The notes under the pieces: generated by a model
The model's input: the letters and a program-made list of their open reading frames with translations, nothing else
What the model was told of the DNA's origin: nothing
The model's database searches: none
In this document: positions 1 through 64,000 of the stretch, one piece after another
How positions within the stretch are numbered: position 1 is the stretch's first letter
Layout: each line of letters starts with the position of its first letter
Made by a program: the position numbers and the translations under genes
NCBI RefSeq assembly: GCF_965641715.1
Contig: NZ_OZ282453.1
Source: Escherichia coli
Lineage (GTDB): Bacteria > Pseudomonadota > Gammaproteobacteria > Enterobacterales > Enterobacteriaceae
Direction: 5' to 3' (one strand)
Length of the DNA: 64,000 nucleotides

Positions 1-876
1 GTTCTCAAGCCCTGCCTGCCAGTTGTCGACTTTGACACCCAGTCGGCCACTCAAAGGAAAACCTGCATACGGCCAGCTCCAGCGACCATCGCTTACGGTC
101 AATTGTTGACGAGTAATTTGCCACGGCAAATCGAGCAACGGATCGCCGTTATCCCGTGCCAGCACGATCAATTGCCCGCTATTTTCCTGCCAGTCCAGCT
201 CGGCATCCACCAGTGACGGTTCCTGCGGCAAGTTTAACGTCGCAGTAGCATGCCCACTTACAGGAAGTCCATCCGGCACGAGCGGCATAGTAAATTCCCC
301 CACCAGTTTAACCGGCGGCTGATTTTCAAACGCGACGACATCCAGTTCGCTGACTGTAAGTTGTTGCCCTTTCAGCTGGCCTTGAAATTTAACTTTTTCG
401 CCCTGATAACGCAGTTGCTGGATATCAGAGGTTAATGCGAGAGAGAGTTTTCCCTGCCATTCCTGCCAGGGAGAAAAAATCAGTTTATCGATATTGATCC
501 AGGTGTTAGGCAGCATGGACTGCCACTGCGCGAGGGTTTTTGGAGCAGCTGGCGATTGCTCCGTCTGCGGCAATTTCGCCAGACAAGCAGAATCAAGTTC
601 TACCGTGCCGACGTTCAATAACCAGCGGCTGGGATGTGAAAGGCTGGCGTTGGTGATATGCGCAAGCTGACAATCTCCCACCAGATAACGGAGATCGGGA
701 ATGATTAAACCTTTACGCGTAATGCGTGGGCTTTCATCTAATGCAATACGTGTCCCGAGCGGTAGCCAGATGCCCGCCAGCGTGGGAACCCACAGCCCGA
801 GCGTCATCAGCAGCGTCAACGGCACAAGAATAATCAGTAATAACAGCGCGAGAACGGCTTTATATTTACCCAGCAT
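1..876 (-). CDS. ydbH: AsmA-family protein YdbH, 5' part; start codon at 874-876, gene runs off the window start
   Basis: Reverse-strand translation from 876 reads MLGKYKAVLALLLLII..., matching the YdbH N-terminus as I recall it; divergent from ldhA as in K-12. Not in the ORF track because it is truncated by the window edge. Confidence 0.8.
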   Translation of the reverse strand, partial: MLGKYKAVLALLLLIILVPLTLLMTLGLWVPTLAGIWLPLGTRIALDESPRITRKGLIIPDLRYLVGDCQLAHITNASLSHPSRWLLNVGTVELDSACLAKLPQTEQSPAAPKTLAQWQSMLPNTWINIDKLIFSPWQEWQGKLSLALTSDIQQLRYQGEKVKFQGQLKGQQLTVSELDVVAFENQPPVKLVGEFTMPLVPDGLPVSGHATATLNLPQEPSLVDAELDWQENSGQLIVLARDNGDPLLDLPWQITRQQLTVSDGRWSWPYAGFPLSGRLGVKVDNWQAGLEN

Positions 877-1083
877 GGGTAGTTAATATCCTGATTTAGC
901 GAAAAATTAAGCATTCAATACGGGTATTGTGGCATGTTTAACCGTTCAGTTGAAGGTTGCGCCTACACTAAGCATAGTTGTTGATGAATTTTTCAATATC
1001 GCCATAGCTTTCAATTATATTTGAAATTTTGTAAAATATTTTTAGTGGCTTAAATGTGATTCAACATCACTGGAGAAAGTCTT

Positions 1084-2073
1084 ATGAAACTCGCCGTTTA
1101 TAGCACAAAACAGTACGACAAGAAGTACCTGCAACAGGTGAACGAGTCCTTTGGCTTTGAGCTGGAATTTTTTGACTTTCTGCTGACGGAAAAAACCGCT
1201 AAAACTGCCAATGGCTGCGAAGCGGTATGTATTTTCGTAAACGATGACGGCAGCCGCCCGGTGCTGGAAGAGCTGAAAAAGCACGGCGTTAAATATATCG
1301 CCCTGCGCTGTGCCGGTTTCAATAACGTCGACCTTGACGCGGCAAAAGAACTGGGGCTGAAAGTAGTCCGTGTTCCAGCCTATGATCCAGAGGCCGTTGC
1401 TGAACACGCCATCGGTATGATGATGACGCTGAACCGCCGTATTCACCGCGCGTATCAGCGTACCCGTGACGCTAACTTCTCTCTGGAAGGTCTGACCGGC
1501 TTTACTATGTATGGCAAAACGGCAGGCGTTATCGGTACCGGTAAAATCGGTGTGGCGATGCTGCGCATTCTGAAAGGTTTTGGTATGCGTCTGCTGGCGT
1601 TCGATCCGTATCCAAGTGCAGCGGCGCTGGAACTCGGTGTGGAGTATGTCGATCTGCCAACCCTGTTCTCTGAATCTGACGTTATCTCTCTGCACTGCCC
1701 GCTGACACCGGAAAACTACCATCTGTTGAACGAAGCCGCCTTCGATCAGATGAAAAATGGCGTGATGATCGTCAATACCAGTCGCGGTGCATTGATTGAT
1801 TCTCAGGCAGCAATTGAAGCGCTGAAAAATCAGAAAATTGGTTCGTTGGGTATGGACGTGTATGAGAACGAACGCGATCTGTTCTTTGAAGATAAATCCA
1901 ACGACGTAATTCAGGATGACGTATTCCGTCGCCTGTCTGCCTGCCACAACGTGCTGTTTACCGGGCACCAGGCATTCCTGACAGCAGAAGCTCTGACCAG
2001 TATTTCTCAGACTACGCTGCAAAACTTAAGCAATCTGGAAAAAGGTGAAACCTGCCCGAACGAACTGGTTTAA
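1084..2073 (+). CDS. ldhA: D-lactate dehydrogenase (NAD-dependent fermentative)
   Basis: 329 aa ORF MKLAVYSTKQYDKKYLQQVNE... with 2-hydroxyacid dehydrogenase GxGxxG fold (GVIGTGKIG); matches LdhA. Confidence 0.97.
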   Translation: MKLAVYSTKQYDKKYLQQVNESFGFELEFFDFLLTEKTAKTANGCEAVCIFVNDDGSRPVLEELKKHGVKYIALRCAGFNNVDLDAAKELGLKVVRVPAYDPEAVAEHAIGMMMTLNRRIHRAYQRTRDANFSLEGLTGFTMYGKTAGVIGTGKIGVAMLRILKGFGMRLLAFDPYPSAAALELGVEYVDLPTLFSESDVISLHCPLTPENYHLLNEAAFDQMKNGVMIVNTSRGALIDSQAAIEALKNQKIGSLGMDVYENERDLFFEDKSNDVIQDDVFRRLSACHNVLFTGHQAFLTAEALTSISQTTLQNLSNLEKGETCPNELV

Positions 2074-2183
2074 TCTTGCCGCTCCCCTGCAATCCAGGGG
2101 AGCTGATTCAGATAATCCCCAATGACCTTTCATTCTCTATTCTTAAAATAGTCCTGAGTCAGAAACTGTAATTGAGAACCACA

Positions 2184-2606
2184 ATGAAGAAAGTAGCCGC
2201 GTTTGTTGCACTAAGCCTGCTGATGGCGGGATGTGTAAGTAATGACAAAATTGCTGTTACGCCAGAACAGCTACAGCATCATCGCTTTGTGCTGGAAAGC
2301 GTAAACGGTAAGCCCGTGACCAGCGATAAAAATCCGCCAGAAATCAGCTTTGGTGAAAAAATGATGATTTCCGGCAGCATGTGTAACCGCTTTAGCGGTG
2401 AAGGCAAACTGTCTAATGGTGAACTGACAGCCAAAGGGCTGGCAATGACCCGTATGATGTGCGCTAACCCGCAGCTTAATGAACTCGATAACACCATTAG
2501 CGAAATGCTGAAAGAAGGTGCACAAGTGGATCTGACCGCGAACCAGTTAACGCTGGCGACCGCGAAACAGACATTAACTTATAAGCTGGCGGATTTAATG
2601 AATTAA
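2184..2606 (+). CDS. hslJ: Heat-shock lipoprotein HslJ
   Basis: ORF 2172..2606; likely start at MKKVAAFVALSLLMAGC (lipoprotein signal with lipobox cysteine); matches HslJ. Confidence 0.9.
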   Translation: MKKVAAFVALSLLMAGCVSNDKIAVTPEQLQHHRFVLESVNGKPVTSDKNPPEISFGEKMMISGSMCNRFSGEGKLSNGELTAKGLAMTRMMCANPQLNELDNTISEMLKEGAQVDLTANQLTLATAKQTLTYKLADLMN

Positions 2607-2869
2607 TAGCTGCCACAGCTCCCGGCGGCAAGTGACTGTTCGCTACAGCGTTTGCCGTTGGGTAATGCACACATCCCAATCGCCGTACCATCCAGTTGAC
2701 GGGCAACAGAAAGCGAACCGCCGATCATTGCACAATTTGCTTCTCCAATACTGGACATCGACGCTTTTAAACCTGGCGCTACATGCGCCGCAGTCGCCTG
2801 CTGAACAGGTTCACTACTACACGCCGACAACAATAAAGCGGCACACCCTACCCAAAACGCTGCTCGCAT
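2603..2869 (-). CDS. ydbJ: Small lipoprotein YdbJ (DUF333)
   Basis: 88 aa ORF with signal peptide and lipobox (LLLSAC); position between hslJ and ydbK as in K-12. Confidence 0.8.
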   Translation of the reverse strand: MRAAFWVGCAALLLSACSSEPVQQATAAHVAPGLKASMSSIGEANCAMIGGSLSVARQLDGTAIGMCALPNGKRCSEQSLAAGSCGSY

Positions 2870-3142
2870 CTTTTCTTCCTCTGATCTTCAAGCCAAACGA
2901 CACCGCCATAAATAATAGGCAGCACAGAGGGCGGCGTCGAGAGCTGTCCTGCGCGTTGCCCCGCATTTTTACTTTTTTATGGCTATTTTTTTGCCCTCTG
3001 TTTGATCAAAACATTCATTACTCTGATGTGGGGGACACAAAAGCGAAAATGCAGAAGAAAGCCATTTGCTAAAATTGAAGGATTACTACTGGGCGCGCAG
3101 CAATTTCGTGCGCCCCTCATTTGCGCAATGTAAGGGTGTCAT

Positions 3143-6100
3143 ATGATTACTATTGACGGTAATGGTGCGGTTGCTTCGGTGGCGTTTCGCACCAGTGAAG
3201 TTATCGCCATCTACCCTATTACCCCCAGTTCCACGATGGCAGAACAGGCTGATGCCTGGGCCGGAAACGGCTTGAAGAACGTTTGGGGAGACACACCACG
3301 CGTGGTTGAAATGCAGTCGGAAGCGGGTGCTATCGCTACCGTGCATGGCGCTTTGCAGACGGGAGCCCTTTCAACATCGTTTACGTCATCGCAGGGTTTG
3401 CTGCTGATGATCCCGACGCTGTACAAACTGGCAGGCGAACTCACACCGTTTGTCCTGCATGTAGCGGCACGTACCGTTGCCACACATGCACTCTCTATTT
3501 TTGGCGATCATTCCGACGTCATGGCGGTGCGCCAGACGGGTTGCGCGATGTTGTGTGCGGCAAACGTCCAGGAAGCGCAAGACTTTGCTCTCATTTCGCA
3601 CATCGCGACGCTGAAAAGCCGCGTGCCATTTATTCATTTCTTTGATGGTTTCCGTACGTCCCACGAAATCAATAAAATTGTCCCGCTGGCCGATGACACG
3701 ATTCTTGATCTCATGCCGCAGGCCGAAATTGATGCTCATCGCGCCCGGGCGCTCAACCCGGAACATCCGGTGATCCGCGGTACGTCCGCCAATCCTGACA
3801 CTTATTTCCAGTCTCGCGAAGCCACCAACCCATGGTACAACGCGGTCTATGACCATGTTGAACAGGCGATGAATGATTTCTCTGCCGCGACAGGTCGTCA
3901 GTATCAGCCGTTTGAATATTACGGGCATCCGCAAGCGGAACGGGTGATTATCCTGATGGGCTCTGCCATTGGCACCTGTGAAGAAGTGGTTGATGAATTG
4001 CTAACCCGTGGCGAAAAAGTTGGCGTGCTGAAAGTTCGCCTGTACCGTCCCTTCTCCGCCAAACACTTGCTGCAAGCTCTGCCGGGATCCGTACGCAGCG
4101 TGGCGGTACTGGACAGAACCAAAGAACCCGGTGCCCAGGCAGAACCGCTCTATCTGGATGTAATGACCGCACTGGCAGAAGCCTTTAATAATGGCGAGCG
4201 CGAAACTCTGCCCCGTGTCATTGGTGGGCGCTATGGTCTTTCATCCAAAGAATTTGGCCCGGACTGTGTACTGGCGGTATTTGCCGAGCTCAACGCGGCT
4301 AAACCGAAAGCGCGCTTTACGGTTGGTATTTACGATGATGTGACCAATCTGTCACTGCCGTTGCCGGAAAACACCCTGCCAAACTCGGCGAAACTGGAAG
4401 CCTTGTTTTATGGCCTTGGTAGTGATGGCAGCGTTTCCGCGACCAAAAACAATATCAAGATTATCGGTAATTCCACGCCGTGGTACGCACAGGGCTATTT
4501 TGTTTACGACTCCAAAAAGGCGGGCGGCCTGACGGTTTCTCACCTTCGCGTGAGCGAACAGCCGATTCGTTCCGCTTATCTCATTTCCCAGGCTGATTTT
4601 GTTGGCTGCCACCAATTGCAGTTTATCGATAAATATCAGATGGCTGAGCGTTTAAAACCTGGCGGCATTTTCCTGCTCAACACGCCGTACAGCGCAGATG
4701 AAGTGTGGTCGCGCTTGCCGCAGGAAGTTCAGGCCGTGCTAAACCAGAAAAAAGCGCGCTTCTATGTGATTAACGCAGCGAAAATCGCCCGCGAATGTGG
4801 CCTGGCGGCCCGTATTAATACCGTCATGCAGATGGCTTTTTTCCATCTGACGCAAATTCTGCCTGGCGATAGCGCCCTCGCAGAATTGCAGGGTGCGATT
4901 GCCAAAAGTTACAGTAGCAAAGGCCAGGATCTGGTGGAGCGCAACTGGCAGGCTCTGGCGCTGGCGCGTGAATCCGTAGAAGAAGTTCCGTTGCAACCGG
5001 TAAATCCGCACAGCGCCAATCGACCGCCAGTGGTTTCCGATGCCGCCCCTGATTTCGTGAAAACCGTAACCGCTGCGATGCTCGCCGGGCTTGGTGATGC
5101 CCTCCCCGTTTCGGCGCTGCCGCCAGACGGCACCTGGCCGATGGGCACTACACGCTGGGAAAAACGCAATATCGCCGAAGAGATCCCCATCTGGAAAGAG
5201 GAACTCTGTACCCAATGTAACCACTGTGTTGCCGCTTGCCCACACTCAGCTATTCGCGCAAAAGTGGTACAGCCTGAAGCGATGGAAAACGCCCCTGCCA
5301 GCCTGCATTCGCTGGATGTGAAATCGCGTGATATGCGCGGGCAGAAATATGTCTTGCAGGTGGCTCCGGAAGATTGCACCGGTTGTAACCTGTGCGTCGA
5401 AGTTTGCCCGGCGAAAGACCGTCAGAATCCAGAGATTAAAGCCATCAATATGATGTCGCGCCTGGAACATGTCGAAGAAGAGAAAATCAATTACGATTTC
5501 TTCCTCAACCTGCCAGAAATCGACCGTAGCAAACTGGAACGTATTGATATTCGTACATCGCAGCTGATTACACCGCTGTTTGAATATTCAGGTGCTTGCT
5601 CCGGTTGTGGCGAGACGCCGTATATTAAATTGCTGACTCAGCTCTATGGTGACCGGATGTTGATCGCTAACGCCACCGGCTGTTCTTCAATTTATGGCGG
5701 TAACCTGCCCTCTACACCGTATACTACCGATGCCAACGGTCGTGGTCCGGCCTGGGCGAACTCTCTATTTGAAGATAATGCCGAATTTGGCCTTGGTTTC
5801 CGCCTGACGGTCGATCAACACCGTGTCCGCGTGCTGCGTCTGCTGGATCAATTTGCCGATAAAATCCCGGCGGAATTACTGACGGCGTTGAAATCAGACG
5901 CCGCGCCAGAGGTTCGTCGTGAACAGGTTGCAGCTTTACGCCAGCAACTCAATGATGTTGCCGAAGCACATGAACTGCTGCGTGACGCAGATGCACTGGT
6001 GGAAAAATCAATCTGGCTGATTGGTGGCGACGGCTGGGCTTACGATATCGGCTTTGGCGGTCTGGATCATGTATTGAGTTTGACGGAAAACGTCAACATT

Positions 6101-6667
6101 CTGGTGCTGGATACGCAATGCTATTCCAACACCGGTGGTCAGGCGTCGAAAGCGACACCGCTGGGTGCAGTAACTAAATTTGGCGAGCACGGCAAACGTA
6201 AAGCGCGTAAAGATCTTGGCGTCAGTATGATGATGTACGGTCATGTTTATGTGGCGCAGATTTCTCTCGGCGCGCAGCTCAACCAGACGGTGAAAGCGAT
6301 TCAGGAAGCGGAAGCGTATCCGGGGCCATCGCTGATCATCGCTTATAGCCCATGTGAAGAGCATGGTTACGATCTGGCACTCAGCCACGACCAGATGCGC
6401 CAACTCACAGCTACCGGCTTCTGGCCGCTATATCGCTTCGATCCGCGTCGTGCCGATGAAGGCAAACTGCCGCTGGCGCTGGATTCACGCCCGCCGTCAG
6501 AAGCACTGGAAGAAACGTTACTTCACGAGCAACGTTTCCGTCGTCTGAATTCGCAGCAGCCAGAAGTGGCAGAACAGTTATGGAAAGATGCTGCAGCTGA
6601 TTTGCAAAAACGCTATGACTTCCTGGCACAAATGGCCGGAAAAGCGGAAAAAAGCAACACCGATTAA
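3143..6667 (+). CDS. ydbK: Pyruvate:flavodoxin/ferredoxin oxidoreductase
   Basis: 1174 aa ORF with paired 4Fe-4S ferredoxin motifs (CTQCNHCVAACP, CTGCNLCVEVCP) and a TPP-binding region; matches YdbK. Confidence 0.97.
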   Translation: MITIDGNGAVASVAFRTSEVIAIYPITPSSTMAEQADAWAGNGLKNVWGDTPRVVEMQSEAGAIATVHGALQTGALSTSFTSSQGLLLMIPTLYKLAGELTPFVLHVAARTVATHALSIFGDHSDVMAVRQTGCAMLCAANVQEAQDFALISHIATLKSRVPFIHFFDGFRTSHEINKIVPLADDTILDLMPQAEIDAHRARALNPEHPVIRGTSANPDTYFQSREATNPWYNAVYDHVEQAMNDFSAATGRQYQPFEYYGHPQAERVIILMGSAIGTCEEVVDELLTRGEKVGVLKVRLYRPFSAKHLLQALPGSVRSVAVLDRTKEPGAQAEPLYLDVMTALAEAFNNGERETLPRVIGGRYGLSSKEFGPDCVLAVFAELNAAKPKARFTVGIYDDVTNLSLPLPENTLPNSAKLEALFYGLGSDGSVSATKNNIKIIGNSTPWYAQGYFVYDSKKAGGLTVSHLRVSEQPIRSAYLISQADFVGCHQLQFIDKYQMAERLKPGGIFLLNTPYSADEVWSRLPQEVQAVLNQKKARFYVINAAKIARECGLAARINTVMQMAFFHLTQILPGDSALAELQGAIAKSYSSKGQDLVERNWQALALARESVEEVPLQPVNPHSANRPPVVSDAAPDFVKTVTAAMLAGLGDALPVSALPPDGTWPMGTTRWEKRNIAEEIPIWKEELCTQCNHCVAACPHSAIRAKVVQPEAMENAPASLHSLDVKSRDMRGQKYVLQVAPEDCTGCNLCVEVCPAKDRQNPEIKAINMMSRLEHVEEEKINYDFFLNLPEIDRSKLERIDIRTSQLITPLFEYSGACSGCGETPYIKLLTQLYGDRMLIANATGCSSIYGGNLPSTPYTTDANGRGPAWANSLFEDNAEFGLGFRLTVDQHRVRVLRLLDQFADKIPAELLTALKSDAAPEVRREQVAALRQQLNDVAEAHELLRDADALVEKSIWLIGGDGWAYDIGFGGLDHVLSLTENVNILVLDTQCYSNTGGQASKATPLGAVTKFGEHGKRKARKDLGVSMMMYGHVYVAQISLGAQLNQTVKAIQEAEAYPGPSLIIAYSPCEEHGYDLALSHDQMRQLTATGFWPLYRFDPRRADEGKLPLALDSRPPSEALEETLLHEQRFRRLNSQQPEVAEQLWKDAAADLQKRYDFLAQMAGKAEKSNTD

Positions 6668-6702
6668 ATGCTCTGGATAAGGATTATCCAATTCTAAAAA
6701 AA

Positions 6703-6733
6703 AGCCCGGACGACTGTTCGGGCTTGTCTTTTT
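6703..6733 (+). terminator. Rho-independent terminator after ydbK
   Basis: Hairpin agcccgga-cgactgtt-cgggct followed by tgtcttttt. Confidence 0.7.
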
Positions 6734-7032
6734 ATATGTTGGAAAATCAGTGGCAATGCAATGGCCCAACAGAAAATAAAATCTGTGACAATAAAGGCAT
6801 ATAACCCGCGCAGAATAACTCATAGAAAATTAAAAGTATAATTTTTATTTTGTATGTATTATCTTCGATACATTCACCAGACTTATTATCATTTCAGAGG
6901 AATTATTTGATTAAGGTTTTACTTAAGGCGTAACAAATGATATTTATCGGCTAACTGAACTTCTCCTTTAGGATGTTTTCACTCCCCGAAATGGGGATAA
7001 AAGGCAAATAAAATAACTAAAGGATTTATTCA

Positions 7033-8166
7033 ATGAAAAGCAAAGTACTGGCACTTTTAATTCCTGCCCTGCTCGCCGCAGGTGCTGCACATGCAGCCGA
7101 AGTTTATAATAAAGACGGCAACAAATTAGATCTGTATGGCAAAGTTGATGGCCTGCATTATTTTTCTGATAATTCAGCGAAAGATGGCGACCAGAGCTAT
7201 GCGCGTCTGGGTTTTAAAGGCGAAACCCAAATTAACGATCAACTCACTGGCTACGGTCAATGGGAATACAATATTCAGGCAAACAACACTGAATCTTCAA
7301 AAAACCAGTCATGGACCCGTCTGGCATTTGCCGGACTGAAATTTGCAGATTACGGTTCTTTCGATTACGGACGTAATTATGGCGTAATGTACGACATCGA
7401 AGGCTGGACCGATATGCTGCCTGAATTTGGCGGTGACTCTTATACCAATGCAGACAACTTTATGACTGGTCGTGCCAATGGCGTCGCGACTTATCGTAAT
7501 ACTGATTTCTTCGGTCTGGTAAATGGTCTGAACTTCGCGGTGCAGTATCAAGGTAACAACGAAGGTGCCAGTAATGGTCAGGAAGGCACCAACAACGGAC
7601 GTGATGTTCGCCATGAAAACGGTGACGGCTGGGGTCTTTCCACAACATATGATTTAGGCATGGGCTTTAGCGCTGGTGCGGCATACACCTCTTCTGACCG
7701 CACCAATGACTAGGTTAACCATACTGCGGCGGGTGGTGATAAAGCAGACGCGTGGACTGCTGGGCTAAAATACGATGCTAACAATATTTACCTGGCAACC
7801 ATGTATTCAGAAACGCGTAATATGACCCCGTTTGGCGACAGCGATTATGCTGTTGCAAACAAAACCCAGAACTTTGAAGTCACTGCACAGTACCAGTTTG
7901 ATTTTGGTCTGCGTCCGGCAGTCTCTTTCCTGATGTCTAAAGGCCGTGACCTGCACGCTGCCGGTGGTGCAGACAACCCGGCAGGTGTTGATGATAAAGA
8001 TCTGGTTAAATACGCCGATGTTGGCGCGACTTACTATTTCAATAAAAACATGTCCACTTATGTTGACTATAAAATCAACCTGTTGGATGAAGATGACAGT
8101 TTCTACGCTGCCAACGGCATCTCTACCGATGATATTGTCGCTTTAGGTCTGGTTTATCAGTTCTAA
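7033..8166 (+). pseudogene. ompN: Outer membrane porin OmpN interrupted by an in-frame amber codon (TAG at 7711-7713)
   Basis: ORFs 7033..7713 and 7801..8166 are one reading frame; porin signal peptide [21 protein letters not shown] and C-terminal ...LGLVYQF; the frame continues ...[40 protein letters not shown]... across the stop. Confidence 0.8.
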
Positions 8167-8174
8167 ATCCTCCT

Positions 8175-8199
8175 GCCCGCTGTTATGGCGGGCTTTTTC
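8175..8199 (+). terminator. Rho-independent terminator after ompN
   Basis: Hairpin gcccgc-tgttatg-gcgggc followed by ttttt. Confidence 0.75.
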
Positions 8200-8225
8200 T
8201 GCTTATTCTTCCTCCTTTGATCTAA

Positions 8226-8741
<516 letters not shown>

Positions 8742-8748
8742 CACTAAC

Positions 8749-8773
8749 GCCCGCACATTGCTGCGGGCTTTTT
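8749..8773 (+). terminator. Rho-independent terminator after uspF
   Basis: Hairpin gcccgca-cattgc-tgcgggc followed by ttttt. Confidence 0.75.
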
Positions 8774-8916
8774 GATTCATTTCGCAAATGTGCTGACATT
8801 TTCCCCTCTAATCCGTACCATACACGCCACAGTTTTTATATCAGATTTCTTATGCTGGGCGTTCCGGCATGACGCATACTCTTCTGATGCCATATAACGA
8901 ATTGAGTCGCTTTTAA

Positions 8917-8970
8917 ATGTCGCAAAATCAAGAAATTAGCAAGAAAGAACAATACAATCTGAACAAGTAA
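8917..8970 (+). pseudogene. ttcC: ttcA 5' remnant (ttcC-like) left at the int-distal prophage junction
   Basis: Reads [17 protein letters not shown] and shares the 26-bp core aagaaagaacaatacaatctgaacaa (8941..8966) with the ttcA start at 53887..53912. Confidence 0.85.
8941..8966. repeat. att core, int-distal junction
   Basis: Exact 26-bp repeat of 53887..53912. Confidence 0.85.
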
Positions 8971-9067
8971 GGGTAAAAATCACAACTATCTGACGAACAA
9001 TGTTTTTATAATTTTTTCAACATGTTAGACAGGATGAACATCTACAATAAAGCACAATAATCTACAC

Positions 9068-9120
9068 TTTTTTTGCCCCATTTTTGCCCCTTTTACGGCC
9101 TTTTGTCCCATTTTTGCCAC
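9068..9120. repeat. Tandem TTTTTGCCCC-like decamers near the int-distal att (candidate Int arm-type sites)
   Basis: tttttgcccca tttttgcccc ttttacggcc ttttgtccca tttttgccac; related copies lie next to the other att (53819..53840). Confidence 0.5.
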
Positions 9121-9307
9121 AGTAAAAATCTATAACTAATCAATCTGTGATCTGCAATTTGCGCCCATGAATTCTTTCCAATAGAATCAGTTCCGGCTGG
9201 AATCATTAAATACCCCCACAGTCGAAAGTTCCCTAGCCAACTGCCGCCGTTCTTACATATGACGTACTGCGGCTATGTTTTTCAATCTGTAGCTGTGCTG
9301 GTGAATT

Positions 9308-9637
9308 ATGAGCAATCTGAATCCATGCATGACGTGTGGTGCCTGTTGTGCATTTTTCCGCGTCTCTTTTTACTGGGCCGAAGCCGATGATGCTGGCGGT
9401 ACTATCCCTGCAAGGCTCACAGAACAAATATCCCCTTTTCACCGATGTATGAGCGGTACCAATCAGAAAAATCCCCGCTGTGTCGCTCTGGCAGGCACTC
9501 CGGGCAAAAATGCCTGCTGCACAATATATGACAATCGTTCGTCCACATGCAGAGAATTCGCCATGTCTGGTGAGAACGGAGAAGCCAATGAGGCGTGCAA
9601 CAGAGCAAGGGCTAAATATGGGCTGGACCCGCTATAA
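9308..9637 (+). CDS. Cysteine-cluster protein (CxxCxxCC, YkgJ-like putative Zn/Fe-binding domain)
   Basis: 109 aa ORF with CMTCGACC motif and further cysteines; lies just inside the prophage boundary. Confidence 0.5.
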
Positions 9638-9914
9638 ATATACGACAATTGTAAAGCCCGACTGTTGTAACAGTCGGGCTTCATTTATTACAGCTTCTCT
9701 GCTTTTTTATTCTGTGAAACCTGGTTCATCTGGCCACACAATATCCGGTGCTACTGATGTATCAACACGGTTCAGCAACACCCGATACTTTTTCCAGGTT
9801 GTTACCAGACTCACATTCGTTCATTAATATGTCCTGTGATTTGCGTGCGGTGAGGTAGCCTTTTCCCAACCTCACCATCATCCGGCAATTTGTATTTATC
9901 ACAAACGGCCTGTA

Positions 9915-12317
9915 TCAGTTGTCTGTTGCACCAACCATACCCGCAAATTTGAGCCATTGTCCTGATGGACTTCTGTTACCGCGGTAGTGATAAACAAGGA
10001 TTGCATTTGTTACTCCACCATAGTCAGCTTTATGTGATGTGGTTAAGCGAATTGTATAATCACCATCGGGCAGGTTAAAAACTTCAATTACAGTCCCTGC
10101 TAATTCAACCGCTCCAAACCCCGTTATATTGTTGATGCTGCCCGCATTGAATCCCATCATATCGCCAAAACCAATCCAGTACTTTTTGCTGAACGCACCA
10201 TTTGACCTCAGGTGGTTAATAAATGTGGACATACTCATGCCCATTTCGCCGCCAGTTATGGCTGATGTACGTACCGAAATACTTGGCAGAGCACTACTCT
10301 TCACATAAGAGCTCAGAAGATTTATGACTTCTGTTTTCGTATAAGCATTAACGTTAGCCGCAGTCAACGTTATATCCGCAGTGCCATCAAACTTCACACC
10401 AGCAATTTCCCTTGCAGTCTGCAATTTCGTGGCACTGGCTGCGTTACCCGTTGTATCCTGATTGCCTGCCGCATTCACCCCCGGGATCAAATCTTTTACT
10501 GTATAAATCTGCGCCCAGTCCGACTCAAACCCATACTCATCCCGTGAGGAACGATAAAACAGCCCACCATTTTTATAATTGGCCCTGATTTGCAACGTCC
10601 GGCAACTTCCACCCCCTGTATAGAAGTTTGCAACAATATAGCTGCTGCCTGTCCGGGTGACATTGTATGCACCAGATTTGGCATTCCACGGAACGCCTCC
10701 CTCTGACTCTGCGTGCACACCGGACGATCCAAGAGCAAAAGCAGAGACATCTGCAGCGGACAGCCTGATGTCTGATTTCAATGCCTTACCATTCACCTTA
10801 CGACCAGATGGAACCCGGTCATTTGCATTATCATTCACCGCTTTCACCGCCATTGGTGTTGCCGCCAGCGATTCACTGTCACTGTCCGTGGCACTGCTGA
10901 GCTGTACCACCCCCTTTCTCGTCGTGCTCGCATCCTCTAGCGCCACGGCAGATGCAATATCCTCTGCCCGTTTTGCTGCTGTCTCGGCACGCGTTGCTGC
11001 AGATTCCGACGTACTTTTGCTCTGAGCTGCCGCTGTCGCACTACCAGCTGCCTCTGTCGCCTTCGTGGATGCCGTCGTGGCACTGACCTTCGCCTCTGAC
11101 GCCTGTCTTACCGCCTCATCTTTTGAAGCAGACGCCGATGATGCTGATGACGCCGCCGAACTGGCGGACGATGCGGCTGCCGTTTCTGAGGCTCCTGCGC
11201 GGGTTTCCGACGCTTTCGCATTCGTCTCAGATGTCTTCGCTGCGGAAGCAGAACTCGCAGCTGCAGTGGCCTGTTCAGTGGCTTCGCCAGCCTTCGTTGT
11301 GGCTGTTGAAGCGGACGATGCAGCGCTTTCTGCCGATTTTCCGGCGGCAGCGGCACTGGCTACAGCCTCCCCTGCCTTCACTGATGCCTCACGGGCCGAT
11401 GATGCAGCCGCGGTTTCTGAGCCTGCCGCAGCTGAGGCACTCTGTCCCGCTGCCGTTTCAGAAGACCTGGCGTTCGTCTCGGACGTTTTTGCCGCTTTCG
11501 CGGAATTGCCTGCCGCTGTTGCCGAGGAAGCTGCGCTACTGGCGCTCGAGGATGCGTTCGTTTCTGATGATTTTGCCGCCTCTTTTGAAGCCGCCGCATC
11601 CCGGGCTGAGGTGGCAGCTTCTGACGCTTTCGTAGTCGCGGTGGATGCAGAAGTGGCTGCTGATTGTTGTGACGCTGCCGCATTCGTTTCTGACGTTTTC
11701 GCGGCACTGGCACTGGTAGCTGCCGCGCTTTTTGAGGACTCTGCAGCGGCAGCACTTTTTGATGCTTCAGTGGCCTTTGTTGATGCCGTTCCTGCGCTGG
11801 AAGTCGCTGACTGAGCCGACGACGCGGCCTGTCCGGCTGACGTGCTGGCTGCGCGTGCTGAGTCCGCAGCATCAGTCGCATGGGTTGCCGCCTCACGGGC
11901 TGATGTGCTGGCATCACTGGCTGACTTCTTCGCGGCTGCCGTGTTCTGTGCCACCACGGACGCGTTACGCGCCACCTCTTCCACCATCAGCTCAAAACGG
12001 CGCAGTGCCTCCGGACGGGCATCATCCTCCGTCATGGCACCGAGAAAATCATTCAGCGTACCGGGTCGGGAATCTTCATACACGGTGATGGTCCCGGCAT
12101 GTGACGGCGGGAATCCTTCCACCAACAGAATAACGCTGTACTGACCGTACTCAACGTCCATGCTGTAACGCCCGGCTTCATCCGGATTTTCTGAGGCCAG
12201 CGTGTTCACCACCACCGTGGTACTGTTACGTTTTGCTTTCAGCTGGATTGTGCAGTTCTGTACCGGTTTTCCTGTGCCGTCTTTCAGTACACCTGAAATC
12301 TTTACTGCCATATTCAC
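9915..12317 (-). CDS. stf: Phage side tail fibre protein (Stf-like) with long Ala/Ser/Thr-rich repeat region
   Basis: 800 aa; N-terminus MAVKISGVLKDGTGKPVQNCTIQLKAKRN... typical of lambdoid prophage tail fibres; no tail-fibre assembly gene seen downstream. Confidence 0.85.
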   Translation of the reverse strand: MNMAVKISGVLKDGTGKPVQNCTIQLKAKRNSTTVVVNTLASENPDEAGRYSMDVEYGQYSVILLVEGFPPSHAGTITVYEDSRPGTLNDFLGAMTEDDARPEALRRFELMVEEVARNASVVAQNTAAAKKSASDASTSAREAATHATDAADSARAASTSAGQAASSAQSATSSAGTASTKATEASKSAAAAESSKSAAATSASAAKTSETNAAASQQSAATSASTATTKASEAATSARDAAASKEAAKSSETNASSSASSAASSATAAGNSAKAAKTSETNARSSETAAGQSASAAAGSETAAASSAREASVKAGEAVASAAAAGKSAESAASSASTATTKAGEATEQATAAASSASAAKTSETNAKASETRAGASETAAASSASSAASSASSASASKDEAVRQASEAKVSATTASTKATEAAGSATAAAQSKSTSESAATRAETAAKRAEDIASAVALEDASTTRKGVVQLSSATDSDSESLAATPMAVKAVNDNANDRVPSGRKVNGKALKSDIRLSAADVSAFALGSSGVHAESEGGVPWNAKSGAYNVTRTGSSYIVANFYTGGGSCRTLQIRANYKNGGLFYRSSRDEYGFESDWAQIYTVKDLIPGVNAAGNQDTTGNAASATKLQTAREIAGVKFDGTADITLTAANVNAYTKTEVINLLSSYVKSSALPSISVRTSAITGGEMGMSMSTFINHLRSNGAFSKKYWIGFGDMMGFNAGSINNITGFGAVELAGTVIEVFNLPDGDYTIRLTTSHKADYGGVTNAILVYHYRGNRSPSGQWLKFAGMVGATDN

Positions 12318-12375
12318 CCCACAAAAAAGCCCGCCTGAACCGGCGGGCTGTCATAACACTGTGTTACCTGGCTAA

Positions 12376-12975
12376 TCAGAATTTATAACCGACACCCACG
12401 ATGAAACCGTCAGTGCGCCAGTCACCACTGCCGGAGCCTTCATAAGCGACATCAATGGCCACGGATTCGGTCGGGTTAAACTGCACGCCAGCCCCCCACG
12501 CCAGAGACGTGTTGCTGTGGCGACCGTCATCACTTCCGGTCAGCACGTCGTGCGTTTTCCCCTTGTTATCAGTTACGCGGAGATAATCCCCGGAAAAAGT
12601 CGACACACGGCTGTAAGCCACACCCGCCATCGCATACGCGCTGAACCATTCATTCACGCGCACAGACGGCCCCGCCATCACGCTGAACCAGCGGTTACGC
12701 ACGGAATCTTCATGCCAGCGGGTATCGCTGTAACGGGTCAGCTGGCGATTCTTGTCTCCTGCATAGCTGAACGACGTCACCATCCCCAGTGTGTCCGTAA
12801 ACTCATAACGGTATTTCACGTTAATCCCGTTCAGATCATCGCTGCCGGGGACGTTCGTCGAGGCATGAAGATAGCCCGCGCTCAGCGTGGACTGATGTTC
12901 AGACGCCCATGCAGGCGCACAGGATGCGGCCAGACAAATGGCTGCGGACAAAATGGCGGCATAAAGTTTACGCAT
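12376..12975 (-). CDS. lom: Outer membrane protein Lom (Ail/Lom family)
   Basis: 199 aa with signal peptide and beta-barrel C-terminus ...GFIVGVGYKF; position after J as in lambda. Confidence 0.92.
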   Translation of the reverse strand: MRKLYAAILSAAICLAASCAPAWASEHQSTLSAGYLHASTNVPGSDDLNGINVKYRYEFTDTLGMVTSFSYAGDKNRQLTRYSDTRWHEDSVRNRWFSVMAGPSVRVNEWFSAYAMAGVAYSRVSTFSGDYLRVTDNKGKTHDVLTGSDDGRHSNTSLAWGAGVQFNPTESVAIDVAYEGSGSGDWRTDGFIVGVGYKF

Positions 12976-13044
12976 AATTACCTCTCGCTTTTCTGCAATA
13001 AAAAAGGCACCATTTCTGGTGCCCTTATCTGGGTTATAAATATT

Positions 13045-16000
13045 TCAACGGATACTGATACCGGAAGCCGCTTTTTTGGTCACTATCACCGTACAGTCTG
13101 TGATGTTACCTGCACCCTGATTGCCTTTCTGGAAAATCCTGAACTCCAGGGTGACGTTCCCACCACCACTCGGCATATCAATAACCGCGCTGTAACTCCC
13201 GGGAACTGCCCCTCTGGTTTCTCTGGATGCGATTAAGACACCGTTTTTGCGAACTTCAAAACCATAACCCGTGTACCTTGTACCTCCCGGGTTATTACCG
13301 CTCCCCGGATTGTCATACGCCACACCGTTAAAAATAATGGGCGGAATAATGATTTGACGGTCAAAGTTATGATCATCGCTGATGGTGACGGTAACCGTCC
13401 CGTCGGGTGTTTCCGTGTTCCCCCACGTACCGACTTTTTTCGGGAAGGCTTTTGATACAGCTTTAACGAAATCTCCTCTGACCTGGGTCGCCTCCAGCAT
13501 GCCCTTAATCGTACAGTTCTGGTTAATCGTGACATTGTTGAGCGTTCCTGAGTTCGCATTCACACTGCCACTGATATCCGCATTTTTCGCCGTCAGTCTC
13601 CCGTCTGGTGTCAGGGAAAATGCCGGCGGATTTCCACCGCTGGTAATGGTGGGAGCCGTCAGGCGTTTCAGGAACACGTCGTTCATGAATATCTGATCGC
13701 CCTGACCAACAAACATCGGTTTTGTGTTGCCATTCGCAGGATTAACCATCGCAATCCTGTCCGCCGCCAGCAGCACCTGACTCTGCATGCCGTCAGGGGT
13801 GTTCTCAATACCGGCACCAATACCCGCGATATAAAGGCGTCCGTCCTGCATCTGCTGCAGCTTCACAGCCCACATGCTGTTCAGGTTATTATTTGTATCA
13901 ACCTGAACCTTCTGTATCTGCTGAATTGCAGCACTCTGGTCTTCCAGTTTCTTATTGACGGTCTGCGTGATTTCATTGCTGACATCCGTAATGGACGTCC
14001 TGATTTCAGCCAGGTCAGGCGCAAGCTGACCGTTATCAATCTGCGTCCACAGCTCCTGAGCCAGATGGGTTTTCCCTATCTCGCCTTTGAAAAAATCCAG
14101 ATAACCGGATGCATCATCACTCGGCTGACCAACAGCCTCCACGAATGCCGATTTGCCAACGGTGTTCACACTGCGGATATAAAAGTAATAATCATGGCCC
14201 GGTTTGATATTGATACTGGCGGCTATCCAGTACAGCGCCGTGCCAAGATAGCGTGCTGTGGTTTCAACCTGCCTGATATCCGCAATCCGCTTTTCCGAGA
14301 ACCAGAACTCAAACTGTACCGTCGGATCATAAACCGCAAGATGCGGCGTGGCGGTTATCTGAAAATAGCCCGGCGTCAGCTCAATCCGCGACGGCGCTGC
14401 CGGTGCGGCAATCCGGAACGATACCGACGCCGGATCGCCCTGCTGCCCCCACGCATTTACTGCCCGGACTGTCAGCCTGTAGTTCCCCAGCGCCAGTTGT
14501 GTGAAGCGGTAAGTGGTTTCCGTCGTCCGGGCCGTGCTGACCAGCCACTCACTGCCGTCATCCGCTGTTACGGTCAGACGGAGCAGGAAGCTCACGCCCT
14601 TCACCACCTTCGGCGTGTCCCAGCGCGCCAGCACCTGATATTCCCCGCTGTCTGCGGTGACTTCGGCAGTCAGGTGCTGCACCGCTGGCGGCGTGACACC
14701 ATTCACCGTGCCGCTCTGGTCGCCGTCAAAGTGCGCCCCGTTATCCACGATGGCTTCTTTTTCCGGTACATGCTGCACGGCGGTGATGGCATACGTGCCG
14801 TCGTCGTTCTCACGGATACTCACGCAGCGGAACAGGCGCTGGCGCAGCGTCGGCAGCTTCAGCCCCCACACGCTGTATTCAGCAACGCCGTCAGGAACAC
14901 GGCTCACTTTCACCTTCACGCCGTCGGTGACGGACTGAACCTCCACGCTGACCGGATTGCCACTTCCGTCAACCAGGCTTATCAGCGTGGTGCCGGAGGA
15001 TGGCAGCGTGATTTCACGGTCGAGCGTCAGCGTCCGGGTCTGGCTGTTCACCGCCAGCACGCGCCCGCCGGTGCTGATACCGGCATAGTCATCATCGCAG
15101 ATTTCAATGACATCGCCCGGTACATGGCGAAGCCCTTCGGCACCCACGCTGAAGTCCACGGTCTGCGTTTCCAGCAGTTCTGTTTTAATCAGCCACAGCC
15201 CGGCGCGGTGCGCCTGCCCCCGACTGGTACAGCCAAACGCATCCATCTTCGTGACGTTACGACCGTAACGGGCAATGGCCTGCGAGTCCTCCACAAGCTC
15301 TGTCGCCGTCTCCTGGCCGTTATCCGGGTCAATCCAGTTCACTTCAACGGCATTATGGCGGTCTTTCAGGGCGCTGAAGCTGTAGCGGAATGGTGCGCCA
15401 TCATCCGGCATCACCACATTACTGCGGTTATAGGTCCACACCTTATCCGACGGTCGGTCCTGCACGAACGTCAGCGTCTGCCCGTTCCATACCGGCATAC
15501 AGCGCATCGCAGAGCAGAAATCACTGAGCACATCCCACGCCTTGCGCTGTGTGGTCAGGTACGCATTACAGGTGATGCGCGGCTCCGTGCCGCCAAAACC
15601 GTCCGGCACCGACTGATCGCAATGCTGGCCGATGACATACAGCGCCCATTTGTCCACATCCGCCGCACCAAGACGTTTCCCCATGCCGTAGCGCGGATGG
15701 GTCAGCATATCCCACAGACACCAGGCCATGTTGTTGCTGTATGCTGGCTTAAACGTTCCGTCCCAGATACCGCTGTATTGCCGCGTCTGCGGGTTATAGT
15801 TCGACGGCACCTGCAGAATACGCCCGCGCAGATGATAATTACGGCTCACCTGCTGGCTGCCGAACTGCTCCGAATCCACCTGTACGCCGACCAGTGCCGT
15901 GTTCGGGTAGCACTGTTTCACATCGATGATTTCGGTGTATGACGACCAGAGCGTTTTGTTCTGCAGCTGGTCTGTGGTGCTGTCCGGCGTCATTCTGCGC

Positions 16001-16542
16001 ATCCGGATATTAAACGGGCGCGGCGGCAGGTTATCCACCACCACCGAGGCCAGATACTGTGAAGTTGTTTTGCCCTTAATGGTGATATCTTTTTCCGTCA
16101 CCCAGCCACCGTTACGCTGTATCTGAACCAGCAGGCGGACTTCCGACGGATTCCGGTCCCCTTTTGAGGTGGTTTCCACCAGTGCCTGCACGCCGAAAGT
16201 AAAACGCAGACGGTCAATGTTTGCCGACGTGATGGTCCGGGTGATCGGCGTGTCATATTTCACTTCCGTACCCAGCACCGTCTCGGATCCGGAGGATTCA
16301 AAACCCTCCGGCGGTGTCTGCTCCTGCTCACCGGCCCGGAACACCACCGTGACACCGGAGATGTTGGTATTCCCCTCACTGTCCAGCACCGGCGTACTGT
16401 TCAGCAGCACGCTTTTTAATCCCTCCACCGGACCTTCTATCGGCCCTTCGCTGATGGCATCAATCACACTCAGCAACTGCGTGGATTTCAGATTGTCCTT
16501 CGCTTCTCGCGGGGTATGCCCCTTACTGCTGCCTTTACCCAT
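13045..16542 (-). CDS. J: Tail tip host-specificity protein J
   Basis: 1165 aa; [37 protein letters not shown]... near-identical to lambda J over most of its length, with a divergent C-terminal receptor-binding region. Confidence 0.97.
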
Positions 16543-16602
16543 TCGTCATACTCCATAAACGACAAAACCGCCCGCAGGCGGTTTCACATAAAACATGTTG
16601 TA

Positions 16603-17244
16603 TCAGCGACCAATCACCACAACCTGACCACCATCCCCTTCGTCTGCCGTGCTGATCTCCTGAGAAACCACCCGCGACCCCACGCGCATTTCACCGTACA
16701 GAACGGGCAGAACATTGCCCTGGGCAACCATGTTATCCAGTGAGGAGAAATACGTATTCTGTTTGCCGTTATCCGTTGTCTGTGTACGGGGGGTTCTGGG
16801 TTTAGGGGCCAGCATCTGTGCAACACCGCCAAGCGTCATACTGGCACCGAGAGAAAACAGCAGATTGCTCGCCATAATTCCTACCCCCGGCATCCATATA
16901 GCAACCGCCATAACAGCAGCGCCCAGCACAGCCTGAAACACTCCGCCACTTTTAGCCCCAGCCAGACGCGGCACGATGTGGATCACGGCACCATTCGCCA
17001 GCGGTTCATTAAGACGGGCTGATAATTCTGTTTCACCGGCATCATGCCCGGCAATGCGTACCTGATACCAGCCGTCGCTCAGTTTCTGACGAAACGCCGG
17101 GAGCTGTGTGGCCAGTGCCCGGATGGCTTCAGCCCCCGTTTTCACACGAAGGTCGATGCGGCGGCCAAATCGTTGTAAATCCCCGTAAAGGCAGATGCGT
17201 GCCATGCCCGGTGACGCCAGAGGGAGTGTGTGCGTCGCTGCCAT
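16603..17244 (-). CDS. I: Tail tip assembly protein I
   Basis: MAATHTLPLASPGMARICLYGDLQRFGRRIDLRVKTG... matches lambda I. Confidence 0.95.
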   Translation of the reverse strand: MAATHTLPLASPGMARICLYGDLQRFGRRIDLRVKTGAEAIRALATQLPAFRQKLSDGWYQVRIAGHDAGETELSARLNEPLANGAVIHIVPRLAGAKSGGVFQAVLGAAVMAVAIWMPGVGIMASNLLFSLGASMTLGGVAQMLAPKPRTPRTQTTDNGKQNTYFSSLDNMVAQGNVLPVLYGEMRVGSRVVSQEISTADEGDGGQVVVIGR

Positions 17245-17885
17245 TTGTCGGTATACCTCTCTCGTTTGCTCAGTTGTTCAGGAATATGGTGCAGCAGCTC
17301 GCCGTCGCCGCAGTAAATGGCGGCATGATTCGGCACCGATGAACCAAAGCAGCACAGCAGCACATCGCCCGGCTGCGCCTCTGTCAGTGCGACACGGTAA
17401 AAACCAGTCGCCTCCATATTGTCAAGATAGAGATTCTGGCCGTGACGCCACCAGTCATCCCCGCGATGAAAATCCGGCATCTCAATCCCCGCCAGATGGT
17501 AAGCGTCCCGGAACAGCGTGTAACAGTCCGTCACCCCGTGCTCAAAGCGCCGCCCGGTGAGATGCGGCACACAGCGGAACTTATGAATCACTCCCCGGCA
17601 GACCAGCCACCACGGCAAATCACTCTGCACCTGCAGCCGCCTGTCGGCCTCACTCAGCCAGGGCAGACCACCGGGGTGGCTGTGGACCAGCGCCACAATC
17701 TCACCCTGTATTTCTGCCTGCAGCCAGTCCTCCGGAGCCATCCGGAAATAATCCTCCGGCTCACCGGAGATATTCACGCAGGGAAAATATCTTTCTCCCT
17801 CCAGTGTTCTCACCACGAAGCCGCACGACTCCGCTGGCGCACATCGCCGGGCGTGCGCCAGAATCGCTGATTCAGTTTCTGTCAT
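17142..17885 (-). CDS. K: Tail tip assembly protein K
   Basis: MTETESAILAHARRCAPAESCGFV... matches lambda K; overlaps I as in lambda. The ORF track start at 17927 is probably upstream of the true start. Confidence 0.9.
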   Translation of the reverse strand: MTETESAILAHARRCAPAESCGFVVRTLEGERYFPCVNISGEPEDYFRMAPEDWLQAEIQGEIVALVHSHPGGLPWLSEADRRLQVQSDLPWWLVCRGVIHKFRCVPHLTGRRFEHGVTDCYTLFRDAYHLAGIEMPDFHRGDDWWRHGQNLYLDNMEATGFYRVALTEAQPGDVLLCCFGSSVPNHAAIYCGDGELLHHIPEQLSKRERYTDKWQRRTHSLWRHRAWHASAFTGIYNDLAAASTFV

Positions 17886-17889
17886 GGAT

Positions 17890-18588
17890 TTACTGCGAAA
17901 GTTTGTTAATGGAAAGGTAACCGCCAAAGTTGCCGAGGTTATTGCGAAACTTACAACCGCTCAGGCATTTGCTGCACTTATCCTTCGTGATATCGGACGT
18001 CGGCTGATCATATTCATCCGCGACCGCCGGACCGTGATAACCGCACTCATCGCCGCGATAGGTCCAGGTGCAGGTATTAGCCAGCATGATGCGCCCCGGA
18101 AAAACGGCACCATCCGTTTCCGTCGGTGTGGACAACACAAAGGAGGCACTGACCGCGCTCAGTTCGCTGCACTGCTCAATGCGCCAGCGGCTGAGCACCT
18201 CCTGCTCCGGATCGGCGTCACTGTTTCCGTTGACGAAGTTCACCGCATCCAGAAAACGGGCGTAAACCTTACGCCTGACCACCGTTCCGCCGACCAGACT
18301 CTGCAGATCTTCCGCCATCCCGGTGACCATACCGTGCAGGTTAGAAACCGTCAGTGTCGGACGGGCAGCACTGCCCTTGCCGTTCAGTTCAAATCCTGTC
18401 CCCTGAATGGGGTATGCCTGATACTGCCGCCCCTGCCAGGTGACCGGCTCACCTTTTTCGTTCTGCTCATTACAGAAAAAATAACGTTCTCCACCGACCT
18501 CTGTCAGGTCGATTTCCCAGAGCACCACGCTGGCCGACTGCTCCGCACGGGTGCATTCATTCAGTGTTTCCTGCCGGATATCCTGCAT
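17890..18588 (-). CDS. L: Tail tip assembly protein L
   Basis: 232 aa MQDIRQETLNECTRAEQSASVVLWEIDLTEVGGERYFF... matches lambda L. Confidence 0.96.
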   Translation of the reverse strand: MQDIRQETLNECTRAEQSASVVLWEIDLTEVGGERYFFCNEQNEKGEPVTWQGRQYQAYPIQGTGFELNGKGSAARPTLTVSNLHGMVTGMAEDLQSLVGGTVVRRKVYARFLDAVNFVNGNSDADPEQEVLSRWRIEQCSELSAVSASFVLSTPTETDGAVFPGRIMLANTCTWTYRGDECGYHGPAVADEYDQPTSDITKDKCSKCLSGCKFRNNLGNFGGYLSINKLSQ

Positions 18589-18917
18589 CAGTTCACCACC
18601 TGTTCAAACTCTGCGCTGAACTCAACACGCAACATACTGACCCGCGACGACCATTTTGCGCAGGTCACCTTTATCTGCCGGTAGCCATAAGGCGGCGTCC
18701 ACAGAAAGGCCTTCCAGCCCCCGTGCTCTGCCAGAAACGATTCCAGTGCCGTGGCCTCCTCGCGGGGAACAGAAAGCGTCACGCTGTACGTTTTCAGGTC
18801 GGCGTTCAGCCCGGCAGGCGCACGCTGAGAATAGCCATCACCAAAGCGCACCTTTCTTACAGAAGGGGCCGAAGCCACATCCATACCGGGTTTCACTTTC
18901 CAGCGGAAGGTTTTCAT
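18588..18917 (-). CDS. M: Tail tip protein M
   Basis: 109 aa MKTFRWKVKPGMDVASAPSVRKVRFGDGYSQRAP... matches lambda M. Confidence 0.96.
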   Translation of the reverse strand: MKTFRWKVKPGMDVASAPSVRKVRFGDGYSQRAPAGLNADLKTYSVTLSVPREEATALESFLAEHGGWKAFLWTPPYGYRQIKVTCAKWSSRVSMLRVEFSAEFEQVVN

Positions 18918-21493
18918 CGTCCACCTCCGGAGAACAGGCCACCATCACGCATCTGTGTCTGAATTTCATCACGGGCACCCTTGCGGGCCATGTCATACAC
19001 CGCCTTCAGAGCAGCCGGACCTATCTGCCCGTTCGTGCCGTCGTTGTTAATCACCACATGGTTATTCTGCTCAAACGTCCCGGACGCCTGCGACCGGCTG
19101 TCAGCCAGACTGCCCGGTGTACCGACATAACCACCGGTGGCATAGCCGCGCATCAGCCGGTAGAGATTCCCCACGCCAATCCGGCTGGTTGCCTCCTTCG
19201 TGAAGACAAATTCACCACGGTGAACAATCCCCGCTGGCTCATATTTGCCGCCGGTTCCCGTAAATCCCCCGGTCGCAAAATGGAATTTCGCCGCAGCGGC
19301 CTGAATGGCTGTACCGCCTGACGCGGATGCGCCGCCACCAACAGCCACGCCAATGGCGCTGCCGATACTCCCGACAATCCCCACCATTGCCTGCTTAAGC
19401 AGAATTTCTGTCATCATGGACAGCACGGAGCGGGTGAAGCTGCGCCAGTTCTGCTCACTGCCGGTCAGCATCGCCGCCATATTCTGTGCAATACCATCAA
19501 AGGTCTGCGTGGCTGCACTTTTTACCTGCGACATACTGTCCGTGGCGCTCTCTTCCCACTCACTCCAGCCGGACTTCAGGCCTGCCATCCAGCTCCCGCG
19601 AAGCTGGTCTTCAGCCGCCCAGGTCTTTTTCTGCTCTGACATGACGTTATTCAGCGCCAGAGGATTATCGCCATACTGTTCCTTCAGGCGCTGTTCCGTG
19701 GCTTCCCGCGCTGCCTGCCGGTCAGTCAGCCCCCGGCTTTTCGCATCAATGGCGGCCCGTTTTGCCCGTTGCTGCTGTGCGAATTTATCCGCCTGCTGCG
19801 CCAGCGCGTTCAGGCGCTCCTGATACGTAACCTTGTCGCCAAGTGCAGCCAGCTGGCGTTTGTACTCCAGCGTCTCATCTTTATGCGCCAGCAGGGATTT
19901 CTCCTGTGCAGACAGCTGGCGACGTTGCGCCGCCTCCTCCAGTACCGCGAACTGACTTTCTGCCTTCCACAAATCCCGGCGCTGCTGGCTGATTTTCTCA
20001 TTCGCTCCGGCATGCTTCTCCAGCATCCGGAGTTCTGCCTGAAGCGTCAGCAGGGCAGCATGAGCACTGTCTTCCTGGCGATCGCCTGCAGACACTTTCA
20101 CGCCGGACTGCTTCGGCTTTTTCAGCGTCGCTTCATAATCCTTTTTCGCTGCCGCCATCAGCGTGTTGTAATCTGCCTGCAGGATTTTCCCGTCTTTCAG
20201 TGCCTTATTCAGTTCTTCCTGACGGGCGGTATATTTCTCCAGCGGCGTCTGCAGGCGTTCGTAAGCCTTCTGCGCCTCTTCGGTATATTTCAGCCGTGAT
20301 GCCTCAGACTCGGCCCAGTCCTTTGCTGCCATCTCTCTGGCCTTTTCAAGATCGGCCTGCAACGTGGCGGCTGAAAGCCCAAGTTGCGCATTCGCTCTGT
20401 CCTCCCATGCTCCCCGGAGATTGGCAAGAAATGCTGAGGTTTTACCGCGCCGGTGGCTCCGGCTCTGATACCACTGCCATTTTTTGTCCGCCTCATCAAA
20501 AGCCTTTTCTGCTTTCTCCAGCATTCCCTGGGCAGTGTCCGGGCGACCAATATCCAGCACCGAATCCCACATGGATTTGAATGCCCGTGCTGTCCTGTCT
20601 GCCCAGGTCTCCAGCGTGCCCATGTTCTCTTTCAGGCGGCGGGTCTGGTCATCAAACCCTTTCGTTGCGGCCTCGTTCGCCGCCTGCAATGCCCCGGCTT
20701 CATCTCCGGAACGCTGCAACTGAGCAACATACGCAATCTGCTCCGCCGTCACGTTATGGAACTGACGTGCCATCGCTGTCAGTCCCGACGTCGGGTCTGT
20801 GGTCAGCTTCCCGAAGGCTTCAGCGACCTTGTCCACCTCCACGCCGGATGCAGAGGAGAAACGCGCCACACTCTGGCTGATCGCCTCAAACTGCTCACCA
20901 CCACGCACACCGGCATTCACCAGCGCCGTCAGTGACTCGCTGGTCTGGTTAAACGTCAGCCCTGCCGCCTGCCCGGCTCTGGACAGGACCAGCATGCGAT
21001 CTGCCGTCAGACCCGACTGATTGCCGGAAAGGACCAGCGTTTTGTTGAAATCGGACAGGGTTGAGTTGCCCTGATACCAGGCATACGCCAGCGCACCGGT
21101 CGCCACTGCCAGCGAGGTGGCCCCGACCATCGGCAGGGTGATCGCACCGGCAAGTCCCCTGAACATGGGGATCATACCGCCGAAGGAGTCCTTCACCTGA
21201 CCACCCTGTTGCAGCAGGATCAGCCACGGACTCTGCCCGCCTGCAAGCTGCGTGGCCACGTCGGTGAACTGTGCAGGAAGCATACGCATGGCGGCTTTAT
21301 ACTGTCCGACGGAAATCCCCGCTTTCTGTGCAGCCAGCGCCTGCCGGTTCATTGACTGTTCAACGACTGCCGCTGTTTTTTTCGCATCACTTTCCGTACC
21401 GGAAAAATGACGCCTGACTCTGGCCATCTGCTCGTCAAATCTGGCCGCATCCAGACTTAAATCAACGACCAGATCGCCTACCGGTTCAGCCAT
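18914..21493 (-). CDS. H: Tail tape-measure protein H
   Basis: 859 aa; matches lambda H in sequence and position. Confidence 0.96.
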   Translation of the reverse strand: MAEPVGDLVVDLSLDAARFDEQMARVRRHFSGTESDAKKTAAVVEQSMNRQALAAQKAGISVGQYKAAMRMLPAQFTDVATQLAGGQSPWLILLQQGGQVKDSFGGMIPMFRGLAGAITLPMVGATSLAVATGALAYAWYQGNSTLSDFNKTLVLSGNQSGLTADRMLVLSRAGQAAGLTFNQTSESLTALVNAGVRGGEQFEAISQSVARFSSASGVEVDKVAEAFGKLTTDPTSGLTAMARQFHNVTAEQIAYVAQLQRSGDEAGALQAANEAATKGFDDQTRRLKENMGTLETWADRTARAFKSMWDSVLDIGRPDTAQGMLEKAEKAFDEADKKWQWYQSRSHRRGKTSAFLANLRGAWEDRANAQLGLSAATLQADLEKAREMAAKDWAESEASRLKYTEEAQKAYERLQTPLEKYTARQEELNKALKDGKILQADYNTLMAAAKKDYEATLKKPKQSGVKVSAGDRQEDSAHAALLTLQAELRMLEKHAGANEKISQQRRDLWKAESQFAVLEEAAQRRQLSAQEKSLLAHKDETLEYKRQLAALGDKVTYQERLNALAQQADKFAQQQRAKRAAIDAKSRGLTDRQAAREATEQRLKEQYGDNPLALNNVMSEQKKTWAAEDQLRGSWMAGLKSGWSEWEESATDSMSQVKSAATQTFDGIAQNMAAMLTGSEQNWRSFTRSVLSMMTEILLKQAMVGIVGSIGSAIGVAVGGGASASGGTAIQAAAAKFHFATGGFTGTGGKYEPAGIVHRGEFVFTKEATSRIGVGNLYRLMRGYATGGYVGTPGSLADSRSQASGTFEQNNHVVINNDGTNGQIGPAALKAVYDMARKGARDEIQTQMRDGGLFSGGGR

Positions 21494-35273: not shown

Positions 35274-36017
35274 TTATTCTTGAGCGGAGCCAGAACTCAT
35301 CTCACTGAATGCAGCCATCCTGTAACCTTCCGGGGTGACCCCAAAATAACGCCTGAATACACTGATAAAATAAGATGTATTATTATAGCCACACTGCACA
35401 GCGATTCTGTTGATGGCACAGCTATATTGATGCAACAGCATTGCTGCCATTCTCATTCTCTCCGTAAGCAACAACTCACTGAAACATGTGCCTTCTTCTT
35501 TCAGTCTTTTTTTTAACAAACTTTCACTCATACATAACCGTGATGACACATCTCGCAGAGTCCAGTTTGCTGCAATGTCTGTATGAAACAACGCACCAAG
35601 CCTGCCGCTGATAGTACTGATACACGCGGTCATAAACGACGAAAACATTTTATCTGATGAAAAAAACGCCAGACACGAAAAGGAAAGCATTTCCGCTAAA
35701 TTGTCCGTATGAATCTTTTCCTCATAAAGATAATCAATCAGGATGCCCATCAATTCTGGCCTGGGAAAACTCATGCAAAGATATCGTGGCATTTTCCGGA
35801 CTAAAACAACATCCTGTTTTACCCCACTACGCAACAGGTAACGGCTAATTGTCGATTCACTGAGACTTATACGCCGAAAACATTCAGAAAAGGGCAATAA
35901 CGGTCCAGCCCCTCCCCTGACAAGAAGTGCACTACCACTTTCCAGAGAGAGTACTTTTCCTTCGAAGAGCACAACAAACGGGGAATGAACAAAAATAACA
36001 GAACAGGCCTCATTCAT
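35274..36017 (-). CDS. AraC-family transcriptional regulator (AppY/EnvY-like prophage moron)
   Basis: C-terminal AraC HTH (...NRIAVQCGYNNTSYFISVFRRYFGVTPEGY) resembling AppY; AT-rich; sits between Q and the lysis genes. Start may be 36077 or the internal Met at 36017. Confidence 0.8.
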   Translation of the reverse strand: MNEACSVIFVHSPFVVLFEGKVLSLESGSALLVRGGAGPLLPFSECFRRISLSESTISRYLLRSGVKQDVVLVRKMPRYLCMSFPRPELMGILIDYLYEEKIHTDNLAEMLSFSCLAFFSSDKMFSSFMTACISTISGRLGALFHTDIAANWTLRDVSSRLCMSESLLKKRLKEEGTCFSELLLTERMRMAAMLLHQYSCAINRIAVQCGYNNTSYFISVFRRYFGVTPEGYRMAAFSEMSSGSAQE

Positions 36018-36260
36018 ATCAATATCCCTGACATTACTGGTCGCAAGATAAGTATATATCACTTTACAAAAATGCAAGCCGTGAGCCCCGAATTCACAAC
36101 CACCAGCGCGTTTAACACCCTGTGCCGTTTTTCAGGCATAAAAAAACCCGCATAAAGCGGGCTCTTTCAGGTGTCCATGTCTGCTATTCGCCTCGCGATA
36201 CAGCTTTGCGAAGCGTACCAGAATTGAAGCAGTTTATTGGTAAAAATGCAATAACTTTTT

Positions 36261-36803
36261 TTATTGGTTTTCTCCACATAACGCTAACTTCATTGGTATA
36301 TACAAAATGTGTTCAGCAACACCCAACCATGCGTCAATGCGATTTCTGCAAGTTTTCAAGCTCCAGCCAGGACGATACTTATTTAACTGTTGTGCCATTT
36401 TCAGCTTACTCATCCCCCTCCCCTCATACCGTTGTCGGAGGATGCTAATCAATCCCGGATGTTCTGCCATTACTTCACTAATTACCCGGTCAATACATAA
36501 CGCCTCTGCATCAGTACAATGCGCCAGCCAGCTCTTTTGCTTGCCGTTGGTCATCTCTCGCAAAAACGCTTCCAGCTCAGGTTTCTCTATTCCCGCTTTT
36601 TTCATTCTGCGCAGGGCTTCATTGATGGCTGTTTTCGTCAATTTTTTGGATGCCAACAACTGATTGAACATATTTCCTGACCTGCCACCACCAATATACG
36701 ACCAGCGCCCCCACATACGTAGTTTTCCCTGAATCCAGACACTTTCCAGCGTGGTAAGACGAAGGTGCTCTCCGCTTTTTCCTGTGTTCGTTGGGTAAAT
36801 CAT
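36261..36803 (-). CDS. Putative late-gene antiterminator (Q-like, assigned by position)
   Basis: About 180 aa ORF immediately downstream of the YbcO-like nin gene and upstream of the late region; no sequence similarity to lambda Q recalled. Confidence 0.45.
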   Translation of the reverse strand: MIYPTNTGKSGEHLRLTTLESVWIQGKLRMWGRWSYIGGGRSGNMFNQLLASKKLTKTAINEALRRMKKAGIEKPELEAFLREMTNGKQKSWLAHCTDAEALCIDRVISEVMAEHPGLISILRQRYEGRGMSKLKMAQQLNKYRPGWSLKTCRNRIDAWLGVAEHILYIPMKLALCGENQ

Positions 36804-37090
36804 AAATAACCTTCCTTTCTCCAGATCTCTTGTGTGCGAAAAACACCTTCTGCATGCATCAGACGCAATTCTTCTTTGGTGTAATCGCTGGTTTTTACTC
36901 TCCCGTCGATTAAATCGTGGCATGAGTTACAGGCAATCGCCGCCTGCATATCGTGTGGTTTTGTCGCAGTTCCGCATGTTCCCGTCAGTCGGTAATGCGC
37001 CAGCACAGAAGTTTCGGGATTGTGATTGCAGTAGCCAGGAATTCTGACGGTGCACATCAGCCCCCGCGCCGCTTTACGTAAATCCACCAT
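36800..37090 (-). CDS. YbcO-like protein (DUF1364, putative nuclease of the nin region)
   Basis: 96 aa MVDLRKAARGLMCTVRIPGYCNHNPETSVLAHYRLTG... resembles DLP12 YbcO. Confidence 0.75.
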   Translation of the reverse strand: MVDLRKAARGLMCTVRIPGYCNHNPETSVLAHYRLTGTCGTATKPHDMQAAIACNSCHDLIDGRVKTSDYTKEELRLMHAEGVFRTQEIWRKEGYL

Positions 37091-37701
37091 TACGCAAACT
37101 CCAGTAACTGCGCGGCCACATTTTCGACTTCCTCCGGAGAGGAAAATTTACGGAACAGGATCCAGTTCCACAGCACATTCAGTACAGATTTATAAACCTG
37201 CTGAAACTCGGTTTCGTCCATGTTCGCAAATGCGATAGATTTTGCCCTGCGCCCACGACTACCATCAGGATAAATATGCTCGATGTAAAATCCGGCCTGA
37301 ATGGTTACCCATTCGCGAAAAGCCTCAAATGACTTGAGTAAGGCCGTATCCCGGGTTCTGCAAGTCGCAACGGTGTTAAGGTATTGCTCTGCGGCATCAC
37401 TCAGGGCTGGCGTATGTTCCCGACCTACTGATTCGCACAGGAAATCAACGAAACCGGACACCAGTTCTCGTTCGCGAGGCGTGATCGCCCCACCGTTCGG
37501 AGTCCAGTAATCGAATCCCAGTTGCAGGAGTTTGAAAAAACGCTTGTGGAACGCGTAGTTACGCACTCGCTTAAAGTCCGCGTGTATCCACTCACCTATT
37601 TTGATTTGATGCAAAAAATCGCAACTCTCCGGCGTCGCCGGGAGAAGTAATCCAGAAGAGGTTTGTTTGACCAGTTGTATATGCGCCATTGCTTTCTCCA
37701 A
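37090..37701 (-). CDS. Conserved lambdoid nin-region protein (DUF1367-like)
   Basis: 203 aa ORF adjacent to the YbcO-like gene; family assignment from memory. Confidence 0.5.
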   Translation of the reverse strand: MEKAMAHIQLVKQTSSGLLLPATPESCDFLHQIKIGEWIHADFKRVRNYAFHKRFFKLLQLGFDYWTPNGGAITPRERELVSGFVDFLCESVGREHTPALSDAAEQYLNTVATCRTRDTALLKSFEAFREWVTIQAGFYIEHIYPDGSRGRRAKSIAFANMDETEFQQVYKSVLNVLWNWILFRKFSSPEEVENVAAQLLEFA

Positions 37702-37748
37702 TGGCGCTGTAGGTTGCCAGGTGTTCAGGTTGGCTTACGAATTATAAC

Positions 37749-37923
37749 TCATTCCCGAACGACCTTGAAACCGAGCCTTTCCAGGTATTCAATGAATGCC
37801 TCGATAGATAAAATCACATGATCATCAGGAATTAACGTTGCGTAGATAACATCCCCGTTCTCAACGCGCACAGCATAGAGGCTATTTTCACTAAAAATTT
37901 CACGCAATTCTTCGATTTTCATC
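37749..37923 (-). CDS. Hypothetical small protein (57 aa)
   Basis: ORF MKIEELREIFSENSLYAVRVENGDVIYATLIPDDHVILSIEAFIEYLERLGFKVVRE, not in the ORF track (under 60 aa); weak RBS. Confidence 0.3.
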
Positions 37924-38172
37924 AGCAGAATCCTTCTGGATAAATAACTTTCCCCTGTTTGGGGTCCATCCCTCTTCTCCCTGCGCGCTAACTAAGTAAT
38001 ATGATTCTATTTACCCCTAACGGCCCCTCAAGAACCACAACCAACGGAGTACACAAAAAGCTAATCAACTACGCTACGCAATAAAAAACCCGCCGAAGCG
38101 GGTTAAGTGCGGGTGCGTTGAGGATGCCTGACACATCAGAGGTGGCGAGGGATTTCTCCCCCGCCAGGTCTC

Positions 38173-38328
38173 TTACTCCTCAGGTTCGTAAGCTGTGAAG
38201 ACAGCGACCTCCGTCTGGCCGGTTCGGATTCGTACCTCGCAGAGGTCTTTCCTCGTTACCAGTGCCGTCACAATGACGGTTAAACAGATGACGATCAGGG
38301 CGATTAACATCGCCTTTTGCTGCTTCAT
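38173..38328 (-). CDS. hok: Hok-family type I toxin
   Basis: 51 aa MKQQKAMLIALIVICLTVIVTALVTRKDLCEVRIRTGQTEVAVFTAYEPEE matches the Hok/Gef family (HokD-like); RBS GGAGG upstream. Confidence 0.92.
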   Translation of the reverse strand: MKQQKAMLIALIVICLTVIVTALVTRKDLCEVRIRTGQTEVAVFTAYEPEE

Positions 38329-38385
38329 AGACTGCTCCTCCTTGCCTTTCGGCACGTAAGAGGCTAACCTATGTGTGTAGAGCAT
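38173..38385 (-). CDS. mok: Mok (overlapping reading frame that couples hok translation)
   Basis: 70 aa ORF MLYTHRLASYVPKGKEEQSMKQQ... extending upstream in the hok frame, as in hok/mok/sok loci. Confidence 0.6.
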   Translation of the reverse strand: MLYTHRLASYVPKGKEEQSMKQQKAMLIALIVICLTVIVTALVTRKDLCEVRIRTGQTEVAVFTAYEPEE

Positions 38386-38400
38386 AGATATGGCCTCAGA
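38330..38400 (+). ncRNA. sok: Predicted Sok-like antisense RNA region (boundaries not determined)
   Basis: Inferred from the hok/mok architecture only; not mapped by sequence. Confidence 0.3.
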
Positions 38401-38699
38401 TTAATGTTAAGCGTCTTGCAGGACGCGTAATGTTAACTGGGGCTTTTCTCTGTCTGCCTTACAGTGGCATGCCCGAGGCAGACAGCCTCAAGCACCCGCA
38501 GCTATTCTACTTAACTATCCTTTTCCCGCAAATCGTTTTATCCTCAACGCAAATTTCACCAATCCCCCCCCAACTCGTGTCCCTTACCCTCAGGCTGTTT
38601 CCCTCTTTACACAGAAGATAATTAATGTATTGTTTTTTACAAACAATCAGTTAAGAGCTATCTGTGGGTGGAGTCGCCTTGCGGTAGCTTTTCCTTTTA

Positions 38700-38750
38700 T
38701 GCATTGCACACATACATGCTCTAATATATTCCTATATATTCAAAAGGACT
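38700..38750 (+). promoter_or_regulatory. Putative promoter and RBS of the two-gene cassette
   Basis: AT-rich region with TTGCAC and TAATAT/TATATT hexamers (spacing not ideal) and AAGGA 7 nt upstream of ATG 38755. Confidence 0.3.
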
Positions 38751-38754
38751 TTTC

Positions 38755-39687
38755 ATGCACAGCGTTAACTTCTATTCATTCCGTGTGTTAACCCACAAGG
38801 GCAGCCGAACCAGCAAAAGACTAAACAACCTAGGTTTAGGCGATAAAAAAACAGCATATGAATTATTTGTTGAGTATTTTAATAACTATAAAAACACACC
38901 TATTGAATTTGGTCTCTCGAAAACAAAGGTTTCTCTTGAACAACACACATCACTCACCTTTGATGCTCAAAACCAAGTAATATATGGATATGTAAAGGTT
39001 GGAAAATATGGTGAGAGCAGTGAAATAAAAGACGATAAACTTACTAAAATACGTTATACAACAACTATCAACGATGTAACTCTCAAACAGCGTTACATTT
39101 TAATATTTTTGCCTGACAATTTAGAAGAAGGGATTATAGCATTTCACGCTAATGACAATATTTCTGCTCGCAGCACACTCTCTGATGCATTACTAGACCA
39201 CTTGAAGACAAAATATAAACTTGAAGCGAGAATCAATCCCCTTTGCCACAAAAAAATCCCCCAACACATCCTTGATTCAGAATTAAAACAAATAAAAGCC
39301 CAAGGTTACAAAGCACCAAAGGACATCACGGATGCATTCGGAAATAACAAAACAAACATCAAAACTGATTTGGTAATAAAATCAAATCAAGGCGTATTTG
39401 GTAGTTTTAAAGACTTAAAAGACAAAAAACTAGGAAATATAATAGAAATAATTGAAGATAAGTGTGACGCAATAAAAGTTAGTTTACAATTAGGCAATAG
39501 AACAGTCATTTTTAATTACGACACCATCTTAAGAAAAGGAATTTCTGCCGAATTAGATGATAACGACTTAAACATAAACGCATCTACAGGAATCCCCGAT
39601 CTTAAAGCACTTCATGACACTGTTAAAATCATTGCGAATGATATACTAAGTGAGTTACATAGTGGTAATGGGGGAGTAAAAATATGA
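38755..39687 (+). CDS. Hypothetical 310 aa soluble protein, first gene of an AT-rich two-gene cassette (candidate phage-defence or exclusion component)
   Basis: ORF MHSVNFYSFRVLTHKGSRTSKRLNNLGLGDKK...; Lys/Asn/Ile-rich; no TM helices; no motif I can assign; stop overlaps the start of the next gene (ATGA). Confidence 0.6.
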   Translation: MHSVNFYSFRVLTHKGSRTSKRLNNLGLGDKKTAYELFVEYFNNYKNTPIEFGLSKTKVSLEQHTSLTFDAQNQVIYGYVKVGKYGESSEIKDDKLTKIRYTTTINDVTLKQRYILIFLPDNLEEGIIAFHANDNISARSTLSDALLDHLKTKYKLEARINPLCHKKIPQHILDSELKQIKAQGYKAPKDITDAFGNNKTNIKTDLVIKSNQGVFGSFKDLKDKKLGNIIEIIEDKCDAIKVSLQLGNRTVIFNYDTILRKGISAELDDNDLNINASTGIPDLKALHDTVKIIANDILSELHSGNGGVKI

Positions 39688-40238
39688 ACAAGATTAACGT
39701 AATGAGTGTAATAAAAAAACATTACACAACAATGTCGGATCAACGCGGAAATATTTTACTCGAAGACATCGCAATACACTTCATCATTCCTCTTACATTA
39801 TCATTAATCATATGTTTTACCTATGGGATAATGAAAACCTCTATCGCATCTGTTTTTGTTAACTTTGGAGCAATTACTACCGCGCTGTTAATGAGCGCGG
39901 TTATTATGATCTACGATCAAAAACAAAAAACTGCATTTAAAATTTCAGACATTGAGGAAAACAACAAACCACGTTCAAATCTAATAATTTTAAATAATAA
40001 TAAAACCGTATATGAGCAATTATGTCACAATGTTTCTTATGCCATATTAACATCTGTAGCGTTAGTTATTTTTTCGGTTGCGATATATTTTCTCCCAGAA
40101 ACCCCAAGTGAATTAAAAAAATGGTATTTCGCAACCCCTGCTTACATAATCAGTTATTTAGCATACTCATCCTTCTTTTTTACCGTAGTAACATTCTTGA
40201 TGGTTATAAAAAGATTTAGCACAATATTAGATAGTTAA
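39684..40238 (+). CDS. Hypothetical 184 aa integral membrane protein (four predicted TM helices), second gene of the cassette
   Basis: Hydrophobic segments IAIHFIIPLTLSLIICFTYGI, IASVFVNFGAITTALLMSAVIMIY, VSYAILTSVALVIFSVAIYFL, YIISYLAYSSFFFTVVTFLMVI; translationally coupled to the upstream gene. Confidence 0.6.
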   Translation: MNKINVMSVIKKHYTTMSDQRGNILLEDIAIHFIIPLTLSLIICFTYGIMKTSIASVFVNFGAITTALLMSAVIMIYDQKQKTAFKISDIEENNKPRSNLIILNNNKTVYEQLCHNVSYAILTSVALVIFSVAIYFLPETPSELKKWYFATPAYIISYLAYSSFFFTVVTFLMVIKRFSTILDS

Positions 40239-40249
40239 ACAATGGAACC

Positions 40250-40280
40250 GCCGCCCTTTCGGGCGGCTTCCTGATTTTCT
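40250..40280 (+). terminator. Rho-independent terminator after the cassette
   Basis: Hairpin gccgccc-tttc-gggcggc followed by ttcctgatttt. Confidence 0.65.
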
Positions 40281-40335
40281 GAGGGTGCAGAAATCCCTCC
40301 TGTTAAGGATTAATTTTTAGCAGTGCTAAATTTAA

Positions 40336-40692
40336 TTATTCAGTTCTGGATTTTGTCGCCCTGCGTATCCGCGCTTTCGCGTTACGCTCAATCTGAATTA
40401 GCTTTTCTATATTTTTTCGCCTTTCCCGTTCCTCCTTGCGCAATAGTCTTACATCATCTGCCAGTCTGGTTTCTCTTTTCGCCACAGAGAGCATCCAGTC
40501 AAATGGCTCCACAACTGCACCGCAGATTTTACAGCGGACCTGACGCTCTTTTTCGTCACCCCGGACAGAGGCGTGATGACAATATGGTCTTTCCGATGGC
40601 TCATAAAGAAAATTAACCTGATTACGTGGGTCATCCTCTTTTACCGGAAATAAAACAATATTACTTAACTCATCTTCTGGTTTTATTTCCAT
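40336..40692 (-). CDS. Hypothetical phage protein with a Cys/His cluster (possible zinc ribbon)
   Basis: ORF 40336..40734; probable start MEIKPEDEL...; contains CHH...CKIC. Confidence 0.4.
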   Translation of the reverse strand: MEIKPEDELSNIVLFPVKEDDPRNQVNFLYEPSERPYCHHASVRGDEKERQVRCKICGAVVEPFDWMLSVAKRETRLADDVRLLRKEERERRKNIEKLIQIERNAKARIRRATKSRTE

Positions 40693-40696
40693 GCTC

Positions 40697-41284
40697 CTAT
40701 CCTTTGATACGAATGCCAGCGGCGCGGGAATCATTCCATCGCTTTACTTCTTCACGAATTACGTCAATGCATTCTTTCGAATCCATTAGGTAATCTTCAT
40801 CAAAAAGACGTTCCTGTTCGTTTTCTATCGCAACAATGATTGCTTCAACTAACTTTTGTGCCTGAGAATCACTTTCTAACTCTGCTATGCGCTTACTCCC
40901 ATCCGAGATAACACCTTCGTAATACTCACGCTGCTCGTTGAGTTTTGATTTTGTCTCCTCAAGCTCAACACGCAGCTTCCCTACCGTTAGCGCAATTTCC
41001 TCGTTCTCCTGGTCGCGGCGTTTGATGTATTGCTGGTTTCTTTCCCGTTCGTCCAGTAGTGCCTGTACTACTTCAGGGTTGAAAGCTGCGATATAACGAG
41101 CGTTGTTCTCTGCGTTTTTCTGTTCGTCGAATCCAGGCCAGTCGACAATATCTCCGTGATGATTATCTCTAGGTGTGTGCACGGCGTACGTGCCGTATTT
41201 GCCCGGCGAAATAAATGCGACCCATTCGCCCTGTGTTGCCTGTTTTGCTAGCTCACGCAGTGCCTGATAGTCAATTTTGCTCAC
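40697..41284 (-). CDS. Ea22-like early phage protein
   Basis: 195 aa MSKIDYQALRELAKQATQGEWVAF... with coiled-coil middle; resembles the ead/Ea22 family of lambdoid prophages. Confidence 0.6.
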   Translation of the reverse strand: MSKIDYQALRELAKQATQGEWVAFISPGKYGTYAVHTPRDNHHGDIVDWPGFDEQKNAENNARYIAAFNPEVVQALLDERERNQQYIKRRDQENEEIALTVGKLRVELEETKSKLNEQREYYEGVISDGSKRIAELESDSQAQKLVEAIIVAIENEQERLFDEDYLMDSKECIDVIREEVKRWNDSRAAGIRIKG

Positions 41285-41505
41285 TCTTCATCCTCCAAGT
41301 CGGCAACGGCGTCCATCACATCAGAACCGCGAATAATCTCAAAAGCACGGCAGGCCATTTGAAATACCAGTTGCTCTTGCGGATGCGGTGATTCCCAATA
41401 TTTGAACCCAGGGCGATGCGCGTACCCCATCATGGTATAAAAATCGCCAGCAAGTTCAATCGCGGCATCAACAAGTTCGCGATTTGTCATCGTCTGTTCT
41501 GTCAT
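41281..41505 (-). CDS. Hypothetical phage protein (74 aa)
   Basis: ORF in operon context, overlapping its neighbours by 4 nt. Confidence 0.4.
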   Translation of the reverse strand: MTEQTMTNRELVDAAIELAGDFYTMMGYAHRPGFKYWESPHPQEQLVFQMACRAFEIIRGSDVMDAVADLEDEE

Positions 41506-41777
41506 TTGGTTTTCTCCTGTCTGAACATCATGATCATCAGGTCGCCTTTTGCCGTTATCCTGACTGTTGTGCCTGGCTCTATGCTGCTAAGGTCAAATGC
41601 ATCATAGAATTCATTCAACGCTTTCTGGCGCCTCTCCTGTTTGCGTCGCTTTTCCCACTGCTTCAGATAAACAGAGATCGCCCAACTCCCCGCGCTGAAC
41701 ATGATGTAACACCAACCAAGCAGCGCCAGACCTGTGTTGAGGACCGTATCAATCGTTATTGTTGTATCGATATTCAC
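41502..41777 (-). CDS. Hypothetical small membrane protein (91 aa)
   Basis: One hydrophobic helix LALLGWCYIMFSAGSWAISVYL; operon context. Confidence 0.4.
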   Translation of the reverse strand: MNIDTTITIDTVLNTGLALLGWCYIMFSAGSWAISVYLKQWEKRRKQERRQKALNEFYDAFDLSSIEPGTTVRITAKGDLMIMMFRQEKTK

Positions 41778-42211
41778 TGCGCTGCCTCCTGAAAGTATCC
41801 TCGATAAAACGCCAGCACGCGCTGCATAACCTCACTATTCCGGCACTCGCGACAGATTATGTTCTGTCGTCTGTTGTAACGACGTATTTCTCCGTCTGGT
41901 AATGACCAGATAAGGTCAGGATCAACCACAACCGATTTCTTCACCTTTGCCCTTGATAGTTTTTTGCGGGCGTTTTGCCAGTCTTTACGCGCCTGCTCAG
42001 ACGGTAATAATCCGTAGCCTGAATTGTAAACATCACCACTGGCGACCAGTTCTCTGGCGAGAGTGCTTATGTAATACCTTGATGCACCGGTTTTAGCCTC
42101 CAGAGCCCGTAACGTCTCGCGACCGCTCAGACGTACAAGTTCAACAACCTGCCCTTTAATTTTTTCCCGCTCTTCTGGTGTAAATACTTTTGCCATAAGC
42201 GCCTCCGGCAA
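41774..42211 (-). CDS. Hypothetical phage protein (145 aa)
   Basis: ORF in the early-right operon; probable start at MAKVFT. Confidence 0.4.
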   Translation of the reverse strand: MPEALMAKVFTPEEREKIKGQVVELVRLSGRETLRALEAKTGASRYYISTLARELVASGDVYNSGYGLLPSEQARKDWQNARKKLSRAKVKKSVVVDPDLIWSLPDGEIRRYNRRQNIICRECRNSEVMQRVLAFYRGYFQEAAQ

Positions 42212-42973
42212 TCACTTTTCCGATACAACACGGCGGGAAGAATCAGTAATCTGTCGAACAATATCCCGGTGCTTGTTCAGCTCCCGCAGCGCGGCGCAGA
42301 CTCGCTCCCACTTCTGAACATGATTTTTCGCCCGACGCAATTCGCGGTTTGCCATATGCAGCGATGGTAAAACCAGGTCATCCGCTCGCGTTTCAGTAAA
42401 CGATGGCAGCGACTGCACAATGTCCGCCACAGTTTCTGTTTTAATATCTTCCTGTGTTGCAGCCTCCTGTACTGGTAACGCAACACCTGCGGGCTGAGGA
42501 AAGGCCTTACCATCAGTTTCCGCTACCGATGCTGCTTTCGGCTCTGCTGGTAAATTATCGCCCGGTATGCAGTAACGAAATTTACCGCCCTGATTTACGC
42601 GAATCAGACGACCTTTGCTGATTGCCATTGCCAGCATTGAAGCCACTTTGCGTGATGCGGTACCAAACAATGTAGCCAGCTCATCAGCCGTTTGTGGTCC
42701 GCGTTGTTCAATCGTCGCGGTTAAATCGCACTCTGATATTTTCGCTACTGTTGCTGTGGTGGTTTCTTCCGGCAGTTCTGCCTGCGCTGGCTGTTCCTGC
42801 TGAACGTTGTTATCAGCCACACGCCAGGTGTACGCACTTTTATCAACAAAACCAGCCTTTTTCAGCTCCCATAGTTCGTTCAGCACTTCTTCACGACTGA
42901 TATCAAGTCGCGCAGCAAGTTCTATGGATGTGGCTTTTCCCATTGCTTTCAGTGCGTCAAAAACAGTCTCCAT
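42212..42973 (-). CDS. ydaW: YdaW-like protein (DUF1627-like)
   Basis: 253 aa ORF directly downstream of ydaV, as in Rac; predicted N-terminal winged helix. Confidence 0.5.
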
Positions 42974-42994
42974 TAAATTTTCTCCCGGTAAAAA

Positions 42995-43741
42995 TTACTT
43001 CGCAATTCCTGGCTGGACGACATTCGGACGCCAGCTCTCCCAGTTAAAATTCACCCATCGCCCGCCGTTCATGGTCATGCGATCCATAATCCGCTCGCCG
43101 AGCAATGTTTTCATGGCCTCATAGTTCAGGTTTGTCAGCATTCCCACGCTACGCATCGACGCTGTCCGTCGATCAATAATCTGGTGCAGTACCACCTGCT
43201 CGTTTTTCGTCTCGCGCTGAATGCCAATTTCATCAAGAACCAGCAGATCCACTTCGCACAGTTCCCGCAAAAATTTTTCGCCTGACTGCCCGTCGTCATA
43301 GCTGGCGTGGAGGGCACTCATAACATCAGCCACGGTAACCACAATCACTGTCTGACCGTCTTTCAGCAGGCGATTCCCGATAGCTGCTGCTAAGTGGTTC
43401 TTCCCGGTACCAGGTTTTCCGCTAAACGCGAAATTTGTGCATCCGGTAACCAGTTCGTCAGCGATAGATTTCGCCAGACTCAACGCGTATCGCTGGCCGT
43501 CGTTCTGCACCTGGTAATTCGCAAACGAGCATTTACGGTGCAACGGCTGGATGCCTGAGCGATTCAGAATTTTTTCCACCCGCAACTGGCGATTCAGGCG
43601 GTTGATCTCCTCGCTACGTTTCTGGCCTTCAGCAAGTTGCCACTCGCGCCACTCCGCTACCGTTCTGAATGGGGCAGTTACATGTGGTGGGGTCAGTCTG
43701 CGGATACGCTCCAGAACGCCTCCTGTCGCAATATTTTTCAT
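42995..43741 (-). CDS. ydaV: DnaC-like replication protein (helicase loader, AAA+)
   Basis: 248 aa with Walker A GKPGTGKNHLA and Walker B LLVLDEIG; matches Rac YdaV. Confidence 0.9.
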   Translation of the reverse strand: MKNIATGGVLERIRRLTPPHVTAPFRTVAEWREWQLAEGQKRSEEINRLNRQLRVEKILNRSGIQPLHRKCSFANYQVQNDGQRYALSLAKSIADELVTGCTNFAFSGKPGTGKNHLAAAIGNRLLKDGQTVIVVTVADVMSALHASYDDGQSGEKFLRELCEVDLLVLDEIGIQRETKNEQVVLHQIIDRRTASMRSVGMLTNLNYEAMKTLLGERIMDRMTMNGGRWVNFNWESWRPNVVQPGIAK

Positions 43742-43747
43742 GGTCTG

Positions 43748-44536
43748 TTACCCCCTGAAGCCTGGCGGGATCGCACTATCCGGTAACGAAACGGTGTTAA
43801 CCTGTCGGAGTAACGTCTCAGGTCGAACACCTTTCGGCGCGAACAAGCCCTGGTATTCATTAGCAATGCTGTGTCGAATCACCTGCTCAGGTGAAAAACC
43901 CTGCTGGCGGAATTTTTCCAGCTCTCGTATCGCCCCGTTAGCGCCCTGCTCCGTTCGAATCGGTTTTCGCAATGCCTGCCTGAACTGAACCCACTCATGC
44001 CAGAGTGTTTCCGGCAACCAGTCAGGCAGCTCGATAGCCTCCGGCTCGAATTTTTTAGACGCTCGTTTTTGGCGAAGGGGATTTAGGGGGAGATCAGTAT
44101 TTATATCTTCCTCTTCCTCTTCCTCTGGTAACGCTTTTTGATCCGTTTGTGTAACGCTGCCAGCGTTACCTTTTCGTTTCAGTTCGCGTATTTTTGTAAC
44201 TCGCTCGTTTGTAACCGCCCGTTTTTTAGAGCTTTTTCCGTTATGACGTTCAAAGTTAGGTAGAGAAAGCCCACCGTCATTTTCGACCAGCCATCCAACC
44301 TGAATTAACGCATCAGCAAAACCAGCCATAAAAGTGATGCGATCTATTGCACTTTTTGTAACGCCGCGAGCGTTACAATCTGCATTACCGTCTATCATTT
44401 GTTGATCCGCCCATGCCCAGAAGCGAATAACCTTCCCTAATGCGGCATCTGGATCAATATTCAGAATCTCAGCAAGCCTGAATATTTCCGGCTTATCCGG
44501 CGTAATAACTTCGAGCTTTATCCAGTTTGAAGCCAT
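43748..44536 (-). CDS. ydaU: Replication initiation protein YdaU-like (DUF1376)
   Basis: 262 aa MASNWIKLEVITPDKPEIFRLAEILNIDPDAALGKV...; Rac gene order; contains the palindromic repeats listed below. Confidence 0.8.
   Translation of the reverse strand: MASNWIKLEVITPDKPEIFRLAEILNIDPDAALGKVIRFWAWADQQMIDGNADCNARGVTKSAIDRITFMAGFADALIQVGWLVENDGGLSLPNFERHNGKSSKKRAVTNERVTKIRELKRKGNAGSVTQTDQKALPEEEEEEDINTDLPLNPLRQKRASKKFEPEAIELPDWLPETLWHEWVQFRQALRKPIRTEQGANGAIRELEKFRQQGFSPEQVIRHSIANEYQGLFAPKGVRPETLLRQVNTVSLPDSAIPPGFRG
44151..44169. repeat. 19-bp palindrome GTAACGCTGCCAGCGTTAC (copy 1 of 3)
   Basis: Perfect inverted repeat; related copies at 44358 and 44550. Confidence 0.8.
44358..44376. repeat. 19-bp palindrome GTAACGCCGCGAGCGTTAC (copy 2 of 3)
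   Basis: Same half-sites GTAACGC / GCGTTAC. Confidence 0.8.
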
Positions 44537-44549
44537 TTGTTTTCACCTT

Positions 44550-44568
44550 GTAACGCTCGCAGCGTTAC
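44550..44568. repeat. 19-bp palindrome GTAACGCTCGCAGCGTTAC (copy 3 of 3), just upstream of the ydaU start
   Basis: Same half-sites; lies in the ydaT-ydaU intergenic region. Confidence 0.8.
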
Positions 44569-44613
44569 ATTTAACTGATACCGAACAAAACAGTCCGGCA
44601 CGATTAATTTCAA

Positions 44614-45036
44614 TCAATGCACTACAACAGAATCGCCAGGCGACCCGCCGCCGCTGAAATGTGCTTTACGGTAAACGGCCTGGACTGCATCATCATGCGC
44701 ATCAATTGCCGTACTCAACGCTTCCTGCGCCGCCAGTAATGCACGGCGTTCCAGGGTATCGAAGATGCAGAGTCGGTGACGCAGCTCGCGCGGAAGAATT
44801 GCCAGAACCGCAGGGATCAGTGTCTGAATTTTTTCCCTTTGCGCTTTCGTTTCGCCTTTCAACCAGCGGTGATAGATGTTCTGCTGATTGTTCCAGTCCT
44901 TGCCTGGTACCAGCGGCAATTCGCCGCCCCCCTGGCGCAGATATTCTTCAGTAATTGCATTAGCTACCCACGCCTGCCCTTTTTCGGCTGCCAGGGCTAA
45001 CAACACTGATTCGATGTGCTCATGCCTGATTTTCAT
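44614..45036 (-). CDS. ydaT: YdaT-like protein (Rac toxic early protein)
   Basis: 140 aa MKIRHEHIESVLLALAAEKGQAWVANAITEEYLRQ...; length and position match Rac YdaT. Confidence 0.8.
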   Translation of the reverse strand: MKIRHEHIESVLLALAAEKGQAWVANAITEEYLRQGGGELPLVPGKDWNNQQNIYHRWLKGETKAQREKIQTLIPAVLAILPRELRHRLCIFDTLERRALLAAQEALSTAIDAHDDAVQAVYRKAHFSGGGSPGDSVVVH

Positions 45037-45322
45037 GAATCAACTCCTGTGCATTTTGTGTGTTAGCCTTGCATCCAACAGGTAAACCGTCGGTTGGGTT
45101 CGGGTAGATATCAGGCCGGAGTTCATGAGGTGTAACCTCGAAATTCGTAGCCTCTGCGATACGCAATACCTTTTCAGGGCTTAACTGACTACGTCCAGTA
45201 GCAACGAGGCTAATCATTGATTGCGAACAACCAGCCAGCGCGGCCAAACAAGACTGTCGTACACGATTTTTTTTCAAATATTCATCTAATGTCATAAGGG
45301 TCACCTTAGTAATGCTTACCAA
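45020..45322 (-). CDS. ydaS: Cro-like HTH regulator YdaS
   Basis: About 100 aa HTH protein divergent from racR; start may be the internal Met (MTLDEYLKK...). Confidence 0.75.
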   Translation of the reverse strand: MVSITKVTLMTLDEYLKKNRVRQSCLAALAGCSQSMISLVATGRSQLSPEKVLRIAEATNFEVTPHELRPDIYPNPTDGLPVGCKANTQNAQELIHENQA

Positions 45323-45399
45323 AATATTAACTATATTAATTTAAATGATCAACACCTATATCAGTTTGAGATTATGAGCTGTATTCATAAGATGGTGAT
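45323..45399. promoter_or_regulatory. Divergent promoter/operator region between ydaS and racR
   Basis: AT-rich intergenic segment with palindromic elements (ttaactatattaatttaa) between divergent regulator genes. Confidence 0.55.
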
Positions 45400-45864
45400 A
45401 TGAGAAGAAAACGCGAAGAAATCGCATCGCCGGAAGCTACGCAACGTCTGCGCGCAATCTGGGATGCAAAAAAGAGAGAGCTCAAACTGACTCAGGAGCT
45501 TGCTGCCGAGCTAATGGGTTTTGAGGCGCAATCTGCGGTTAGCCATTATCTCAACGGAAAGGCTCCACTTAATACTGATGCGGCATTAAAATTCGCTGTA
45601 TTACTAAGAGTTAAGCCTGAAGAGTTGAGGCCTGATTTAGCTGATCTGATGAATTACGTCCGTTCCTCAGGAACTTATGACGAAAGTTTCGAAGGCGAAG
45701 GTTGGCGGATGGTTAACAAGCAACAGGCTGATTTACTGGACCTTTTTGATATCCTTCCCGAATCAGAAAAAGCAAAACTAATCGAAAGGCTTAAAGGCCA
45801 GAATGAACTCTACAAAGAAGCGTTTGAAAATATGCTGGCAGCTCAAAAACGCATGAAGAAATAG
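45400..45864 (+). CDS. racR: Prophage repressor RacR-like (XRE-family HTH)
   Basis: 154 aa with HTH (LTQELAAELMGFEAQSAVSHYLNGK); divergent from ydaS/ydaT as in Rac. Confidence 0.8.
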   Translation: MRRKREEIASPEATQRLRAIWDAKKRELKLTQELAAELMGFEAQSAVSHYLNGKAPLNTDAALKFAVLLRVKPEELRPDLADLMNYVRSSGTYDESFEGEGWRMVNKQQADLLDLFDILPESEKAKLIERLKGQNELYKEAFENMLAAQKRMKK

Positions 45865-45883
45865 CTCCCACCACCTCGTAACT

Positions 45884-45909
45884 AAACCGCCATTTTTGGC
45901 GGTTTTTTT
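45884..45909 (+). terminator. Rho-independent terminator after racR
   Basis: Hairpin ccgcc-attttt-ggcgg followed by tttttttg. Confidence 0.7.
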
Positions 45910-46128
45910 GTCCCCTCCGCCCGTCCCCGCCTTACTTTTTATCAAAAAAACACTAAAAATTTCATTAGGATAGTACATTTTTATCAACAAAATGCATATT
46001 TGTGTTGATCATTAATATGAACATAACTAATATTATTACAGAAGCAGCACGGCGCTGTAGGTTTTAGTTCCGCCACCCGGCGTTAAAGGGAGAGATAAAA
46101 TGGTGCTTACGAAGTAGTTCAGTATTTG

Positions 46129-46233
46129 ATGGATTGTTGCGGTATCACTTACAGCCAAGCTGTACAGGCTTTACGCTGCAACGACTGGGATCTCTGGCAG
46201 GCAGAAGCCGCTATACGCAGCAACAAGATGTGA
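46129..46233 (+). CDS. Small protein (34 aa), YdaG-like by position
   Basis: ORF MDCCGITYSQAVQALRCNDWDLWQAEAAIRSNKM; not in the ORF track (short). Confidence 0.35.
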   Translation: MDCCGITYSQAVQALRCNDWDLWQAEAAIRSNKM

Positions 46234-46243
46234 TATTCGAAAA

Positions 46244-46399
46244 ATGCAAAAAATCGACCTCGGCAACAACGAATCTCTGGTATGTGGCGTGTTTCCCAAT
46301 CAGGACGGCACATTCACAGCCATGACGTATACCAAAAGCAAAACGTTTAAAACCGAAGCTGGCGCACGTCGCTGGTTGGCAATACATTCAGGTGAATAA
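46244..46399 (+). CDS. Small protein (51 aa), YdaF-like by position and length
   Basis: ORF MQKIDLGNNESLVCGVFPNQDGTFTAMTYTKSKTFKTEAGARRWLAIHSGE; not in the ORF track (short). Confidence 0.4.
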   Translation: MQKIDLGNNESLVCGVFPNQDGTFTAMTYTKSKTFKTEAGARRWLAIHSGE

Positions 46400-46400
46400 A

Positions 46401-46763
46401 ATGAACGAAACAGAATTAAAACACGTTATCGCTCTGCTTCTGGAGGATGCAAAGCGCCTCCAGCAGCTGGCCCCAAATGCAGGCACTGAAGAGCGAATTA
46501 TTATGGCTAATAAAAGTCTACATTCTGCATATGATACAAATACAAAGCAAACAGATAAAAATATTATTGTTTATGGGCACAGCGTTAACAGAGAATTTGC
46601 TTACTTTGTTCTGGAAAAATATCAACCTACATTTTGCCGGATAATAGAAGAACTAACATTAAAAGGCAAAGATAAAGAGTTTATTGAAAATGCTGTGGCA
46701 ACGGCAAGCGCAGCAGCCGTTGCCAGTATCAAATCAATGATTGCTCTAGCGATTAACCAATAA
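46401..46763 (+). CDS. Hypothetical protein (about 120 aa) at the position occupied by sieB in Rac
   Basis: ORF 46392..46763 with probable ATG at 46401; soluble and AT-rich; not similar to SieB. Confidence 0.5.
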   Translation: MNETELKHVIALLLEDAKRLQQLAPNAGTEERIIMANKSLHSAYDTNTKQTDKNIIVYGHSVNREFAYFVLEKYQPTFCRIIEELTLKGKDKEFIENAVATASAAAVASIKSMIALAINQ

Positions 46764-46920
46764 ACCCAGGGGGGATATCACGCTGAGGTGGGTTAAGAAG
46801 CTCGGTAAACACCGCTCTCAGGCGTTGAACTTCTGAAATAAAATCGGCTTCACTGCAATCCCAGCCTTTGGGGTGCTTAAGTCGCAAATATTCAAAAACT
46901 AACGAATCAATTTCATTCAT
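46753..46920 (-). CDS. Hypothetical small protein (about 55 aa), convergent with the preceding gene
   Basis: C-terminal part of ORF 46753..47124 starting MNEIDSLVFEYLRLKHPKGWDCSEADFISEVQRL...; the N-terminal extension looks spurious. Confidence 0.3.
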   Translation of the reverse strand: MNEIDSLVFEYLRLKHPKGWDCSEADFISEVQRLRAVFTELLNPPQRDIPPGFIG

Positions 46921-47338
46921 ATTGGATAGCACAATTATTCTCCTTACTAGTTGTGTGAGAACTCCAGTATACCACCGAGCCTGAAGTGGTAAAAAGACAG
47001 GCGCACAACACGAAGGCGCATTTCCGGTATCCATAAAGAGTCGGTCTTGTCTGTTAAATTTAAATGGTGGGAGTGCGCCTCCGGTTGTAAATAACAACAC
47101 TGCTGTGTGTAGTCTTGGCGGCATCAGTTTTTTCTTGAAGTTCGGCTGATGTCCGCCCTTTTTAAAGTGAATTTTGGGATGTGGTGAATGCGGCTAAGCG
47201 CACGTGGCACAGTTAAAAGTCATGTTAGTCCTTATTGGTTTGTGTGGGAAAACCGACAGTAATTGTTAACTGGTTGCAGTCACCTGGAGGCACCAGGCAC
47301 CGCATCCACAAATTTCATTTGTAAAAATGGAGATAATT

Positions 47339-47560
47339 ATGATTGCACATCACTTCGGAACTGATGAAATACCACGTCAGTGTGTGACTCCTGGCGATTA
47401 TGTTCTTCATGAAGGCCGAACATATATTGCATCGGCAAACAATATTAAAAAGCGAAAACTTTATATTCGTAATCTGACCACAAAAACATGCATTACTGAC
47501 TGCATGATTAAAGTCTTCCTCGGTCGTGATGGTTTACCCGTAAAGGCGGAGTCATGGTGA
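47339..47560 (+). CDS. kilR: KilR-like cell-division inhibitor
   Basis: 73 aa [42 protein letters not shown]...; length and position match Rac KilR. Confidence 0.7.
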
Positions 47561-47730
47561 TGACTAAGAAAATAAAATGTGCTTACCACCTTTGCAATAA
47601 AGAAATTGAAGAAAGCAAAAGTATTAAAAGACCACTTCATTTCATGCGTGGAGTTATCCCAACGACGGAAATGAAAAAATATTGTAGTAAAAGTTGTGCC
47701 GAAAAAGACCAGATGGCATACGAACTTTAA
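47560..47730 (+). CDS. ydaE: YdaE-like small zinc-binding protein (56 aa)
   Basis: [21 protein letters not shown]...KYCSKSCAEKDQMAYEL with CxxxC...CxxxC; start overlaps the kilR stop (TGATG); not in the ORF track. Confidence 0.55.
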   Translation: MTKKIKCAYHLCNKEIEESKSIKRPLHFMRGVIPTTEMKKYCSKSCAEKDQMAYEL

Positions 47731-47803
47731 TTAACTGACTATTCGAAACTGAATTTATGCCAGAAATGGCAGGGATTCACTCAACCGTAAAAAGGAAACA
47801 GCA

Positions 47804-48100
47804 ATGAACATTATTGAATGTGAAATTGAACTTGATGTCATTAACGATTCTCTCGCCGAATTTAAATGCGGGAATACATTACATGGTTTTATTCAGATTT
47901 CCCTGGAAGAAAAAGTTACGGTGATTATTGATGGCGGTTACGTTCTGGGAACATTTGATTGTTATGTATGTGCCGTTAAAGAAGTCGCATTACTCGCAGC
48001 TCGTATTGAAGAGGCCGACAAGAAATACGGTATCAGTTATCAACGACTGAAAGAACTCTCTTATATCGCATCATCAGTGCGTTTCTTTTATGCAATCTGA
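47804..48100 (+). CDS. RacC-like protein
   Basis: 98 aa ORF directly upstream of the recE remnant, as racC is in Rac. Confidence 0.45.
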   Translation: MNIIECEIELDVINDSLAEFKCGNTLHGFIQISLEEKVTVIIDGGYVLGTFDCYVCAVKEVALLAARIEEADKKYGISYQRLKELSYIASSVRFFYAI

Positions 48101-48123
48101 ATCTGCGTTGGGGTTAAAAAACA

Positions 48124-50109
48124 ATGAGCACAAAACCACTCTTCCTGTTACGGAAAGCGAAAAAATTATCCGGTGAACCTGACGTCGTCCTGTGGGCAAG
48201 CGACGATCTTGAATCGACCTGTGCCACTCTGGATTACCTGATCGTTAAGTCAGGTAAAAAACTGAGCAACTATTTTAAAGCTGTTGCTACTAATTTTCCT
48301 GTCGTTAACGACCTGCCCCCAGAAGGGGAGATCGATTTTACGTGGTGTGAACGCTATCAACTCGGCAAGGACTCAGTCACTTGGAAACTAAAACCGGGTG
48401 CAGCACCAGACAACGCTCACTATCAAGGCAATACCAACGTCAACGGCGAAGACATGACTGAGATTGAGGAGAATATGTTACTGCCGGTATCAGGTCAGAT
48501 TCTGCCTGTTCGATGGCTGGCACAGCATGGCAGCGAAAAACCGATCACACACGTTTCGCGGAGCGAACTGCGCGCATTACATAACGCACAGGATGAAAAA
48601 CTTCCCGCCGTTACCGCGCTGGCTATCTCAAATAAAGCAGCACAACTCGAACCGCTGGAAATTCGCGAGCTCCACAAACTGGTTCGTGACACTGACAAAG
48701 TTTTCCCTAATCCTAGTAATTCAGACCTGGGACTGATGACTGCTTTTTTCGAAGCATACCTGGGCGCTGACTACACCGATCGCGGTCTGCTTACAAAAGA
48801 GTGGATGAAGGGGAATCGTGTTTCACGCATCACCCGCACGGCTTCCGGTGCTAATGCTGGCGGCGGGAACCTCACCGATCGCGGCGAAGGTTTCGTCCAC
48901 GATCTGACGTCACTGGCGCGCGACGTAGCCACTGGCGTACTGGCCCGTTCAATGGATCTGGACATCTATAACCTTCATCCGGCACACGCTAAACGCATTG
49001 AGGAAATTATCGCTGAAAATAAACCGCCCTTTTCTGTTTTCCGCGACAAATTCATCACCATGCCTGGCGGGCTGGATTATTCCCGTGCCATCGTGGTTGC
49101 GTCCGTGAAAGAAGCACCAATTGGGATCGATGTCATCCCCGCGCAAGTCACTGAATATCTGAACAAAGTACTGACTGAAACCGATCATGCCAACCCTGAT
49201 CCGGAAATCGTGGATATTGCCTGCGGTCGCTCCTCTGCCCCGATGCTGCAGCGTGTAACAGAAGAAGAAAAACAGGATGATGAAGAAAAACCGCAACCAT
49301 CTTGCGCAATGGCAGATGAACAGGCAATGGCTGAAACAGTGGAACCGGATGCAACTGAACATCATCAGGACACGCAGCCGCTGGATGCTCAGTCACAGGT
49401 AAATGCTGTTGATGCGAAATATCAGAAACTGCGGACAGAACTCCATGAAGCCCGGAAAAACATTCCGTCCAAAAATCCTGTCGATGCAGACAAATTACTG
49501 GCTGCCTCTCGCGGAGAATTTGTTGAAGGGATTAGCGACCCGAATGATCCGAAATGGGTTAAGGGGATCCAGACCCACGATTCTGTGTACCAGAATCAAC
49601 CAGAAACGGAACAGAACGACCGAAAATCGGAACAGAACAGCCCAAATACGCAACAAAACGAGCCAGAAACGAAACAGCCTGAGCCAGTAGTGCAACAACT
49701 GGAAACGGAGAAAGTTTGCACCGCCTGCGGTCAGGCTGGCGGCGGCAACTGTCCTGACTGCGGCGCGGTGATGGGCGACGCAACGTATCAGAAAACCTTT
49801 AATGAAGAAAATCAGAATGAATATCAGGAAAAAGGTCTGGAGGAAATGGAAGGTGCTGAACATCCGCACAAGGAGAACGCTGGCAGCGTTCCGCATCGCG
49901 ATTGCAGTGATGAAACTGGCGAAGCAGCAGCTTCATCATTAGAAAAACTCGACTGGAAAAGACAAGTGGTGATTGCAGCGGTTTACGGTTTATGTGCGAA
50001 TCCTGCGGGTATAGCCTCAGCGCCATTAATTCCGGGTATTGCAATGATGATTGCAAACAAACTTGAAAATTTTGGGGTGACGGATGATGAGTACATGCCC
50101 AATTTTTGA
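48124..50109 (+). CDS. recE: RecE N-terminal region (truncated exonuclease VIII, lacks the C-terminal nuclease domain)
   Basis: 661 aa [46 protein letters not shown]... matches the non-catalytic N-terminal two-thirds of Rac RecE (866 aa); the frame ends where lambda gam begins. Confidence 0.8.
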
Positions 50110-50383
50110 TCGCATTGAAGAGCAGGCATGGTCACGCCACTACCAGCAAATCGTTCGCGAAGAAAAAGAAACGGCGCTGGCGGACGACCTGGAAAAAGGT
50201 CTGCCCCAGCACCTGTTTGAATCGCTCTGCATCGACCATTTGCAACGCCACGGTGCCAGCAAACAGGCAATCAGTCGCGCATTTGATGACGATGTTGAAT
50301 TTCAGGAACGCGTGGGGGAGCACATCCGGTACATGGTTGAAACCATTGCTCGTCACCAGGTTGATATTGATTCAGAGGTATAA
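50084..50383 (+). CDS. gam: Gam (RecBCD inhibitor), short form
   Basis: 99 aa ...[51 protein letters not shown]... matches lambda Gam. Confidence 0.9.
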
Positions 50384-50388
50384 AACGA

Positions 50389-51174
50389 ATGAGTACAGCA
50401 CTTGCAACACTGGCCGGGAAGCTGGCTGAACGCGTCGGCATGGATTCTGTCGACCCGCAGGAACTGATCGCCACTCTTCGCCAGACGGCATTTAAAGGTA
50501 ATGCCAGCGATGCGCAATTCATCGCGCTGCTGATCGTCGCCAACCAGTACGGACTTAATCCGTGGACGAAAGAGATTTACGCCTTCCCTGATAAGCAGAA
50601 CGGCATTGTTCCGGTGGTGGGCGTTGATGGCTGGTCCCGCATCATAAATGAAAACCAGCAGTTTGATGGCATGGACTTTGAGCAGGACAATGAATCATGT
50701 ACATGCCGGATTTACCGCAAGGACCGTAATCATCCGATCTGCGTTACCGAGTGGATGGATGAGTGCCGTCGCGAACCATTCAAAACCCGAGAAGGCAAAG
50801 AAATCATCGGACCGTGGCAGTCGCATCCCAAACGGATGTTACGGCATAAAGCCATGATTCAGTGTGCCCGTCTGGCCTTCGGATTTGCTGGTATCTATGA
50901 CAAGGATGAAGCCGAGCGCATTGTCGAAAATACCGCATGCACTGCAGAACATCAGCCGGAACGCGACATCACTCCGGTTAACGATGAAACCATGCAGGAG
51001 ATTAACACTCTGCTGATTGCCCTGGATAAAACATGGGATGACGACTTATTGCCGCTCTGTTCCCAGATATTTCGCCGCGACATTCGTGCATTGTCAGAAC
51101 TGAAACAGGCCGAAGCAGTGAAAGCTCTTGGATTCCTGAAACAGAAAGCCGCAGAGCAGAAGGTGGCAATATGA
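50389..51174 (+). CDS. bet: Bet (Red-beta single-strand annealing protein)
   Basis: 261 aa [37 protein letters not shown]... near-identical to lambda Bet. Confidence 0.97.
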
Positions 51175-51851
51175 CACCGGACATTATCCTGCAGCGTACC
51201 GGGATCGACGTGAGAGCTATCGTGCAGGGGGATGATGCGTGGCACAAATTACGGCTCGGCGTCATCACAGCTTCAGAAGTTCACAACGTGATAGCAAAAC
51301 CCCGCTCCGGAAAGAAATGGCCTGACATGAAAATGTCCTACTTCCACACCCTGCTTGCCGAGGTTTGCACCGGTGTGGCTCCGGAAATTAATGCTAAGGC
51401 GCTGGCCTGGGGAAAACAGTACGAGAACGACGCCAGAACCCTGTTTGAATTCACTTCCGGCGTGAATGTTACTGAATCCCCGATCATCTATCGCGACGAA
51501 AGTATGCGCACCGCCTGCTCTCCCGATGGTTTATGCAGTGACGGCAACGGCCTTGAGCTGAAATGCCCGTTTACCTCCCGGGATTTCATGAAGTTCCGGC
51601 TCGGTGGTTTCGAGGCCATAAAATCGGCTTACATGGCCCAGGTGCAGTACAGCATGTGGGTGACGCGAAAAGATGCCTGGTACTTTTCCAACTATGACCC
51701 GCGTATGAAGCGTGAAGGCCTGCACTATGTCGTGGTTGAGCGGGATGAAAAGTACATGGCGAGTTTTGACGAGATGGTGCCGGAGTTCATCGAAAAAATG
51801 GACGAGGCACTGGCTGAAATTGGTTTTGTATTTGGGGAGCAATGGAAATGA
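51171..51851 (+). CDS. exo: Exo (Red-alpha 5'-3' exonuclease)
   Basis: 226 aa [44 protein letters not shown]... near-identical to lambda Exo. Confidence 0.97.
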
Positions 51852-52078
51852 GCGCAGCCATAAAGCTCACAGGAGAAAAACCAGTGCTATACACAAAAGT
51901 CAAACCATGTCCGTTTTGTGGTTGTCCATCAGTAACGGTGAAAGCCATTTCAGGATATTACCGCGCAAAGTGTAACGGATGCGAATCCCGAACTGGCTAT
52001 AGTGGAAGTGAAAAAGAAGCACTCGAAAGATGGAATAAACGAACTACTGGAAATAATAATGGAGGTGTTCATGTATAA
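51842..52078 (+). CDS. lar: Lar/RalR-like restriction alleviation protein
   Basis: Small protein with zinc-finger CPFCGC...CNGC; position between exo and xis as in Rac. Confidence 0.65.
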
Positions 52079-52259
52079 AATTACCGCCACTATTGAAAAG
52101 GAAGGTGGCACTCCTACTAAATGGACAAGATATTCAAAATCTAAACTAACGAAATCAGAATGCGAAAAAATGCGCTCAGGTAAAAAAGAAGCAGGCGTTT
52201 CCAGAGAGCAGAAAGTAAAACTGATAAATTTTAATTGCGAGAAACGTCAGTCCTCGTGA
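52059..52259 (+). CDS. YdaC-like small protein
   Basis: ORF 52002..52259 with probable internal start ([17 protein letters not shown]...); Rac gene order. Confidence 0.4.
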   Translation: MEVFMYKITATIEKEGGTPTKWTRYSKSKLTKSECEKMRSGKKEAGVSREQKVKLINFNCEKRQSS

Positions 52260-52358
52260 ATTGCATTGTATTCAAATTAAAACTTCATAGCTGATTATTA
52301 ATAATCAACATCGGGCGTCAATTTCAGTCTAACATTGGCGCCTGCCAGAGGTGATGCG

Positions 52359-52574
52359 ATGGCACAAGTAATCTTTAATGAAGAGTGGATGGTTGAATAC
52401 GGCCTGATGCTTCGCACTGGTCTGGGGGCCAGACAAATTGAAGCATACCGCCAGAACTGTTGGGTGGAGGGCTTCCACTTCAAACGAGTATCTCCTTTAG
52501 GTAAGCCAGACAGCAAACGAGGGATTATCTGGTACAACTATCCAAAGATAAATCAGTTTATCAAAGATTCATGA
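52359..52574 (+). CDS. xis: Excisionase-like protein (Rac Xis/YdaQ-like)
   Basis: 71 aa [43 protein letters not shown]... immediately upstream of int. Confidence 0.7.
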
Positions 52575-52575
52575 T

Positions 52576-53811
52576 ATGTCTAAATTACCAACAGGTGTCG
52601 AGATTAGAGGTAGATACATTCGCATCTGGTTCATGTTTCGAGGAAAACGATGTCGGGAAACATTAAAAGGCTGGGAGATTACAAACAGTAATATTAAAAA
52701 GGCCGGAAATTTAAGAGCGCTGATAGTTCATGAAATAAACTCCGGTGAATTTGAGTATTTAAGACGTTTTCCCCAGTCCAGCACTGGGGCAAAAATGGTG
52801 ACAACGAGAGTCATAAAAACGTTCGGGGAGCTTTGTGATATCTGGACAAAAATTAAAGAGACAGAGTTAACAACAAACACAATGAAGAAAACGAAATCAC
52901 AATTAAAAACACTCAGAATAATAATTTGTGAAAGTACCCCGATATCACATATTCGTTATAGCGATATCTTAAACTACCGGAATGAACTGCTGCATGGAGA
53001 AACGCTTTACCTGGATAATCCAAGATCCAACAAAAAAGGAAGAACCGTGCGCACAGTTGATAACTATATCGCCCTGCTCTGTTCGCTGTTACGTTTTGCG
53101 TATCAGTCGGGATTTATATCAACCAAACCATTTGAAGGAGTAAAAAAATTACAGCGAAACAGAATAAAGCCTGATCCGTTATCTAAAACAGAATTCAATG
53201 CATTAATGGAAAGTGAAAAAGGACAGAGCCAAAACTTGTGGAAATTTGCCGTTTACTCAGGACTTCGTCACGGGGAACTGGCAGCTCTGGCGTGGGAGGA
53301 TGTGGATCTCGAAAAGGGAATAGTGAATGTCAGAAGAAACCTGACGATACTTGATATGTTCGGTCCCCCAAAAACAAATGCCGGGATCCGGACAGTAACA
53401 CTACTGCAGCCTGCTCTTGAAGCACTGAAGGAGCAATACAAACTGACCGGACATCATCGCAAAAGCGAAATCACCTTTTATCATAGGGAGTACGGCAGAA
53501 CCGAAAAGCAAAAACTGCATTTTGTTTTCATGCCCAGGATGTGTAACGGAAAACAGAAACCTTATTACTCGGTAAGCAGTTTGGGGGCAAGGTGGAATGC
53601 AACAGTAAAACGTGCTGGTATTCGCCGCCGTAATCCGTACCATACGCGGCATACTTTTGCCTGCTGGCTGTTGACGGCAGGAGCGAACCCGGCATTTATA
53701 GCCAGCCAGATGGGGCATGAAACTGCGCAGATGGTGTATGAAATTTACGGTATGTGGATTGATGACATGAACGACGAACAGGTAGCCATGTTGAATGCGC
53801 GGTTATCGTAG
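52576..53811 (+). CDS. int: Tyrosine site-specific integrase (IntR-like)
   Basis: 411 aa; C-terminal catalytic region with HxxR and Tyr (...YHTRHTFACWLL...MGHETAQMVYEIY); adjacent to the att core in ttcA. Confidence 0.93.
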   Translation: MSKLPTGVEIRGRYIRIWFMFRGKRCRETLKGWEITNSNIKKAGNLRALIVHEINSGEFEYLRRFPQSSTGAKMVTTRVIKTFGELCDIWTKIKETELTTNTMKKTKSQLKTLRIIICESTPISHIRYSDILNYRNELLHGETLYLDNPRSNKKGRTVRTVDNYIALLCSLLRFAYQSGFISTKPFEGVKKLQRNRIKPDPLSKTEFNALMESEKGQSQNLWKFAVYSGLRHGELAALAWEDVDLEKGIVNVRRNLTILDMFGPPKTNAGIRTVTLLQPALEALKEQYKLTGHHRKSEITFYHREYGRTEKQKLHFVFMPRMCNGKQKPYYSVSSLGARWNATVKRAGIRRRNPYHTRHTFACWLLTAGANPAFIASQMGHETAQMVYEIYGMWIDDMNDEQVAMLNARLS

Positions 53812-53818
53812 TTGCAAA

Positions 53819-53840
53819 GTTTGCCCCCAATTTGCCCCAT
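53819..53840. repeat. Two TTTGCCCC-type decamers next to the int-proximal att (candidate Int arm-type sites)
   Basis: gtttgccccc aatttgcccc; same motif family as 9068..9120. Confidence 0.5.
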
Positions 53841-53862
53841 TTAGTACCAGAGAACTGAAATA

Positions 53863-54798
53863 ATGCAAGAAAATCAAAAGAATACGAAGAAAGAACAATA
53901 CAATCTGAACAAATTACAAAAACGCCTGCGTCGTAACGTGGGCGAAGCCATTGCTGACTTCAATATGATTGAAGAAGGCGATCGCATCATGGTTTGCCTC
54001 TCCGGGGGTAAAGACAGCTATACCATGCTGGAGATTCTGCGCAATTTGCAGCAAAGCGCGCCAATCAATTTTTCGCTGGTGGCTGTTAACCTCGATCAAA
54101 AGCAACCGGGCTTCCCGGAACACGTTCTGCCCGAGTATCTTGAAAAGCTGGGCGTTGAGTACAAGATTGTTGAAGAGAACACTTACGGTATCGTGAAAGA
54201 GAAGATTCCAGAGGGCAAAACCACTTGCTCACTGTGTTCTCGCCTTCGTCGCGGTATTCTTTATCGTACCGCAACGGAACTGGGGGCGACGAAGATCGCG
54301 CTGGGTCACCATCGTGACGATATCCTGCAGACGCTGTTCTTAAATATGTTCTACGGCGGCAAGATGAAAGGTATGCCTCCGAAACTGATGAGCGATGATG
54401 GCAAACATATCGTTATTCGTCCGCTGGCCTACTGCCGCGAGAAAGATATTCAGCGATTTGCCGATGCAAAAGCGTTCCCGATTATTCCGTGCAACCTGTG
54501 CGGTTCACAGCCTAACCTGCAACGTCAGGTGATTGCTGACATGTTGCGTGACTGGGATAAACGTTATCCAGGGCGTATCGAGACGATGTTCAGCGCGATG
54601 CAGAATGTGGTGCCGTCGCATCTGTGCGATACCAACCTGTTCGATTTCAAAGGCATCACCCACGGTTCTGAAGTGGTTAACGGGGGTGATCTGGCGTTTG
54701 ATCGCGAAGAGATCCCACTACAACCGGCGGGCTGGCAGCCAGAAGAAGATGAAAATCAGTTGGATGAGTTACGGCTGAATGTGGTTGAAGTGAAATAA
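53863..54798 (+). CDS. ttcA: tRNA 2-thiocytidine(32) synthetase
   Basis: 311 aa with PP-loop SGGKDS and CxxC motifs; the first 8 codons are prophage-derived (see att). Confidence 0.96.
53887..53912. repeat. att core, int-proximal junction (inside the ttcA 5' end)
   Basis: Exact 26-bp repeat of 8941..8966. Confidence 0.85.
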
Positions 54799-54845
54799 CC
54801 AGGATAGCGCCCGATGCGCAAGCGTATCGGGCTACTCTTATGGAG

Positions 54846-54878
54846 GCCGGATAAGACGCGGCCAGCGTCGCATCCGGC
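54846..54878. repeat. REP (repetitive extragenic palindromic) element
   Basis: gccggataagacgcggccagcgtcgcatccggc, the typical E. coli REP palindrome. Confidence 0.75.
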
Positions 54879-54926
54879 AATCCCGAATAAGATGTTTACT
54901 CTTGCACCCGGCAATTCAACATTTCA

Positions 54927-56300
54927 TTATTTTAATAACCGCACCCGGCACGTTTTTCCTTTAATCTTCCCGCCCTGTAACTGTTTCCATGCTTTATGAG
55001 CAACAGCCTGACGGACCGCGACATAGACATGCGCCGGATGCACGGCGATTTTGCCAATATCTGCGCCATCAAGCCCGATATCTCCTGTCAGTGCACCTAA
55101 TACATCACCCGGGCGCATTTTGGCTTTTTTCCCGCCATCGATACACAACGTTGCCATTTCTGCTTCCAGCGTCACAATGGAACTATTAGCTGGCGGCGTT
55201 TGCCAGTTAAGTTTTATCTGCAACATGTCAGAAATGATATTGGCCCGCTGTGCTTCTTCCGGAGCACAGAAACTGATCGCCAGACCGCTATTTCCTGCAC
55301 GAGCTGTACGACCGATGCGATGTACATGAACTTCAGGGTCCCACGCCAGCTCAAAGTTCACCACCAGCTCAAGCGATTTAATATCCAGACCACGCGCAGC
55401 AACATCAGTCGCGACCAGTACACGGGCGCTACCGTTAGCAAAACGTACCAGGGTCTGATCGCGATCGCGTTGCTCCAGATCGCCGTGTAATGACAATGCA
55501 CTTTGCCCTACTTCATTCAGCGCGTCGCAGACAGCCTGGCAATCTTTTTTGGTATTGCAAAACACCACGCAAGAGGATGGCTGATGCAAGCTTAATAACC
55601 GTTGCAACAGAGGAATTTTGCCTTTGCTGGATGTCTCATAAAATTGTTGTTCAATGGGTGGCAAAGCATCTGTTGAGTCAATTTCAATCGCCAAAGGATC
55701 GCGTTGCACTCGTCCGCTGATTGCAGCGATGGCTTCCGGCCAGGTTGCCGAAAACAGAAGCGTCTGTCGAGATGCAGGCGCAAAACGGATGACATCATCA
55801 ATGGCATCGCTAAATCCCATATCCAGCATGCGGTCGGCCTCATCCATCACCAAAGTATTCAGCGCATCCAGTGATACCGTGCCTTTTTGCAAGTGATCCA
55901 GCAAACGACCCGGCGTTGCCACGATAATATGCGGCGCATGTTGCAACGAATCACGCTGCATACCGAACGGTTGACCACCGCACAACGTCAAAATTTTGGT
56001 ATTTGGCAGAAAACGCGCCAGCCGACGCAATTCACCTGCCACCTGATCCGCCAGTTCACGCGTAGGACACAGCACTAAAGCCTGGGTTTGAAATAGCGAC
56101 GCATCAATTTGCTGTAACAAGCCGAGGCCAAAAGCCGCCGTTTTGCCGCTGCCGGTTTTCGCCTGCACGCGAACATCTTTTCCGGCAAGGATCGCCGGAA
56201 GCGCGGCGGCCTGCACCGGCGTCATGGTTAAATAACCCAACTCATTAAGGTTCGTGAGTTGGGCGGGAGGCAAAACATTCAGGGTAGAAAAAGCGGTCAC
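54927..56300 (-). CDS. dbpA: ATP-dependent RNA helicase DbpA (DEAD-box)
   Basis: 457 aa with Walker A AKTGSGKTAAF, DEAD box, SAT and HRIGRTAR motifs. Confidence 0.96.
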   Translation of the reverse strand: MTAFSTLNVLPPAQLTNLNELGYLTMTPVQAAALPAILAGKDVRVQAKTGSGKTAAFGLGLLQQIDASLFQTQALVLCPTRELADQVAGELRRLARFLPNTKILTLCGGQPFGMQRDSLQHAPHIIVATPGRLLDHLQKGTVSLDALNTLVMDEADRMLDMGFSDAIDDVIRFAPASRQTLLFSATWPEAIAAISGRVQRDPLAIEIDSTDALPPIEQQFYETSSKGKIPLLQRLLSLHQPSSCVVFCNTKKDCQAVCDALNEVGQSALSLHGDLEQRDRDQTLVRFANGSARVLVATDVAARGLDIKSLELVVNFELAWDPEVHVHRIGRTARAGNSGLAISFCAPEEAQRANIISDMLQIKLNWQTPPANSSIVTLEAEMATLCIDGGKKAKMRPGDVLGALTGDIGLDGADIGKIAVHPAHVYVAVRQAVAHKAWKQLQGGKIKGKTCRVRLLK

Positions 56301-56329
56301 AATCTATTCTCGTGGTCATCGACGCAAAG

Positions 56330-56503
56330 TTAGCAGGCGCGTATCCTCGCAGATCTACGCTCACGATGCGACAATTTAATCGGTTCTTCATCGGGTGGTG
56401 GGTCAGGCATGGGTTGCGGGCGAGGGATCGGATCGGGCACTGGAACAGGATCGCCAGGAATCGGTTCAGGGACAGGAATTTGCAAATAAATAAGTGTCGT
56501 CAT
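56330..56503 (-). CDS. Hypothetical small proline-rich protein (57 aa)
   Basis: ORF MTTLIYLQIPVPEPIPGDPVPVPDPIPRPQPMPDPPPDEEPIKLSHRERRSARIRAC with GGAGGG RBS; not in the ORF track (short). Confidence 0.4.
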   Translation of the reverse strand: MTTLIYLQIPVPEPIPGDPVPVPDPIPRPQPMPDPPPDEEPIKLSHRERRSARIRAC

Positions 56504-56777
56504 ATTTCCCTCCGGTCATTGGGTGGACTCTTAAAGGGTAGACGCTGATAAATAACAGGCAAAAAAAAGCCGACTCATCAAAGTCGGCGTCGTACGAATC
56601 AATTGTGCTATGCAGTAATTCAAAAAAGGAAGTAAGACAATATGGAGCGCAACGCCCATCGCTTGACGTTGCATTCACCTGCAAGAGAGATATTGCCCTG
56701 AATGGGTAGAGAGTTTATTGACTTCGCTCAAACTTTGCGGCGTTTTTGTATACAGACAGCCGGAAAAATTGCTTTTG

Positions 56778-57782
<1,005 letters not shown>

Positions 57783-58014
57783 TTATTTTGTAGTCTAGCC
57801 TTCTGGCCCTGTTACGCAACATCTCATCACCCCATTACCCTGAAATGATTAATAAAATTCTGTCTAAATTGAATACAAAAAGCAAAATGCTTTTCCGTAT
57901 ACAAACCGTGTGAAGTGTTAAATAGCGTCTATCATTATCAGAATTATCTGATCATATGACGTGCTTTTTTGCGATCGGATAGCAACAAAAATTGATAAAA
58001 ATAACGGGATCTCA

Positions 58015-59247
58015 ATGATTACGCACAACTTCAATACCCTGGACTTACTCACCAGTCCTGTCTGGATCGTTTCGCCCTTTGAGGAACAGTTAATTTATGC
58101 CAATAGCGCGGCGCGACTGTTGATGCAAGACCTCACGTTTAGTCAGCTACGAACCGGTCCCTATTCCGTCTCCTCACAAAAAGAACTGCCGAAATACCTC
58201 TCCGATCTGCAAAACCAACACGATATTATCGAAATCCTCACTGTTCAGCGTAAAGAAGAGGAAACAGCATTAAGCTGTCGGCTTGTTTTGCGAGAGCTGA
58301 CAGAAACAGAACCGGTGATTATTTTCGAAGGTATCGAAGCGCCGGCAACGCTGGGGTTAAAAGCCAGTCGCTCGGCAAATTATCAGCGCAAAAAACAAGG
58401 TTTTTATGCGCGCTTTTTTCTGACTAACTCTGCACCAATGTTGTTGATTGACCCGTCACGAGATGGACAAATCGTCGATGCTAACCTCGCCGCGCTCAAT
58501 TTCTATGGTTATAACCATGAAACGATGTGCCAAAAACATACCTGGGAAATAAATATGCTCGGGCGTCGCGTCATGCCTATCATGCATGAAATTTCGCATT
58601 TACCCGGCGGTCATAAACCTTTGAATTTTGTTCATAAACTGGCGGATGGATCTACTCGTCATGTGCAGACCTATGCCGGACCGATTGAAATTTATGGCGA
58701 CAAGCTCATGTTATGTATTGTGCATGATATTACTGAGCAAAAACGGCTGGAGGAGCAGCTGGAACATGCTGCTCACCATGACGCGATGACCGGATTACTG
58801 AATCGGCGACAGTTTTATCACATTACGGAACCAGGCCAAATGCAGCATCTCGCCATCGCTCAGGATTACAGCTTGTTGCTCATCGACACCGATCGTTTTA
58901 AACACATTAACGATCTCTATGGGCATTCTAAAGGTGATGAGGTGTTATGCGCCCTCGCCCGTACCCTCGAAAGTTGCGCTCGCAAAGGCGATTTGGTGTT
59001 TCGTTGGGGAGGCGAAGAGTTTGTCTTATTGCTACCAAGAACCCCACTGGATACCGCGCTTTCGCTGGCTGAAACTATCCGCGTAAGCGTGGCAAAAGTG
59101 AGTATTTCGGGCTTACCACGCTTTACCGTCAGCATTGGTGTGGCGCATCACGAAGGAAATGAAAGCATCGATGAACTGTTTAAACGCGTTGATGATGCTT
59201 TGTATCGGGCGAAAAATGATGGACGCAACCGCGTGCTGGCGGCATAA
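58015..59247 (+). CDS. dgcM: Diguanylate cyclase DgcM (PAS-PAS-GGDEF)
   Basis: ORF 57961..59247; start at MITHNFNTLDLL; GGEEF active-site motif (RWGGEEF). Confidence 0.93.
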   Translation: MITHNFNTLDLLTSPVWIVSPFEEQLIYANSAARLLMQDLTFSQLRTGPYSVSSQKELPKYLSDLQNQHDIIEILTVQRKEEETALSCRLVLRELTETEPVIIFEGIEAPATLGLKASRSANYQRKKQGFYARFFLTNSAPMLLIDPSRDGQIVDANLAALNFYGYNHETMCQKHTWEINMLGRRVMPIMHEISHLPGGHKPLNFVHKLADGSTRHVQTYAGPIEIYGDKLMLCIVHDITEQKRLEEQLEHAAHHDAMTGLLNRRQFYHITEPGQMQHLAIAQDYSLLLIDTDRFKHINDLYGHSKGDEVLCALARTLESCARKGDLVFRWGGEEFVLLLPRTPLDTALSLAETIRVSVAKVSISGLPRFTVSIGVAHHEGNESIDELFKRVDDALYRAKNDGRNRVLAA

Positions 59248-59267
59248 GCCGCGGATGCGTCTCGAGA

Positions 59268-59831
59268 TCAACGACTGCGCTTAGCGTGGCGCTCCCAGTT
59301 TTCTTGCTTCGCCTGCGCCGTTTTACGTAGTGCGACGTAACACGCCCCGCTGCCGCCATGATGCGGTAGCGCGGTGCAATATGCCTGAACATCATCAAAT
59401 TCGGTCAGCCAGCGCGCCACATAGCTGCGGACAATATTGGCATGCGATTTATCATCCCGCCCTTTACCATGAATAATCAGCACGTTACGCAAACCATCCG
59501 CCAGGGCTTGTTGAATAAAACTGAACACCATTTTGCGGCACTCTTCCACCGGCTGGCGCAAAAGATTCAGGCTCGCCTGTTGCGGATATTTACCACTGCG
59601 CAGCTTATCCAGCACCCCATGTTGCAACCCTTCCCGCCGAAACTCCAGCGGCTGACTTAGCGGGATAATGTCGAGAAATCCGGTGGTGAGGAAATTATCA
59701 AGCTGCAGCGTGTCGATACGCTGCGGCGCACGTTGGTTACGCGTTGGATGCCAGTGGACATCTGTAGCACGTTTCAGCGGCTGGACATCTTCCATGGCGT
59801 CAAGAAACAGCGATTTGTCGTCAAGGTTCAT
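59268..59831 (-). CDS. smrA: Smr-domain endonuclease SmrA
   Basis: 187 aa with C-terminal Smr domain (...LIIHGKGRDD...); K-12 gene order. Confidence 0.9.
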   Translation of the reverse strand: MNLDDKSLFLDAMEDVQPLKRATDVHWHPTRNQRAPQRIDTLQLDNFLTTGFLDIIPLSQPLEFRREGLQHGVLDKLRSGKYPQQASLNLLRQPVEECRKMVFSFIQQALADGLRNVLIIHGKGRDDKSHANIVRSYVARWLTEFDDVQAYCTALPHHGGSGACYVALRKTAQAKQENWERHAKRSR

Positions 59832-60025
59832 GTAACCTCCTATGCACCTTCACACGTCGTGATTCAGACGGGTTAATTGTTCATACTTACTGCATCGTTC
59901 CCTTCACAGATTGAAACAATACTCTACTTCATACCTGTGAGTATCTGCGCAGGCGGGGCATTTTATACTAGCCTGTTAGCAGTATCGAACAGTTTAGCCC
60001 GAGTTTAATTCAGCACAGGCTCCGA

Positions 60026-61540
60026 TCAGGATGATTTATTCATAGCAGGAACCAACAAAAATGCGATAAATAACAGACCACTGATTAGCAGAAAGGTATC
60101 CGAAAATGCCATAGTTTGCGCCTCCCTCAGCATCAATTGACTCAATAATTTGGTTGAAGCCAGTATTTCCGATGTCTGGTCACTTCCACTGCGATTAAAA
60201 AATAAAGCACTTCTGGAAATGAAGTCATTCACCGTATGGGGAACAGAAACCATTTTTTCACCCATTCTCGAAAAATGAAAATTAGTTCGATTATTGAGAA
60301 TAGAGCCACACAGGGCAATACCAATCGCGCCCCCAAGATTACGTGTTAAATTAAATACACCAGAGGCTAACTTCAGCCGTTCTTTTGGAATTCCCCCCAG
60401 CGTTAATGTTACGATGGGGGCCATCGCAAACTGCTGCGAAATCCCTCTAATTGCCTGTGGAAACAGTAACTCCTGCCATCCCCATTCGTGGGTTATAGGG
60501 GTAAAAAGATACATTGAAAACACAAATCCGCCCAGCCCCGCCATCAACAGCCATCGCAGATTTATTTTTTTACTTAACCAGAAGTAAAAGGGAACAGAAA
60601 ATAACTGGAAAATACCTGTTGTGCAAACGGCAAAACCTATCTCTTCGGCATTTAATCCGCGAATCTGCCCCAAAAACACAGGTATTAAATATACAGTAGA
60701 GAATATCCCAACCCCTCCAGAAAAAGAAAAAAAACATCCCAGAGTGAAATTTTTATCCTTAAAAGCATGAAGATCCATTATCGGACTGGATATTGTAAGT
60801 GTACGCGCAGCAAATAAAATAAAACTCACCAATGCCAGAACTGATGTCAGCAAAATAGTATTATCATCCAGCCATCCCCAGCGCGCTCCTTCTTCAAGGG
60901 TATATTCCAGACATCCCAGTGTCATGGCCAACAGGATAATACTCGGATAATCAGCAACTTTCAGTAAAGAGAGGTCAGGTTTATCAAAATTAACCAGAAA
61001 AGGAATACTCAAAACTAAATATATGCCAGGTAATATATTGATATAAAATAGCCATCGCCAGTCGAGGTTATCAGTGATCCAGCCCCCCAGAGTTGGCCCT
61101 AGCGTCGGTGACAGTGAGGCCAGCGCACTGACTACCGCAGCAGCCAACCCCAACTCTTTACCCTGGTAATAAATAAACGCCGTCGTGAAAACTAAAGGGA
61201 TCATGGATGCGCCAGCAGCTCCCTGTAAAGCACGAAACAAAATCATGATCTGAATATTCCATGCAAGTCCACACGCGATACTCATTAAAGTAAATATTCC
61301 CGCGGATAGAGTAAAAAGCCAACGAGTGGAAAATACCCGTGACAGCCACCCAGAGAGCGGAATAACAATAATCTCAGCAATTAAATAGCTGGTCTGAAGC
61401 CAGGCCATTTCGTCTTTACCTGCGGACAGACCACCACCTATTTCATTTAGGGATGACGATACAATTTGAATATCAAGCTGAGCAATAAATAATCCCATAC
61501 ACATACTGGCGAAAGCAATATGTTTACGCATAGACATCAT
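60026..61540 (-). CDS. MFS efflux transporter, 14-TMS EmrB/QacA-type
   Basis: 504 aa polytopic membrane protein with MFS motifs; shares a 4-nt overlap with the upstream HlyD-family gene. Confidence 0.85.
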   Translation of the reverse strand: MMSMRKHIAFASMCMGLFIAQLDIQIVSSSLNEIGGGLSAGKDEMAWLQTSYLIAEIIVIPLSGWLSRVFSTRWLFTLSAGIFTLMSIACGLAWNIQIMILFRALQGAAGASMIPLVFTTAFIYYQGKELGLAAAVVSALASLSPTLGPTLGGWITDNLDWRWLFYINILPGIYLVLSIPFLVNFDKPDLSLLKVADYPSIILLAMTLGCLEYTLEEGARWGWLDDNTILLTSVLALVSFILFAARTLTISSPIMDLHAFKDKNFTLGCFFSFSGGVGIFSTVYLIPVFLGQIRGLNAEEIGFAVCTTGIFQLFSVPFYFWLSKKINLRWLLMAGLGGFVFSMYLFTPITHEWGWQELLFPQAIRGISQQFAMAPIVTLTLGGIPKERLKLASGVFNLTRNLGGAIGIALCGSILNNRTNFHFSRMGEKMVSVPHTVNDFISRSALFFNRSGSDQTSEILASTKLLSQLMLREAQTMAFSDTFLLISGLLFIAFLLVPAMNKSS

Positions 61541-62568
61541 CTCTCATCAACACTGACGGTGACGGACAGTCCCGGGCGAAGAAGTTGCTTTAATTCCTTT
61601 GCGTCGTCAAATGCAATCCGTACCGGGACACGCTGAACAATTTTGGTGAAATTGCCAGTGGCATTTTCTATCGGAATCAAGCTGAAACTAGCTCCTGTCG
61701 CTGGGGAAAGGCTTTCAATGTGACCGTGAAACACTTCCCCTTTGAGAATATCAGCACGGATCTCAGCCTTCATTCCAGGCTTCATTCCCGCTATTTGGTT
61801 TTCTTTATAATTTGCATCAACCCACAACTCACTGACTGGTACTAGTGAAACTAACGATGTGCCGCCTTCCACCCAACTGCCTGTATGGGCGCTGCGGTTT
61901 GCGACAATGCCATCAATCGGCGCACGAACAAGGGTAAATTCCAGATCCAGTAGTGCCTGAGTCAAAGCGGCCTGAACTTCTTCGATACTCGCACGTACGT
62001 TTTCTTCCTGAGCAGATAAAACTGCCAGCCGTTGCTTCTCCACCAGGAAATCGTTCGCGGCTTTGCGCTCCTTTGCTGCGACCTGCTGGTAGTCAAACCT
62101 GGCGTTATCAATAATTTGTTGCGATATTGCCGCTGATTGTGCGAGTTTTTCATAACGTTCAGTATCTCGCAGGCGCTTTTGCTCCTCATGTTTTACTGCC
62201 TGCCATGTTTCACTTGCACTTTGAATTATCGACTGCTGCATCGCAATAGTGGCTTGAATGCTTTCGAGATTGGCTTTGCTACTTTTTATTTTTGCCTCAA
62301 GCCTGGCGACATTTGCACGATAATCCCGATCATCGAGACGCAGGATAATATCGCCTTTTTTTACGCTCTGATTATCGCGCACCTCTATAGCAGAAATATA
62401 ACCAGAAACTTTACTTGCCACCGTGGTGATATTACCACCAATGTAAGCATCATCCGTCGTCTGTATAAATCTTCCTTTGCTTACCCACCAGATAAAAAAG
62501 ACAACGCCAGTCAAAAGAATACCGATCGCTACCACCCCAATAAGCTGTTTTTTAGAAATTATCATCAC
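61537..62568 (-). CDS. HlyD/EmrA-family membrane fusion protein
   Basis: 343 aa with N-terminal TM anchor, coiled-coil and beta-barrel regions typical of EmrA-like adaptors. Confidence 0.85.
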   Translation of the reverse strand: MMIISKKQLIGVVAIGILLTGVVFFIWWVSKGRFIQTTDDAYIGGNITTVASKVSGYISAIEVRDNQSVKKGDIILRLDDRDYRANVARLEAKIKSSKANLESIQATIAMQQSIIQSASETWQAVKHEEQKRLRDTERYEKLAQSAAISQQIIDNARFDYQQVAAKERKAANDFLVEKQRLAVLSAQEENVRASIEEVQAALTQALLDLEFTLVRAPIDGIVANRSAHTGSWVEGGTSLVSLVPVSELWVDANYKENQIAGMKPGMKAEIRADILKGEVFHGHIESLSPATGASFSLIPIENATGNFTKIVQRVPVRIAFDDAKELKQLLRPGLSVTVSVDER

Positions 62569-62661
62569 TCTTTACACCGTATATATCCGGAAACTTGCAT
62601 ACGTCATATTTAAAATTTAACATGGCTTATTTGATGATTTCTGACAAAATACCTACTGTAA

Positions 62662-63477
62662 ATGACAATTACACTGCAACCCAAAGCATCACCAGGGCAT
62701 CACATTATCGGACTGGATTCGGAACATCTGAATGGAGGTACAGTTCCCTGGCATAAACATCTCTATGCCCAGTTGCTTTACCCGGCTGAAGGAGTCGTTC
62801 GTGTATGGGCTGGAGAAAGCGTCTGGCTAGTCCATGCCAGCAGCGCGCTTTGGCTGCCCCCACAAATGCCGCATAAGTTTGTTGCGACAGGCAACGTACT
62901 TTTAAAAACCGTACTGGTTTCAGAAGCGGAAAGTGAAACGCTGGGAACAGTTTGCTTCATGACGGGTATTTCACCCCTGTTAAGGGAATTACTAATTGCA
63001 ATTAACCAACTTCCACCGTCGCAAAGTACCACAGATAAACAACAGTTACGTTTTTCAGCCCTCGAGACACTGATACTTCAGGAAATAAAAATGGGGGTGA
63101 AAATGTCACTTGAACTCCCTTGGCCAAATGATGAGCGGCTACAGCAGCTTTGTGAGAATTTGCTAAACAACCAAGGGTATCTGCCAACACTGGATAATCT
63201 AGCGGATAAAATTAACGTCAGTAGCCGTACACTCATGCGCTTATTTGTTAAAGAGACGGGATTAACATTTCGCCACTGGGTTCAGCAAATGCACGTTATT
63301 TCTGCAGTGACGCTTCTTGATGATGGATATTCGTTGACCAAAATTGCCCATCGTCTGGGCTATGCCTCAGCTGAATCGTTCGGCAATATGTTTAAGCGTC
63401 GAACGGGCTACTCGCCAGGTAAATTTACTCGTCGATTAACAATGCATGATTATGCAATCACAAGACAAATGATTTAA
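62662..63477 (+). CDS. AraC-family transcriptional regulator (cupin plus HTH), divergent from the efflux operon
   Basis: 271 aa with C-terminal AraC HTH (...IAHRLGYASAESFGNMFKRRTGYSPGKF). Confidence 0.85.
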   Translation: MTITLQPKASPGHHIIGLDSEHLNGGTVPWHKHLYAQLLYPAEGVVRVWAGESVWLVHASSALWLPPQMPHKFVATGNVLLKTVLVSEAESETLGTVCFMTGISPLLRELLIAINQLPPSQSTTDKQQLRFSALETLILQEIKMGVKMSLELPWPNDERLQQLCENLLNNQGYLPTLDNLADKINVSSRTLMRLFVKETGLTFRHWVQQMHVISAVTLLDDGYSLTKIAHRLGYASAESFGNMFKRRTGYSPGKFTRRLTMHDYAITRQMI

Positions 63478-64000
63478 CTTATATTTTCGTGAAATCTGTC
63501 ACTGAAGAAAATTGGCAACGGATGGGTAAAACCGTTATAACACTGTCACCGGTCACCAGGACCCCAGGCCGGATTTAAGACGAGGATGCACTGCTGTGTG
63601 TACTGTAGAGTCTGGCGGATGTCGACAGGCTCTATTTTTTTATTCATTTTTTAGCTCTGTAAATAACCACATTCTCGCCGGGGTTGGGGAATGAGTGACG
63701 AGATCAGTGGTGTCTGGCGGCTATCACGCCACAGAATCAAATAACAGATAGCCTACGGTAAAATTTCGCTGACTGGAATTATCCCACCCTCGACCCATGT
63801 GATGGCTTGCCCTCATTTCTTCAGGCAGAAAAATCAAAAAATCGCTTTATGCTATCAGACTGCGACAAACCAGACGCGAAACTGGGTACTTACTATTCGT
63901 TAGTCTTGCCCTATCCGCTTATCTTTTTGGTGGTATGGCTGCTGATGTTGCTGGCGTGGTATCTTGTTGGTCTGCCGATAGGTCCGGGGATTTACCCACG

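Follow-up and report, generated by a model that had tools for sequence, protein, structure and literature searches.

Is the amber codon inside the ompN gene of this Escherichia coli chromosome a genuine and recent loss of the porin, a stop that the strain suppresses, or a sequencing error? The earlier note on this DNA had put these three readings side by side. We followed them up in the 64-kb stretch analysed here, called the window throughout, and in public assemblies. The evidence makes it very probable that ompN is a genuine, recent loss-of-function allele created by a C-to-T change at 7711, with deamination at a Dcm site as the most likely origin. Nothing about this allele, Q227am, lies outside known biology; it is an ordinary pseudogene of a quiescent porin.

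The ompN reading frame and its locus

The ompN frame opens with ATG at 7033 and closes with TAA at 8164-8166. It comprises 377 sense codons, counting codon 227, which is Gln in intact alleles and TAG, the one internal stop, here. Frame translation found exactly one internal stop, confirming the single in-frame amber that the earlier note had reported at 7711..7713. Its view that the frame is intact on either side of the stop also held, 7711 being the sole non-synonymous difference from the intact allele. The gene divides into these parts:

7033..8166, + strand: ompN pseudogene, 377 codons plus TAA with one amber inside, 99.8% identical to annotated intact ompN
7033..7710, + strand: part of ompN still translated, signal peptide and N-terminal 205 mature residues, 226 aa in total
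7711..7713, + strand: in-frame amber TAG, ancestrally CAG (Gln227), with T at 7711 against C in intact alleles
7714..8163, + strand: in-frame C-terminal ompN remnant, untranslated, 150 codons ending ...GLVYQF

The listing of open reading frames breaks ompN into two pieces of the same frame, 7033..7713 (226 aa) and 7801..8166 (121 aa). The 121-aa fragment, from ATG 7801 to 8166, is what gene callers give for the 3' part of the gene. A functional ompN would read without a break through every barrel strand to the terminal Phe; TAG at codon 227 interrupts the frame here, and ompN is a pseudogene, a non-functional member of its family. It should be annotated as a pseudogene (internal stop, Q227am), neither as two porin fragments nor 'corrected' to an intact gene.

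In thousands of E. coli chromosomes, the gene that RefSeq annotates as 'porin OmpN' matched the window gene at 99.7-99.8% identity over the full 1,134 nt. When the stop was restored to CAG, the protein was identical to WP_000837924.1 and aligned end to end with the porin structures OmpK37 (6v78, the best PDB match, E = 8.6e-180), OmpK36, OmpC and OmpF. The synteny nifJ/ydbK-MicC-ompN-uspF is also kept as in annotated genomes. Because nucleotide identity (99.8%), synteny and full-length similarity to the OmpK37, OmpK36 and OmpC structures agree, the gene at 7033..8166 is confirmed as ompN, encoding a general porin (Pfam Porin_1; OmpC/OmpF/PhoE/OmpK37 family). Its immediate surroundings are:

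3143..6667, + strand: nifJ/ydbK (pyruvate:flavodoxin oxidoreductase), intact, upstream neighbour
6688..6808, - strand: MicC sRNA gene, intact, divergent from ompN (Rfam RF00121, 125.3 bits against a gathering threshold of 90, full model 1-123)
8175..8203, + strand: intrinsic-terminator-like hairpin (8175..8193) and T-run 3' of ompN
8307..8741, + strand: uspF, intact, downstream neighbour

The window as a whole has the gene order of an ordinary E. coli chromosome, ydbH'-ldhA-hslJ-ydbJ-nifJ-micC-ompN-uspF, then a prophage, then ttcA-dbpA-zntB-dgcM-smrA. The prophage is lambdoid, sits at the ttcA (Rac) site and spans about 45 kb, from ~8.97 to 53.85 kb (~8969-53850). It is bounded by a 5' ttcA fragment at ~8918-8968 and by intR with an intact ttcA at ~52.6-54.8 kb. 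It carries a tRNA-Gly(UCC) gene upstream of the lysis genes as well as the Rac-like genes hokD, kilR and recE-type, and is closest to a prophage of pig strain PEC41 (97% identity, 79-97% coverage).

Two small differences lie around micC. A double substitution at 6820-6821, in the divergent micC-ompN control region, reads TC and is private to the lineage of the window and of L008, one of the comparison loci (which carry L numbers here); all seven full-length comparison loci outside that lineage read GT. It lies ~15-16 nt upstream of where micC starts, beside what is presumably the -10 element of that promoter. At the micC 3' end, a one-base length polymorphism at 6695 affects the A-run encoding the U-tail of the MicC terminator, which is one A shorter in the window, L001, L006 and L008 than in L002-L005 and L007.

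Comparison with the intact ompN allele of E. coli TR01 (L001, WP_000837924.1) revealed two differences in 1,134 nt: a synonymous CTC/CTT difference at 7245, and T in the window against C at 7711, giving TAG in place of CAG (Gln). No second lesion was found on either side of the stop in this comparison. Since the stop is accompanied by just one synonymous SNP and no other lesion, inactivation of ompN is young. An exact 61-mer centred on the stop was found in none of the 5,215 complete RefSeq E. coli genomes with the region, 5,214 of which were 95-99% identical to it, i.e. carried 1-2 mismatches. TAG227 is thus a derived, recent and rare allele. The proposal of a recent pseudogene in the earlier note is borne out by one non-synonymous and one synonymous change from an intact allele and no secondary decay. 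The note had also suggested comparing ompN alleles of related strains and had held that CAG in these relatives would count against the amber. Relatives do have CAG (Gln) at codon 227 where the window has TAG, but this expectation was mis-posed, since a recent nonsense mutation leads one to expect CAG in relatives. A public record of the identical truncated product already exists under the name 'porin OmpN, partial' (HGU3803128.1), and our literature search for ompN pseudogenes returned no report specific to Q227am.

Origin and recurrence of the amber codon

The substituted base falls within a recognition site of the Dcm methylase, a point the earlier note had missed. ompN contains two Dcm motifs:

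7710..7714, + strand: mutated Dcm site, CTAGG here and CCAGG in relatives, with 7711 at the inner (5-methyl) C position
7791..7795, + strand: second Dcm motif, intact CCTGG, both deamination outcomes synonymous

Relatives carry the ancestral sequence GACCAGGTT at the site, a match to CCWGG; read in codons, the ancestral GAC CAG GTT includes the Dcm target CCAGG. At 7711 the inner C has become T, turning CCAGG into CTAGG as expected of deamination. The two motifs allow four deamination outcomes, and only C-to-T at 7711 gives a stop; the others are synonymous. CCWGG sites are hotspots for G:C to A:T changes at the methylated base (PMC13250602), and Vsr repairs T:G mismatches in CTWGG/CCWGG (PMC2715241). 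Because of the Dcm context of 7711, deamination of 5-methylcytosine is probably the cause of the change and the likeliest one, though a plain replication-error transition may instead have given rise to the T.

If this lineage has an active Dcm, whose gene, like vsr, lies outside the window, the 5-methylcytosine at 7711 would have turned spontaneously into thymine, leaving a T:G mismatch that escaped very-short-patch repair by Vsr. Replication would then have fixed the T and with it the change of Gln227 from CAG to amber TAG. With the stop in place, translation ends after 226 residues, and the product is expected to fail to assemble in the outer membrane and to be degraded. As OmpN is quiescent and dispensable, such alleles would be expected to arise and persist sporadically.

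We looked up the exact 226-aa product in public protein collections and then inspected the DNA of its carriers. The product occurs on 62 public contigs, an upper bound as some are contig-end artefacts. One carrier, L008 (GCA_965259455.1), matches window positions 4033-9881 without a single difference; these 5,849 nt take in the TAG, the prophage junction and the ttcA fragment. Its contig breaks within prophage DNA, which looks like the mark of an independent short-read assembly. Among the matches listed, TAG227 was also found on four further nifJ-ompN-uspF haplotypes (L003; L004 and L007; L005; L006), separated from one another and from the window by 25-63 SNPs per 4.7 kb. The TAG base alone separates the L003 allele from that of O103 strain RM8385 (L002), which is intact. 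The L004 type was seen at 11 further similar places and is a clone transmitting TAG227.

A single origin followed by spread through recombination was considered and rejected. The carriers differ at 7566 and 7854 (and L006 at 7710 too), so a tract shorter than ~290 bp would have to have moved repeatedly, which is less parsimonious than recurrent mutation. Two apparent carriers, L009 and L010, were discarded as contig ends with C at 7711. Without a look at the DNA, exact-length protein look-ups give too many nonsense alleles, because contigs ending within 1-2 bases of a polymorphic or branching position mimic truncated proteins; loci of this kind were L009, L010, L077-L084, L090-L094 and L098-L104.

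The L006 haplotype reads GAT TAG. A synonymous GAT CAG variant is present in complete genomes, and judging from the codon context the L006 amber probably arose on this background, which is not a Dcm site. In two ambers, both positions of the earlier CC read T, namely in L006 (7710-7711) and in L088, which reads CAT TAG at ldhA codons 295-296. In both, either the amber arose on a pre-existing non-Dcm T variant or the outer C changed later.

As controls within ompN, the exact truncated products of nine other expected transition-type nonsense sites were sought in public assemblies. All nine were present, on 15-175 contigs against 62 for TAG227:

124 aa product: 40 contigs
170 aa product: 27 contigs
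172 aa product: 136 contigs
182 aa product: 22 contigs
199 aa product: 38 contigs
226 aa product (TAG227): 62 contigs
240 aa product: 15 contigs
278 aa product: 114 contigs
285 aa product: 42 contigs
287 aa product: 175 contigs, from an IS insertion and no point mutation

Independent backgrounds were counted as haplotype clusters among the matches listed for each site. Q227 TAG was found on 5 haplotypes among these matches, W125 TAG/TGA on about 7, Q279 TAG on 3, W200 TGA and Q173 TAA on 2 each and Q286 TAG on 1; W200 TAG was found on at least 6. Within ompN, the Dcm site TAG227 is no outlier. Since non-Dcm ompN sites recur on as many haplotypes or more, no special mutation rate is needed for the recurrence of TAG227 at this depth of sampling, and its five haplotypes, which we had considered as proof of a hotspot, were downgraded.

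The same approach was applied to nifJ and ldhA. Dcm-site ambers in nifJ were found on 46 (Q143), 16 (Q332), 0 (Q483) and 1 (Q595) contigs and non-Dcm ambers on 1 (Q131) and 15 (Q193), whilst six other non-Dcm nifJ nonsense sites gave 0 contigs in the public collection. Among the matches listed, nifJ Q143 TAG was real at 10 of 10 places, on ten different haplotypes (L065-L074), and nifJ Q193 was real on 2 haplotypes, the rest being contig ends. Codon 143 lies at 3569-3571 in the window, where nifJ is intact and reads GTC CAG GAA (CCAGG); as a natural amber hotspot at a Dcm site it is far cleaner than ompN Q227. In ldhA, the Dcm-site amber at Q296 was real on 5 haplotypes among the matches listed. 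Gln277 of ldhA had been chosen as a non-Dcm site because of ATT CAG in the window, but all three real amber carriers read ATC TAG, from CCAGG, and it was dropped from the controls. At ldhA codons 276-277 (window 1909-1914), a synonymous ATT/ATC difference in codon 276 makes or breaks the Dcm motif over Gln277.

Across ompN, nifJ and ldhA, Dcm sites had higher haplotype counts than non-Dcm C-to-T nonsense sites (one-sided Mann-Whitney p = 0.015; p = 0.034 leaving out ompN), in a small sample capped at 10 places per site, in which ldhA Q277 was reclassified post hoc. Contig counts showed no Dcm enrichment (p = 0.30). We rejected these as a proxy for mutation rate, since clonal expansion and contig-end artefacts largely determine them; the latter made up most places for the 285-aa ompN, 192-aa nifJ, and 276-aa and 295-aa ldhA products. 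The haplotype counts weakly indicate that Dcm-site ambers recur modestly more than other C-to-T nonsense changes. Public E. coli assemblies are deep enough to show essentially every transition-type nonsense change of dispensable genes, often several times. Because sampling at this depth turns up nearly all nonsense transitions, recurrence alone is no evidence of a hotspot or of selection.

Artefact, suppression and selection as explanations

A change in a Dcm motif is at once the likeliest real transition and the likeliest nanopore artefact, so the amber needed independent support. Nanopore consensus errors cluster in the Dcm motifs CCAGG/CCTGG; with default models, Dcm motifs accounted for ~70% of the errors in ONT consensus sequences (Wick et al. 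2019, PMC6591954). The altered base falls exactly in such a motif, and CTAGG could have been reported where the DNA has CCAGG. Against this, 131 CCWGG motifs are intact in the window. Of the 20 Dcm motifs that a close relative has in the left chromosomal flank, three are altered in the window; two of these (1911 and 3831) are natural polymorphisms found in other strains as well, leaving the ompN site as the sole private Dcm-motif change there. The other chromosomal CTAGG/CCTAG sites, at 9232 and 61098, are kept in relatives. These comparisons, made across the window's intact motifs and motif by motif in the left flank, gave no sign of systematic Dcm-motif miscalls; the right flank was ~97.6% identical to strain 06-00048 by BLAST. 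The identical TAG also occurs in L008, apparently a short-read assembly, and in several other independent assemblies. With the TAG present in L008 and on four other haplotypes and Dcm motifs otherwise called normally, the sequencing error suggested in the earlier note is, on the sequence evidence, very unlikely as the origin of the T at 7711. Suppression is less likely still. An amber suppressor (e.g. a supE-type tRNA-Gln(CUA)) or UAG readthrough could keep ompN functional, as the frame 3' of the stop is fully intact and insertion of Gln would regenerate wild-type OmpN, but the youth of the mutation, with one other SNP, explains the intact downstream frame equally well. The same allele on at least five backgrounds would need a suppressor in each, and amber suppressors are rare in natural isolates. 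ARAGORN found a single tRNA in the 64-kb window, the prophage tRNA-Gly(UCC) (34782-34856, - strand), which has an annotated counterpart in the related PEC41 prophage, and no tRNA with a CUA anticodon within the window. In K-12, the known supE and supF loci lie outside this region. A priori, suppression is very improbable.

Adaptive loss, in which ompN knock-outs are positively selected by phage, colicin, antibiotic or antibody pressure on a surface porin, concerns why the allele persists and is compatible with a recent pseudogene. The frequency of ompN lesions would fit it: all ten truncations tested occur in public assemblies, many on several haplotypes; an IS element in codon 288 is found in both orientations on many haplotypes; and lineages of the O157:H7 EDL933 type and of S. 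flexneri have fixed truncated forms of the gene. However, ldhA, a metabolic neighbour, has nonsense alleles at 7 of 8 tested sites (0-68 contigs, against 15-136 for the point-mutation sites of ompN). Because ldhA shows comparable nonsense saturation, most of the ompN truncation pattern is put down to saturation by sampling depth. TAG227 itself is absent from all 5,215 complete genomes, so there has been no sweep. We consider adaptive loss unlikely. The same holds for a combined reading in which Dcm CAG codons (ompN Q227, nifJ Q143, ldhA Q296 and Q277) are natural amber hotspots, struck repeatedly on unrelated backgrounds, and ompN inactivation is positively selected; if true, loss of OmpN would be a recurrent adaptive step, e.g. 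escape from phage, colicin or immune pressure. The reading we prefer remains a recent pseudogene that arose by point mutation.

The IS insertions merit a separate description. The 287-aa ompN product (175 contigs) reflects an insertion at codon 288, at ~7894-7897 of the window (L019-L028). The element encodes a 402-aa DDE_Tnp_1 transposase and lies in minus orientation in L019 and plus in L020. Many 285-aa ompN 'products' are contigs that end beside it. Codon 288 looks like an IS insertion hotspot.

Consequence for OmpN and comparison with known systems

The 226-aa product ends in ...YTSSDRTND, without the remaining strands and the C-terminal ...VYQF. In the alignment with OmpK37 (6v78), Q227 falls in the SSDRTNDQ segment and the C-terminal LVYQF is conserved. 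Placing codon 227 by OmpF-type porin topology, which we assume applies to OmpN, the truncation point would lie in an external-loop segment, roughly after the ninth of 16 beta-strands. BAM-dependent insertion requires the C-terminal aromatic signal of outer-membrane proteins. Because the C-terminal strands and terminal Phe are missing, we infer a null allele whose product would not assemble in the outer membrane and would be degraded. The intact porin is itself quiescent and hard to detect even with its promoter induced (Dam, Pages and Masi 2017, PMC5745476).

Truncated ompN is found elsewhere too. O157:H7 EDL933 (123 aa; fragment AAG56383.1) and Shigella flexneri 2a (298 aa; strain 301, AAN43388.1) have, like the window, a truncated ompN. 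Each of these truncations occurs on at least 1,000 contigs and is fixed in a major lineage, whereas the 226-aa TAG227 form is sporadic (62 contigs, none of 5,215 genomes). Because truncated alleles are fixed in the O157:H7 EDL933-type and S. flexneri 2a lineages, loss of ompN is evidently tolerated in nature.

A similar case is nmpC (ompD) of E. coli K-12, likewise a minor or quiescent porin gene inactivated in one strain with ompF, ompC and phoE remaining, although there by a C-terminal deletion and here by a point nonsense change (PMC2808357 for nmpC). OmpK37 of Klebsiella pneumoniae (6v78), the nearest solved homologue of OmpN, aligns with it over the full length and is intact, whereas the window ompN cannot make the C-terminal 151 residues.

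The closest mutational parallels come from laboratory genetics. Coulondre, Miller, Farabaugh and Gilbert reportedly described amber hotspots at Dcm sites (CCAGG) of lacI in 1978, and Lieb, cited in PMC2715241, is said to have found such Dcm-site (CCAGG) amber hotspots in the phage lambda cI gene in 1991. These share with ompN the CCAGG site, the C-to-T change at the inner cytosine, presumably methylated in ompN too, the conversion of a CAG Gln codon to TAG and the CTAGG left behind. The lacI and cI hotspots are laboratory mutation frequencies, whereas ompN Q227am is a single natural allele, one that would serve as a clean natural example of the textbook route from CCAGG deamination to an amber codon.

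Follow-up and report, generated by a model that had tools for sequence, protein, structure and literature searches.

Heptamer pairs on both arms of a Rac-like prophage in Escherichia coli as probable arm-type sites of the integrase IntR

In this study, we analyzed short repeats at both ends of a Rac-like prophage of about 45 kb which is inserted in ttcA within a stretch of 64 kb of Escherichia coli DNA (the window). Judged from sequence comparison, these repeats are very probably arm-type binding sites of the Rac-family integrase IntR, as the first-pass annotation had proposed. They are found on both arms in the same orientation, are absent from attB and are conserved in relatives; also, IntR carries an arm-binding domain, and a function as binding sites of the excisionase XisR is disfavored. 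Arm-type sites are an ordinary feature of lambda-type phages, but a mapping of such sites for this integrase family does not appear to exist: a search of the literature accessible without subscription returned no mapped arm sites for IntR, for 933W-type integrases or for the Arm-DNA-bind_2 family.

Prophage ends and the repeated unit

The layout of the window agrees with the description of Rac by Liu et al. 2015 (PMC4632033), who also described the function of XisR and whose naming, with attL for the int-proximal and attR for the distal junction, is used here. The 26-bp core AAGAAAGAACAATACAATCTGAACAA is present on the + strand at both junctions. Its int-distal copy (attR; 8941-8966) lies within the leftover native 5′ end of ttcA (8917-8970), and its int-proximal copy (attL; 53887-53912) within a hybrid ttcA (53863-54798). 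At the left end, uspF is followed by a promoter-like site and by the native first 17 codons of ttcA, which are severed from the remainder of ttcA. The right end has, in this order, a XisR/YdaQ-like excisionase as directionality factor (79 aa, DUF1233; 52335-52574, + strand; Pfam PF06806, E=8.9e-21), the tyrosine integrase IntR (411 aa; 52576-53811, + strand), a gap of 51 bp, and ttcA with phage-supplied first codons. Two further observations in the window concern other genes. Upstream of uspF, a porin-like gene is split in two ORFs (7033-7713, 226 aa, and 7801-8166, 121 aa) and may be a disrupted gene. A 21-bp tandem repeat at 49600-49677 (3.7 copies, 72% matches) is located inside a 661-aa ORF (48124-50109) upstream of recT and codes for a Q/E/N/P-rich low-complexity stretch.

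On the + strand, positions 9068-9120 read TTTTTTTGCCCC A TTTTTGCCCC TTTTACGGCC TTTTGTCCC A TTTTTGCCAC, and positions 53819-53840 read gTTTGCCCCCAATTTGCCCCAt. The first-pass annotation had described these stretches as clusters of a decamer, with five tandem copies at the int-distal and two at the int-proximal end. The bases are present at both prophage ends as described; the conserved unit, however, is the heptamer TG(C/T)CCC(A/T), which is arranged in pairs with 11 bp spacing. On the distal arm, there are four heptamers in two pairs instead of five tandem copies. Pair 1, TGCCCCA-tttt-TGCCCCT (9074-9091, + strand; heptamers 9074-9080 and 9085-9091), begins 107 bp after the core, and pair 2, TGTCCCA-tttt-TGCCACA (9104-9121, + strand; heptamers 9104-9110 and 9115-9121), forms the outer edge of the functional att site. 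With heptamer starts at 9074, 9085, 9104 and 9115, the spacings are 11, 19 and 11 bp and the pairs are 30 bp apart. The stretch formerly taken as the third copy (9091-9100) matches the consensus poorly and is off the 11-bp register; the spacer between the distal pairs which contains its sequence TTTTACGGCC (9092-9103, + strand) is probably not a binding site. On the proximal arm, the two copies noted before correspond to one heptamer pair, TGCCCCC-aatt-TGCCCCA (53822-53839, + strand; heptamers 53822-53828 and 53833-53839), which starts 10 bp after the int stop and ends 47 bp before the core. The distance to the att cores, given before as 30-130 bp, was measured as 47-64 bp on the int side and 107-155 bp on the far side; the distal gap of 107 bp is also found in a K-12-like strain.

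The exact 8-mer TTTGCCCC is not enriched in the window (five occurrences, two per end and one elsewhere, with 3.2 expected), and neither is a loose 9-mer (275 found over the window, 252 expected). Tandem Repeats Finder reported only 2.3 copies with an 11-bp period at 9070-9094. The 8-mer count is not significant alone; the signal lies in the clustering and in the pair pattern. The latter, TGYCCCA-N4-TGYCCCA with at most one mismatch, was formulated after relatives had revealed the conserved unit; it has exactly three matches on both strands of the 64 kb, with 0.12 expected, and none of 100 shuffles reached three. All three matches are on the + strand at the two att arms (9074-9091, 9104-9121 and 53822-53839). 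A repeated motif unlike the core is therefore present on both attP arms, within about 150 bp of the core, and nowhere else in the 64 kb. The idea that the clusters are chance low-complexity sequence, to which the count of the exact 8-mer would lend itself, has hardly any probability left: the pairs are always found at the arms, and the comparative data described below, with position, spacing and orientation conserved down to integrases of 40% identity, refute it.

Conservation within E. coli and in related phages

In prophage-free E. coli genomes, the match to the query stops at the core, and the heptamer motif is absent from attB. The repeats thus belong to the phage. Of 5426 complete E. coli genomes, 2909 contain the int-ttcA junction at ≥95% identity; this int-proximal junction is too uniform across the species to be informative. 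For the int-distal junction, eight E. coli ends were aligned. They have a common sequence from the core to the last heptamer, after which identity drops to 31-42% and the ends become unalignable. When the window type is compared with the K-12 type, pair 1 is 96% and pair 2 91% identical, the 101-bp core-side spacer 70% and the stretch between the pairs 81%. In E. coli, no other part of the repeat zone varies as much as this latter stretch (81/72% identity), and the heptamers are the invariant part of the zone.

The complete genome of phage PHB10, whose integrase belongs to the group of about 70% identity, offers an intact attP with both arms on one molecule. Its attP consists of the int stop, TGCCCCT-atta-TGCCCCT, a 47-bp gap, the core, a 106-bp gap and four heptamers spaced 11, 19 and 12 bp. 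This is the layout of the window (gaps of 47 and 107 bp; spacings of 11, 19 and 11 bp) in largely different spacer sequence; between the pairs, the unrelated atttcgcatttt is found, and the inter-pair distance of 30 bp is kept. The records of vB_EcoS-683R6 and Rac-SA53 were also considered as intact-attP phages and rejected, as they are prophage excerpts including ttcA.

Further relatives were found in IMG/VR. Two ttcA-integrating lineages, L067 (70% identity) and L078 (63%), have the pair exactly 47 bp from the core. In eleven further sequences, which are 53-70% identical and represent about seven variants, the pair is located after or inside the 3′ end of int. Relatives at 53-55% identity have it at the equivalent place, one lineage with the variant C(G/A)CCCCC-atta-CGCCCCC. 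Counted as lineages or variants examined, all 14 related int-proximal arms carry the pair at the same place with 11-bp spacing. IMG/VR prophage contigs mostly end 3-6 bp after the int stop, and the proximal arm is visible in about 22 of 80 loci and the distal arm in none of the 80. For the CGCCCCC lineage (L085, L087-L089), a distal arm was not among the matches listed in the collection-wide scan, which were mostly unrelated GC-rich phages.

The same pairs are found on both arms of phages whose integrases are 40-44% identical and which have different cores, namely Stx2 converting phage I, Stx1_132418 and YYZ-2008. The motif thus follows the integrase family rather than the target site. Conservation at the ends of related prophages, on which the first-pass annotation had made its interpretation depend, was accordingly observed both in the attP of PHB10 and next to these more distant integrases. 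Stx2 phage I (AP004402), a circular record with annotated att, carries one pair, GTGCCCCAgacGTGCCCCA, inside the 3′ end of int and three pairs with a 31-bp period on the distal arm, 120-210 bp beyond the att site. In this record, 'repeat region III, arrangement gg' consists of 31-bp repeats which each hold TGCCCCA-N4-TGCCCCA and are of the same motif family as the Rac repeats. They are annotated as repeats only, without function, and the matching pair in the int 3′ end is unannotated. The Stx1a phage Stx1_132418 has a single pair on either arm, namely GTGTCCCAtacaTGCCCCA next to int and, at the opposite end and at a distance of about 115 bp from the core, GTGTCCCAttgaTGCCCCA; in YYZ-2008, the proximal pair is the same and the distal arm has three copies in tandem. 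Motif variants match between the two arms of a given phage: the Stx phages have A at position 7, PHB10 has T, and the form TGTCCCA-TGCCCCA, with TGTCCCA first, is found on both arms of Stx1_132418 and YYZ-2008. In PhiR12_2 (31% identical integrase), there are no such repeats in the 1.2 kb after int, a stretch which may or may not include its att site.

In the Stx-type phages, the proximal pair is part of the int reading frame and encodes ..VPxMPH.. or ..APDVPQ.., whereas in Rac it follows the stop codon. As the pair is kept in a coding as well as in a non-coding context, a constraint acting on the DNA is indicated. Among the loci analyzed, the pair is inside the int frame at 2742-2761 in L009, at 1836-1853 in L015 and L016, and near 4227-4260 in L084, L086 and L090. 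At these loci, the C-terminal tail of the protein is determined by the pair and reads, for example, ..VPYMPH.. or ..APDVPQ..; Rac IntR ends just before the pair. This integrase tail of the Stx-type and several other relatives seems to be shaped by a DNA-binding-site constraint.

The relatives also bear on the ttcA junction, where the int-proximal copies had been assigned to the region serving as the ttcA promoter. Of this assignment, the upstream position was confirmed: the pair is located 24-41 bp upstream of the ttcA ATG (53863), in the 51-bp gap after the int stop. A promoter was not found, as a sigma-70 consensus scan of 53400-53950, which leaves weak or non-canonical promoters outside its reach, returned neither -35 and -10 hexamers at 16-18 bp spacing nor a terminator; transcription of ttcA by read-through from int is equally possible. 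The int-proximal copies could nevertheless be primarily a ttcA promoter/operator or an int terminator region, to which the far-arm copies would be unrelated. The pair occupies the only intergenic DNA available, close to the ttcA start, and its spacer and flanks read TATAAT in L078 and TATTAT in PHB10. Such -10-like words are, however, not conserved, the window having CAATTT, and the same pair is present within the int coding sequence of phages with integration sites other than ttcA. With the negative promoter and terminator scan, and with the far-arm copies left unexplained, we consider this explanation very unlikely. A wider proposal, which we regard as speculative and rather doubtful, is that all Arm-DNA-bind_2 integrases, those of Shiga-toxin phages included, have the heptamer pair as their common arm-site code, and that IntR at the proximal pair modulates ttcA. 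If true, IntR bound there would tie the output of the host tRNA-thiolation gene ttcA to the integrase level and to the state of the prophage.

Integrase and excisionase as candidate binding proteins

IntR has a separate N-terminal arm-binding domain, a feature of lambda-type bivalent integrases. Residues 5-69 (52588-52782) match Pfam Arm-DNA-bind_2 (PF12167; E=3.8e-26) ahead of the catalytic domain and are the proposed reader of the heptamers; the domain is also present in the integrases of Stx2 phage I and L085. An AlphaFold model of IntR residues 1-80, calculated with a 17-sequence alignment, consists of three strands and a helix with a mean pLDDT of 84. A fold search with this model gave modest scores, as expected for so small a domain, and a coherent set of matches. 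According to the model, the N-terminal domain of IntR has an AP2-like fold, as do known arm-binding domains. With IntR as query, sequence matches among solved structures were confined to the catalytic domain. The arm-site sequences of the Yersinia HPI integrase are not known to be related to the Rac heptamers. The arm-type binding domain of this P4-like integrase (PDB 3jtz) has 16% sequence identity to the IntR domain and belongs to a Pfam family different from PF12167.

A GC-rich IMG/VR phage, which was found by searching for the pattern itself, has two CGCCCCC-N4-CGCCCCC pairs in the same orientation and 199 bp apart (46-63 and 245-262 in L115; 10-27 and 209-226 on the - strand in L141); in a reconstituted Rac attP, the start-to-start distance from the proximal to the distal pair would be 198 bp. 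These pairs are immediately followed by an integrase that lacks an Arm-DNA-bind_2 match and matches the AP2 domain only weakly (E=0.0011, which does not reach the Pfam cut-off). Distantly related arm-binding domains of the AP2 fold may thus have a C-rich arm motif in common.

Tandem repeats with a phase of about 11 bp on the int-distal arm are typical of excisionase sites, and the far-arm repeats of Rac resemble them. The repeats could therefore be sites of the excisionase XisR (YdaQ), which would coat the tandem in-phase repeats of the far arm like Xis of lambda or L5. The X1-X1.5-X2 sites of lambda and the Xis sites of mycobacteriophage L5 are also direct repeats in helical phase on the int-distal arm, but they are confined to one arm and bound by Xis, whereas the Rac heptamers are found on both arms and XisR does not bind the far-arm fragment. 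A DUF1233 (YdaQ-like) excisionase is annotated next to the integrase in all four annotated relatives checked (vB_EcoS-683R6, Stx2 phage I, Stx1_132418 and YYZ-2008), so that conservation alone cannot separate an Int from a Xis site. A published gel shift was more informative. Liu et al. (PMC4632033) observed that XisR shifts a 294-bp AttR fragment, which contains the far-arm repeats, and not a 291-bp AttM fragment. We mapped the primers given in the supplement of PMC4632033 on the K-12-like locus L004, of which positions 244-658 are the equivalent of 8843-9260 in the window. AttR corresponds to L004 244-537 and comprises the bacterial side, the core, the spacer and all heptamers (475-522). AttM corresponds to L004 368-658; it starts right after the core and comprises all four far-arm heptamers (475-522) and about 135 bp beyond. 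As AttM holds all heptamers and is nevertheless unshifted, the heptamers alone do not bind XisR in that assay. On the basis of this single published experiment and of the two-arm distribution, with the same pair on the int-proximal arm in every lineage examined (14/14), we consider excisionase sites unlikely. From the mapped gel shift, it also follows that binding of XisR requires the core or the bacterial side (corresponding to 8843-8966 in the window) and that the phage arm by itself is not bound; for an excisionase, this is unusual.

Proposed attP architecture and the edge of the att site

Two IHF-like sites, each with one mismatch to the consensus WATCAANNNNTTR, were found on the + strand of the window. 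The first, TTTCAACATGTTA (9015-9027), lies between the core and the distal pairs as a candidate bending site, and the second, AATCAAAAGAATA (53872-53884), between the proximal pair and the core. The element at 9015-9027 recurs at the equivalent place in K-12-like Rac (TTTCAATGTGTTA) and in Stx2 phage I (TTTCAATCTGTTA), and PHB10 has two perfect IHF consensus sites in the spacer from the core to the distal pairs. On the whole, IHF-like words between pairs and cores have the same positions in K-12-like Rac, Stx2 phage I and PHB10 as in the window. With a background of about one 1-mismatch IHF-like word per kb, the fit of these sites between pairs and cores to the lambda scheme is only suggestive. 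For K-12, a published genome-wide GeF-seq map has an IHF peak adjacent to Rac attL, where an IHF consensus is found close to the start codon of ttcA, and no peak at the distal site (PMC8407004).

DNA bending could also come from the repeats themselves, if these were mainly phased T-tracts, i.e., intrinsically bent DNA devoid of sequence-specific protein sites. Runs of 4-7 T start at 9068, 9081, 9091, 9101 and 9111, about one per helical turn, and T runs are also present in PHB10. The Stx-type relatives, however, keep the C-rich heptamers with the spacers gacg, aata, atag, taca and ttga and have no T runs, and within E. coli it is the heptamers that do not vary. T-tract bending as the conserved feature is therefore disfavored, and we consider it highly improbable that it is the main function of the repeats; it may add to Rac function without explaining the conservation.

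From the sites, their layout and conservation and the domain content of IntR, we infer how IntR may bind, in which stoichiometry and with which differential use of the sites. As arm-type sites, the heptamers TG(C/T)CCC(A/T) would each be recognized by one IntR protomer through its N-terminal Arm-DNA-bind_2 domain, and two heptamers 11 bp apart would place two protomers side by side on one helix face. The excised attP would consist of the int stop, one pair, 47 bp with an IHF site, the 26-bp core, 107 bp with an IHF-like site, and two pairs 30 bp apart, in total about 250 bp and thus of the scale of lambda attP. Arms bent by IHF would let IntR bridge the arm sites with its N-terminal domains and the core with its C-terminal domains, and thereby the recombination complex would be formed. 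Upon integration into ttcA, the single pair would stay with int and the two pairs would end up at the opposite prophage end. The excess of sites (six) over protomers (four) suggests that integration and XisR-dependent excision may use different subsets of the sites, as in lambda.

The proposed organization resembles lambda attP (P1, P2 and P′1-P′3, bound by the N-domain of Int) in having a short non-core motif on either arm, an int-proximal arm with contiguous sites at distances of about 10-11 bp, a length of about 250 bp with IHF sites between core and arm sites (IHF-like words in Rac), and more arm sites than protomers. Differences are the motif itself, which is C/AAGTCACTAT in lambda and TGYCCCW in Rac, and the N-domain of lambda Int, which belongs to a Pfam family different from PF12167. 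Also, lambda has 2 + 3 arm sites with P2 inverted, whereas the sites of Rac have one orientation and are arranged as 1 + 2 pairs with 11-bp spacing. Arm binding is experimentally proven for lambda; the Rac sites are predicted from sequence. Conceptually, nothing is added beyond the lambda model. The practical result is a candidate consensus for this integrase family, in which TGYCCCW heptamers are paired at a spacing of 11 bp. It comprises a single pair next to int and, on the other side of the core at a distance of about 105-120 bp, one to three pairs or a tandem triplet. Rac-type prophages at ttcA are present in more than half of the complete E. coli genomes, and the same integrase family mobilises Shiga-toxin phages. 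The consensus could allow simple delimiting of attP, attL and attR in Rac-like and Stx prophages, help to judge the ability of a prophage to excise, and guide the design of minimal att sites.

The arm-site consensus would place the edge of the att site at the last heptamer and explain why the prophage cargo begins right after it. Beyond the att site, the eight aligned distal ends form three unrelated sequence groups with different genes. The first group has a YkgJ-family gene in the window, nleC in CFSAN027350 and a DUF1076 protein gene in O157:H7 TT12A; the second has K-12-type sequence and the third sitA. The outer edge of the last heptamer (9122 onward in the window; loci L001-L007) is a sharp mosaic boundary, and the cargo directly following it is a YkgJ-family Cys-cluster gene (9308-9637), nleC, the DUF1076 protein gene, sitABCD or K-12 sequence. 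Exchange of cargo genes seems to take place right at the end of the functional att site. The number of heptamers also varies: strain LR-27 (L007) has one extra copy as a TTTTTTGCCCC unit, and YYZ-2008 (L097) has three tandem copies where Stx1_132418 has two, which suggests gain and loss of 11-bp units by slippage. A last observation concerns transcription into the prophage at this end. The native ttcA promoter-like site CTGACA-17-TACCAT (8793-8821) and the 17 orphaned codons (8917-8970) point into the prophage, and the YkgJ-family cargo gene is located about 340 bp beyond these codons in the same orientation. The displaced host ttcA promoter might thus transcribe this gene across the integrase arm sites.

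Follow-up and report, generated by a model that had tools for sequence, protein, structure and literature searches.

An intact ykgJ allele in the cargo slot between att and the tail-fibre genes of a Rac-family prophage in Escherichia coli ttcA

We report that the open reading frame at positions 9308-9637 (+) of a 64,000-nucleotide stretch of Escherichia coli DNA (contig NZ_OZ282453.1; hereafter the window) is an intact allele of ykgJ carried by a prophage. We consider it probable that this gene, whose product is likely an Fe-S or zinc protein, is part of a compact end module, made up of an upstream hairpin block, ykgJ, its terminator and a convergent tfa gene, and that the module occupies the cargo slot which separates the attachment site from the tail-fibre genes in a Rac-family prophage of 44.9 kb, inserted in ttcA. 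Taken by itself the gene is ordinary: its family and the kind of cargo slot it occupies are both known, and RefSeq has already named it. The window copy nevertheless serves as an intact reference for a sequence found again and again, in broken form, at the effector ends of lambdoid prophages, Stx prophages among them, in pathogenic E. coli. The upstream block at those effector-carrying ends is a landing pad for further phages, and the intact copy reveals the points at which cargo is swapped, namely a breakpoint at codon 38 and a junction at position -128. It also leads us to suggest a phage origin for the chromosomal ykgJ locus, EcsR2 sRNA included, which would be the fossil of a prophage and the replacement for an ancestral gene that was deleted.

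Results

The prophage and its boundaries

A 26-bp sequence (AAGAAAGAACAATACAATCTGAACAA) is found at 8941-8966 and again, as an exact direct repeat, at 53887-53912. From these two att cores we place the prophage at 8967-53886, where it is integrated in ttcA as a full-length relative of the cryptic Rac element. Window positions 1-9128 are 98.5% identical to the K-12 segment running from ydbH through ompN-uspF-ttcC together with 160 bp of the Rac prophage end, and positions 51896-59841 are 99% identical to K-12 ralR-rcbA-xisR-intR-ttcA-dbpA. An origin of the window in another Escherichia species was rejected on the strength of these flanking identities. The integrase lies at the right end of the prophage and ykgJ lies 342 bp inside the left, int-distal end, a placement that agrees with a preliminary description of this DNA, which had put the gene just inside that boundary.

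At the left junction the native 5' end of ttcA is left orphaned as 17 codons and a stop (8918-8971, +; ATGTCGCAAAATCAAGAAATTAGC followed by the core and GTAA), which corresponds to K-12 ttcC and points into the prophage, toward ykgJ. The replacement 5' end of ttcA, supplied by the phage and different from the native one, starts at 53863. The Rac-type att arm extends over 8967-9128, the point at which homology to the K-12 Rac end stops. We note that TTTTGCCCC, TTTTGTCCC and TTTTACGGCC motifs are repeated at about 9068-9125, 100-160 bp from the att core and within the segment common to the K-12 Rac end, and regard them as candidate arm-type sites for the binding of integrase or Xis.

Beyond ykgJ, and convergent with it, lies a C-terminal remnant of tfa (9707-9823, -) that includes a 35-codon ORF (9707-9814). 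It was recognized by a PF02413 (Caudo_TAP) match on the 35-aa product of an identical locus (L011), by the RefSeq label "tail fiber assembly protein, partial" and by a partial Rfam IS009 match. It is followed by an 800-aa side tail-fibre gene with Ala/Ser-rich repeats (9915-12317, -), assigned from its ORF, its RefSeq annotation and its homology to K-12 stfR (93% identity over 10824-12565), and the earlier placement of the gene between the att repeat and the tail-fibre gene is thereby borne out. The tfa gene is cut to its last 35 codons in the window, in L011 and in strain PEC41, and the sequence differs from that of most relatives beyond 9798; most relatives have an intact 195-aa tfa at the position of the remnant. 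A 48-codon ORF (9811-9957, -) overlaps the end of the 800-aa tail-fibre gene.

Several features of the flanking chromosome were observed in passing. The ompN gene (7033-8166) has an in-frame premature stop at 7711-7713, and the two resulting ORFs (7033-7713 and 7801-8166) share a frame and total 1,134 nt, as in intact ompN, so that it appears to be a nonsense pseudogene; at the same locus of O157, ompN is frameshifted. The sRNA EcsR1 has been placed in the uspF-ompN spacer (Raghavan et al., 2015), and from this published location it is expected at window 8167-8305, beside the prophage boundary. On the other side, a 3.6-kb segment with no K-12 counterpart (59841-63442) lies between smrA and the mcaS/abgR side; its products, judged by their translations, are an MFS-type efflux pump (504 aa), an HlyD/EmrA-like adaptor (343 aa) and an AraC-type regulator (271 aa).

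An intact member of the YkgJ family

The gene begins with an ATG preceded, 5 nt upstream, by the ribosome binding site GGTGA, and encodes a 109-aa protein with the motif C7-M-T-C10-G-A-C13-C14. The CxxCxxCC protein of this length announced in the preliminary description is therefore real, on the evidence of the ORF, the motif and a full-profile match to PF03692. That match came from a Pfam profile search, which the same description had recommended as a check: "CxxCxxCC, putative zinc- or iron-chelating domain" (PF03692) was the sole family found, above its cut-off (E=2.8e-11; 44.4 bits against 23), with residues 6-98 of the protein covering positions 1-85 of the 85-position profile. In eight near-identical genomes RefSeq names the product "YkgJ family cysteine cluster protein". 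The window protein keeps all eight cysteines (C7, C10, C13, C14, C58, C71, C81 and C97) that do not vary across 41 homologues from Enterobacterales. This is no chance ORF, since the identical protein is recorded in 523 assembly blocks and its gene has a dN/dS of 0.10 against the chromosomal allele. The function had been given as unknown; the protein is in fact no orphan, being an allele of a gene widespread in E. coli.

A deep-branching allele of the chromosomal gene

In 4,985 of 5,426 complete E. coli genomes ykgJ lies between ecpE and yagU, as it does in K-12 (b0288). The K-12 protein is the closest full-length relative of the window protein, with 104 of 109 residues identical (95%; substitutions I59V, K75D, V92E, V93A and T107D), and the next is that of Escherichia whittamii, at 91%. 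The likeness to the K-12 gene takes in the length of 109 aa, the CxxCxxCC motif and all conserved cysteines, the upstream block, the ribosome binding site and the terminator, and both copies are then followed by a convergent tfa remnant. The window copy differs in that it resides in a prophage at ttcA, not at the ecp locus, and in that it has no dinI remnant upstream and a weaker upstream hairpin. The homology between the two loci is not confined to the coding sequence: it covers window 9182-9650, starting 127 bp upstream of the gene and ending past the stop codon, and against loci of the E24377A type it carries on through the terminator hairpin, where the stem shows compensatory changes.

At the DNA level the window and K-12 genes are 90.9% identical, and their differences are mostly synonymous (dS=0.36, dN=0.036, dN/dS=0.10, as pairwise values that leave the branch unspecified). 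This dS is about 25 times that between the K-12 and E24377A genes (0.014). A phage-borne ykgJ from a dinI-type prophage (L210) constitutes a third deep lineage, with dS=0.77 and dN=0.043 (dN/dS about 0.05) against the window gene and a dS of 0.45 against K-12. The pattern of substitution marks the window gene as an intact, deep-branching allele of the E. coli-type ykgJ that has evidently been kept under purifying selection.

ykgJ as prophage cargo

The preliminary description had named the presence of the gene at this position in prophage-free strains as the finding that would speak against a prophage origin. An empty site of 755 bp was reconstructed by joining the flanks on the uspF and ttcA sides through one att core, and it was searched for in the 5,426 complete E. 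coli genomes. A single place covering at least 80% of the query was found in 2,486 of them, a count that is in itself compatible with short insertions because the search may join pieces up to about 880 bp apart. The best 12 matches, however, were single pieces with 100% coverage and up to 99.6% identity, in which only uspF and ttcA were annotated, and none of these 12 had ykgJ between the two genes. Conversely, the window-type copy of ykgJ was present in eight of the 5,426 genomes, with phage tail genes adjoining it in all eight; most of these are ETEC-type isolates from pigs, and their DNA is 99.8-100% identical. Seven of the eight also carry the ykgJ of the ecp locus; in the eighth, PEC41, the prophage copy is the sole ykgJ. 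Among the 523 assembly blocks that record the identical protein, all ten contexts that were inspected read nifJ-ompN-uspF, ykgJ, tfa-tail fibre. Given the absence of the gene from the empty sites inspected and the phage tail genes beside the window-type copy in all eight genomes, the gene is supported as prophage cargo in the slot between att and tfa/stf, and not as a chromosomal gene of this position. Its "moron position", as it had been called, gains support from these empty sites and from the other cargo found in the same slot of related prophages. The same description had also suggested checking whether the gene travels with this prophage type in other genomes. It is not tied to one prophage type: it accompanies an att-proximal end module (ykgJ and tfa), and the prophage body behind that module varies. 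The rarity of the intact copy and its loss from most related phages indicate that it is dispensable to the phage.

Two sets of matches were discarded as evidence of mobility. A full-length match in "Acinetobacter phage MD-2021a" has aceF, fhuA, guaB, glmM and recJ as its context and is a chromosomal contig, and the plasmid matches are F-prime plasmids or megabase records, that is, segments derived from the chromosome. In one pig isolate, PEC422 (L225, 7457-9975), ISEc8 of the IS66 family is inserted between the terminator of the prophage ykgJ and tfa.

The same slot in related phages

The sequence around the window gene recurs in related phages, mostly in truncated form. The ttcA-site prophages of O157:H7 and O145 have window 8700-9420 in common, at about 90% identity, and then continue into nleC. 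The same 5' fragment of ykgJ is present in Stx1 and Stx2 phages, VT1-Sakai among them, where it is frameshifted and broken at window 9420, in codon 38, with dinI before it and nleC or a tail fibre after it; in VT1-Sakai this fragment was deposited as ORF H0002, "similar to E. coli K12 YkgJ", and its block and 5' ykgJ are 78% identical to window 9185-9420. A prophage at yecE has the order dinI-ykgJ'(70 nt)-espW/nleG-tail fibre, and in phage 1720a-02 only codons 75-109 of ykgJ are left, adjoining the tail fibre. Full-length copies do occur in the IMG/VR prophage contigs L210 and L158, in the order lom-stf-tfa'-ykgJ-dinI. The truncated relics share with the window gene the slot between att or dinI and the tail-fibre genes, but the copies in Stx phages are cut at codon 38 and followed by nleC or other effectors, whereas the window gene is complete and has neither dinI nor effectors beside it. 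Between the same block and tfa, then, related phages hold nleC, espW/nleG or nothing, and ykgJ is one of several alternative cargoes of this interval, intact copies being in the minority. Comparison of these sequences shows related phages to have truncated ykgJ and to have exchanged its 3' part for type III effector cassettes.

The window gene resembles the morons and the exchangeable effector locus of lambdoid phages (nleC, espW/nleG, lom) in its int-distal position, its orientation opposite to the late operon, its own terminator and its variable presence. It differs from them in encoding no virulence effector or surface protein and in duplicating a housekeeping-like gene of the host. Three further IMG/VR contigs (L126, L133 and L173) contain, downstream of lom-stf and with a left flank other than dinI, an apparently frameshifted ykgJ-like sequence with 66% protein identity, possibly a fourth, decaying phage-borne lineage.

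Recombination at the block upstream of ykgJ

A conserved block precedes ykgJ at 9182-9284 (+), as delimited by alignment to K-12 at -127 to -25, by junctions in IMG/VR contigs and by predicted folds. Window 9182-9307 aligns to K-12 -127 to -1, and the corresponding 309-bp region of Stx phages aligns to K-12 -193 to +114. The block overlaps the region of "attB-in-PP_2", a 96-bp sequence that Nakamura et al., 2021 (PMC8112680) described as a site where lambda-like phages insert themselves within other prophages; those authors proposed that the spacer sequence had passed from the chromosome to the prophage. With homology starting at -127, the window contains about 59 to 96 of the published 96 bp, depending on how these are placed. 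No phage was found integrated at the block, between 9128 and 9308, in the window or in ten related loci.

An exact 26-mer of the block occurs in about 120 IMG/VR viral contigs, in which the left flanks, all of which join at -128, fall into five or more types (dinI and no fewer than four others), while the right flanks are of more than 20 types that diverge between -70 and -33, and left and right types are mixed. The homology of the window begins exactly at this recurrent -128/-127 junction. A ttcA-site prophage of O157:H7 strain 7.1_Anguil (L002, 4470-4730, compared with window 9120-9420) is a mosaic inside the block, window-like on the att side and VT1-Sakai-like, with the frameshifted ykgJ', on the gene side, followed by nleC; this two-sided likeness points to recombination within the block. 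The distribution of flanks across these contigs shows the block to behave as a recurrent recombination junction.

Terminator, hairpin and expression

The ykgJ cassette ends in a predicted intrinsic terminator (9654-9691, +) with a 12-bp stem, a loop of 4 and the tail CATTTATTAC, a strong fold (-24.1 kcal/mol, z = -4.4) and the positional homologue of the terminator of chromosomal ykgJ. Upstream, the block has a second hairpin. In phages that carry dinI, about 95 bp of it (K-12 -128 to -33) lie directly 3' of the dinI stop codon and end in a hairpin and U-run, from which we take the block to be the 3'UTR and terminator of dinI. This hairpin covaries between E. coli and E. whittamii, where its fold is strong (z about -3.8 to -3.9). 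In the window the hairpin (9242-9273), with its U-run, stands 35-66 nt upstream of the ykgJ ATG, and it is weakened (z = -0.8).

A search of the interval from att to the ykgJ ATG gave no sigma-70 consensus promoter. The depositors of VT1-Sakai put dinI and ykgJ' under a single SOS-box promoter, whereas the window has no dinI. The window ykgJ may be transcribed by read-through from the promoter of the orphaned ttcA, or from some other upstream promoter, through the weakened hairpin; read-through is plausible because the orphaned ttcA promoter is on the same strand and points inward, with only the weakened hairpin between.

Discussion

What the window gene may do in a lysogen

By analogy with better characterized proteins, YkgJ is likely a small Fe-S or zinc-binding protein. 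The flagellin lysine methyltransferase FliB has a CX4CX3CC motif that binds one oxygen-sensitive [4Fe-4S] cluster, as well as eight conserved cysteines, and its authors liken the motif to PF03692; DpdM, a phage preQ1 methyltransferase of the DUF3109 family, has been described as a YkgJ homologue. By these published descriptions, FliB and DpdM share with YkgJ an N-terminal cysteine cluster of the CxxCxxCC kind, but YkgJ consists of the cysteine-cluster domain alone. We know of no methyltransferase activity for YkgJ. The window protein had no match among the PADLOC defence-system models, no meaningful match in NCBIfam and no solved relative in a PDB sequence search, and gave one weak match of 30 residues in PHROGs (E=0.023). 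An AF2 model built from an alignment of 41 sequences was of low confidence (pLDDT 68), and a Foldseek search of the PDB with it returned no fold match, only noise at E>6. The sole phenotype on record for K-12 ykgJ comes from a TraDIS study, which linked the gene to biofilm fitness and its deletion to filamentation.

We therefore picture the prophage gene as follows, in conditional terms. Transcripts from the ttcA promoter, or from another promoter, would run past the weakened hairpin into ykgJ; the CxxCxxCC cluster of the product would bind a metal cluster, as the related motif of FliB does; and the lysogen would receive a second dose of YkgJ from its prophage, or its only YkgJ in a strain such as PEC41.

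Alternative readings

Several other readings deserve to be weighed against that of an intact prophage-borne allele in a compact end module. The gene could be an inert passenger, an undecayed relic of an ancestral phage end module with no role in the lysogen, whose intactness would only reflect the recent spread of one clone. The predominance of truncated relics in related phages fits such a history, as do the restriction of the intact allele to eight of 5,426 genomes, nearly identical and mostly of pig ETEC type, the lack of a detected upstream promoter and the additional ecp-locus copy in seven of those eight. We nonetheless regard it as distinctly unlikely, in view of a dN/dS of 0.05-0.10 sustained over a dS of 0.36-0.77, and this also between two phage-borne lineages, together with the retention of every invariant cysteine, the intact ribosome binding site and terminator, and the exact protein in 523 assembly blocks. 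Recent capture, in which the source of the prophage's ykgJ and flanks would be the ecpE-ykgJ-yagU locus of E. coli, or that of a close relative, is also unlikely, if a little less so. It is in keeping with the position of K-12 YkgJ as the closest full-length relative, ahead of that of E. whittamii, with the homology of both flanks and with the direction of transfer that Nakamura et al., 2021 (PMC8112680) put forward for attB-in-PP_2. But a dS some 25 times that between K-12 and E24377A implies an event that is neither recent nor within the species, and the chromosomal locus is itself flanked by degraded dinI and tfa in phage order. One conceivable route of capture, in which a prophage residing in the ecpE-ykgJ spacer excised aberrantly, was rejected because it is the 3' end of ykgJ, and not the upstream spacer, that faces the tail-fibre genes.

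It is also conceivable that the DNA counts for more than the protein, if the block and the ykgJ sequence let other phages integrate, as a secondary attachment site (attB-in-PP_2), or link lambdoid prophages for the exchange of cargo by homologous recombination. Nakamura et al., 2021 (PMC8112680) described phages that integrate into a 96-bp sequence derived from this region, and the mixed left and right flanks of the IMG/VR contigs, the coincidence of the recurrent -128 junction with the start of window homology, and the two-sided likeness of the O157 ttcA-site prophage, to the window on the left of the block and to VT1-Sakai on its right, all speak for such a role. We give this reading a limited chance as the main explanation: the window has no integrated phage, its copy starts at -127 and may miss part of the 96 bp, its hairpin is degraded, and purifying selection on the coding sequence is left unexplained. 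A role of the DNA is in any case compatible with the preferred reading of an intact allele in an end module.

The chromosomal ykgJ locus as a possible prophage fossil

The comparison with phages casts the chromosomal gene in a different light. The ecpE-ykgJ spacer of K-12 contains a degraded dinI, detected by tblastn as DinI residues 29-55 and 65-81 (E=1e-4 to 1.5e-6), and the intact dinI-ykgJ of phage contig L210 is collinear with K-12 over 639 nt at 83% identity. On the other side of the gene, in the ykgJ-yagU spacer and on the opposite strand, lies a degraded tfa, to which an intact tfa (L006) aligns over 114 nt (74.6%, E=1.5e-18) and which PGAP labels, in several genomes, as "tail fiber assembly protein, frameshifted, partial". 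This tfa-remnant region of K-12 is Rfam IS009, the sRNA EcsR2, which has been published as a derivative of a degraded phage tail-fibre gene. IS009 is also matched in part by 9753-9823 (-), within the tfa remnant of the window, at 41.8 bits (E=5e-8), short of the gathering score of 117; this match ties the chromosomal sRNA to phage tfa. The chromosome thus carries dinI', block, ykgJ, terminator and tfa' in the order and orientation of phages in which these genes are intact.

A second line of evidence comes from homologues at another site. The ykgJ homologues of Klebsiella, Enterobacter, Citrobacter R56, Salmonella arizonae, Kosakonia and E. albertii have common flanks, which are not those of E. 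coli, E. whittamii, C. braakii and K. indica; their syntenic site is ompW-yciC, with a ykgJ ortholog of 134 aa between the two genes. In the ompW-yciC spacer of E. coli only the last 29 codons of this ortholog are left (tblastn 93.5%, E=3.6e-18), as the stump LPPLYKDMLFHTRPDAATRGLTRVQLPAN followed by a stop (K-12 NC_000913.3, about 1313689-1313781; L224), which PGAP annotates as a partial YkgJ-family gene. The ompW gene is a phage attachment gene.

From these sequence comparisons we lean somewhat towards the view that chromosomal ykgJ is domesticated phage cargo and the ecp locus (dinI', block, ykgJ, terminator and tfa'/EcsR2) the fossil of a lambdoid prophage end. A phage-borne lineage would have replaced the ompW-yciC ortholog, cut to 29 codons in E. 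coli, and the window prophage would keep the living form of the module. The presence of intact genes in phages and of fragments in the chromosome argues for transfer from phage to chromosome, which would reverse the direction that Nakamura et al., 2021 (PMC8112680) proposed for attB-in-PP_2. The opposite direction may hold for where the gene first came from, but it leaves the dinI and tfa remnants unexplained. If domestication is the correct reading, the origin of EcsR2, attB-in-PP_2 and the ykgJ' relics at effector loci, previously separate observations, would be joined, and ykgJ would constitute a clean case in which a phage replaced a host gene with a foreign homologue. It would also give a rationale for work on the biochemistry of YkgJ.

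Among E. coli genomes sampled in a spread listing, none showed a clean ecpE-yagU junction free of the entire module, and genomes without ykgJ appear to miss the wider region too. In E. whittamii the block likewise accompanies ykgJ, which there lies 1.6 kb from the 3' end of icd, a phage attachment hotspot.

Follow-up and report, generated by a model that had tools for sequence, protein, structure and literature searches.

A 434-type J protein and a side tail fibre with a foreign, putatively Tfa-independent tip in a lambdoid prophage at the Rac site

Judged by their sequences, both host-recognition proteins of the E. coli lambdoid prophage described here, the tail-tip protein J and the side tail fibre Stf, are mosaics. 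Taking the reading as a whole, we consider it rather probable that J is a mosaic of the 434/OmpC type and that the fibre has gained, by recombination, a functional tip that does not depend on Tfa. An exchange of the tip after which tfa was dispensable would best explain the absence of the fibre chaperone; simple decay of the gene explains it less well. The fibre half of the finding is of modest importance, the tip module being rare, and the J half is standard.

The window, that is, the whole 64-kb stretch of DNA analysed, contains an apparently complete prophage of about 45 kb at the Rac (ttcA) site. An exact direct repeat of 26 bp (8941–8966 and 53887–53912) represents the att core of this site. 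The first-pass annotation had correctly placed J, lom and the stf reading frame (9915–12317) and had set the prophage boundary near 9640; the end is instead the att repeat, and a YkgJ-family gene therefore lies inside the right end of the prophage as a cargo gene. The features of the prophage ends and of the J and lom genes are as follows.

8941..8966, unstranded: attR core, with its partner (53887..53912) beside int and ttcA; corresponds in alignment to the ttcC pseudogene at the Rac end of K-12
9308..9637, plus strand: YkgJ-family CxxCxxCC gene (PF03692, E 3e-11), between the tfa remnant and attR
9654..9681, unstranded: hairpin with a 12-bp stem, likely a terminator, separating the convergent tfa remnant and ykgJ-like gene
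12376..12975, minus strand: lom (Ail/Lom outer-membrane beta-barrel), 199 aa, PF06316 over its full length, E 2e-119
13045..16542, minus strand: J, tail tip attachment / central fibre protein, 1165 aa, with six Pfam GpJ domains
13051..13458, minus strand: C-terminal receptor-binding domain of J, residues 1029–1164, of the 434/OmpC type (PF12421 Ig_GpJ_C, E 1.3e-25)
13843..14124, minus strand: stalk segment of J, residues 807–900, with a 28-residue insertion; 33–34% identity to both lambda and 434
52576..53811: int
53863..54798: ttcA

Sites with a hairpin and a T-run flank lom on both sides (13026–13003 and 12349–12328).

All six GpJ models scored above their cut-offs in J (E 1e-25 to 1e-41), in the full order of a lambda-type J: PF24801, PF13550, PF24421, PF24489, PF09327 and PF12421. 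This set covers FNIII-A, Phage-tail_3, two Ig-like domains, the tail tip fibre and the C-terminal receptor-binding domain. Overall, J is 82% identical to its lambda counterpart and 91% to that of 434. Along the protein, identity to lambda J amounts to 97.9% over residues 1–806, 33% over residues 807–900 (where the insertion lies), 75% over residues 901–1020 and 37.9% over the last 145 residues (1021–1165). It had been claimed that J follows lambda for about 1000 residues and departs from it over the final 150 or so; the divergence of the end stands, while the close match extends only to residue 806.

The C-terminus is thus not lambda-identical, and over the same 145 residues it is 94.5% identical to J of phage 434, whose receptor-binding domain sequence it carries with eight substitutions. 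This agrees with the earlier proposal of a receptor other than LamB. Phage 434 J, the OmpC-specific h434 host-range determinant, has the same domain order as the window J and is 98.5% identical to it over residues 1–806. The two differ in residues 807–900 (34% identity, with 28 extra residues in the window J), where the window J matches not 434 but the allele of mEp332, phi458 and Stx2 phages: identity to J of Chlobot, phi458, mEp332, Ayreon and Stx2 phages is 98–100% in this segment. A literature search for receptor data on the mEp332-type J returned nothing relevant. The 434 J protein shifts lambda to the OmpC receptor (PMC3509688, PMC11101478), and an EHEC siphophage dependent on OmpC has been described with a 434-like J (PMC12502783). 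Because its receptor-binding end is of the 434 type, the tail tip most probably attaches to the porin OmpC and not to LamB. The eight substitutions could conceivably direct J to another receptor despite its likeness to 434, and the switching of porins by lambda J through few mutations has been discussed (PMC11101478); we regard this as improbable, given the 94.5% identity, the OmpC-dependent EHEC siphophage, and the wide spread of the same allele, which occurs in many lambdoid and Stx phages at 91–95% identity. This J allele is already known and common, and it adds no novelty.

The side fibre gene and its 3' flank comprise the following features.

9707..9817, minus strand: tfa remnant, last ~30 codons of a Caudo_TAP gene (tblastn to lambda Tfa residues 160–191)
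9799..9914, minus strand: 116-nt spacer from the stf stop codon to the tfa remnant
9915..12311, minus strand: stf, side tail fibre, an intact reading frame of 798 aa from ATG (MAVKISG...)
9918..10349, minus strand: terminal knob domain, last 144 aa of Stf
9918..10500, minus strand: foreign tip cassette of ~195 aa, composed of a GNAASATKLQTAR-type repeat and then the terminal knob
10494..10706, minus strand: module A, gp37_C-type knob (PF12604, E 2e-6), matching residues 323–406 of 8JU3
10872..11951, minus strand: Ala/Ser/Thr-rich shaft, Stf residues 121–480, 71% A+S+T, homologous to stfR and lambda stf
11910..12311, minus strand: Stf N-terminal domain, common to lambdoid prophage side fibres (PF08400 phage_tail_N, E 1e-71)

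The reading frame gives 800 aa when read from a GTG, and the lambda-like ATG at 12311 gives 798 aa. In its first part the fibre is of the ordinary lambda Stf/StfR kind: the gene follows J and lom, and the DNA of the PF08400 domain is 87–93% identical to lambda stf and K-12 stfR. The shaft had been described as a long Ala/Ser/Thr repeat region; the composition was confirmed, while Tandem Repeats Finder detected no tandem DNA repeat in it. DNA common to other stf alleles reaches down to 10501. Beyond this point the cassette (10500–9919) has no DNA similarity to stfR or lambda stf, and is 80–83% identical in nucleotides and 77% in amino acids to the fibre of Cyrano/pLF82. In ordinary Stf proteins the Collar domain comes after module A; Pfam scans of the window Stf gave no match to Collar (PF07484), and the lambda/StfR-type tip is missing with it. 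The first-pass annotation had overlooked that the C-terminal ~195 residues are a foreign cassette and not a tip of this type. A scan of the last 341 aa at E <= 10 returned only PF03406, PF12604 and one chance match, without Peptidase_S74 (PF13884) or any other intramolecular-chaperone domain.

The nature of the new end was recognized from its knob domain, which matches that of Mu S' and P1/P7 S (8JU3 residues 177–330) both in sequence profile and in fold. An AlphaFold2 (AF2) monomer of the last 269 aa based on a 12-sequence alignment was unusable (pLDDT 36); a usable monomer model came from aligning 44 sequences over the last 144 aa. The terminal knob of Stf represents a specialised version of a domain with a normally internal position, as in Mu S', P1/P7 S and numerous further fibres. 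In a cluster search of 1.84 billion representatives, the full domain stood at the very C-terminus in six of the seven best-scoring clusters (the seventh being a 105-aa fragment) and was internal in more than 110 other matches. All the terminal copies end within 3 residues of each other. The C-terminus of this subfamily, ...SPSGQWLKFAGxxGATxN, is 62–100% identical across lambdoid, SSU5-like and P2/Mu-type fibres.

Downstream of the fibre gene, the absence of a tfa-like gene had been noted from the sequence, and this holds for an intact gene: no PF02413 reading frame of ~190 aa lies directly behind the fibre gene in the gap (9640..9915). The gap does, however, hold a 3' remnant that the earlier reading had missed. 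This 35-codon stretch is 72% identical to lambda Tfa residues 160–191 (tblastn, E 5e-10); its DNA at 9730–9798 is 88–91% identical to tfaR and lambda tfa, in-frame stop codons lie upstream, and PGAP labels it in relatives as "tail fiber assembly protein, missing N-terminus." Elsewhere in the 64 kb, tblastn with lambda Tfa, TfaR, P7 Ua/Ub/U', the 434 chaperone and a DUF4376 protein found no Tfa-type chaperone. A hidden chaperone was also rejected after seven Tfa/U/DUF4376-type queries (tblastn, phmmer) against the window and the Cyrano genome returned only the tfa remnant.

The breakpoints of the mosaic lie at ~10500 and at 9798/9799. The side fibre retains the lambda/StfR N-terminal domain, the shaft and the gp37_C-type knob, and past the linker motif W-A-Q-I-Y-T the knob-ended cassette stands in place of the Collar and the Tfa-dependent tip. 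Recombination probably imported the cassette along with the 116 nt flanking its 3' end, and removed tfa except for its last ~30 codons. The new end lacks the C-terminal segment that P7 S and Mu S' have behind their knob modules, and chaperones of the tfa family work on fibre tips. Both points suggest that the fibre would trimerise Tfa-free and that the terminal knob would be its new distal, receptor-contacting end. The tip module, in no context accompanied by an intact gene for a fibre-assembly chaperone, probably needs none to fold. That the receptor of the knob is a surface glycan is a guess.

The surroundings of the tip bear on this reading. In every context the homology of the cassette ends with the stop codon, and matches in a plasmid search with the cassette region end there as well, before the spacer. 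Among the loci fetched, the 116-nt spacer was found only with this cassette, in PEC41, EC416 and L016, and it is missing in A10, L010 and Cyrano. The tip is followed by the spacer and the tfa remnant in the window, PEC41, EC416 and L016, by a YgiW-family gene in A10, by a DUF4376 reading frame in L010, by a holin in Cyrano, L011 and L013, and by a lipoprotein of 168 aa in L015. No linked intact tfa occurs in any of these five contexts. A chaperone might still be needed and supplied in trans, by the tfa of another prophage, an unrecognised small reading frame or a host chaperone. Indeed, 4,120 of 5,426 complete E. coli genomes match a query that includes the tfa 3' end, mostly through short tfa-annotated pieces, and the DUF4376 frame, the lipoprotein and a 48-codon frame overlapping the stf end might be considered as candidates. 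However, the downstream genes differ between contexts, the DUF4376 frame is 5'-truncated and has no ATG, and the 108-kb Cyrano genome encodes no Tfa, U or DUF4376 homologue. Since its differences from L016 are mostly non-synonymous, the 48-codon frame was rejected as a chaperone. Together with the lack of a segment behind the knob, these observations leave a chaperone in trans improbable.

The distribution of the tip and the selection on it bear on whether the gene is alive at all. According to the contrary scenario, a recombination accident gave stf a foreign end and destroyed tfa, and the phage would have no side fibres and depend on J only, like laboratory lambda. Lambda without side fibres is viable, and therefore a dead stf would not be quickly purged. 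The reduction of tfa to ~30 codons, the normally internal position of the end domain and one close pair of prophage copies with dN/dS 0.89 are in line with this scenario, as is the PGAP label in relatives: the same intact reading frame in PEC41, EC416 and A10 is labelled a pseudogene "missing C-terminus." We nevertheless consider a dead stf unlikely. The reading frame is intact in the window and in every relative examined, at no fewer than four (at least) integration sites, and the terminal subfamily keeps its own C-terminus in three fibre types. Between prophage and phage-plasmid copies of the tip, dN/dS is 0.06–0.08 (0.07 across lineages) at dS ~1, and among most prophage copies it is 0.23–0.41, from small counts; much of the measured purifying selection may have acted in the phage-plasmid lineage. 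The Cyrano-type tip is, moreover, the sole fibre tip of a widespread phage-plasmid lineage. It is found on about 200 E. coli plasmids (203 of 208 matches non-mobilizable), and the 12 plasmids listed measure 108–198 kb, 11 of them 108–125 kb. Cyrano produces virions and has no known indicator host (PMC9928086), so that the function of its fibre is putative.

On these grounds we favour a functional fibre with an exchanged tip. More tentatively, and at somewhat less than even likelihood, the cassette of ~170–195 aa may be a self-trimerising, chaperone-free, portable tip derived from an internal knob, with the stop codon as its 3' boundary, that moves among SSU5-like phage-plasmids, lambdoid prophages and P2/Mu-type fibres; its landing would make the resident chaperone gene dispensable, which would then be truncated.

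In the fibre class of lambda Stf, P2 H and Mu/P1 S, dependence on an adjacently encoded chaperone of the tfa family is usual, and in host-range engineering the fibre tip and the chaperone are normally moved together. The stf tip, with its purifying selection, near-constant end and no linked intact chaperone gene, is a candidate for a plug-in tip encoded by a single gene, and exemplifies an internal knob domain that has become the distal end of a fibre. It also reveals a blind spot of annotation: PGAP calls the intact stf a pseudogene in all the complete E. coli genomes with this gene, seven in number.

In comparison with known systems, lambda Stf and K-12 StfR share with the window the PF08400 N-terminus, the Ala/Ser/Thr-rich shaft, a Phage_fiber_2 repeat, the gene order J-lom-stf, the 3' end of tfa and the region of the terminator. 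The window Stf differs from them in having no Collar domain, no Tfa-dependent tip and a foreign end of ~195 aa, and its locus differs in the truncated tfa and the lack of a pin gene. P7 has its U-type chaperone genes (Ua and Ub) behind S in an invertible segment, whereas the window has neither a chaperone gene nor a cix-like site there. An origin of the tip swap from an invertible segment (Cin/Gin/Pin) was rejected on this account: the window contains no invertase gene, with no PinR homologue and no AAACCnnGGTTT-like site in a cix-like context. In Mu S' (PDB 8JU3) and P1/P7 S, knob B is followed by knob A and a further tip of ~85 aa; in the window Stf, on the contrary, knob A precedes knob B and the protein ends after B. 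A further close counterpart is CYRAN_21, the fibre of the SSU5-like phage-plasmid Cyrano (pLF82), whose last 312 aa are 77% identical to the window Stf. It has the same order of modules (gp37_C knob, repeat, terminal knob), the same C-terminus and, likewise, no intact tfa behind the gene; unlike the window Stf, it is 1341 aa long, has another N-terminal half and is encoded by a phage-plasmid of ~108 kb with a holin downstream.

The stretch is E. coli chromosome, with nifJ/ydbK, ompN and uspF at 3.1-8.7 kb and ttcA from 53.9 kb, and between these genes a lambdoid prophage occupies the Rac site. The features on which our analysis relies are as follows:

8941-8966 and 53887-53912: 26-bp exact direct repeat, att cores; coincides with the ttcA 3' end and the K-12 ttcC pseudogene
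9308-9637, + strand, convergent with the late operon: YkgJ-family CxxCxxCC gene (PF03692), between the tfa remnant and attR
9707-9814, - strand: 35-codon tfa-like ORF
9915-12317, - strand: stf ORF, 798 aa when started at ATG 12311
10494-10706, - strand: gp37_C-type knob of Stf (module A), preceded by a Phage_fiber_2 repeat
13045-16542, - strand: J, 1165 aa, complete GpJ Pfam domain set
13843-14124, - strand: J residues 807-900

Since the repeats mark the att cores, the prophage measures about 45 kb, and the boundary placed near 9640 by the first-pass annotation lay some 700 bp inside the true one. The YkgJ-family gene is therefore prophage cargo, probably a moron; the corresponding place in K-12 Rac is taken by pinR-ynaE-ynaM. 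The morphogenesis ORFs are full length, and the annotation of the nearest relative, in the pig strain PEC41, shows a complete lambdoid prophage from int/xis through J. In the recE region (48124-50109, + strand) the biggest ORF has 661 aa, versus the 1042-aa recE of the PEC41 prophage.

Residues 1-806 of J are 97.9% identical to lambda J and 98.5% to phage 434 J; the values are 33% (with a 28-residue insertion) and 34% for residues 807-900, 75% and 79% for residues 901-1020, and 37.9% and 94.5% for residues 1021-1165, a segment that includes the C-terminal receptor-binding domain (PF12421, residues 1029-1164). A 434 gene in place of lambda J redirects lambda to OmpC, the receptor of 434 itself (PMC3509688; PMC11101478), and the J of a recent OmpC-dependent EHEC siphophage was described as 434-like (PMC12502783). 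The earlier proposal of a receptor other than LamB was thus right, and from sequence we infer that this J would use OmpC. The allele is already well known, and nothing in the J part is new: its last 211 residues have 91-95% matches in dozens of lambdoid and Stx phages, and segment 807-960 is 98-100% identical in Chlobot, phi458, mEp332, Ayreon and several Stx2 phages. The stalk (807-900) is 28 residues longer than in both lambda and 434, an allele that many Stx2 and other lambdoid phages carry at 98-100% identity. Downstream of J, lom (- strand) is flanked by GC-rich hairpins with T runs at 13003-13026, after J, and at 12328-12349, just ahead of the stf start, an arrangement that would fit an insulated unit crossed by late antiterminated transcription.

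The side fibre most likely starts at ATG 12311 (MAVKISG..., as in lambda Stf) and has a prophage tail fibre N-terminal domain (PF08400, residues 1-134). Residues 121-480 are 71% Ala, Ser and Thr; this region has homologues in stfR and lambda stf, whose DNA is 87-93% identical as far as about 10824, and DNA common to other stf alleles reaches 10501. Between about 10500 and the stop codon the sequence resembles neither stfR nor lambda stf. This tip, the last ~195 aa (9918-10500), ends in a second, terminal knob (module B), and phrog_6722 spans it to its end. Module A has PWNAKSGAYNV...YKNGGLFYRSSRD, and module B has STFINHLRSNGAF...LVYHYRG.

The fibre ORF is unbroken in every copy examined. PGAP nevertheless labels it a pseudogene ("incomplete; missing C-terminus") in PEC41 (locus L001, 5814-7313), EC416 (L002, 5081-6580) and A10 (L008, 4894-6393), homologues of 9915-12311 whose ORF is actually intact at 798-829 aa. 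The annotation ends where likeness to known Stf proteins ends, leaving about 1 kb unannotated, and, judging by search rows, the four remaining carrier genomes seem to label it likewise. The gene is systematically mis-flagged.

The absence of an intact tfa downstream of the stf stop was borne out; the gap holds a tfa 3' remnant. The stretch 9722-9817 aligns to lambda Tfa residues 160-191 (tblastn, E 5e-10), and at the DNA level 9730-9798 has 88-91% identity with tfaR and lambda tfa. In-frame stop codons just upstream identify 9707-9814 as a gene remnant rather than a short gene, and in PEC41 and EC416 PGAP calls it "tail fiber assembly protein, missing N-terminus". A hairpin with a 12-bp stem (9654-9681) separates it from the convergent ykgJ-like gene. 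Elsewhere in the 64-kb window there are no Tfa, U, DUF4376 or Pin homologues.

In every comparison, homology between carriers ends at the stop codon (9914-9919), and five kinds of sequence follow the tip:

Context 1: 116-nt spacer and tfa 3' remnant, at the Rac site (this prophage, PEC41), by prfC (EC416) and by pot genes (locus L016)
Context 2: YgiW-family gene, dusA prophage of strain A10
Context 3: DUF4376/phrog_1141 ORF, 513-1130 of prophage locus L010, with no ATG and the first ~24 profile positions missing
Context 4: holin-endolysin-spanin genes, Cyrano-like phage-plasmids
Context 5: 168-aa lipoprotein (lipobox LSLGGC; phrog_9559), 8964-9470 of locus L015, after a P2/Mu-type fibre

None of the five contains an intact Caudo_TAP gene. 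The gaps in the DUF4376 ORF indicate that it is itself 5'-truncated, a second case of an accessory gene 3' of the tip shortened at its 5' end; the L010 prophage adjoins a mannitol dehydrogenase-family gene and ydfZ. A10 and L010 have in common a 3' flank of ~35 nt with an A/T hairpin, absent from the window. The lipoprotein could be a superinfection-exclusion protein.

Among 1.84 billion representative proteins searched, 123 matched the terminal knob domain. The full domain forms the extreme C-terminus in six of the seven top-scoring clusters (the remaining one is a 105-aa fragment), and more than 110 other matches are internal ~95-aa domains of long fibre proteins, the longest with 3594 aa. 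Terminal copies, whose ends differ by at most 3 residues and which have the motif SP.GQWLKFAG..GAT.., are carried by lambdoid Stf, SSU5-like fibres and one P2/Mu-type fibre (P0124; PF12571 N-terminus, knob identity 62%). The prophage version was found in 7 of 5,426 complete E. coli genomes, five from domestic pigs (PEC41, EC416, ETEC1731, ETEC1747, CV839-06), one from a feral pig (RM10740) and one from a wood-wren; the pig origin of six may reflect host ecology or sampling bias. The Cyrano version is present in about 200 E. coli plasmids at ~83% nucleotide identity. Non-mobilizable plasmids account for 203 of 208 matches, and the 12 listed measure 108-198 kb (11 of them 108-125 kb).

Across the final 144 codons, dN/dS was 0.06-0.08 between prophage and phage-plasmid copies (dS ~1) and 0.23-0.41 among most prophage copies; one very close prophage pair gave 0.89, a figure with few changes behind it. 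The main rival reading is a dead fibre, as in laboratory lambda. Intact ORFs, a conserved C-terminus and low dN/dS speak against this reading only to a degree, because part of the measured selection acted in the phage-plasmid lineage. From its position, the terminal knob plausibly touches a receptor. Overall, the initial observation holds with corrections, its J part having been known before, and the fibre part describes an uncharacterised tip architecture that is rare, has no chaperone gene and already stands in databases.

The fibres have a common linker, W-A-Q-I/V-Y-T followed by KD.IPGVN. Recombination there probably gave a lambda-type Stf the knob-ended cassette in place of its Collar-plus-tip end, the right-hand junction landing inside tfa. 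Escherichia phage Cyrano (OV696614) has a 1341-aa fibre whose C-terminus is 77% identical to the last 312 residues of our Stf. Cyrano is pLF82, an SSU5-like phage-plasmid from strain LF82; it makes virions and is ciprofloxacin-inducible, and an indicator host was not reported (PMC9928086). Its entire 108-kb genome has no Tfa, U or DUF4376 homologues (tblastn and phmmer). An invertible-segment origin of the tip was rejected, there being neither an invertase gene nor a cix-like site.

We infer that the new fibre end would not use Tfa, because the tip was never linked to an intact chaperone gene, is the only fibre tip that a successful, tfa-less phage-plasmid lineage has, and contains no equivalent of the C-terminal segment found after the knob modules of P7 S and Mu S'. 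The same points make a chaperone provided in trans less likely. P7 S and Mu S' have both globular modules in reversed order, with a further tip of ~85 aa after them; in P7 two U-type chaperone genes, Ua and Ub, come next, within the Cin-invertible segment.

Follow-up and report, generated by a model that had tools for sequence, protein, structure and literature searches.

The window, a stretch of 64,000 nucleotides of Escherichia coli DNA, harbours a locus that is very probably an intact type I toxin-antitoxin module, hok/mok/sok, of the hokD/hokW subtype. This self-contained unit of roughly 450 bp is carried by a Rac-type prophage, in its early-right operon. All coding parts of the hok locus lie on the minus strand. 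Sok is convergent to hok and overlaps the start of mok. The features, in the order of the hok transcript and then of the antisense gene, are:

38504..38531, minus strand: hok promoter, read from the sequence, with -35 TTGCGG (38531..38526), a 16-nt spacer and -10 TAGAAT (38509..38504)
38497, minus strand: hok transcription start, a G, at position 1 of Rfam model RF01794
38083..38497, minus strand: full-length hok mRNA of 415 nt, with the 5' end from RF01794 and the 3' end from the terminator
38486..38497, minus strand: tac (translational activator) box GGGUGCUUGAGG, at the 5' end of the mRNA, invariant in 66 variants
38439..38445, minus strand: ucb or anti-Shine-Dalgarno (anti-SD) box AAGCCCC, from pairing predictions
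38394..38397, minus strand: mok SD GAGG, read from the sequence, 8 nt 5' of the mok AUG
38367..38389, minus strand: sokT hairpin AUCUAUG...CAUAGGU, holding the mok AUG and target of the Sok 5' tail, from truncated and constrained folds
38385..38173, minus strand: mok ORF of 70 codons, from the ORF list, with frame and stop codon common with hok
38360..38364, minus strand: dcb box GCCUC, complementary to GAGGC at the mok SD
38337..38343, minus strand: hok SD AAGGAGG, read from the sequence, 8 nt 5' of the hok AUG
38328..38173, minus strand: hok CDS, 51 aa plus stop, MKQQKAMLIALIVICLTVIVTALVTRKDLCEVRIRTGQTEVAVFTAYEPEE, from Pfam, PHROG and identity to K-12 HokD
38139..38160, minus strand: 3'-UTR stem-loop GGCGGGGGAGAAAUCCCUCGCC (helix 17, 9 bp)
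38111..38123, minus strand: fbi (fold-back inhibitory) box CCUCAACGCACCC, paired with tac in the minimum free energy (MFE) fold
38083..38104, minus strand: intrinsic terminator AACCCGC-UUCG-GCGGGUU (38104..38087) followed by a U-run, from a terminator scan
38342..38370, plus strand: sok promoter with -35 TTGCCT (38342-38347), a 17-nt spacer and -10 TAACCT (38365-38370), identical to the sokW promoter hexamers
38377..38447, plus strand: Sok antisense RNA of about 71 nt, a base-for-base match to the sokW feature of AF125520, folding into a 15-nt single-stranded 5' tail, a long hairpin (38392-38443) and a U-run

The 51-aa Hok toxin of the original prediction is borne out by a match to Pfam HOK_GEF (PF01848) at E = 3e-23, with 81.6 bits against a cut-off of 22 bits. 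The protein is 100% identical to HokD/RelF of E. coli K-12, and it is matched at 3e-32 by PHROG 251 ('MokW-like host killing'), which PHROGs files under the category morons. It fits the Hok/Gef type of peptide, about 50 aa long with a transmembrane helix at the N-terminus. The NCBIfam Hok subfamily model scores 48.5 bits, under its 73-bit cut-off, because it is tuned to other subtypes. Nucleotide diversity of the hok CDS across 66 related loci (pi = 0.006) indicates strong constraint.

An overlapping mok frame had also been claimed. It is the 70-codon ORF 38385..38173, and specifically it is in frame with hok; sharing hok's frame and stop codon, mok is an N-terminal extension of Hok. The mok SD is invariant in the 66 variants, and at 66/66 related loci the ORF from the mok AUG extends to the hok AUG or beyond it: 46 are in frame with hok, 15 stop at a UGA overlapping the hok start codon and five are in the +1 frame. 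These three forms, all reaching the hok start, fit a translational coupling of mok and hok. In the hok initiation region, AAGGAGA, not AAGGAGG, stands at the SD position in 75/77 variants, and the lineage-specific changes 38337 A>G and 38331 G>U are both common to only one of 76 related variants. Together they swap a conserved predicted helix, UAGCCU/AGGCUA, for CCUCUU/AGGAGG (-13.1 vs -16.1 kcal/mol), the SD AAGGAGG pairing in the local fold with CCUCUU at 38363..38358.

At the hok promoter almost all of the 76 related loci retain TAGAAT at -10 and TTG within the -35, with upstream conservation fading beyond about 38520-38531. The weak -35 scored under threshold in a simple sigma-70 scan, which returned a minus-strand site within the hok leader (38410..38381); a weak hok promoter and a non-consensus sok -10 are the norm across the family. 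RF01794 matches the leader from 38497 to 38323 over its entire length (model positions 1-157/157; 113 bits, gathering score 59, E = 7e-25). The hok mRNA folds with an MFE of -175.4 kcal/mol (z = -7.9), and 0/100 shuffles were equally stable.

Three partners are predicted for tac: fbi in the full-length MFE fold, the directly downstream sequence (a metastable hairpin) in the MFE fold of the 3'-truncated mRNA, and ucb when the 60-nt leader is folded, as also in the Rfam consensus. The long-range tac-fbi helix closes the full-length mRNA (12 bp, 99.5% of cells paired across 66 variants), in which ucb pairs with the mok SD (helix 4, 99.6% paired across the same variants). The open form contains the tac-ucb helix (7 bp, 99.6% paired) and a helix of the mok SD with dcb (5 bp, 100% paired and invariant), again across 66 variants. 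The tac-ucb stem is absent from the unconstrained fold of the 3'-truncated mRNA, where the metastable 5' hairpin is preferred; constrained to tac-ucb, the open form reaches -146.3 kcal/mol vs -147.0 for the MFE, a gap of 0.7, and reproduces the architecture of R1. Helix 17 is 99.7% paired across the 66 variants, with G-U, A-U and G-C all found at one pair, and by the R1 model (PMC9841398) this stem-loop would be the expected hairpin that protects the 3' end of the processed mRNA. Compensatory A-U/G-C changes occur in the 5' hairpin among the 66 variants. Most helices are backed by conservation and few by compensatory change, tac-fbi being mostly invariant; covariation tests are low-powered here because the 66 variants are 95% identical. 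A match of isrK to the hok 3' UTR was sub-threshold (30.5 bits vs 50), as was a match of rsmX.

On the opposite strand, the sok promoter is more than 90% conserved in the 76 related loci. It went unreported by the simple sigma-70 consensus scan because its -10 matches the consensus at only 3/6 positions. The plus-strand site which that scan did return (38304-38333; TTAACA, 18 nt, TAGACT) owes its existence solely to the lineage-specific change at 38331, 75/77 variants reading TAGCCT; this putative promoter could yield a longer antisense RNA. Sok folds at -28.7 to -30.5 kcal/mol (z = -4.4). The RF01794 score and the folding z-scores are far beyond chance. The Rfam 'sok' match (38323-38497, minus strand) was ruled out as the antitoxin gene, Sok proper lying on the plus strand: the consensus of the model runs from the hok mRNA 5' end (GGGUGCUUGAGG) to the hok AUG, and the model therefore describes the hok-sense leader.

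The prediction of a complete type I toxin-antitoxin architecture thus holds, as all RNA elements of the family were found. An antisense promoter and an mRNA fold-back had been named beforehand as the features to look for; the sok hexamers are present and identical to those of sokW, and the tac-fbi pairing appears in the MFE fold of an mRNA with z = -7.9. The structured region postulated downstream of hok resolves into the 9-bp stem-loop (38160..38139), fbi (38123..38111) and the terminator (38104..38087). The interval 38000-38420 originally assigned to the locus was off at both ends, the module being 38083-38531. Compared with 76 loci, conservation starts at 38083, where the terminator U-run ends, and reaches about 38520-38531 at the hok promoter, with unrelated flanks on both sides, and homology among related loci stops exactly past the hok terminator. 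Since the flanking DNA is unrelated, 38000-38082 lies outside the hok locus; the interval also omitted 38421-38531, which holds the hok promoter, the initial 77 nt of the hok mRNA and the 3'-terminal third of Sok.

The prophage setting, likewise predicted, was confirmed. By comparison with the 97.6%-identical PEC41 region, the surrounding genes are those of a Rac-type prophage (recE, kilR, ydaT, ydaV, DUF1367, YbcO, Q, holins and terminase), with RalA, FnrS and MicC flanking. Within the early-right operon the module has the replication genes on one side and the DUF1367/YbcO/Q genes on the other, and hok is co-directional with the cro/ydaS-side operon. With its own promoter and terminator and with flanks that vary among related phages, it has the properties of moron-type prophage cargo. 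It is found in many prophages, phage-plasmids and plasmids, and DNA similar to it occurs in 4726/5426 complete E. coli genomes. The locus is already known, ordinary but complete, and annotated in thousands of genomes; the NCBI pipeline already gives it the name hokD.

Among characterised systems, hokW-mokW-sokW of Stx2 phage 933W and Sakai prophage Sp5 shows about 91% DNA identity over 38101-38554. HokW of 933W and the Hok described here share 47/51 residues, four C-terminal residues being different, and the Mok proteins share 62/70, with mok in frame in both. The sok -35/-10 hexamers and the Sok hairpin are identical to those of sokW, whereas the Sok 5' tail/sokT differs at about eight of the first 20 positions, which makes cross-neutralisation uncertain. 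An intrinsic terminator follows fbi here, while homology with 933W stops at fbi. Both loci reside on lambdoid prophages, this one in the early-right operon and hokW near the right end of 933W. HokW is toxic and is neutralised by sokW from its own promoter (PMC8621323), and a mutation of the sokW -10 abolished antitoxin activity (Takada et al. 2021, PMC8621323). Upon RecA-dependent induction Sok disappears and HokW appears; deletion of hokW-sokW halves phage yield and leaves growth of the Sp5 lysogen unaffected (PMC8621323).

The Qin prophage of K-12 carries an identical Hok (hokD, relF), with 3' UTR, fbi and terminator conserved and with a rem-like gene and then the Q region downstream, as here. 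Homology to K-12 hokD is confined to the part downstream of 38342; K-12 has relB-relE in place of tac, ucb, the mok start, sokT and sok. As K-12 hokD lacks leader and sok, the window holds the complete form and K-12 hokD is a truncation. The Rac-type prophage thus keeps the complete ancestral form of the truncated K-12 hokD, for which an annotated map of all regulatory elements is now given.

The family prototype, hok/mok/sok (parB) of plasmid R1, has the same element order (tac, ucb, mok SD, sokT, dcb, hok, 3' stem-loop, fbi) and, like this locus, a convergent antisense gene and the same predicted alternative pairings. It differs in its replicon, a plasmid vs a prophage here, and in that R1 mok lies in a frame different from hok and is in frame at this locus. 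R1 Hok is only about 43% identical to this Hok, in agreement with the 44% reported for HokW vs R1 Hok. The element definitions used here are those of R1 hok/sok (PMC9841398). For HokW/sokW (PMC8621323; HokW 92% identical) and for R1 (PMC9841398) it is established that Hok kills or arrests cells, that Sok neutralises it, that RNase III cleaves the duplex and that 3' processing activates the mRNA.

From the anatomy of the locus together with the established R1 model we infer the following mechanism. The weak promoter would supply a stable 415-nt hok mRNA that is silent, its 5' tac being paired with the 3' fbi and ucb covering the mok ribosome-binding site. Slow trimming of the 3' end would take off fbi, whereupon tac-ucb pairing would expose the mok SD and the sokT hairpin. 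As long as the sok promoter fires, Sok, an unstable RNA of 71 nt, would bind sokT and the duplex would be destroyed. With sok transcription off, ribosomes would translate mok and, since mok is in frame with hok, would also read hok; the 51-aa Hok would then insert in the inner membrane and cause its collapse. Judged from its sequence, the module is probably functional.

Divergent from hok lies a second unit, adjacent as originally predicted:

38755..40238, plus strand: two-gene cassette, AT-rich, outside the toxin-antitoxin module
38755-39687, plus strand: cassette gene 1, a 310-aa soluble protein with a predicted RexA/RdgC-like fold
39684-40238, plus strand: cassette gene 2, a 184-aa membrane protein with four hydrophobic helices (model pLDDT 87.5)

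The two genes overlap by 4 nt, and the 310-aa gene and its membrane partner are conserved together in Yersinia and Serratia. That hok and cassette form a small accessory island is reasonable as a description of this prophage, but the two are separate mosaic units, since they rarely co-occur: the cassette is found on only 1/80 viral contigs carrying identical Hok, whereas a Serratia prophage and a plasmid-like contig of Yersinia have it but lack hok. The cassette is a candidate RexAB-type phage exclusion pair. It differs from lambda RexA-RexB and from the RexAB-type system of Pseudomonas putida prophage P1 in having no sequence similarity to RexA or RexB and in not being adjacent to the repressor gene. 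Even at E <= 10 the 310-aa protein had no Pfam match to RexA (PF15969) and the membrane protein none to RexB (PF15968), and hhalign against lambda RexA and RexB gave probabilities below 1% (0.6% for the membrane protein). Nothing was returned for the cassette from Pfam, PADLOC, NCBIfam or a PDB sequence-profile search, nor for the membrane protein as a significant fold match in BFVD; a literature search on the cassette accessions and PHROG ids found nothing. In the related prophage locus L074 the same slot upstream of hok is occupied by Kiwa. An identity of the cassette with Kiwa was rejected: PADLOC KwaA/KwaB had no match at E <= 0.1, hhalign against the bona fide KwaB (DUF4868) of L074 gave 0.1% probability, and the gene order is reversed relative to Kiwa.

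As to its role, the reading we favour, if tentatively, is that the module may fire at prophage induction and hasten membrane damage and phage release, by analogy with hokW-sokW of Sp5. Sense read-through from the early-right operon after induction might both escape the control by 5' tac and enter the convergent sok promoter; as hokW occupies another site in 933W, this idea is not transferable from hokW. A lysogen might instead be killed upon superinfection, when a lytic phage stops host transcription and the supply of Sok ends. Such abortive infection shares its trigger logic with the induction role, as does prophage addiction. R1 hok/sok lowers plating efficiency and plaque size of T4, as cited in PMC8621323, cargo varies in the slot directly upstream of hok (Kiwa in L074, the pair of RexA-fold and four-transmembrane proteins here), and the moron class of PHROGs includes the Hok protein. 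The effect on T4, as cited there, was however modest and needed a high-copy plasmid; the closest validated homologue, hokW-sokW, aided rather than hindered phage release; and adjacency to defence genes is circumstantial, the cassette accompanying identical Hok at only 1/80 loci. We consider exclusion rather unlikely as the role of the module, and addiction, in which cells that lose the prophage would keep the stable hok mRNA, lose Sok and die, so that the element is stabilised in the population, less likely still. Post-segregational killing is the classical function of R1 hok/sok (PMC9841398), and the module travels as a discrete mosaic unit in many prophages, phage-plasmids and plasmids; against this, deletion of hokW-sokW was without effect on the growth of the Sp5 lysogen, and prophage stability is absent from what Takada et al. 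reported (PMC8621323).

That the locus is an inactive relic, complete in appearance but silenced or decayed like most K-12 hok loci and without present function, is highly improbable. K-12 hokD does show such decay, only the part from 38342 downstream being kept and relBE standing in place of leader, mok start and sok, and Pedersen and Gerdes in 1999 reportedly found most chromosomal hok loci of K-12 inactive. In the window, two rare substitutions fall in the hok ribosome-binding region, and both promoters are off consensus. Yet the weak hok promoter and the non-consensus sok -10 are typical of the family, every element is identical or near-identical to the validated hokW-sokW, the locus contains no IS element, frameshift or stop codon, and across the 66 variants all regulatory helices are kept and CDS pi is 0.006.

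For annotation, the Rfam 'sok' model matters in that it reports the hok-sense leader, and automatic annotation consequently gives 'sok' an incorrect strand and extent. Of the locus, PGAP records the 51-aa CDS alone; as mok and Sok are missed, complete and truncated loci are not told apart. The unannotated cassette is a more useful lead than hok, being a testable candidate exclusion system in the Kiwa slot.

A last observation concerns the 27-nt Sok-tail/sokT segment, which is hypervariable (pi = 0.297, 18 alleles) across 66 loci whose Hok is the same; the sokT helix has 87% of cells paired, though it is the most variable segment. An invariant toxin with a hypervariable Sok tail might reflect diversifying selection for orthogonal antitoxins, so that every prophage would own a kill switch for induction or exclusion, which in this case would be paired with the adjacent, sequence-orphan RexAB-type membrane effector in a defence hotspot. 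We regard this as doubtful; if true, co-resident prophages could not neutralise one another's Hok. E. coli genomes have a median of two hok-like places and up to 10.

Judged from its sequence, the locus at 38083-38531 is a complete and probably functional member of the thoroughly known hok/mok/sok family of type I toxin-antitoxin systems. The locus differs little from a characterised prophage example, already carries a name in the output of the standard annotation pipeline and is as such already known. The original prediction of a hok/mok locus is confirmed as an observation and supported in its interpretation, with corrections to strand, frame and boundaries. The elements are arranged as follows (SD, Shine-Dalgarno; tac, ucb, dcb, fbi and sokT, regulatory boxes of hok mRNA in plasmid R1 terminology, defined as in PMC9841398).

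38531..38526 (-35 TTGCGG) and 38509..38504 (-10 TAGAAT), minus strand: hok promoter, 16-nt spacer
38497, minus strand: hok transcription start
38497..38486, minus strand: tac
38445..38439, minus strand: ucb
38397..38394, minus strand: mok SD, GAGG
38389..38367, minus strand: sokT hairpin
38385, minus strand: mok AUG
38364..38360, minus strand: dcb
38343..38337, minus strand: hok SD, AAGGAGG
38328, minus strand: hok AUG
38175..38173, minus strand: hok UAA stop
38160..38139, minus strand: 3' stem-loop
38123..38111, minus strand: fbi
38104..38087, minus strand: terminator, U-run reaching 38083
38342-38347 (TTGCCT) and 38365-38370 (TAACCT), plus strand: sok promoter, 17-nt spacer, hexamers identical to those of sokW
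38377-38447, plus strand: Sok RNA, base-for-base on the sokW feature of AF125520

By these coordinates the interval predicted originally, 38000-38420, is wrong at both ends: it misses the 5'-most 77 nt of hok mRNA together with the hok promoter, and the 3' portion of Sok, and 83 of its nt (38000-38082) fall outside the module.

Hok (MKQQKAMLIALIVICLTVIVTALVTRKDLCEVRIRTGQTEVAVFTAYEPEE) is encoded by the final 51 codons, from the AUG at 38328, of a minus-strand ORF of 70 codons (38385..38173) in the ORF list. It matches Pfam HOK_GEF (E = 3e-23, 81.6 bits, cut-off 22) and PHROG 251, 'MokW-like host killing'. The longer ORF is mok, which shares frame and stop codon with hok. This in-frame form of 70 codons is found in 46 of 66 loci with the same Hok, the window included; in 15 loci mok is a 19-codon ORF with a UGA stop overlapping the hok AUG, and in the other five a 68-codon ORF in the +1 frame. 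These three forms would be expected if translation across the region matters and not the Mok protein itself.

Rfam model RF01794 ('sok') matches 38497..38323 on the hok-sense strand with 113 bits (gathering score 59). Since its consensus begins with GGGUGCUUGAGG and stops at the hok AUG, the model detects the hok mRNA leader and not the antisense RNA. As an antisense Sok gene the match is ruled out, for it runs in sense from the 5' end of hok mRNA to the hok AUG. Automatic annotation by RF01794 would place 'sok' on the wrong strand, with 175 nt instead of about 71 nt.

Full-length hok mRNA (415 nt) has a folding energy of -175.4 kcal/mol (z = -7.9); its 5'-terminal 12 nt pair with fbi, and ucb pairs with the mok SD. 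The original prediction had regarded a locus lacking antisense promoter or mRNA fold-back as a likely relic; the sok promoter and the tac-fbi pairing are both present, so this is no obvious relic. When the 3' end is removed from fbi on, the minimum free energy (MFE) fold puts tac on the directly downstream sequence, which corresponds to the 'metastable' hairpin of the R1 model. Forcing tac to pair with ucb costs just 0.7 kcal/mol relative to the MFE and reproduces exactly the published open form, with the tac-ucb stem, a hairpin complementary to the Sok hairpin, and the mokSD-dcb stem around the sokT hairpin. Measured as the fraction of paired cells in an alignment of 66 distinct homologous mRNAs (A1), helix support is 99.5% for tac-fbi, 99.6% for tac-ucb, 100% for mokSD-dcb and 99.7% for the 3' stem-loop; as this set is 95% identical, the support reflects mostly conservation, not covariation. 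The 5' hairpin displays a compensatory A-U to G-C exchange, the window having G-C. Sok itself folds into a 15-nt free tail, a long hairpin and a U-run (z = -4.4).

Of 5426 complete E. coli genomes, 4726 have similar DNA (median two places, maximum ten), which PGAP labels hokD; it also turns up in 102 phage records, among them those of 933W, VT2-Sakai and Stx phages, and in many plasmids. The identical Hok peptide is found on at least 80 IMG/VR viral contigs. Alignment of 76 distinct versions reveals a sharply bounded unit with unrelated flanks: conservation collapses directly past the terminator (38081-38082) on one side and, on the upstream side, beyond about 38520-38531. K-12 HokD/RelF is 100% identical to Hok here, but in the K-12 Qin prophage homology is kept only from 38342 downstream, and relBE stands in place of leader, mok start and sok. 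K-12 hokD is a truncated version of the complete form present in the window. HokW of phage 933W has 47 of 51 residues in common with Hok here, and its sok agrees in feature coordinates and promoter hexamers; within the first 20 nt of Sok, about 8 positions differ. Mutation of the sokW -10 element silenced sokW and unmasked HokW toxicity (Takada et al., PMC8621323). 933W homology stops right past fbi, and the validated hokW locus (1501-1572 of the 933W locus L001 versus 38083-38110) is without the intrinsic terminator hairpin present here and in most relatives.

The hok CDS has a nucleotide diversity of 0.006, against 0.297 for the 27 columns of sokT and the Sok 5' tail (38367-38391, A1 columns 107-133), a segment with 18 alleles among 66 loci. 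Despite this hypervariability the sokT hairpin is 87% paired; the Hok protein is identical in all 66 loci. Where hok translation initiates, the substitutions 38337 A>G and 38331 G>U are restricted among the 76 variants to the window and IMG/VR contig L043. In local folds they remove a conserved UAGCCU/AGGCUA helix and make CCUCUU/AGGAGG (-13.1 versus -16.1 kcal/mol), which alters the predicted pairing of the hok SD; the substituted SD is a perfect AAGGAGG. The change at 38331 also converts plus-strand TAGCCT to TAGACT, yielding in the promoter scan a promoter-like TTAACA-18-TAGACT (plus strand, 38304-38333), an antisense-strand element that precedes the usual start of Sok by 37 nt.

That the window lies at the Rac attachment region follows from Rfam matches to MicC (6.7 kb), RalA (52 kb), FnrS (56.5 kb) and McaS (63.5 kb), all of which except RalA flank the prophage. 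A second type I locus in the same prophage is marked by RalA (205 bits, 52077-52255, minus strand), which is the antitoxin sRNA in the RalR/RalA type I system. A region of strain PEC41, 97.6% identical to the window, is annotated, in window orientation, as follows.

Plus strand: recE, kilR, repressor
Minus strand, first half: cro-like gene, ydaT, replication gene, ydaV, DUF1627, small genes, hokD
Minus strand, rest: DUF1367, DUF1364/YbcO, DUF1133 (Q-like), AraC regulator, tRNA-Gly, holins, endolysin, terminase

Pfam matches of the window ORFs are consistent with this annotation. Thus hok is co-directional with the early-right operon and lies, as had been proposed, between replication and Q-region genes.

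Upstream of hok lies a two-gene cassette.

38755-39687, opposite strand to hok: cassette gene 1, 310 aa
39684-40238, opposite strand to hok: cassette gene 2, 184 aa

It is AT-rich (GC 32.8% versus 50% for the window) and present in 57 of 5426 E. coli genomes. Its proteins have no match in Pfam, PADLOC or NCBIfam and belong to small families confined to Enterobacterales, every member being 'hypothetical'. With its 4-nt overlap, the gene pair recurs on a Yersinia plasmid-like contig (36-46% identity) and also in a Serratia prophage, there in the same replication-to-DUF1367 slot without hok. The 184-aa protein is confidently predicted as a four-helix membrane bundle (pLDDT 87.5), for which the fold search gave no informative match. 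Tentatively, the cassette may be a RexAB-type exclusion pair. The interval between the upstream 132-aa gene and hok varies, with at least 12 different contents across 25 viral loci that have this gene. This variable slot corresponds to 38532-40335, just upstream of the hok promoter (loci L006, L043, L051, L061, L062, L074, L076, L077). L074 holds a bona fide, complete Kiwa system (KwaB 1.5e-159, KwaA 1.1e-58), L006 an unannotated AT-rich set of three genes. Of the proposed accessory island, adjacency and cargo nature stand, but hok and cassette are independent units; given the many slot contents, it is better called a hotspot of variable cargo with a fixed hok module at its border. The AraC-family regulator gene and tRNA (tRNA-Gly in PEC41) at 34785-36077 (minus strand), between the Q-like gene and the holins, are another cargo position of this prophage.

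The anatomy, together with data on R1 and hokW, lets us infer with high confidence that the RNA switch would operate as in R1 and hokW. Stable hok mRNA would start closed and open upon slow 3' trimming; while Sok is supplied, the opened mRNA would be destroyed together with it. Once the supply stops, translation from mok into hok would lead to inner-membrane damage. Addiction against prophage loss, the classical role of hok/sok, seems improbable here. Exclusion of superinfecting phages, to which R1/T4 data quoted in PMC8621323 and the defence-rich slot adjoining hok point, is rather unlikely. The role we prefer, if tentatively, is firing coupled to prophage induction. In Sp5, RecA-dependent induction is followed by loss of Sok and appearance of HokW, and phage release is twice as high with the locus (PMC8621323). 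In the prophage described here, early-right read-through would traverse hok in sense and meet the sok promoter head-on.

Downstream of hok, a 57-aa ORF (37749-37922, minus strand) shows homology with the N-terminal portion of Rem (K-12 Qin; PHROG 340); next to the K-12 protein of 83 aa it seems truncated. The window and Qin have hok-rem synteny in common. A promoter-like TTGAGG-16-TAGAAT lies at 38031..38004, within 37855-38082. A sub-threshold Rfam match to isrK, an sRNA of the Salmonella Gifsy-1 prophage (38083-38164, minus strand; 30.5 bits versus gathering score 50, local E = 1.4e-4), spans the hok 3' stem-loop, fbi and terminator, hinting that IsrK might be derived from a hok 3' UTR.

Follow-up and report, generated by a model that had tools for sequence, protein, structure and literature searches.

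The published hok switch comprises three RNA states: a metastable 5' structure in the nascent transcript, an inert full-length mRNA in which tac pairs with fbi, and a processed, translatable mRNA in which tac pairs with ucb (PMC9841398). The loop of the metastable hairpin has a published consensus, CUNUNUG (PMC1524914). Further hallmarks of hok/sok systems are translation switched on by slow processing of the mRNA 3' end, decay through RNase III once Sok has bound, and post-segregational killing. The hok mRNA of R1 carries a terminal stem, which served here as the model for a protective 3' stem-loop (PMC9841398). In the R1 mutant G64T, processed mRNA was still made and almost no Hok, by a mechanism reported as unknown, and the same paper cites the aapA/IsoA system as analogous to hok (PMC9841398). 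Prophages are enriched for Hok (bioRxiv 10.1101/2025.08.07.668861). As far as one paper's summary of earlier work extends, the chromosomal hok loci tested so far gave no post-segregational killing, so the activity of the copy described below is putative.

Here, a hok locus was analyzed on the minus strand of a 64,000-nt stretch of Escherichia coli DNA (contig NZ_OZ282453.1), hereafter the window. It is a hok/mok/sok type I toxin-antitoxin module of the hokD type, with the full leader present. An inverted repeat had been noticed in this leader. We read it as a conserved hairpin, nt 13-48 of the hokD-type hok mRNA in the nin region of a lambdoid prophage, forming the stable upper stem of the 5' switch domain, and we give this reading a probability of roughly 0.88.

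The toxin ORF (38173..38328, minus strand) encodes a 51-aa HokD-type protein, which matched the Pfam family HOK_GEF (PF01848) with 82.9 bits, against a cut-off of 22. Homologous E. coli records annotate the toxin as hokD. A mok-like ORF of 70 aa (38173..38385, minus strand) lies in frame with hok and shares its stop codon, an arrangement that matches the annotated mokC/hokC of K-12. The mok Shine-Dalgarno sequence, GAGG (nt 101-104; 38394..38397, minus strand), is found 8 nt upstream of the mok AUG. Judged from its sequence, the locus has the layout by which hok would be translated through an overlapping mok frame with a Shine-Dalgarno sequence of its own. The putative hok promoter (38504..38531, minus strand), read from the DNA sequence and absent from the calls of a consensus promoter scan, has a -10 box TAGAAT (38509-38504), a weak -35 box TTGCGG (38531-38526) and a 16-nt spacer. 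The probable +1 lies near 38497, 7 nt past TAGAAT. This position was derived from homology to R1 and Rfam plus the -10 spacing; the 3' end of the processed mRNA is likewise a presumed one. At the other end, a terminator scan called an intrinsic terminator of the hok mRNA (38087..38104, minus strand). The neighboring genes encode proteins of the DUF1364, DUF1367 and DUF1133 families, and we read the surroundings as a nin-type region of a lambdoid prophage.

On the plus strand, CTGTCTGCCT (38450-38459) and AGGCAGACAG (38476-38485) are the arms of an inverted repeat of 10 bp without mismatches, separated by a 16-nt loop. The original prediction had described a 9-bp stem with an 18-nt loop at 38447-38488. 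The element is real, with a perfect stem that covaries across hok leaders; the shorter stem is the same element minus its innermost T-A pair, and the earlier coordinates carried 3 nt of padding on each side. In the hok sense, the hairpin occupies 38450..38485 of the minus strand (hok mRNA nt 13-48), as assigned from its sequence, the Rfam helix, covariation and folding. Its 5' arm is CUGUCUGCCU (38485-38476), its loop spans 16 nt (38475-38460) and its 3' arm is AGGCAGACAG (38459-38450), all on the minus strand, and it represents the upper part of the "tac stem-loop" of the hok mRNA. The repeat does lie upstream of mok, as first described. It lies, however, within the transcript, past the probable transcription start of hok, and not in an untranscribed spacer.

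Perfect 10-bp inverted repeats whose loops measure 3-30 nt are only modestly rare. The window gave 11 raw hits, at about six separate sites, where dinucleotide shuffles gave 2.3 ± 1.8, and the size class is expected once or twice per window, so that counts from the window alone leave room for chance. A chance origin was ruled out by compensatory changes at other hok loci and by the fold of the hairpin (z -3.9). In isolation and in the hok sense, the hairpin had a dG of -19.0, and none of 200 shuffles folded equally well.

The hairpin is surrounded by the other elements of a hok leader. The 5' end of the mRNA is tac (nt 1-12, GGGUGCUUGAGG; 38486..38497, minus strand), which alternates between three partners: fbi, ucb or the metastable hairpin. 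The latter (nt 3-13 with nt 19-29; 38469..38495, minus strand) folded with a dG of -20.7 and a z of -4.8. The anti-Shine-Dalgarno element ucb (AAGCCCC, nt 53-59; 38439..38445, minus strand) was located by folding and Rfam. In the closed form its predicted partner is the mok Shine-Dalgarno sequence, and in the open form it would pair with tac nt 1-8 instead. Near the 3' end, the stem-loop GGCGGGGGAGAAAUCCCUCGCC (nt 333-354; 38144..38165, minus strand) is presumed, by analogy with the R1 terminal stem, to be the protective end of the processed mRNA. The fbi element (CCUCAACGCACCC, nt 375-387; 38111..38123, minus strand) is complementary to tac nt 1-12. The tac/fbi duplex has 12 bp and one bulge, with a dG of -21.5 and a P of 0.995 in the MFE fold, and two long-range repeats of 9 and 13 nt (I14, I10) represent this same end-pairing. 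The inverted repeat had been suggested to belong to the hok 5' fold-back structure. It does lie inside the Rfam hok-leader model, but the fold-back pairing itself is that of tac with fbi (nt 1-12 with 38111-38123).

The hok 3' UTR (38083-38164, minus strand) gave a sub-threshold match to Rfam isrK (30.5 bits, gathering threshold 50, E 8e-4), which is an Hfq-binding sRNA. A weaker isrK-like or Trp-leader-like match was seen at 36138-36226 (minus strand). These matches may reflect a shared stem-loop-plus-terminator architecture alone.

The Rfam model RF01794 matched 38497-38323 on the minus strand over its full length (model positions 1-157), with 113 bits against a gathering threshold of 59 and an E of 5e-26. 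In its first consensus helix, the 5' end GGGUGCUU pairs with AAGCCCC, and the hairpin is stacked on top. The model is named "sok" yet describes the hok-mRNA sense, because it ends at the hok AUG; automated annotation would therefore put "sok" on the wrong strand. The region labeled in this way (38323-38497, minus strand) is also two to three times longer than the real Sok. The Sok antisense RNA was placed at 38377..38453 on the plus strand by end-to-end alignment with the annotated K-12 sokC. Its putative promoter (38342..38370, plus strand; -35 TTGCCT at 38342-38347, 17-nt spacer, -10 TAACCT at 38365-38370) agrees in position with the aligned sokC 5' end. The predicted Sok gene thus placed lies opposite the mok start region and reads as a promoter-like motif, then a hairpin and a U-run. 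Mapped to these positions, the Sok 3' tail (...GGGGCUUUUCUCUGU, placed by homology) stops about 4 nt into the inverted repeat. The Sok terminator stem-loop (38405-38436, plus strand) is 18 nt longer than that of K-12 sokC and folds into a long, almost perfect hairpin (TTAATGTTAAGCGTC...GACGCGTAATGTTAA). The P1-like plasmid hokD locus (L090) has this 18-nt expansion too.

Conservation was assessed over 80 phage or prophage loci whose HokD is identical, over plasmid loci (F-flm type, Klebsiella type, three E. albertii types and P1-like hokD) and over the K-12 loci hokB, hokC and hokE. Rfam aligned the hairpin in every intact leader that it matched. The alignment comprised 27 distinct 5' domains from at least seven lineages. 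In these leaders, 95.2% of the cells of the hairpin helix were paired, a count that overstates the number of independent events, as mostly close relatives were compared. Both sides had changed at five of the ten hairpin pairs; pair 15-72, for example, was AU (15), UA (7), GC (3) or GU (1). The covariation score was reached by none of 500 shuffles, and slid registers were only 33-59% paired. The tenth pair was not conserved, so the core of the family has 9 bp. Within the HokD prophage lineage, two compensated haplotypes occurred, CUG...CAG (that of the window) and CUA...UAG, plus wobble variants. Nine G·U wobbles were valid in the hok sense only, against one A·C, so the structure belongs to the minus-strand RNA. 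Loop length ranged from 16 to 44 nt across the family.

The neighboring helices were conserved as well. The tac/ucb helix (helix 1) was 95% paired across the leader alignment and the metastable hairpin 91%. The metastable loop of the window, CUGUCUG, fits the family consensus CUNUNUG, and the variable arm positions 15 and 17 of the stable hairpin are its N positions. In the metastable fold these two positions have no partner, and the 3' arm of the stable hairpin is their only constraint. Variants with C20 changed to U kept pairing in both folds. Complementarity between tac and fbi was found in all intact loci tested, with coordinated differences between the hokD and F lineages.

Some hok copies had lost the leader. 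The divergent plasmid loci L082, L086, L087 and L088 had none: an IS or integrase gene truncates three of them, and the fourth is a relBE-hok fusion. The fusion, L088, is an Enterobacter plasmid locus with relBE directly upstream of an R1-like hok, and L082, L086 and L087 adjoin an annotated transposase or integrase gene. Four viral loci (L046, L057, L061, L076) had a K-12-type relE-hokD fusion. In L008 and L052, as in L082, L086 and L087, the 5' leader was swapped for unrelated sequence. All of these copies were without hairpin, tac, ucb and sok. A further locus, L048 (IMGVR_UViG_2671180296_000013), kept the 5' end and the metastable hairpin (GGGTGCTTGAGGCTATCTGCCTCG) upstream of its hok ATG at 1001. 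Beyond these its leader diverges, and three parts are missing: the AAGCCCC ucb, the 3' arm of the hairpin and the Sok terminator of the usual type. Either the leader was rearranged naturally, in a way expected to lock the switch or to alter it, or it is a mosaic formed with a different hok leader.

Folding of the hok leader, the check suggested along with the original prediction, gave the hairpin with a P of ~0.98 in the full-length fold. At its full length of 414 nt, the RNA folded at -175.4 kcal/mol (z -7.5), with nt 1-12 paired to CCUCAACGCACCC (38123-38111) and the hairpin stacked directly on that helix. Transcripts of up to 55 nt formed the metastable hairpin (nt 3-13 / 19-29, P 0.97-0.99). 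Those of 60-100 nt and of 340-350 nt formed the stable hairpin together with tac/ucb (P 0.92-0.99), and those of 385 nt and longer formed it (P 0.98) together with tac/fbi (P 0.995). The isolated tac stem-loop had a dG of -30.3 and a z of -3.7. The metastable hairpin excludes the stable one, because both need nt 13-22. In silico, folding reproduces the published three-state hok model. The equilibrium fold of the processed form depended strongly on the chosen 3' end, with a P for the window hairpin of 0.95 at 350 nt vs 0.15 at 356 nt (assumed 3' end), and so gives no firm open or closed call. For the F-type processed mRNA, tac/ucb reached a P of at most 0.15 (ViennaRNA), so its open state is not robust from thermodynamics alone. 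The unpaired probability of the mok Shine-Dalgarno sequence was ~0.25 in every construct; its accessibility is useless as a switch read-out because it pairs with either ucb or dcb.

The R1 literature and the thermodynamics together suggest an order of steps for the window copy; transcript ends, order of events and functional consequence are modeled on R1 and should be read as probable. In the nascent transcript, nt 3-29 would fold first, as a fast local metastable hairpin. This fold would hide tac, and its loop and 3' arm would consist of nucleotides of the 5' arm of the stable hairpin. Once nt 39-48 and later sequence exist, the stabler 10-bp hairpin would capture nt 13-22 and free nt 1-12. 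In the full-length mRNA, nt 1-12 would pair with the 3' fbi, stacked under the hairpin. With tac taken by fbi, ucb would stay on the mok Shine-Dalgarno sequence, and the model mRNA would therefore be inert. Trimming at the 3' end would remove fbi, and nt 1-8 could then pair with ucb (nt 53-59) instead, at the base of the hairpin. The hairpin would act as a platform beneath which tac is paired with fbi (locked) or with ucb (open), and would also place tac next to ucb, although 45 nt separate the two in the sequence. The tac/ucb pairing would open the mok/hok translation start and the Sok target.

The R1 mutant G64T bears on the role of the stem. In R1 numbering, the hairpin is C12-C20 / G56-G64, and G64 is part of the closing pair C12-G64; the numbering was checked on the F-type locus at G4/C5/T6, A70-C72 and GAGG 105-108. 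In silico, the F-type processed RNA formed the hairpin with a P of 0.6-0.99, but with G64U the metastable hairpin took its place (0.55-0.98); the double change C12A+G64U restored the hairpin. The flip agrees with the loss of function described for G64T. The fold of the full-length RNA was barely changed by G64U.

These results weigh on the alternative that the hairpin is a passive remnant or spacer, kept because it shares nucleotides with the metastable hairpin and with the tail of the Sok terminator, and without a switch role of its own; we regard this as improbable. Such overlap exists: the 5' arm doubles as metastable loop and 3' arm, and the last 4 nt of the hairpin 3' arm overlap the Sok tail. 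Moreover, in the part of the R1 mutational scan considered here, few hits were assigned to this stem (PMC9841398). However, nt 39-44 of the 3' arm overlap no other element and yet covary with the 5' arm where the metastable loop leaves it unpaired. The G64T change at the closing pair abolishes Hok production with processed mRNA still present (PMC9841398), and the in silico flip caused by G64U was reversed by a compensatory change.

Very improbable is a function on the opposite strand. The repeat had been proposed to insulate the neighboring cassette, and a plus-strand terminator or insulator might stop read-through from sok or elsewhere into that cassette (38755-40238). The plus-strand repeat does fold (dG -18.0, z -3.8), and it is placed between the Sok 3' tail, which it immediately follows, and the plus-strand cassette further downstream. 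A rho-independent terminator is a G+C-rich stem with a U-tract directly behind it; what comes after the stem on the plus strand is CCTCAAGCACCC / CCUCAAGCACCC, which is no U-tract, and a terminator scan of that strand did not call it. Sok already owns a long hairpin and a U-run ending at ~38453. The leader stayed with hok beside 24 unrelated upstream flanks, and was also found at plasmid and K-12 chromosomal loci without the cassette. Nine wobbles would become A·C mismatches on the plus strand. The insulator was rejected on the missing U-tract and terminator call, the flank turnover and the strand of the wobbles. Hardly credible is a DNA palindrome bound by a dimeric regulator of the hok promoter: the repeat is perfect and lies near the putative promoter (+13 to +48), but complementarity and not arm sequence is conserved (both sides changed at five pairs) and the loop varies from 16 to 44 nt, which together are typical of RNA structure and unlike an operator. 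In addition, only one sense accommodates the G·U wobbles, and the module is without a regulator gene.

The cassette itself (38755-40238, plus strand) consists of two genes next to the hok promoter, with a GC content of 0.30-0.35 vs ~0.49 in the flanks. Its ORFs encode 310 aa and, overlapping, 184 aa, the latter hydrophobic by eye, and neither matched Pfam or PADLOC. It was found beside hok in only one (L041) of the 80 viral loci, ~73 of which were compared for flanks, and, with ~95% identity, in a group of E. coli chromosomes. We regard it as candidate cargo of the prophage or as a candidate defense module. Homology among the hokD prophages breaks at ~38500-38620, just upstream of the hok promoter, with 24 upstream-flank groups among 73 loci (from L001-L080); the position of the breaks makes this side of hok look like a recombination junction or cargo hotspot. 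The hairpin travels with hok, and not with the low-GC cassette.

The reading as a stable hairpin of the hok leader is supported directly by the sequence, by conservation with covariation, by the strand assignment and by the thermodynamics of the three states. The hairpin is the already known conserved 5' stem of the hok mRNA, and as such known biology. It matters mainly for annotation, as the repeat beside the cargo cassette is part of hok/mok/sok and not a cassette regulator. The only new angle is an explanation of G64T, together with natural haplotypes that vary stem stability. Competition between the hairpin and the metastable 5' hairpin is a testable explanation for the R1 mutant and a modest mechanistic lead. 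We tentatively suggest, as an idea that could well prove wrong, that hairpin stability tunes the exit of processed hok mRNA from the metastable closed state. G64T would break C12-G64 and let the metastable hairpin win, and natural haplotypes (G-C, A-U, U-A and wobbles) might set different activation thresholds across prophages and plasmids.

Among known systems, Helicobacter pylori aapA/IsoA resembles the window locus in its successive metastable hairpins, its 5'-3' lock and its activating 3' processing; sequence and toxin family are unrelated, and the likeness is an analogy only. The hok/sok of R1 and the flm of F are closer. They have the hairpin at the same position relative to the 5' end, and share with the window tac (GGNGCUUGAGG in R1/F), ucb (AGCCCC), the CUNUNUG metastable hairpin and the fbi end-pairing. 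The stems differ, with CUGUCUGCCU/AGGCAGACAG in the window vs CUUUCUGCC/GGCAGAAAG in R1/F, as do the loops, with 16 nt vs ~35-44 nt containing an internal helix. The mok frame of the window is in frame with hok, whereas the leader ORF and hok of the Klebsiella plasmid locus overlap and have different stops. In R1, mok is also out of frame with hok.

The closest annotated relative of the window leader is hokC (gef)/mokC/sokC of K-12. Its 5' domain is alike (CUGUCUGUC/GGCAGAUAG, with two wobbles), mok is in frame and Sok ends at the same position. In K-12, IS186 lies just downstream of hokC, so the 3' fbi context is disrupted, whereas the 3' UTR of the window is intact, with fbi and terminator. 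The hokD (relF) of the K-12 Qin prophage shares 98% DNA identity with the window over the toxin and 3' UTR half (K-12-derived strains). It lies directly behind relBE, without leader, hairpin, mok or sok. Unlike this K-12 hokD, the window holds a complete ancestral-type locus.

Follow-up and report, generated by a model that had tools for sequence, protein, structure and literature searches.

Palindromic half-site arrays and a purine tract inside an initiator gene form a candidate replication origin in a Rac-like prophage of Escherichia coli

The replication origin of phage lambda lies in the middle of the initiator gene O, in the stretch that encodes the inter-domain linker, with iterons at gene positions +349..+433 and a tract ACAAAAGAAAAAAGAAAAGA at +451..+470. 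Iteron plasmids of the pPS10, F and pSC101 type use winged-helix Rep initiators, direct-repeat iterons about one helical turn apart, and an inverted repeat to which a dimer can bind. In the basal unwinding unit of the bacterial oriC, a DnaA box stands next to DnaA-trios. The Rac prophage of E. coli K-12 has been reported to have an active origin, oriJ (PMC3945230), and in the O protein of Stx phages added sites have added 13 residues to the protein (PMC7466680). Here we describe a locus of related layout in a 64-kb stretch of E. coli DNA (the window, to which all coordinates refer). The early-right operon of a Rac-like prophage occupies this region, with the gene order repressor, YdaS/Cro-like, YdaT/CII-like, a 262-aa protein and the DnaC-like loader YdaV. 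Its features are as follows.

45400-45864, plus strand: repressor gene, first in the order of the operon region
44614..45036, minus strand: ydaT-like (CII-like) gene, Pfam YdaT_toxin and PHROG 163, immediately upstream of the initiator gene (context only)
44549..44569 (core 44550-44568), no strand: upstream site, TGTAACGCT-cgc-AGCGTTACA, exact match with 9-bp arms
44123..44536, minus strand: initiator N-terminal domain, aa 1-138, a predicted winged helix followed by a long basic helix
44382..44388, no strand: degenerate half-site GCATTAC, one mismatch, exactly 12 bp from the inner site
44356..44378 (core 44358-44376), no strand: inner site, TTGTAACGC-cgcga-GCGTTACAA, gene position +161, in the N-domain coding sequence
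44151..44169, no strand: linker site, GTAACGCTG-c-CAGCGTTAC, gene position +368, in the coding stretch of the inter-domain linker
44128..44134, no strand: distal half-site GTAACGC, 23 bp from the linker site and directly adjoining the purine tract
44106..44126, minus (gene) strand: 21-nt pure purine tract AGAGGAAGAGGAAGAGGAAGA, (GAGGAA)3, encoding an EEEEEE linker; pyrimidines on the plus strand
43748..44122, minus strand: initiator C-terminal domain, aa 139-262, DnaT-like
42995..43741, minus strand: ydaV, DnaC-like helicase loader gene, directly downstream of the initiator gene

The locus has the layout of the lambda gene O origin. As in lambda, the linker site (+368..+386), the distal half-site (+403) and the purine tract (+411..+431) lie in mid-gene, between the coding sequences of the N-domain and the C-domain. 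Both loci have palindromic sites of about 18-21 bp and, downstream at nearly the same gene position, a purine-rich tract. There are also differences. Lambda has four contiguous iterons, whereas the window has three dispersed sites about 200 bp apart, a spacing unusual for a lambdoid origin, together with single half-sites. The tract of lambda is an A-rich run, whereas that of the window is (GAGGAA)3 and just moderately AT-rich, less so than lambda's. Lambda O has a Phage_rep_O N-domain and lambda P as its partner, whereas the window initiator has an unrelated N-domain, a DnaT-like C-domain and a DnaC-like partner.

YdaU of K-12 Rac belongs to the same prophage type and occupies the same gene position (racR-ydaS-ydaT-initiator-ydaV), and its C-terminal 124 aa are 81% identical to aa 139-262 of the window protein, the only residues that BLASTP aligns. 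The initial annotation had named the gene ydaU, which holds for the C-terminal half and the gene position but not for the N-terminal DNA-binding half: the N-domain of K-12 YdaU is DUF1376 and is unrelated to that of the window. K-12 Rac is without the GTAACGC sites and the (GAGGAA)3 tract, and K-12 ydaU has short repeats of its own (TGTTCAAACA-like) in the linker region, different in sequence from those of the window. The block swapped between the two prophages consists of exactly the N-domain, all three sites and the purine tract. This mosaic boundary fits sites that travel with the N-domain; as in lambda, N-domain and sites are exchanged as one module.

Two other described systems can be compared. 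The window has in common with iteron plasmids a predicted winged-helix initiator, half-sites in direct repeat about one helical turn apart and an inverted repeat that dimers could bind. No sequence match or specific fold match was found between Rep proteins and the window initiator, and the window sites lie inside coding sequence with no promoter over the inverted repeat. As in the oriC unit, a double-strand recognition site directly adjoins a short-period one-strand repeat in the window family. Unlike the oriC unit, the window has no DnaA boxes (neither a DnaA-box nor an IHF consensus was found in 43700-44700), and the repeat has a period of 5-6 nt, not of 3.

The 262-aa protein matches PHROG 2509 'replication initiation protein' from end to end. 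Its C-domain is similar to the C-terminal ssDNA-binding domain of DnaT (phmmer, over C-domain aa 32-124: 2ru8, E 4.7e-5; 9zbt, 1.9e-4) and matches PHROG 6451 'primosomal protein'; relatives carry Pfam PF17948. We call the protein DnaT-like, not DnaT, because the NCBIfam DnaT model scores 17 bits, far under its 201-bit cut-off. The N-domain (aa 1-138) hits no family in Pfam or NCBIfam, and its sequence profile found no match in the PDB. DUF1376 gives nothing in the window protein even at E <=1, against 92 bits for K-12 YdaU. Profile comparison with hhalign gave probabilities of 0.1% to the DUF1376 of K-12 YdaU and 0.4% to lambda O aa 1-148, with no Phage_rep_O. Judged by these searches, the N-domain belongs to an unnamed family, and we propose it as the domain that recognises the sites. 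YdaV matches Pfam IstB_IS21 (E 5e-20) and Bac_DnaA ATPase, and NCBIfam PRK12377 (2e-152) and DnaC. The PHROG assignment to replication initiation, the predicted winged-helix N-domain, the DnaT-like C-domain and the DnaC-like neighbour together make the protein a plausible initiator. In 744 of 5,426 complete E. coli genomes, the RefSeq label of the gene is 'hypothetical protein'. The putative origin architecture with arrays inside the N-domain coding sequence occurs in about 14% of complete E. coli genomes.

The palindrome GTAACGC-N5-GCGTTAC (GTAACGCNNNNNGCGTTAC) has exactly three matches in the 64-kb window, at 44151-44169, 44358-44376 and 44550-44568, with start-to-start distances of 207 and 192 bp. 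No match occurred in 100 dinucleotide-preserving shuffles (chance expectation 0), and when up to three mismatches were allowed, just scattered background matches appeared elsewhere in the window. Two of the three lie within the ORF 43748..44536 (minus strand). The third lies in the gap between ydaT and the initiator gene, directly 5' of the AAGGTG ribosome-binding site; its core ends 14 bp 5' of the ATG, and the nearest edge of its extended form is 13 bp away. The palindromes can be extended to 21-23 bp, with 9-bp arms (TGTAACGCT..AGCGTTACA). The number, spacing and placement of these sites, two inside the initiator coding sequence and one at the start of the gene, thus stand as the initial annotation gave them. 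As it also noted, the three copies have identical half-sites and variable centres. In close relatives no change of a half-site is seen, and more than 10 different N5 centres occur. An isolated phage, vB_EcoS-613R10, has all three sites.

The description of three equal sites 200 bp apart is nevertheless incomplete. The sites exist, but the unit of organisation is an array of half-sites about 11.5-12 bp apart in the window and 11-12 bp apart in relatives. Comparison across the family shows that the palindromes are the centres of converging arrays: at the inner and linker positions, extra left-oriented half-sites occur 11-12 bp upstream and extra right-oriented half-sites 11-12 and 22-24 bp downstream. 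The additional half-site reported at 44128 is a full GTAACGC 7-mer (44128-44134) that is conserved family-wide. Half-site GCATTAC (44382-44388), which the initial annotation did not list, lies in a stretch of 12 bp (4 codons) that is inserted in comparison with phage TL-2011b. The inner site encodes CNARGVT, and the peptide around it reads DGNAGSVT in TL-2011b and DGNADCNARGVT in the window; the insertion, found in the clade of the window, is the half-site unit itself (GGTAATGCAGAT). As in Stx-phage O, where 13 residues were gained (PMC7466680), added sites add codons, here four per 12-bp half-site unit. The GTAAC 5-mers at 44196 and 44211, which had also been listed as half-sites, were rejected. 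GTAAC/GTTAC has a density of 1.77 per kb in the window, so that about 0.9 is expected in the stretch that holds these two; they are at background frequency, their orientation runs against the family pattern, and they flip with synonymous change in close relatives.

Relatives of the N-domain are found in phages of Escherichia, Klebsiella, Salmonella, Xanthomonas, Xylella, Ralstonia, Pseudomonas, Vibrio and Cobetia. All 11 of the 11 named genomes have palindromes in the N-domain coding sequence, at the equivalent positions of about +65 or +150 and about +345 to +370. Scans of IMG/VR each confirmed at least about 585-591 relatives. From this database about 320 loci were fetched, and 259 distinct regions spanning -150..+550 of the gene start were analysed. 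At least two palindromes with a common 6-mer arm are present in 201 of these 259 distinct relatives, compared with 3/251 and 9/254 in the flanking regions and 1/259 in codon-shuffled genes. At least five arm types occur among the distinct N-domains of the relatives:

TAACGC-N5-GCGTTA (half-site GTAACGC): 108 distinct N-domains
GTCCGC-N7-GCGGAC: 88 distinct N-domains
GTCACG-N7-CGTGAC: 7 distinct N-domains
GTAGACG-N6-CGTCTAC: 4 distinct N-domains
GTCACA-N7-TGTGAC: 2 distinct N-domains

The nearest neighbour of an N-domain shares its half-site type in 64 of 68 cases. The type is independent of the host, with two types each in Pseudomonas and Ralstonia phages, and it follows neither the C-domain, the loader nor the upstream genes. 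Half-site specificity, as read from these sequences, co-varies with the N-domain clade. The residues that separate type A from type B lie mostly at aa 9-59 and are not clearly in the predicted recognition helix. Positions are conserved as well as sequences: an equivalent of the inner site is present at +148/+160 in 103 distinct type-A N-domains, and the linker site is conserved at +341 to +392 across site types. In relatives with no other similarity in their upstream DNA, the upstream site recurs at -32 to -43, and its centre changes freely; among the matches listed it is found in the Rac-like subclade only, with ydaT upstream in 24 of 25.

Several observations place the constraint on the DNA rather than on the protein that it encodes. 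In the motif xNAxxV[T/S], the N codon is AAC in 106 of 106 sequences and the V codon GTT in 105 of 106, against backgrounds of 69% and 34%, and among representatives below 80% identity both are invariant (AAC 30/30, GTT 30/30). The type-A linker site is used in both of the reading frames that are free of stops (no TAA), as GNAxSVT in 55 sequences and as VTxxAL in 9. The upstream copy is the sole conserved element in upstream DNA that is non-coding and otherwise unrelated. Such codon, frame and position patterns across the family show that the sites are under selection at the DNA level. A column-wise conservation plot of the close clade is blurred by indels and was used qualitatively only.

The purine tract behaves as a further conserved element. 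In relatives of types A to D a half-site adjoining the tract is the rule: GCGTTACC, GCGGACC, CGTGACC and CGTCTACC each precede AGAGAAG. The longest purine run after the linker site has a median length of 21-27 nt in types A-D and is 12 nt in two type-E cases, whereas control stretches taken from these genes have a median of 5-6 nt. Of 72 representatives (<80% identity), 67 have a run of 12 nt or more, and 17 contain an identical 23-mer, AGAGAAGAGAAGAGAAGAGAAGA, over a range of gene GC of 39-66%. Most relatives have the tract in the form (AGAGA)n, the window in the form (GAGGAA)3. The surrounding stretch, 44080-44260, has a GC content of 35-47% and strong strand asymmetry, with AT skew down to -0.68. 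A Fisher test of AGR against CGN arginine codons within the tract is circular, because a pure purine run forces AGR, and was not used as evidence. Until now the tract has been read only as a charged 'REEKRRE/EEEEEE' protein linker.

The tract also reaches beyond this family. A scan of IMG/VR for the exact 23-mer found at least 120 loci. Among the matches listed, 116 had enough upstream DNA, of which 82 belong to this N-domain family and 34 do not. In those 34, again among the matches listed, the tract lies in the linker of DUF1376/YdaU-type, Lin1244_N or unclassified initiator-like proteins, and each is preceded by short repeats of its own at a spacing of about 11-12 bp. Occurring in other initiator families, each time after their own repeats, the tract therefore looks like an origin element, or else a module junction, that is shared across initiator families. 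We suggest only tentatively, and regard as rather doubtful, the further idea that the tract is a distinct portable origin element, an ssDNA loading or unwinding motif functionally akin to the DnaA-trios, and that the dispersed converging arrays are a previously undescribed origin architecture. On that idea, either a host factor or the DnaT-like C-domain might read the tract. In the literature we found no paper that describes the tract.

Taking these observations together, we consider it probable that the palindromes are origin sites of the Rac-like prophage, bound by the initiator and recognised by its own predicted winged-helix N-domain. The initial annotation had suggested sites for a dimeric protein in an origin that, as in lambda O, lies within the gene of the initiator, and the family comparison argues strongly for this reading. 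The recognition unit would be a half-site, (T)GTAACGC, and a converging pair of these at a distance of 12 bp would make the 19-bp palindrome, presumably bound by a head-to-head dimer, and extra half-sites would lengthen the arrays. We infer that the origin core is the linker array (44128-44169), whose last half-site adjoins the 21-nt purine tract (44106-44126), and that the duplex would open in the low-GC, strand-asymmetric stretch of the tract. As auxiliary anchors, the sites at 44358 (inner) and 44550 (upstream) would contribute to building a looped or wrapped initiator complex, the upstream site possibly also acting as a throttle on the expression of the initiator itself. The DnaT-like C-domain would then bring in the host DnaB helicase, together with the DnaC-like loader YdaV from the next gene. 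The literature that we searched holds no experimental binding or origin assay for this initiator family, and work on ydaU, oriJ, DUF1376, the epsilon15 origin and DnaT-like initiators contains no description of this origin.

Other explanations of the palindromes have to be weighed against this. In iteron plasmids, Rep dimers bind the inverted repeat to repress rep, and the sites could likewise be bound by the initiator but serve mainly as autoregulatory operators or roadblocks, with the true origin elsewhere or limited to the linker array. Perfect palindromes do suggest dimer binding, and the upstream site, just 5' of the ribosome-binding site, stands without flanking half-sites and is confined, among the matches listed, to one subclade with its operon context. 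Yet no promoter-like sequence overlaps any of the sites, a scan of the gap between ydaT and the initiator gene detected no promoter, and two of the three sites are deep inside the coding sequence, where the linker array adjoins a purine tract common even to unrelated initiator families, which points to an origin. Autoregulation could be the primary role of some sites, but as a general account we consider it unlikely. Autoregulatory and origin roles are not mutually exclusive. The initial annotation had also offered the sites as operators of the neighbouring regulators YdaT (CII-like) or YdaS (Cro-like), to which the repressor may be added. What speaks for this is the position of ydaT next door at 24 of the 25 upstream sites among the matches listed. 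The intragenic sites, however, are also present where neither YdaT nor YdaS is nearby, in 73 distinct loci of type A and 80 of type B (together more than 150), and the half-sites of the upstream copy are those of the intragenic copies. The published YdaT site, TTGATT-N6-AATCAA (PMC9986795), and the Rac YdaT footprints, which were mapped at PydaST and the start of ydaT (PMC11879457), differ from the palindromes. The closest near-matches of the YdaT type in the neighbourhood, at 45026-45043 (one mismatch) and 44600-44617 (two mismatches), do not lie at the palindromes. We therefore regard neighbouring-regulator operators as very improbable.

A role in the RNA would make the palindromes hairpins of the initiator mRNA that affect its stability, its translation or its coupling to ydaT. 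Each site does fold, with energies of -10.9 to -15.4 kcal/mol and z scores of about -3.2 to -3.5 relative to shuffles, and the upstream one adjoins the ribosome-binding site. But within a genome every copy has the same arm sequence, from clade to clade the arms change in concert, and no hairpin explains the extra direct-repeat half-sites at 11-12 bp. Among 31 variant sites with one mismatch, which retain the core TAACG, the pairing is broken in 24 and a G.U pair in the sense strand is kept in only 2. There is also no U-run hairpin and no RNA family: an Rfam scan of 43000-46000 at E <=1 gave nothing relevant, and the sole terminator-like call is antisense, at 44151, with a count within the range of shuffles. 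A hairpin function is, on this evidence, quite improbable. The sites might finally be targets of a host protein, a by-product of the conserved form of the peptide motif NAxxVT, or chance, all of which we find hardly credible. The inner site does coincide with that conserved protein motif, but its codon choice is frozen far past the needs of the peptide, the linker site is kept in two frames and one copy is non-coding. A host protein is hard to reconcile with site types that are independent of the host, and chance with an expectation of 0 in the window and of 1/259 in codon-shuffled genes.

The most likely reading of the sequences remains a lambda-style intragenic origin in which an unrelated domain does the recognition, the converging half-site arrays are dispersed and a purine tract is conserved. 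It would supply a concrete origin and a candidate recognition code for a widespread, unstudied family of phage and prophage initiators, with relatives in epsilon15-like, Stx-converting, Xanthomonas, Ralstonia, Pseudomonas and Vibrio phages. Each paired with its N-domain clade, the five half-site types that have switched in nature are a ready data set on how specificity is encoded. The locus would also be a case of a DNA element that dictates protein sequence, in which the NAxxVT motif, the 4-codon insertion and the REEKRRE/EEEEEE linker are translated origin elements. If the tract is truly a shared unwinding or loading element, then the logic of a box plus a short-period repeat would extend to phages.

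The purine tract that follows the linker palindrome (window 44106-44126, gene strand) extends beyond the initiators that share the N-domain family. In most of those relatives it takes the form (AGAGA)n, again at the position after the linker site, and the exact 23-mer tract was found in at least 120 viral contigs (comparison loci L323-L442, for example L353, L344, L382 and L412). Of the 116 loci with enough upstream DNA, 34 have the tract in a linker that belongs to a different kind of initiator-like protein (DUF1376, Lin1244_N or unclassified), and in each of these 34 it is preceded by the locus's own repeats, spaced about 11-12 bp apart. The 'REEKRRE' peptide is a mere translation of the purine tract. 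On the 3' side of the tract, the window carries a C-run motif, CCCCCTAAATCCCC (44073-44092), which encodes a PPLNP-type peptide. Such a motif likewise stands just after the tract in many relatives, some with the form CCCCCT-N9-AGGGGG, and in several it makes a GC-rich inverted repeat.

The palindromic sites themselves vary in position. Relative to the related initiator of phage TL-2011b, the window gene has an insertion of 12 bp, or 4 codons, at 44377-44388 (gene +149 to +160), which changes the peptide from DGNAGSVT to DGNADCNARGVT; the insertion is a duplicated half-site unit. Steps of 12 bp are seen among the relatives too, with sites at +367, +379 and +391. The half-sites contain CG. The linker palindrome with CTTTTCGTTT directly after it (44151-44178, + strand) scores as terminator-like, antisense to the initiator gene; the count of such matches in the region is inside the shuffle range.

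The published YdaT site is TTGATT-N6-AATCAA (PMC9986795), and two near-matches to it lie in this neighbourhood:

45026-45043, CTGATTTTCATGAATCAA, 1 mismatch, spanning the ydaT start codon
44600-44617, 2 mismatches, at the ydaT stop

The former agrees with the YdaT footprint reported near the ydaT start in K-12 Rac (PMC11879457).

For hundreds of E. coli genomes, the RefSeq label of the initiator (43748-44536) is 'hypothetical protein'. In the phage record ON470590 the name is 'DNA replication protein O', and relatives appear elsewhere as 'primosomal protein I'. Some relatives (Vibrio phage 1.211.A and epsilon15; L006, L009) have a gene for a C-5 cytosine DNA methyltransferase that runs into the beginning of the initiator gene and overlaps it there.

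The linker region of K-12 Rac ydaU contains a repeat set of its own, with 4-5 TGTTCAAACA-like copies (locus L001, 1938-2019; gene about +388 to +469) flanked by purine-rich stretches. These repeats are likely the counterpart of the window's palindromic sites, and the set is a candidate for oriJ.
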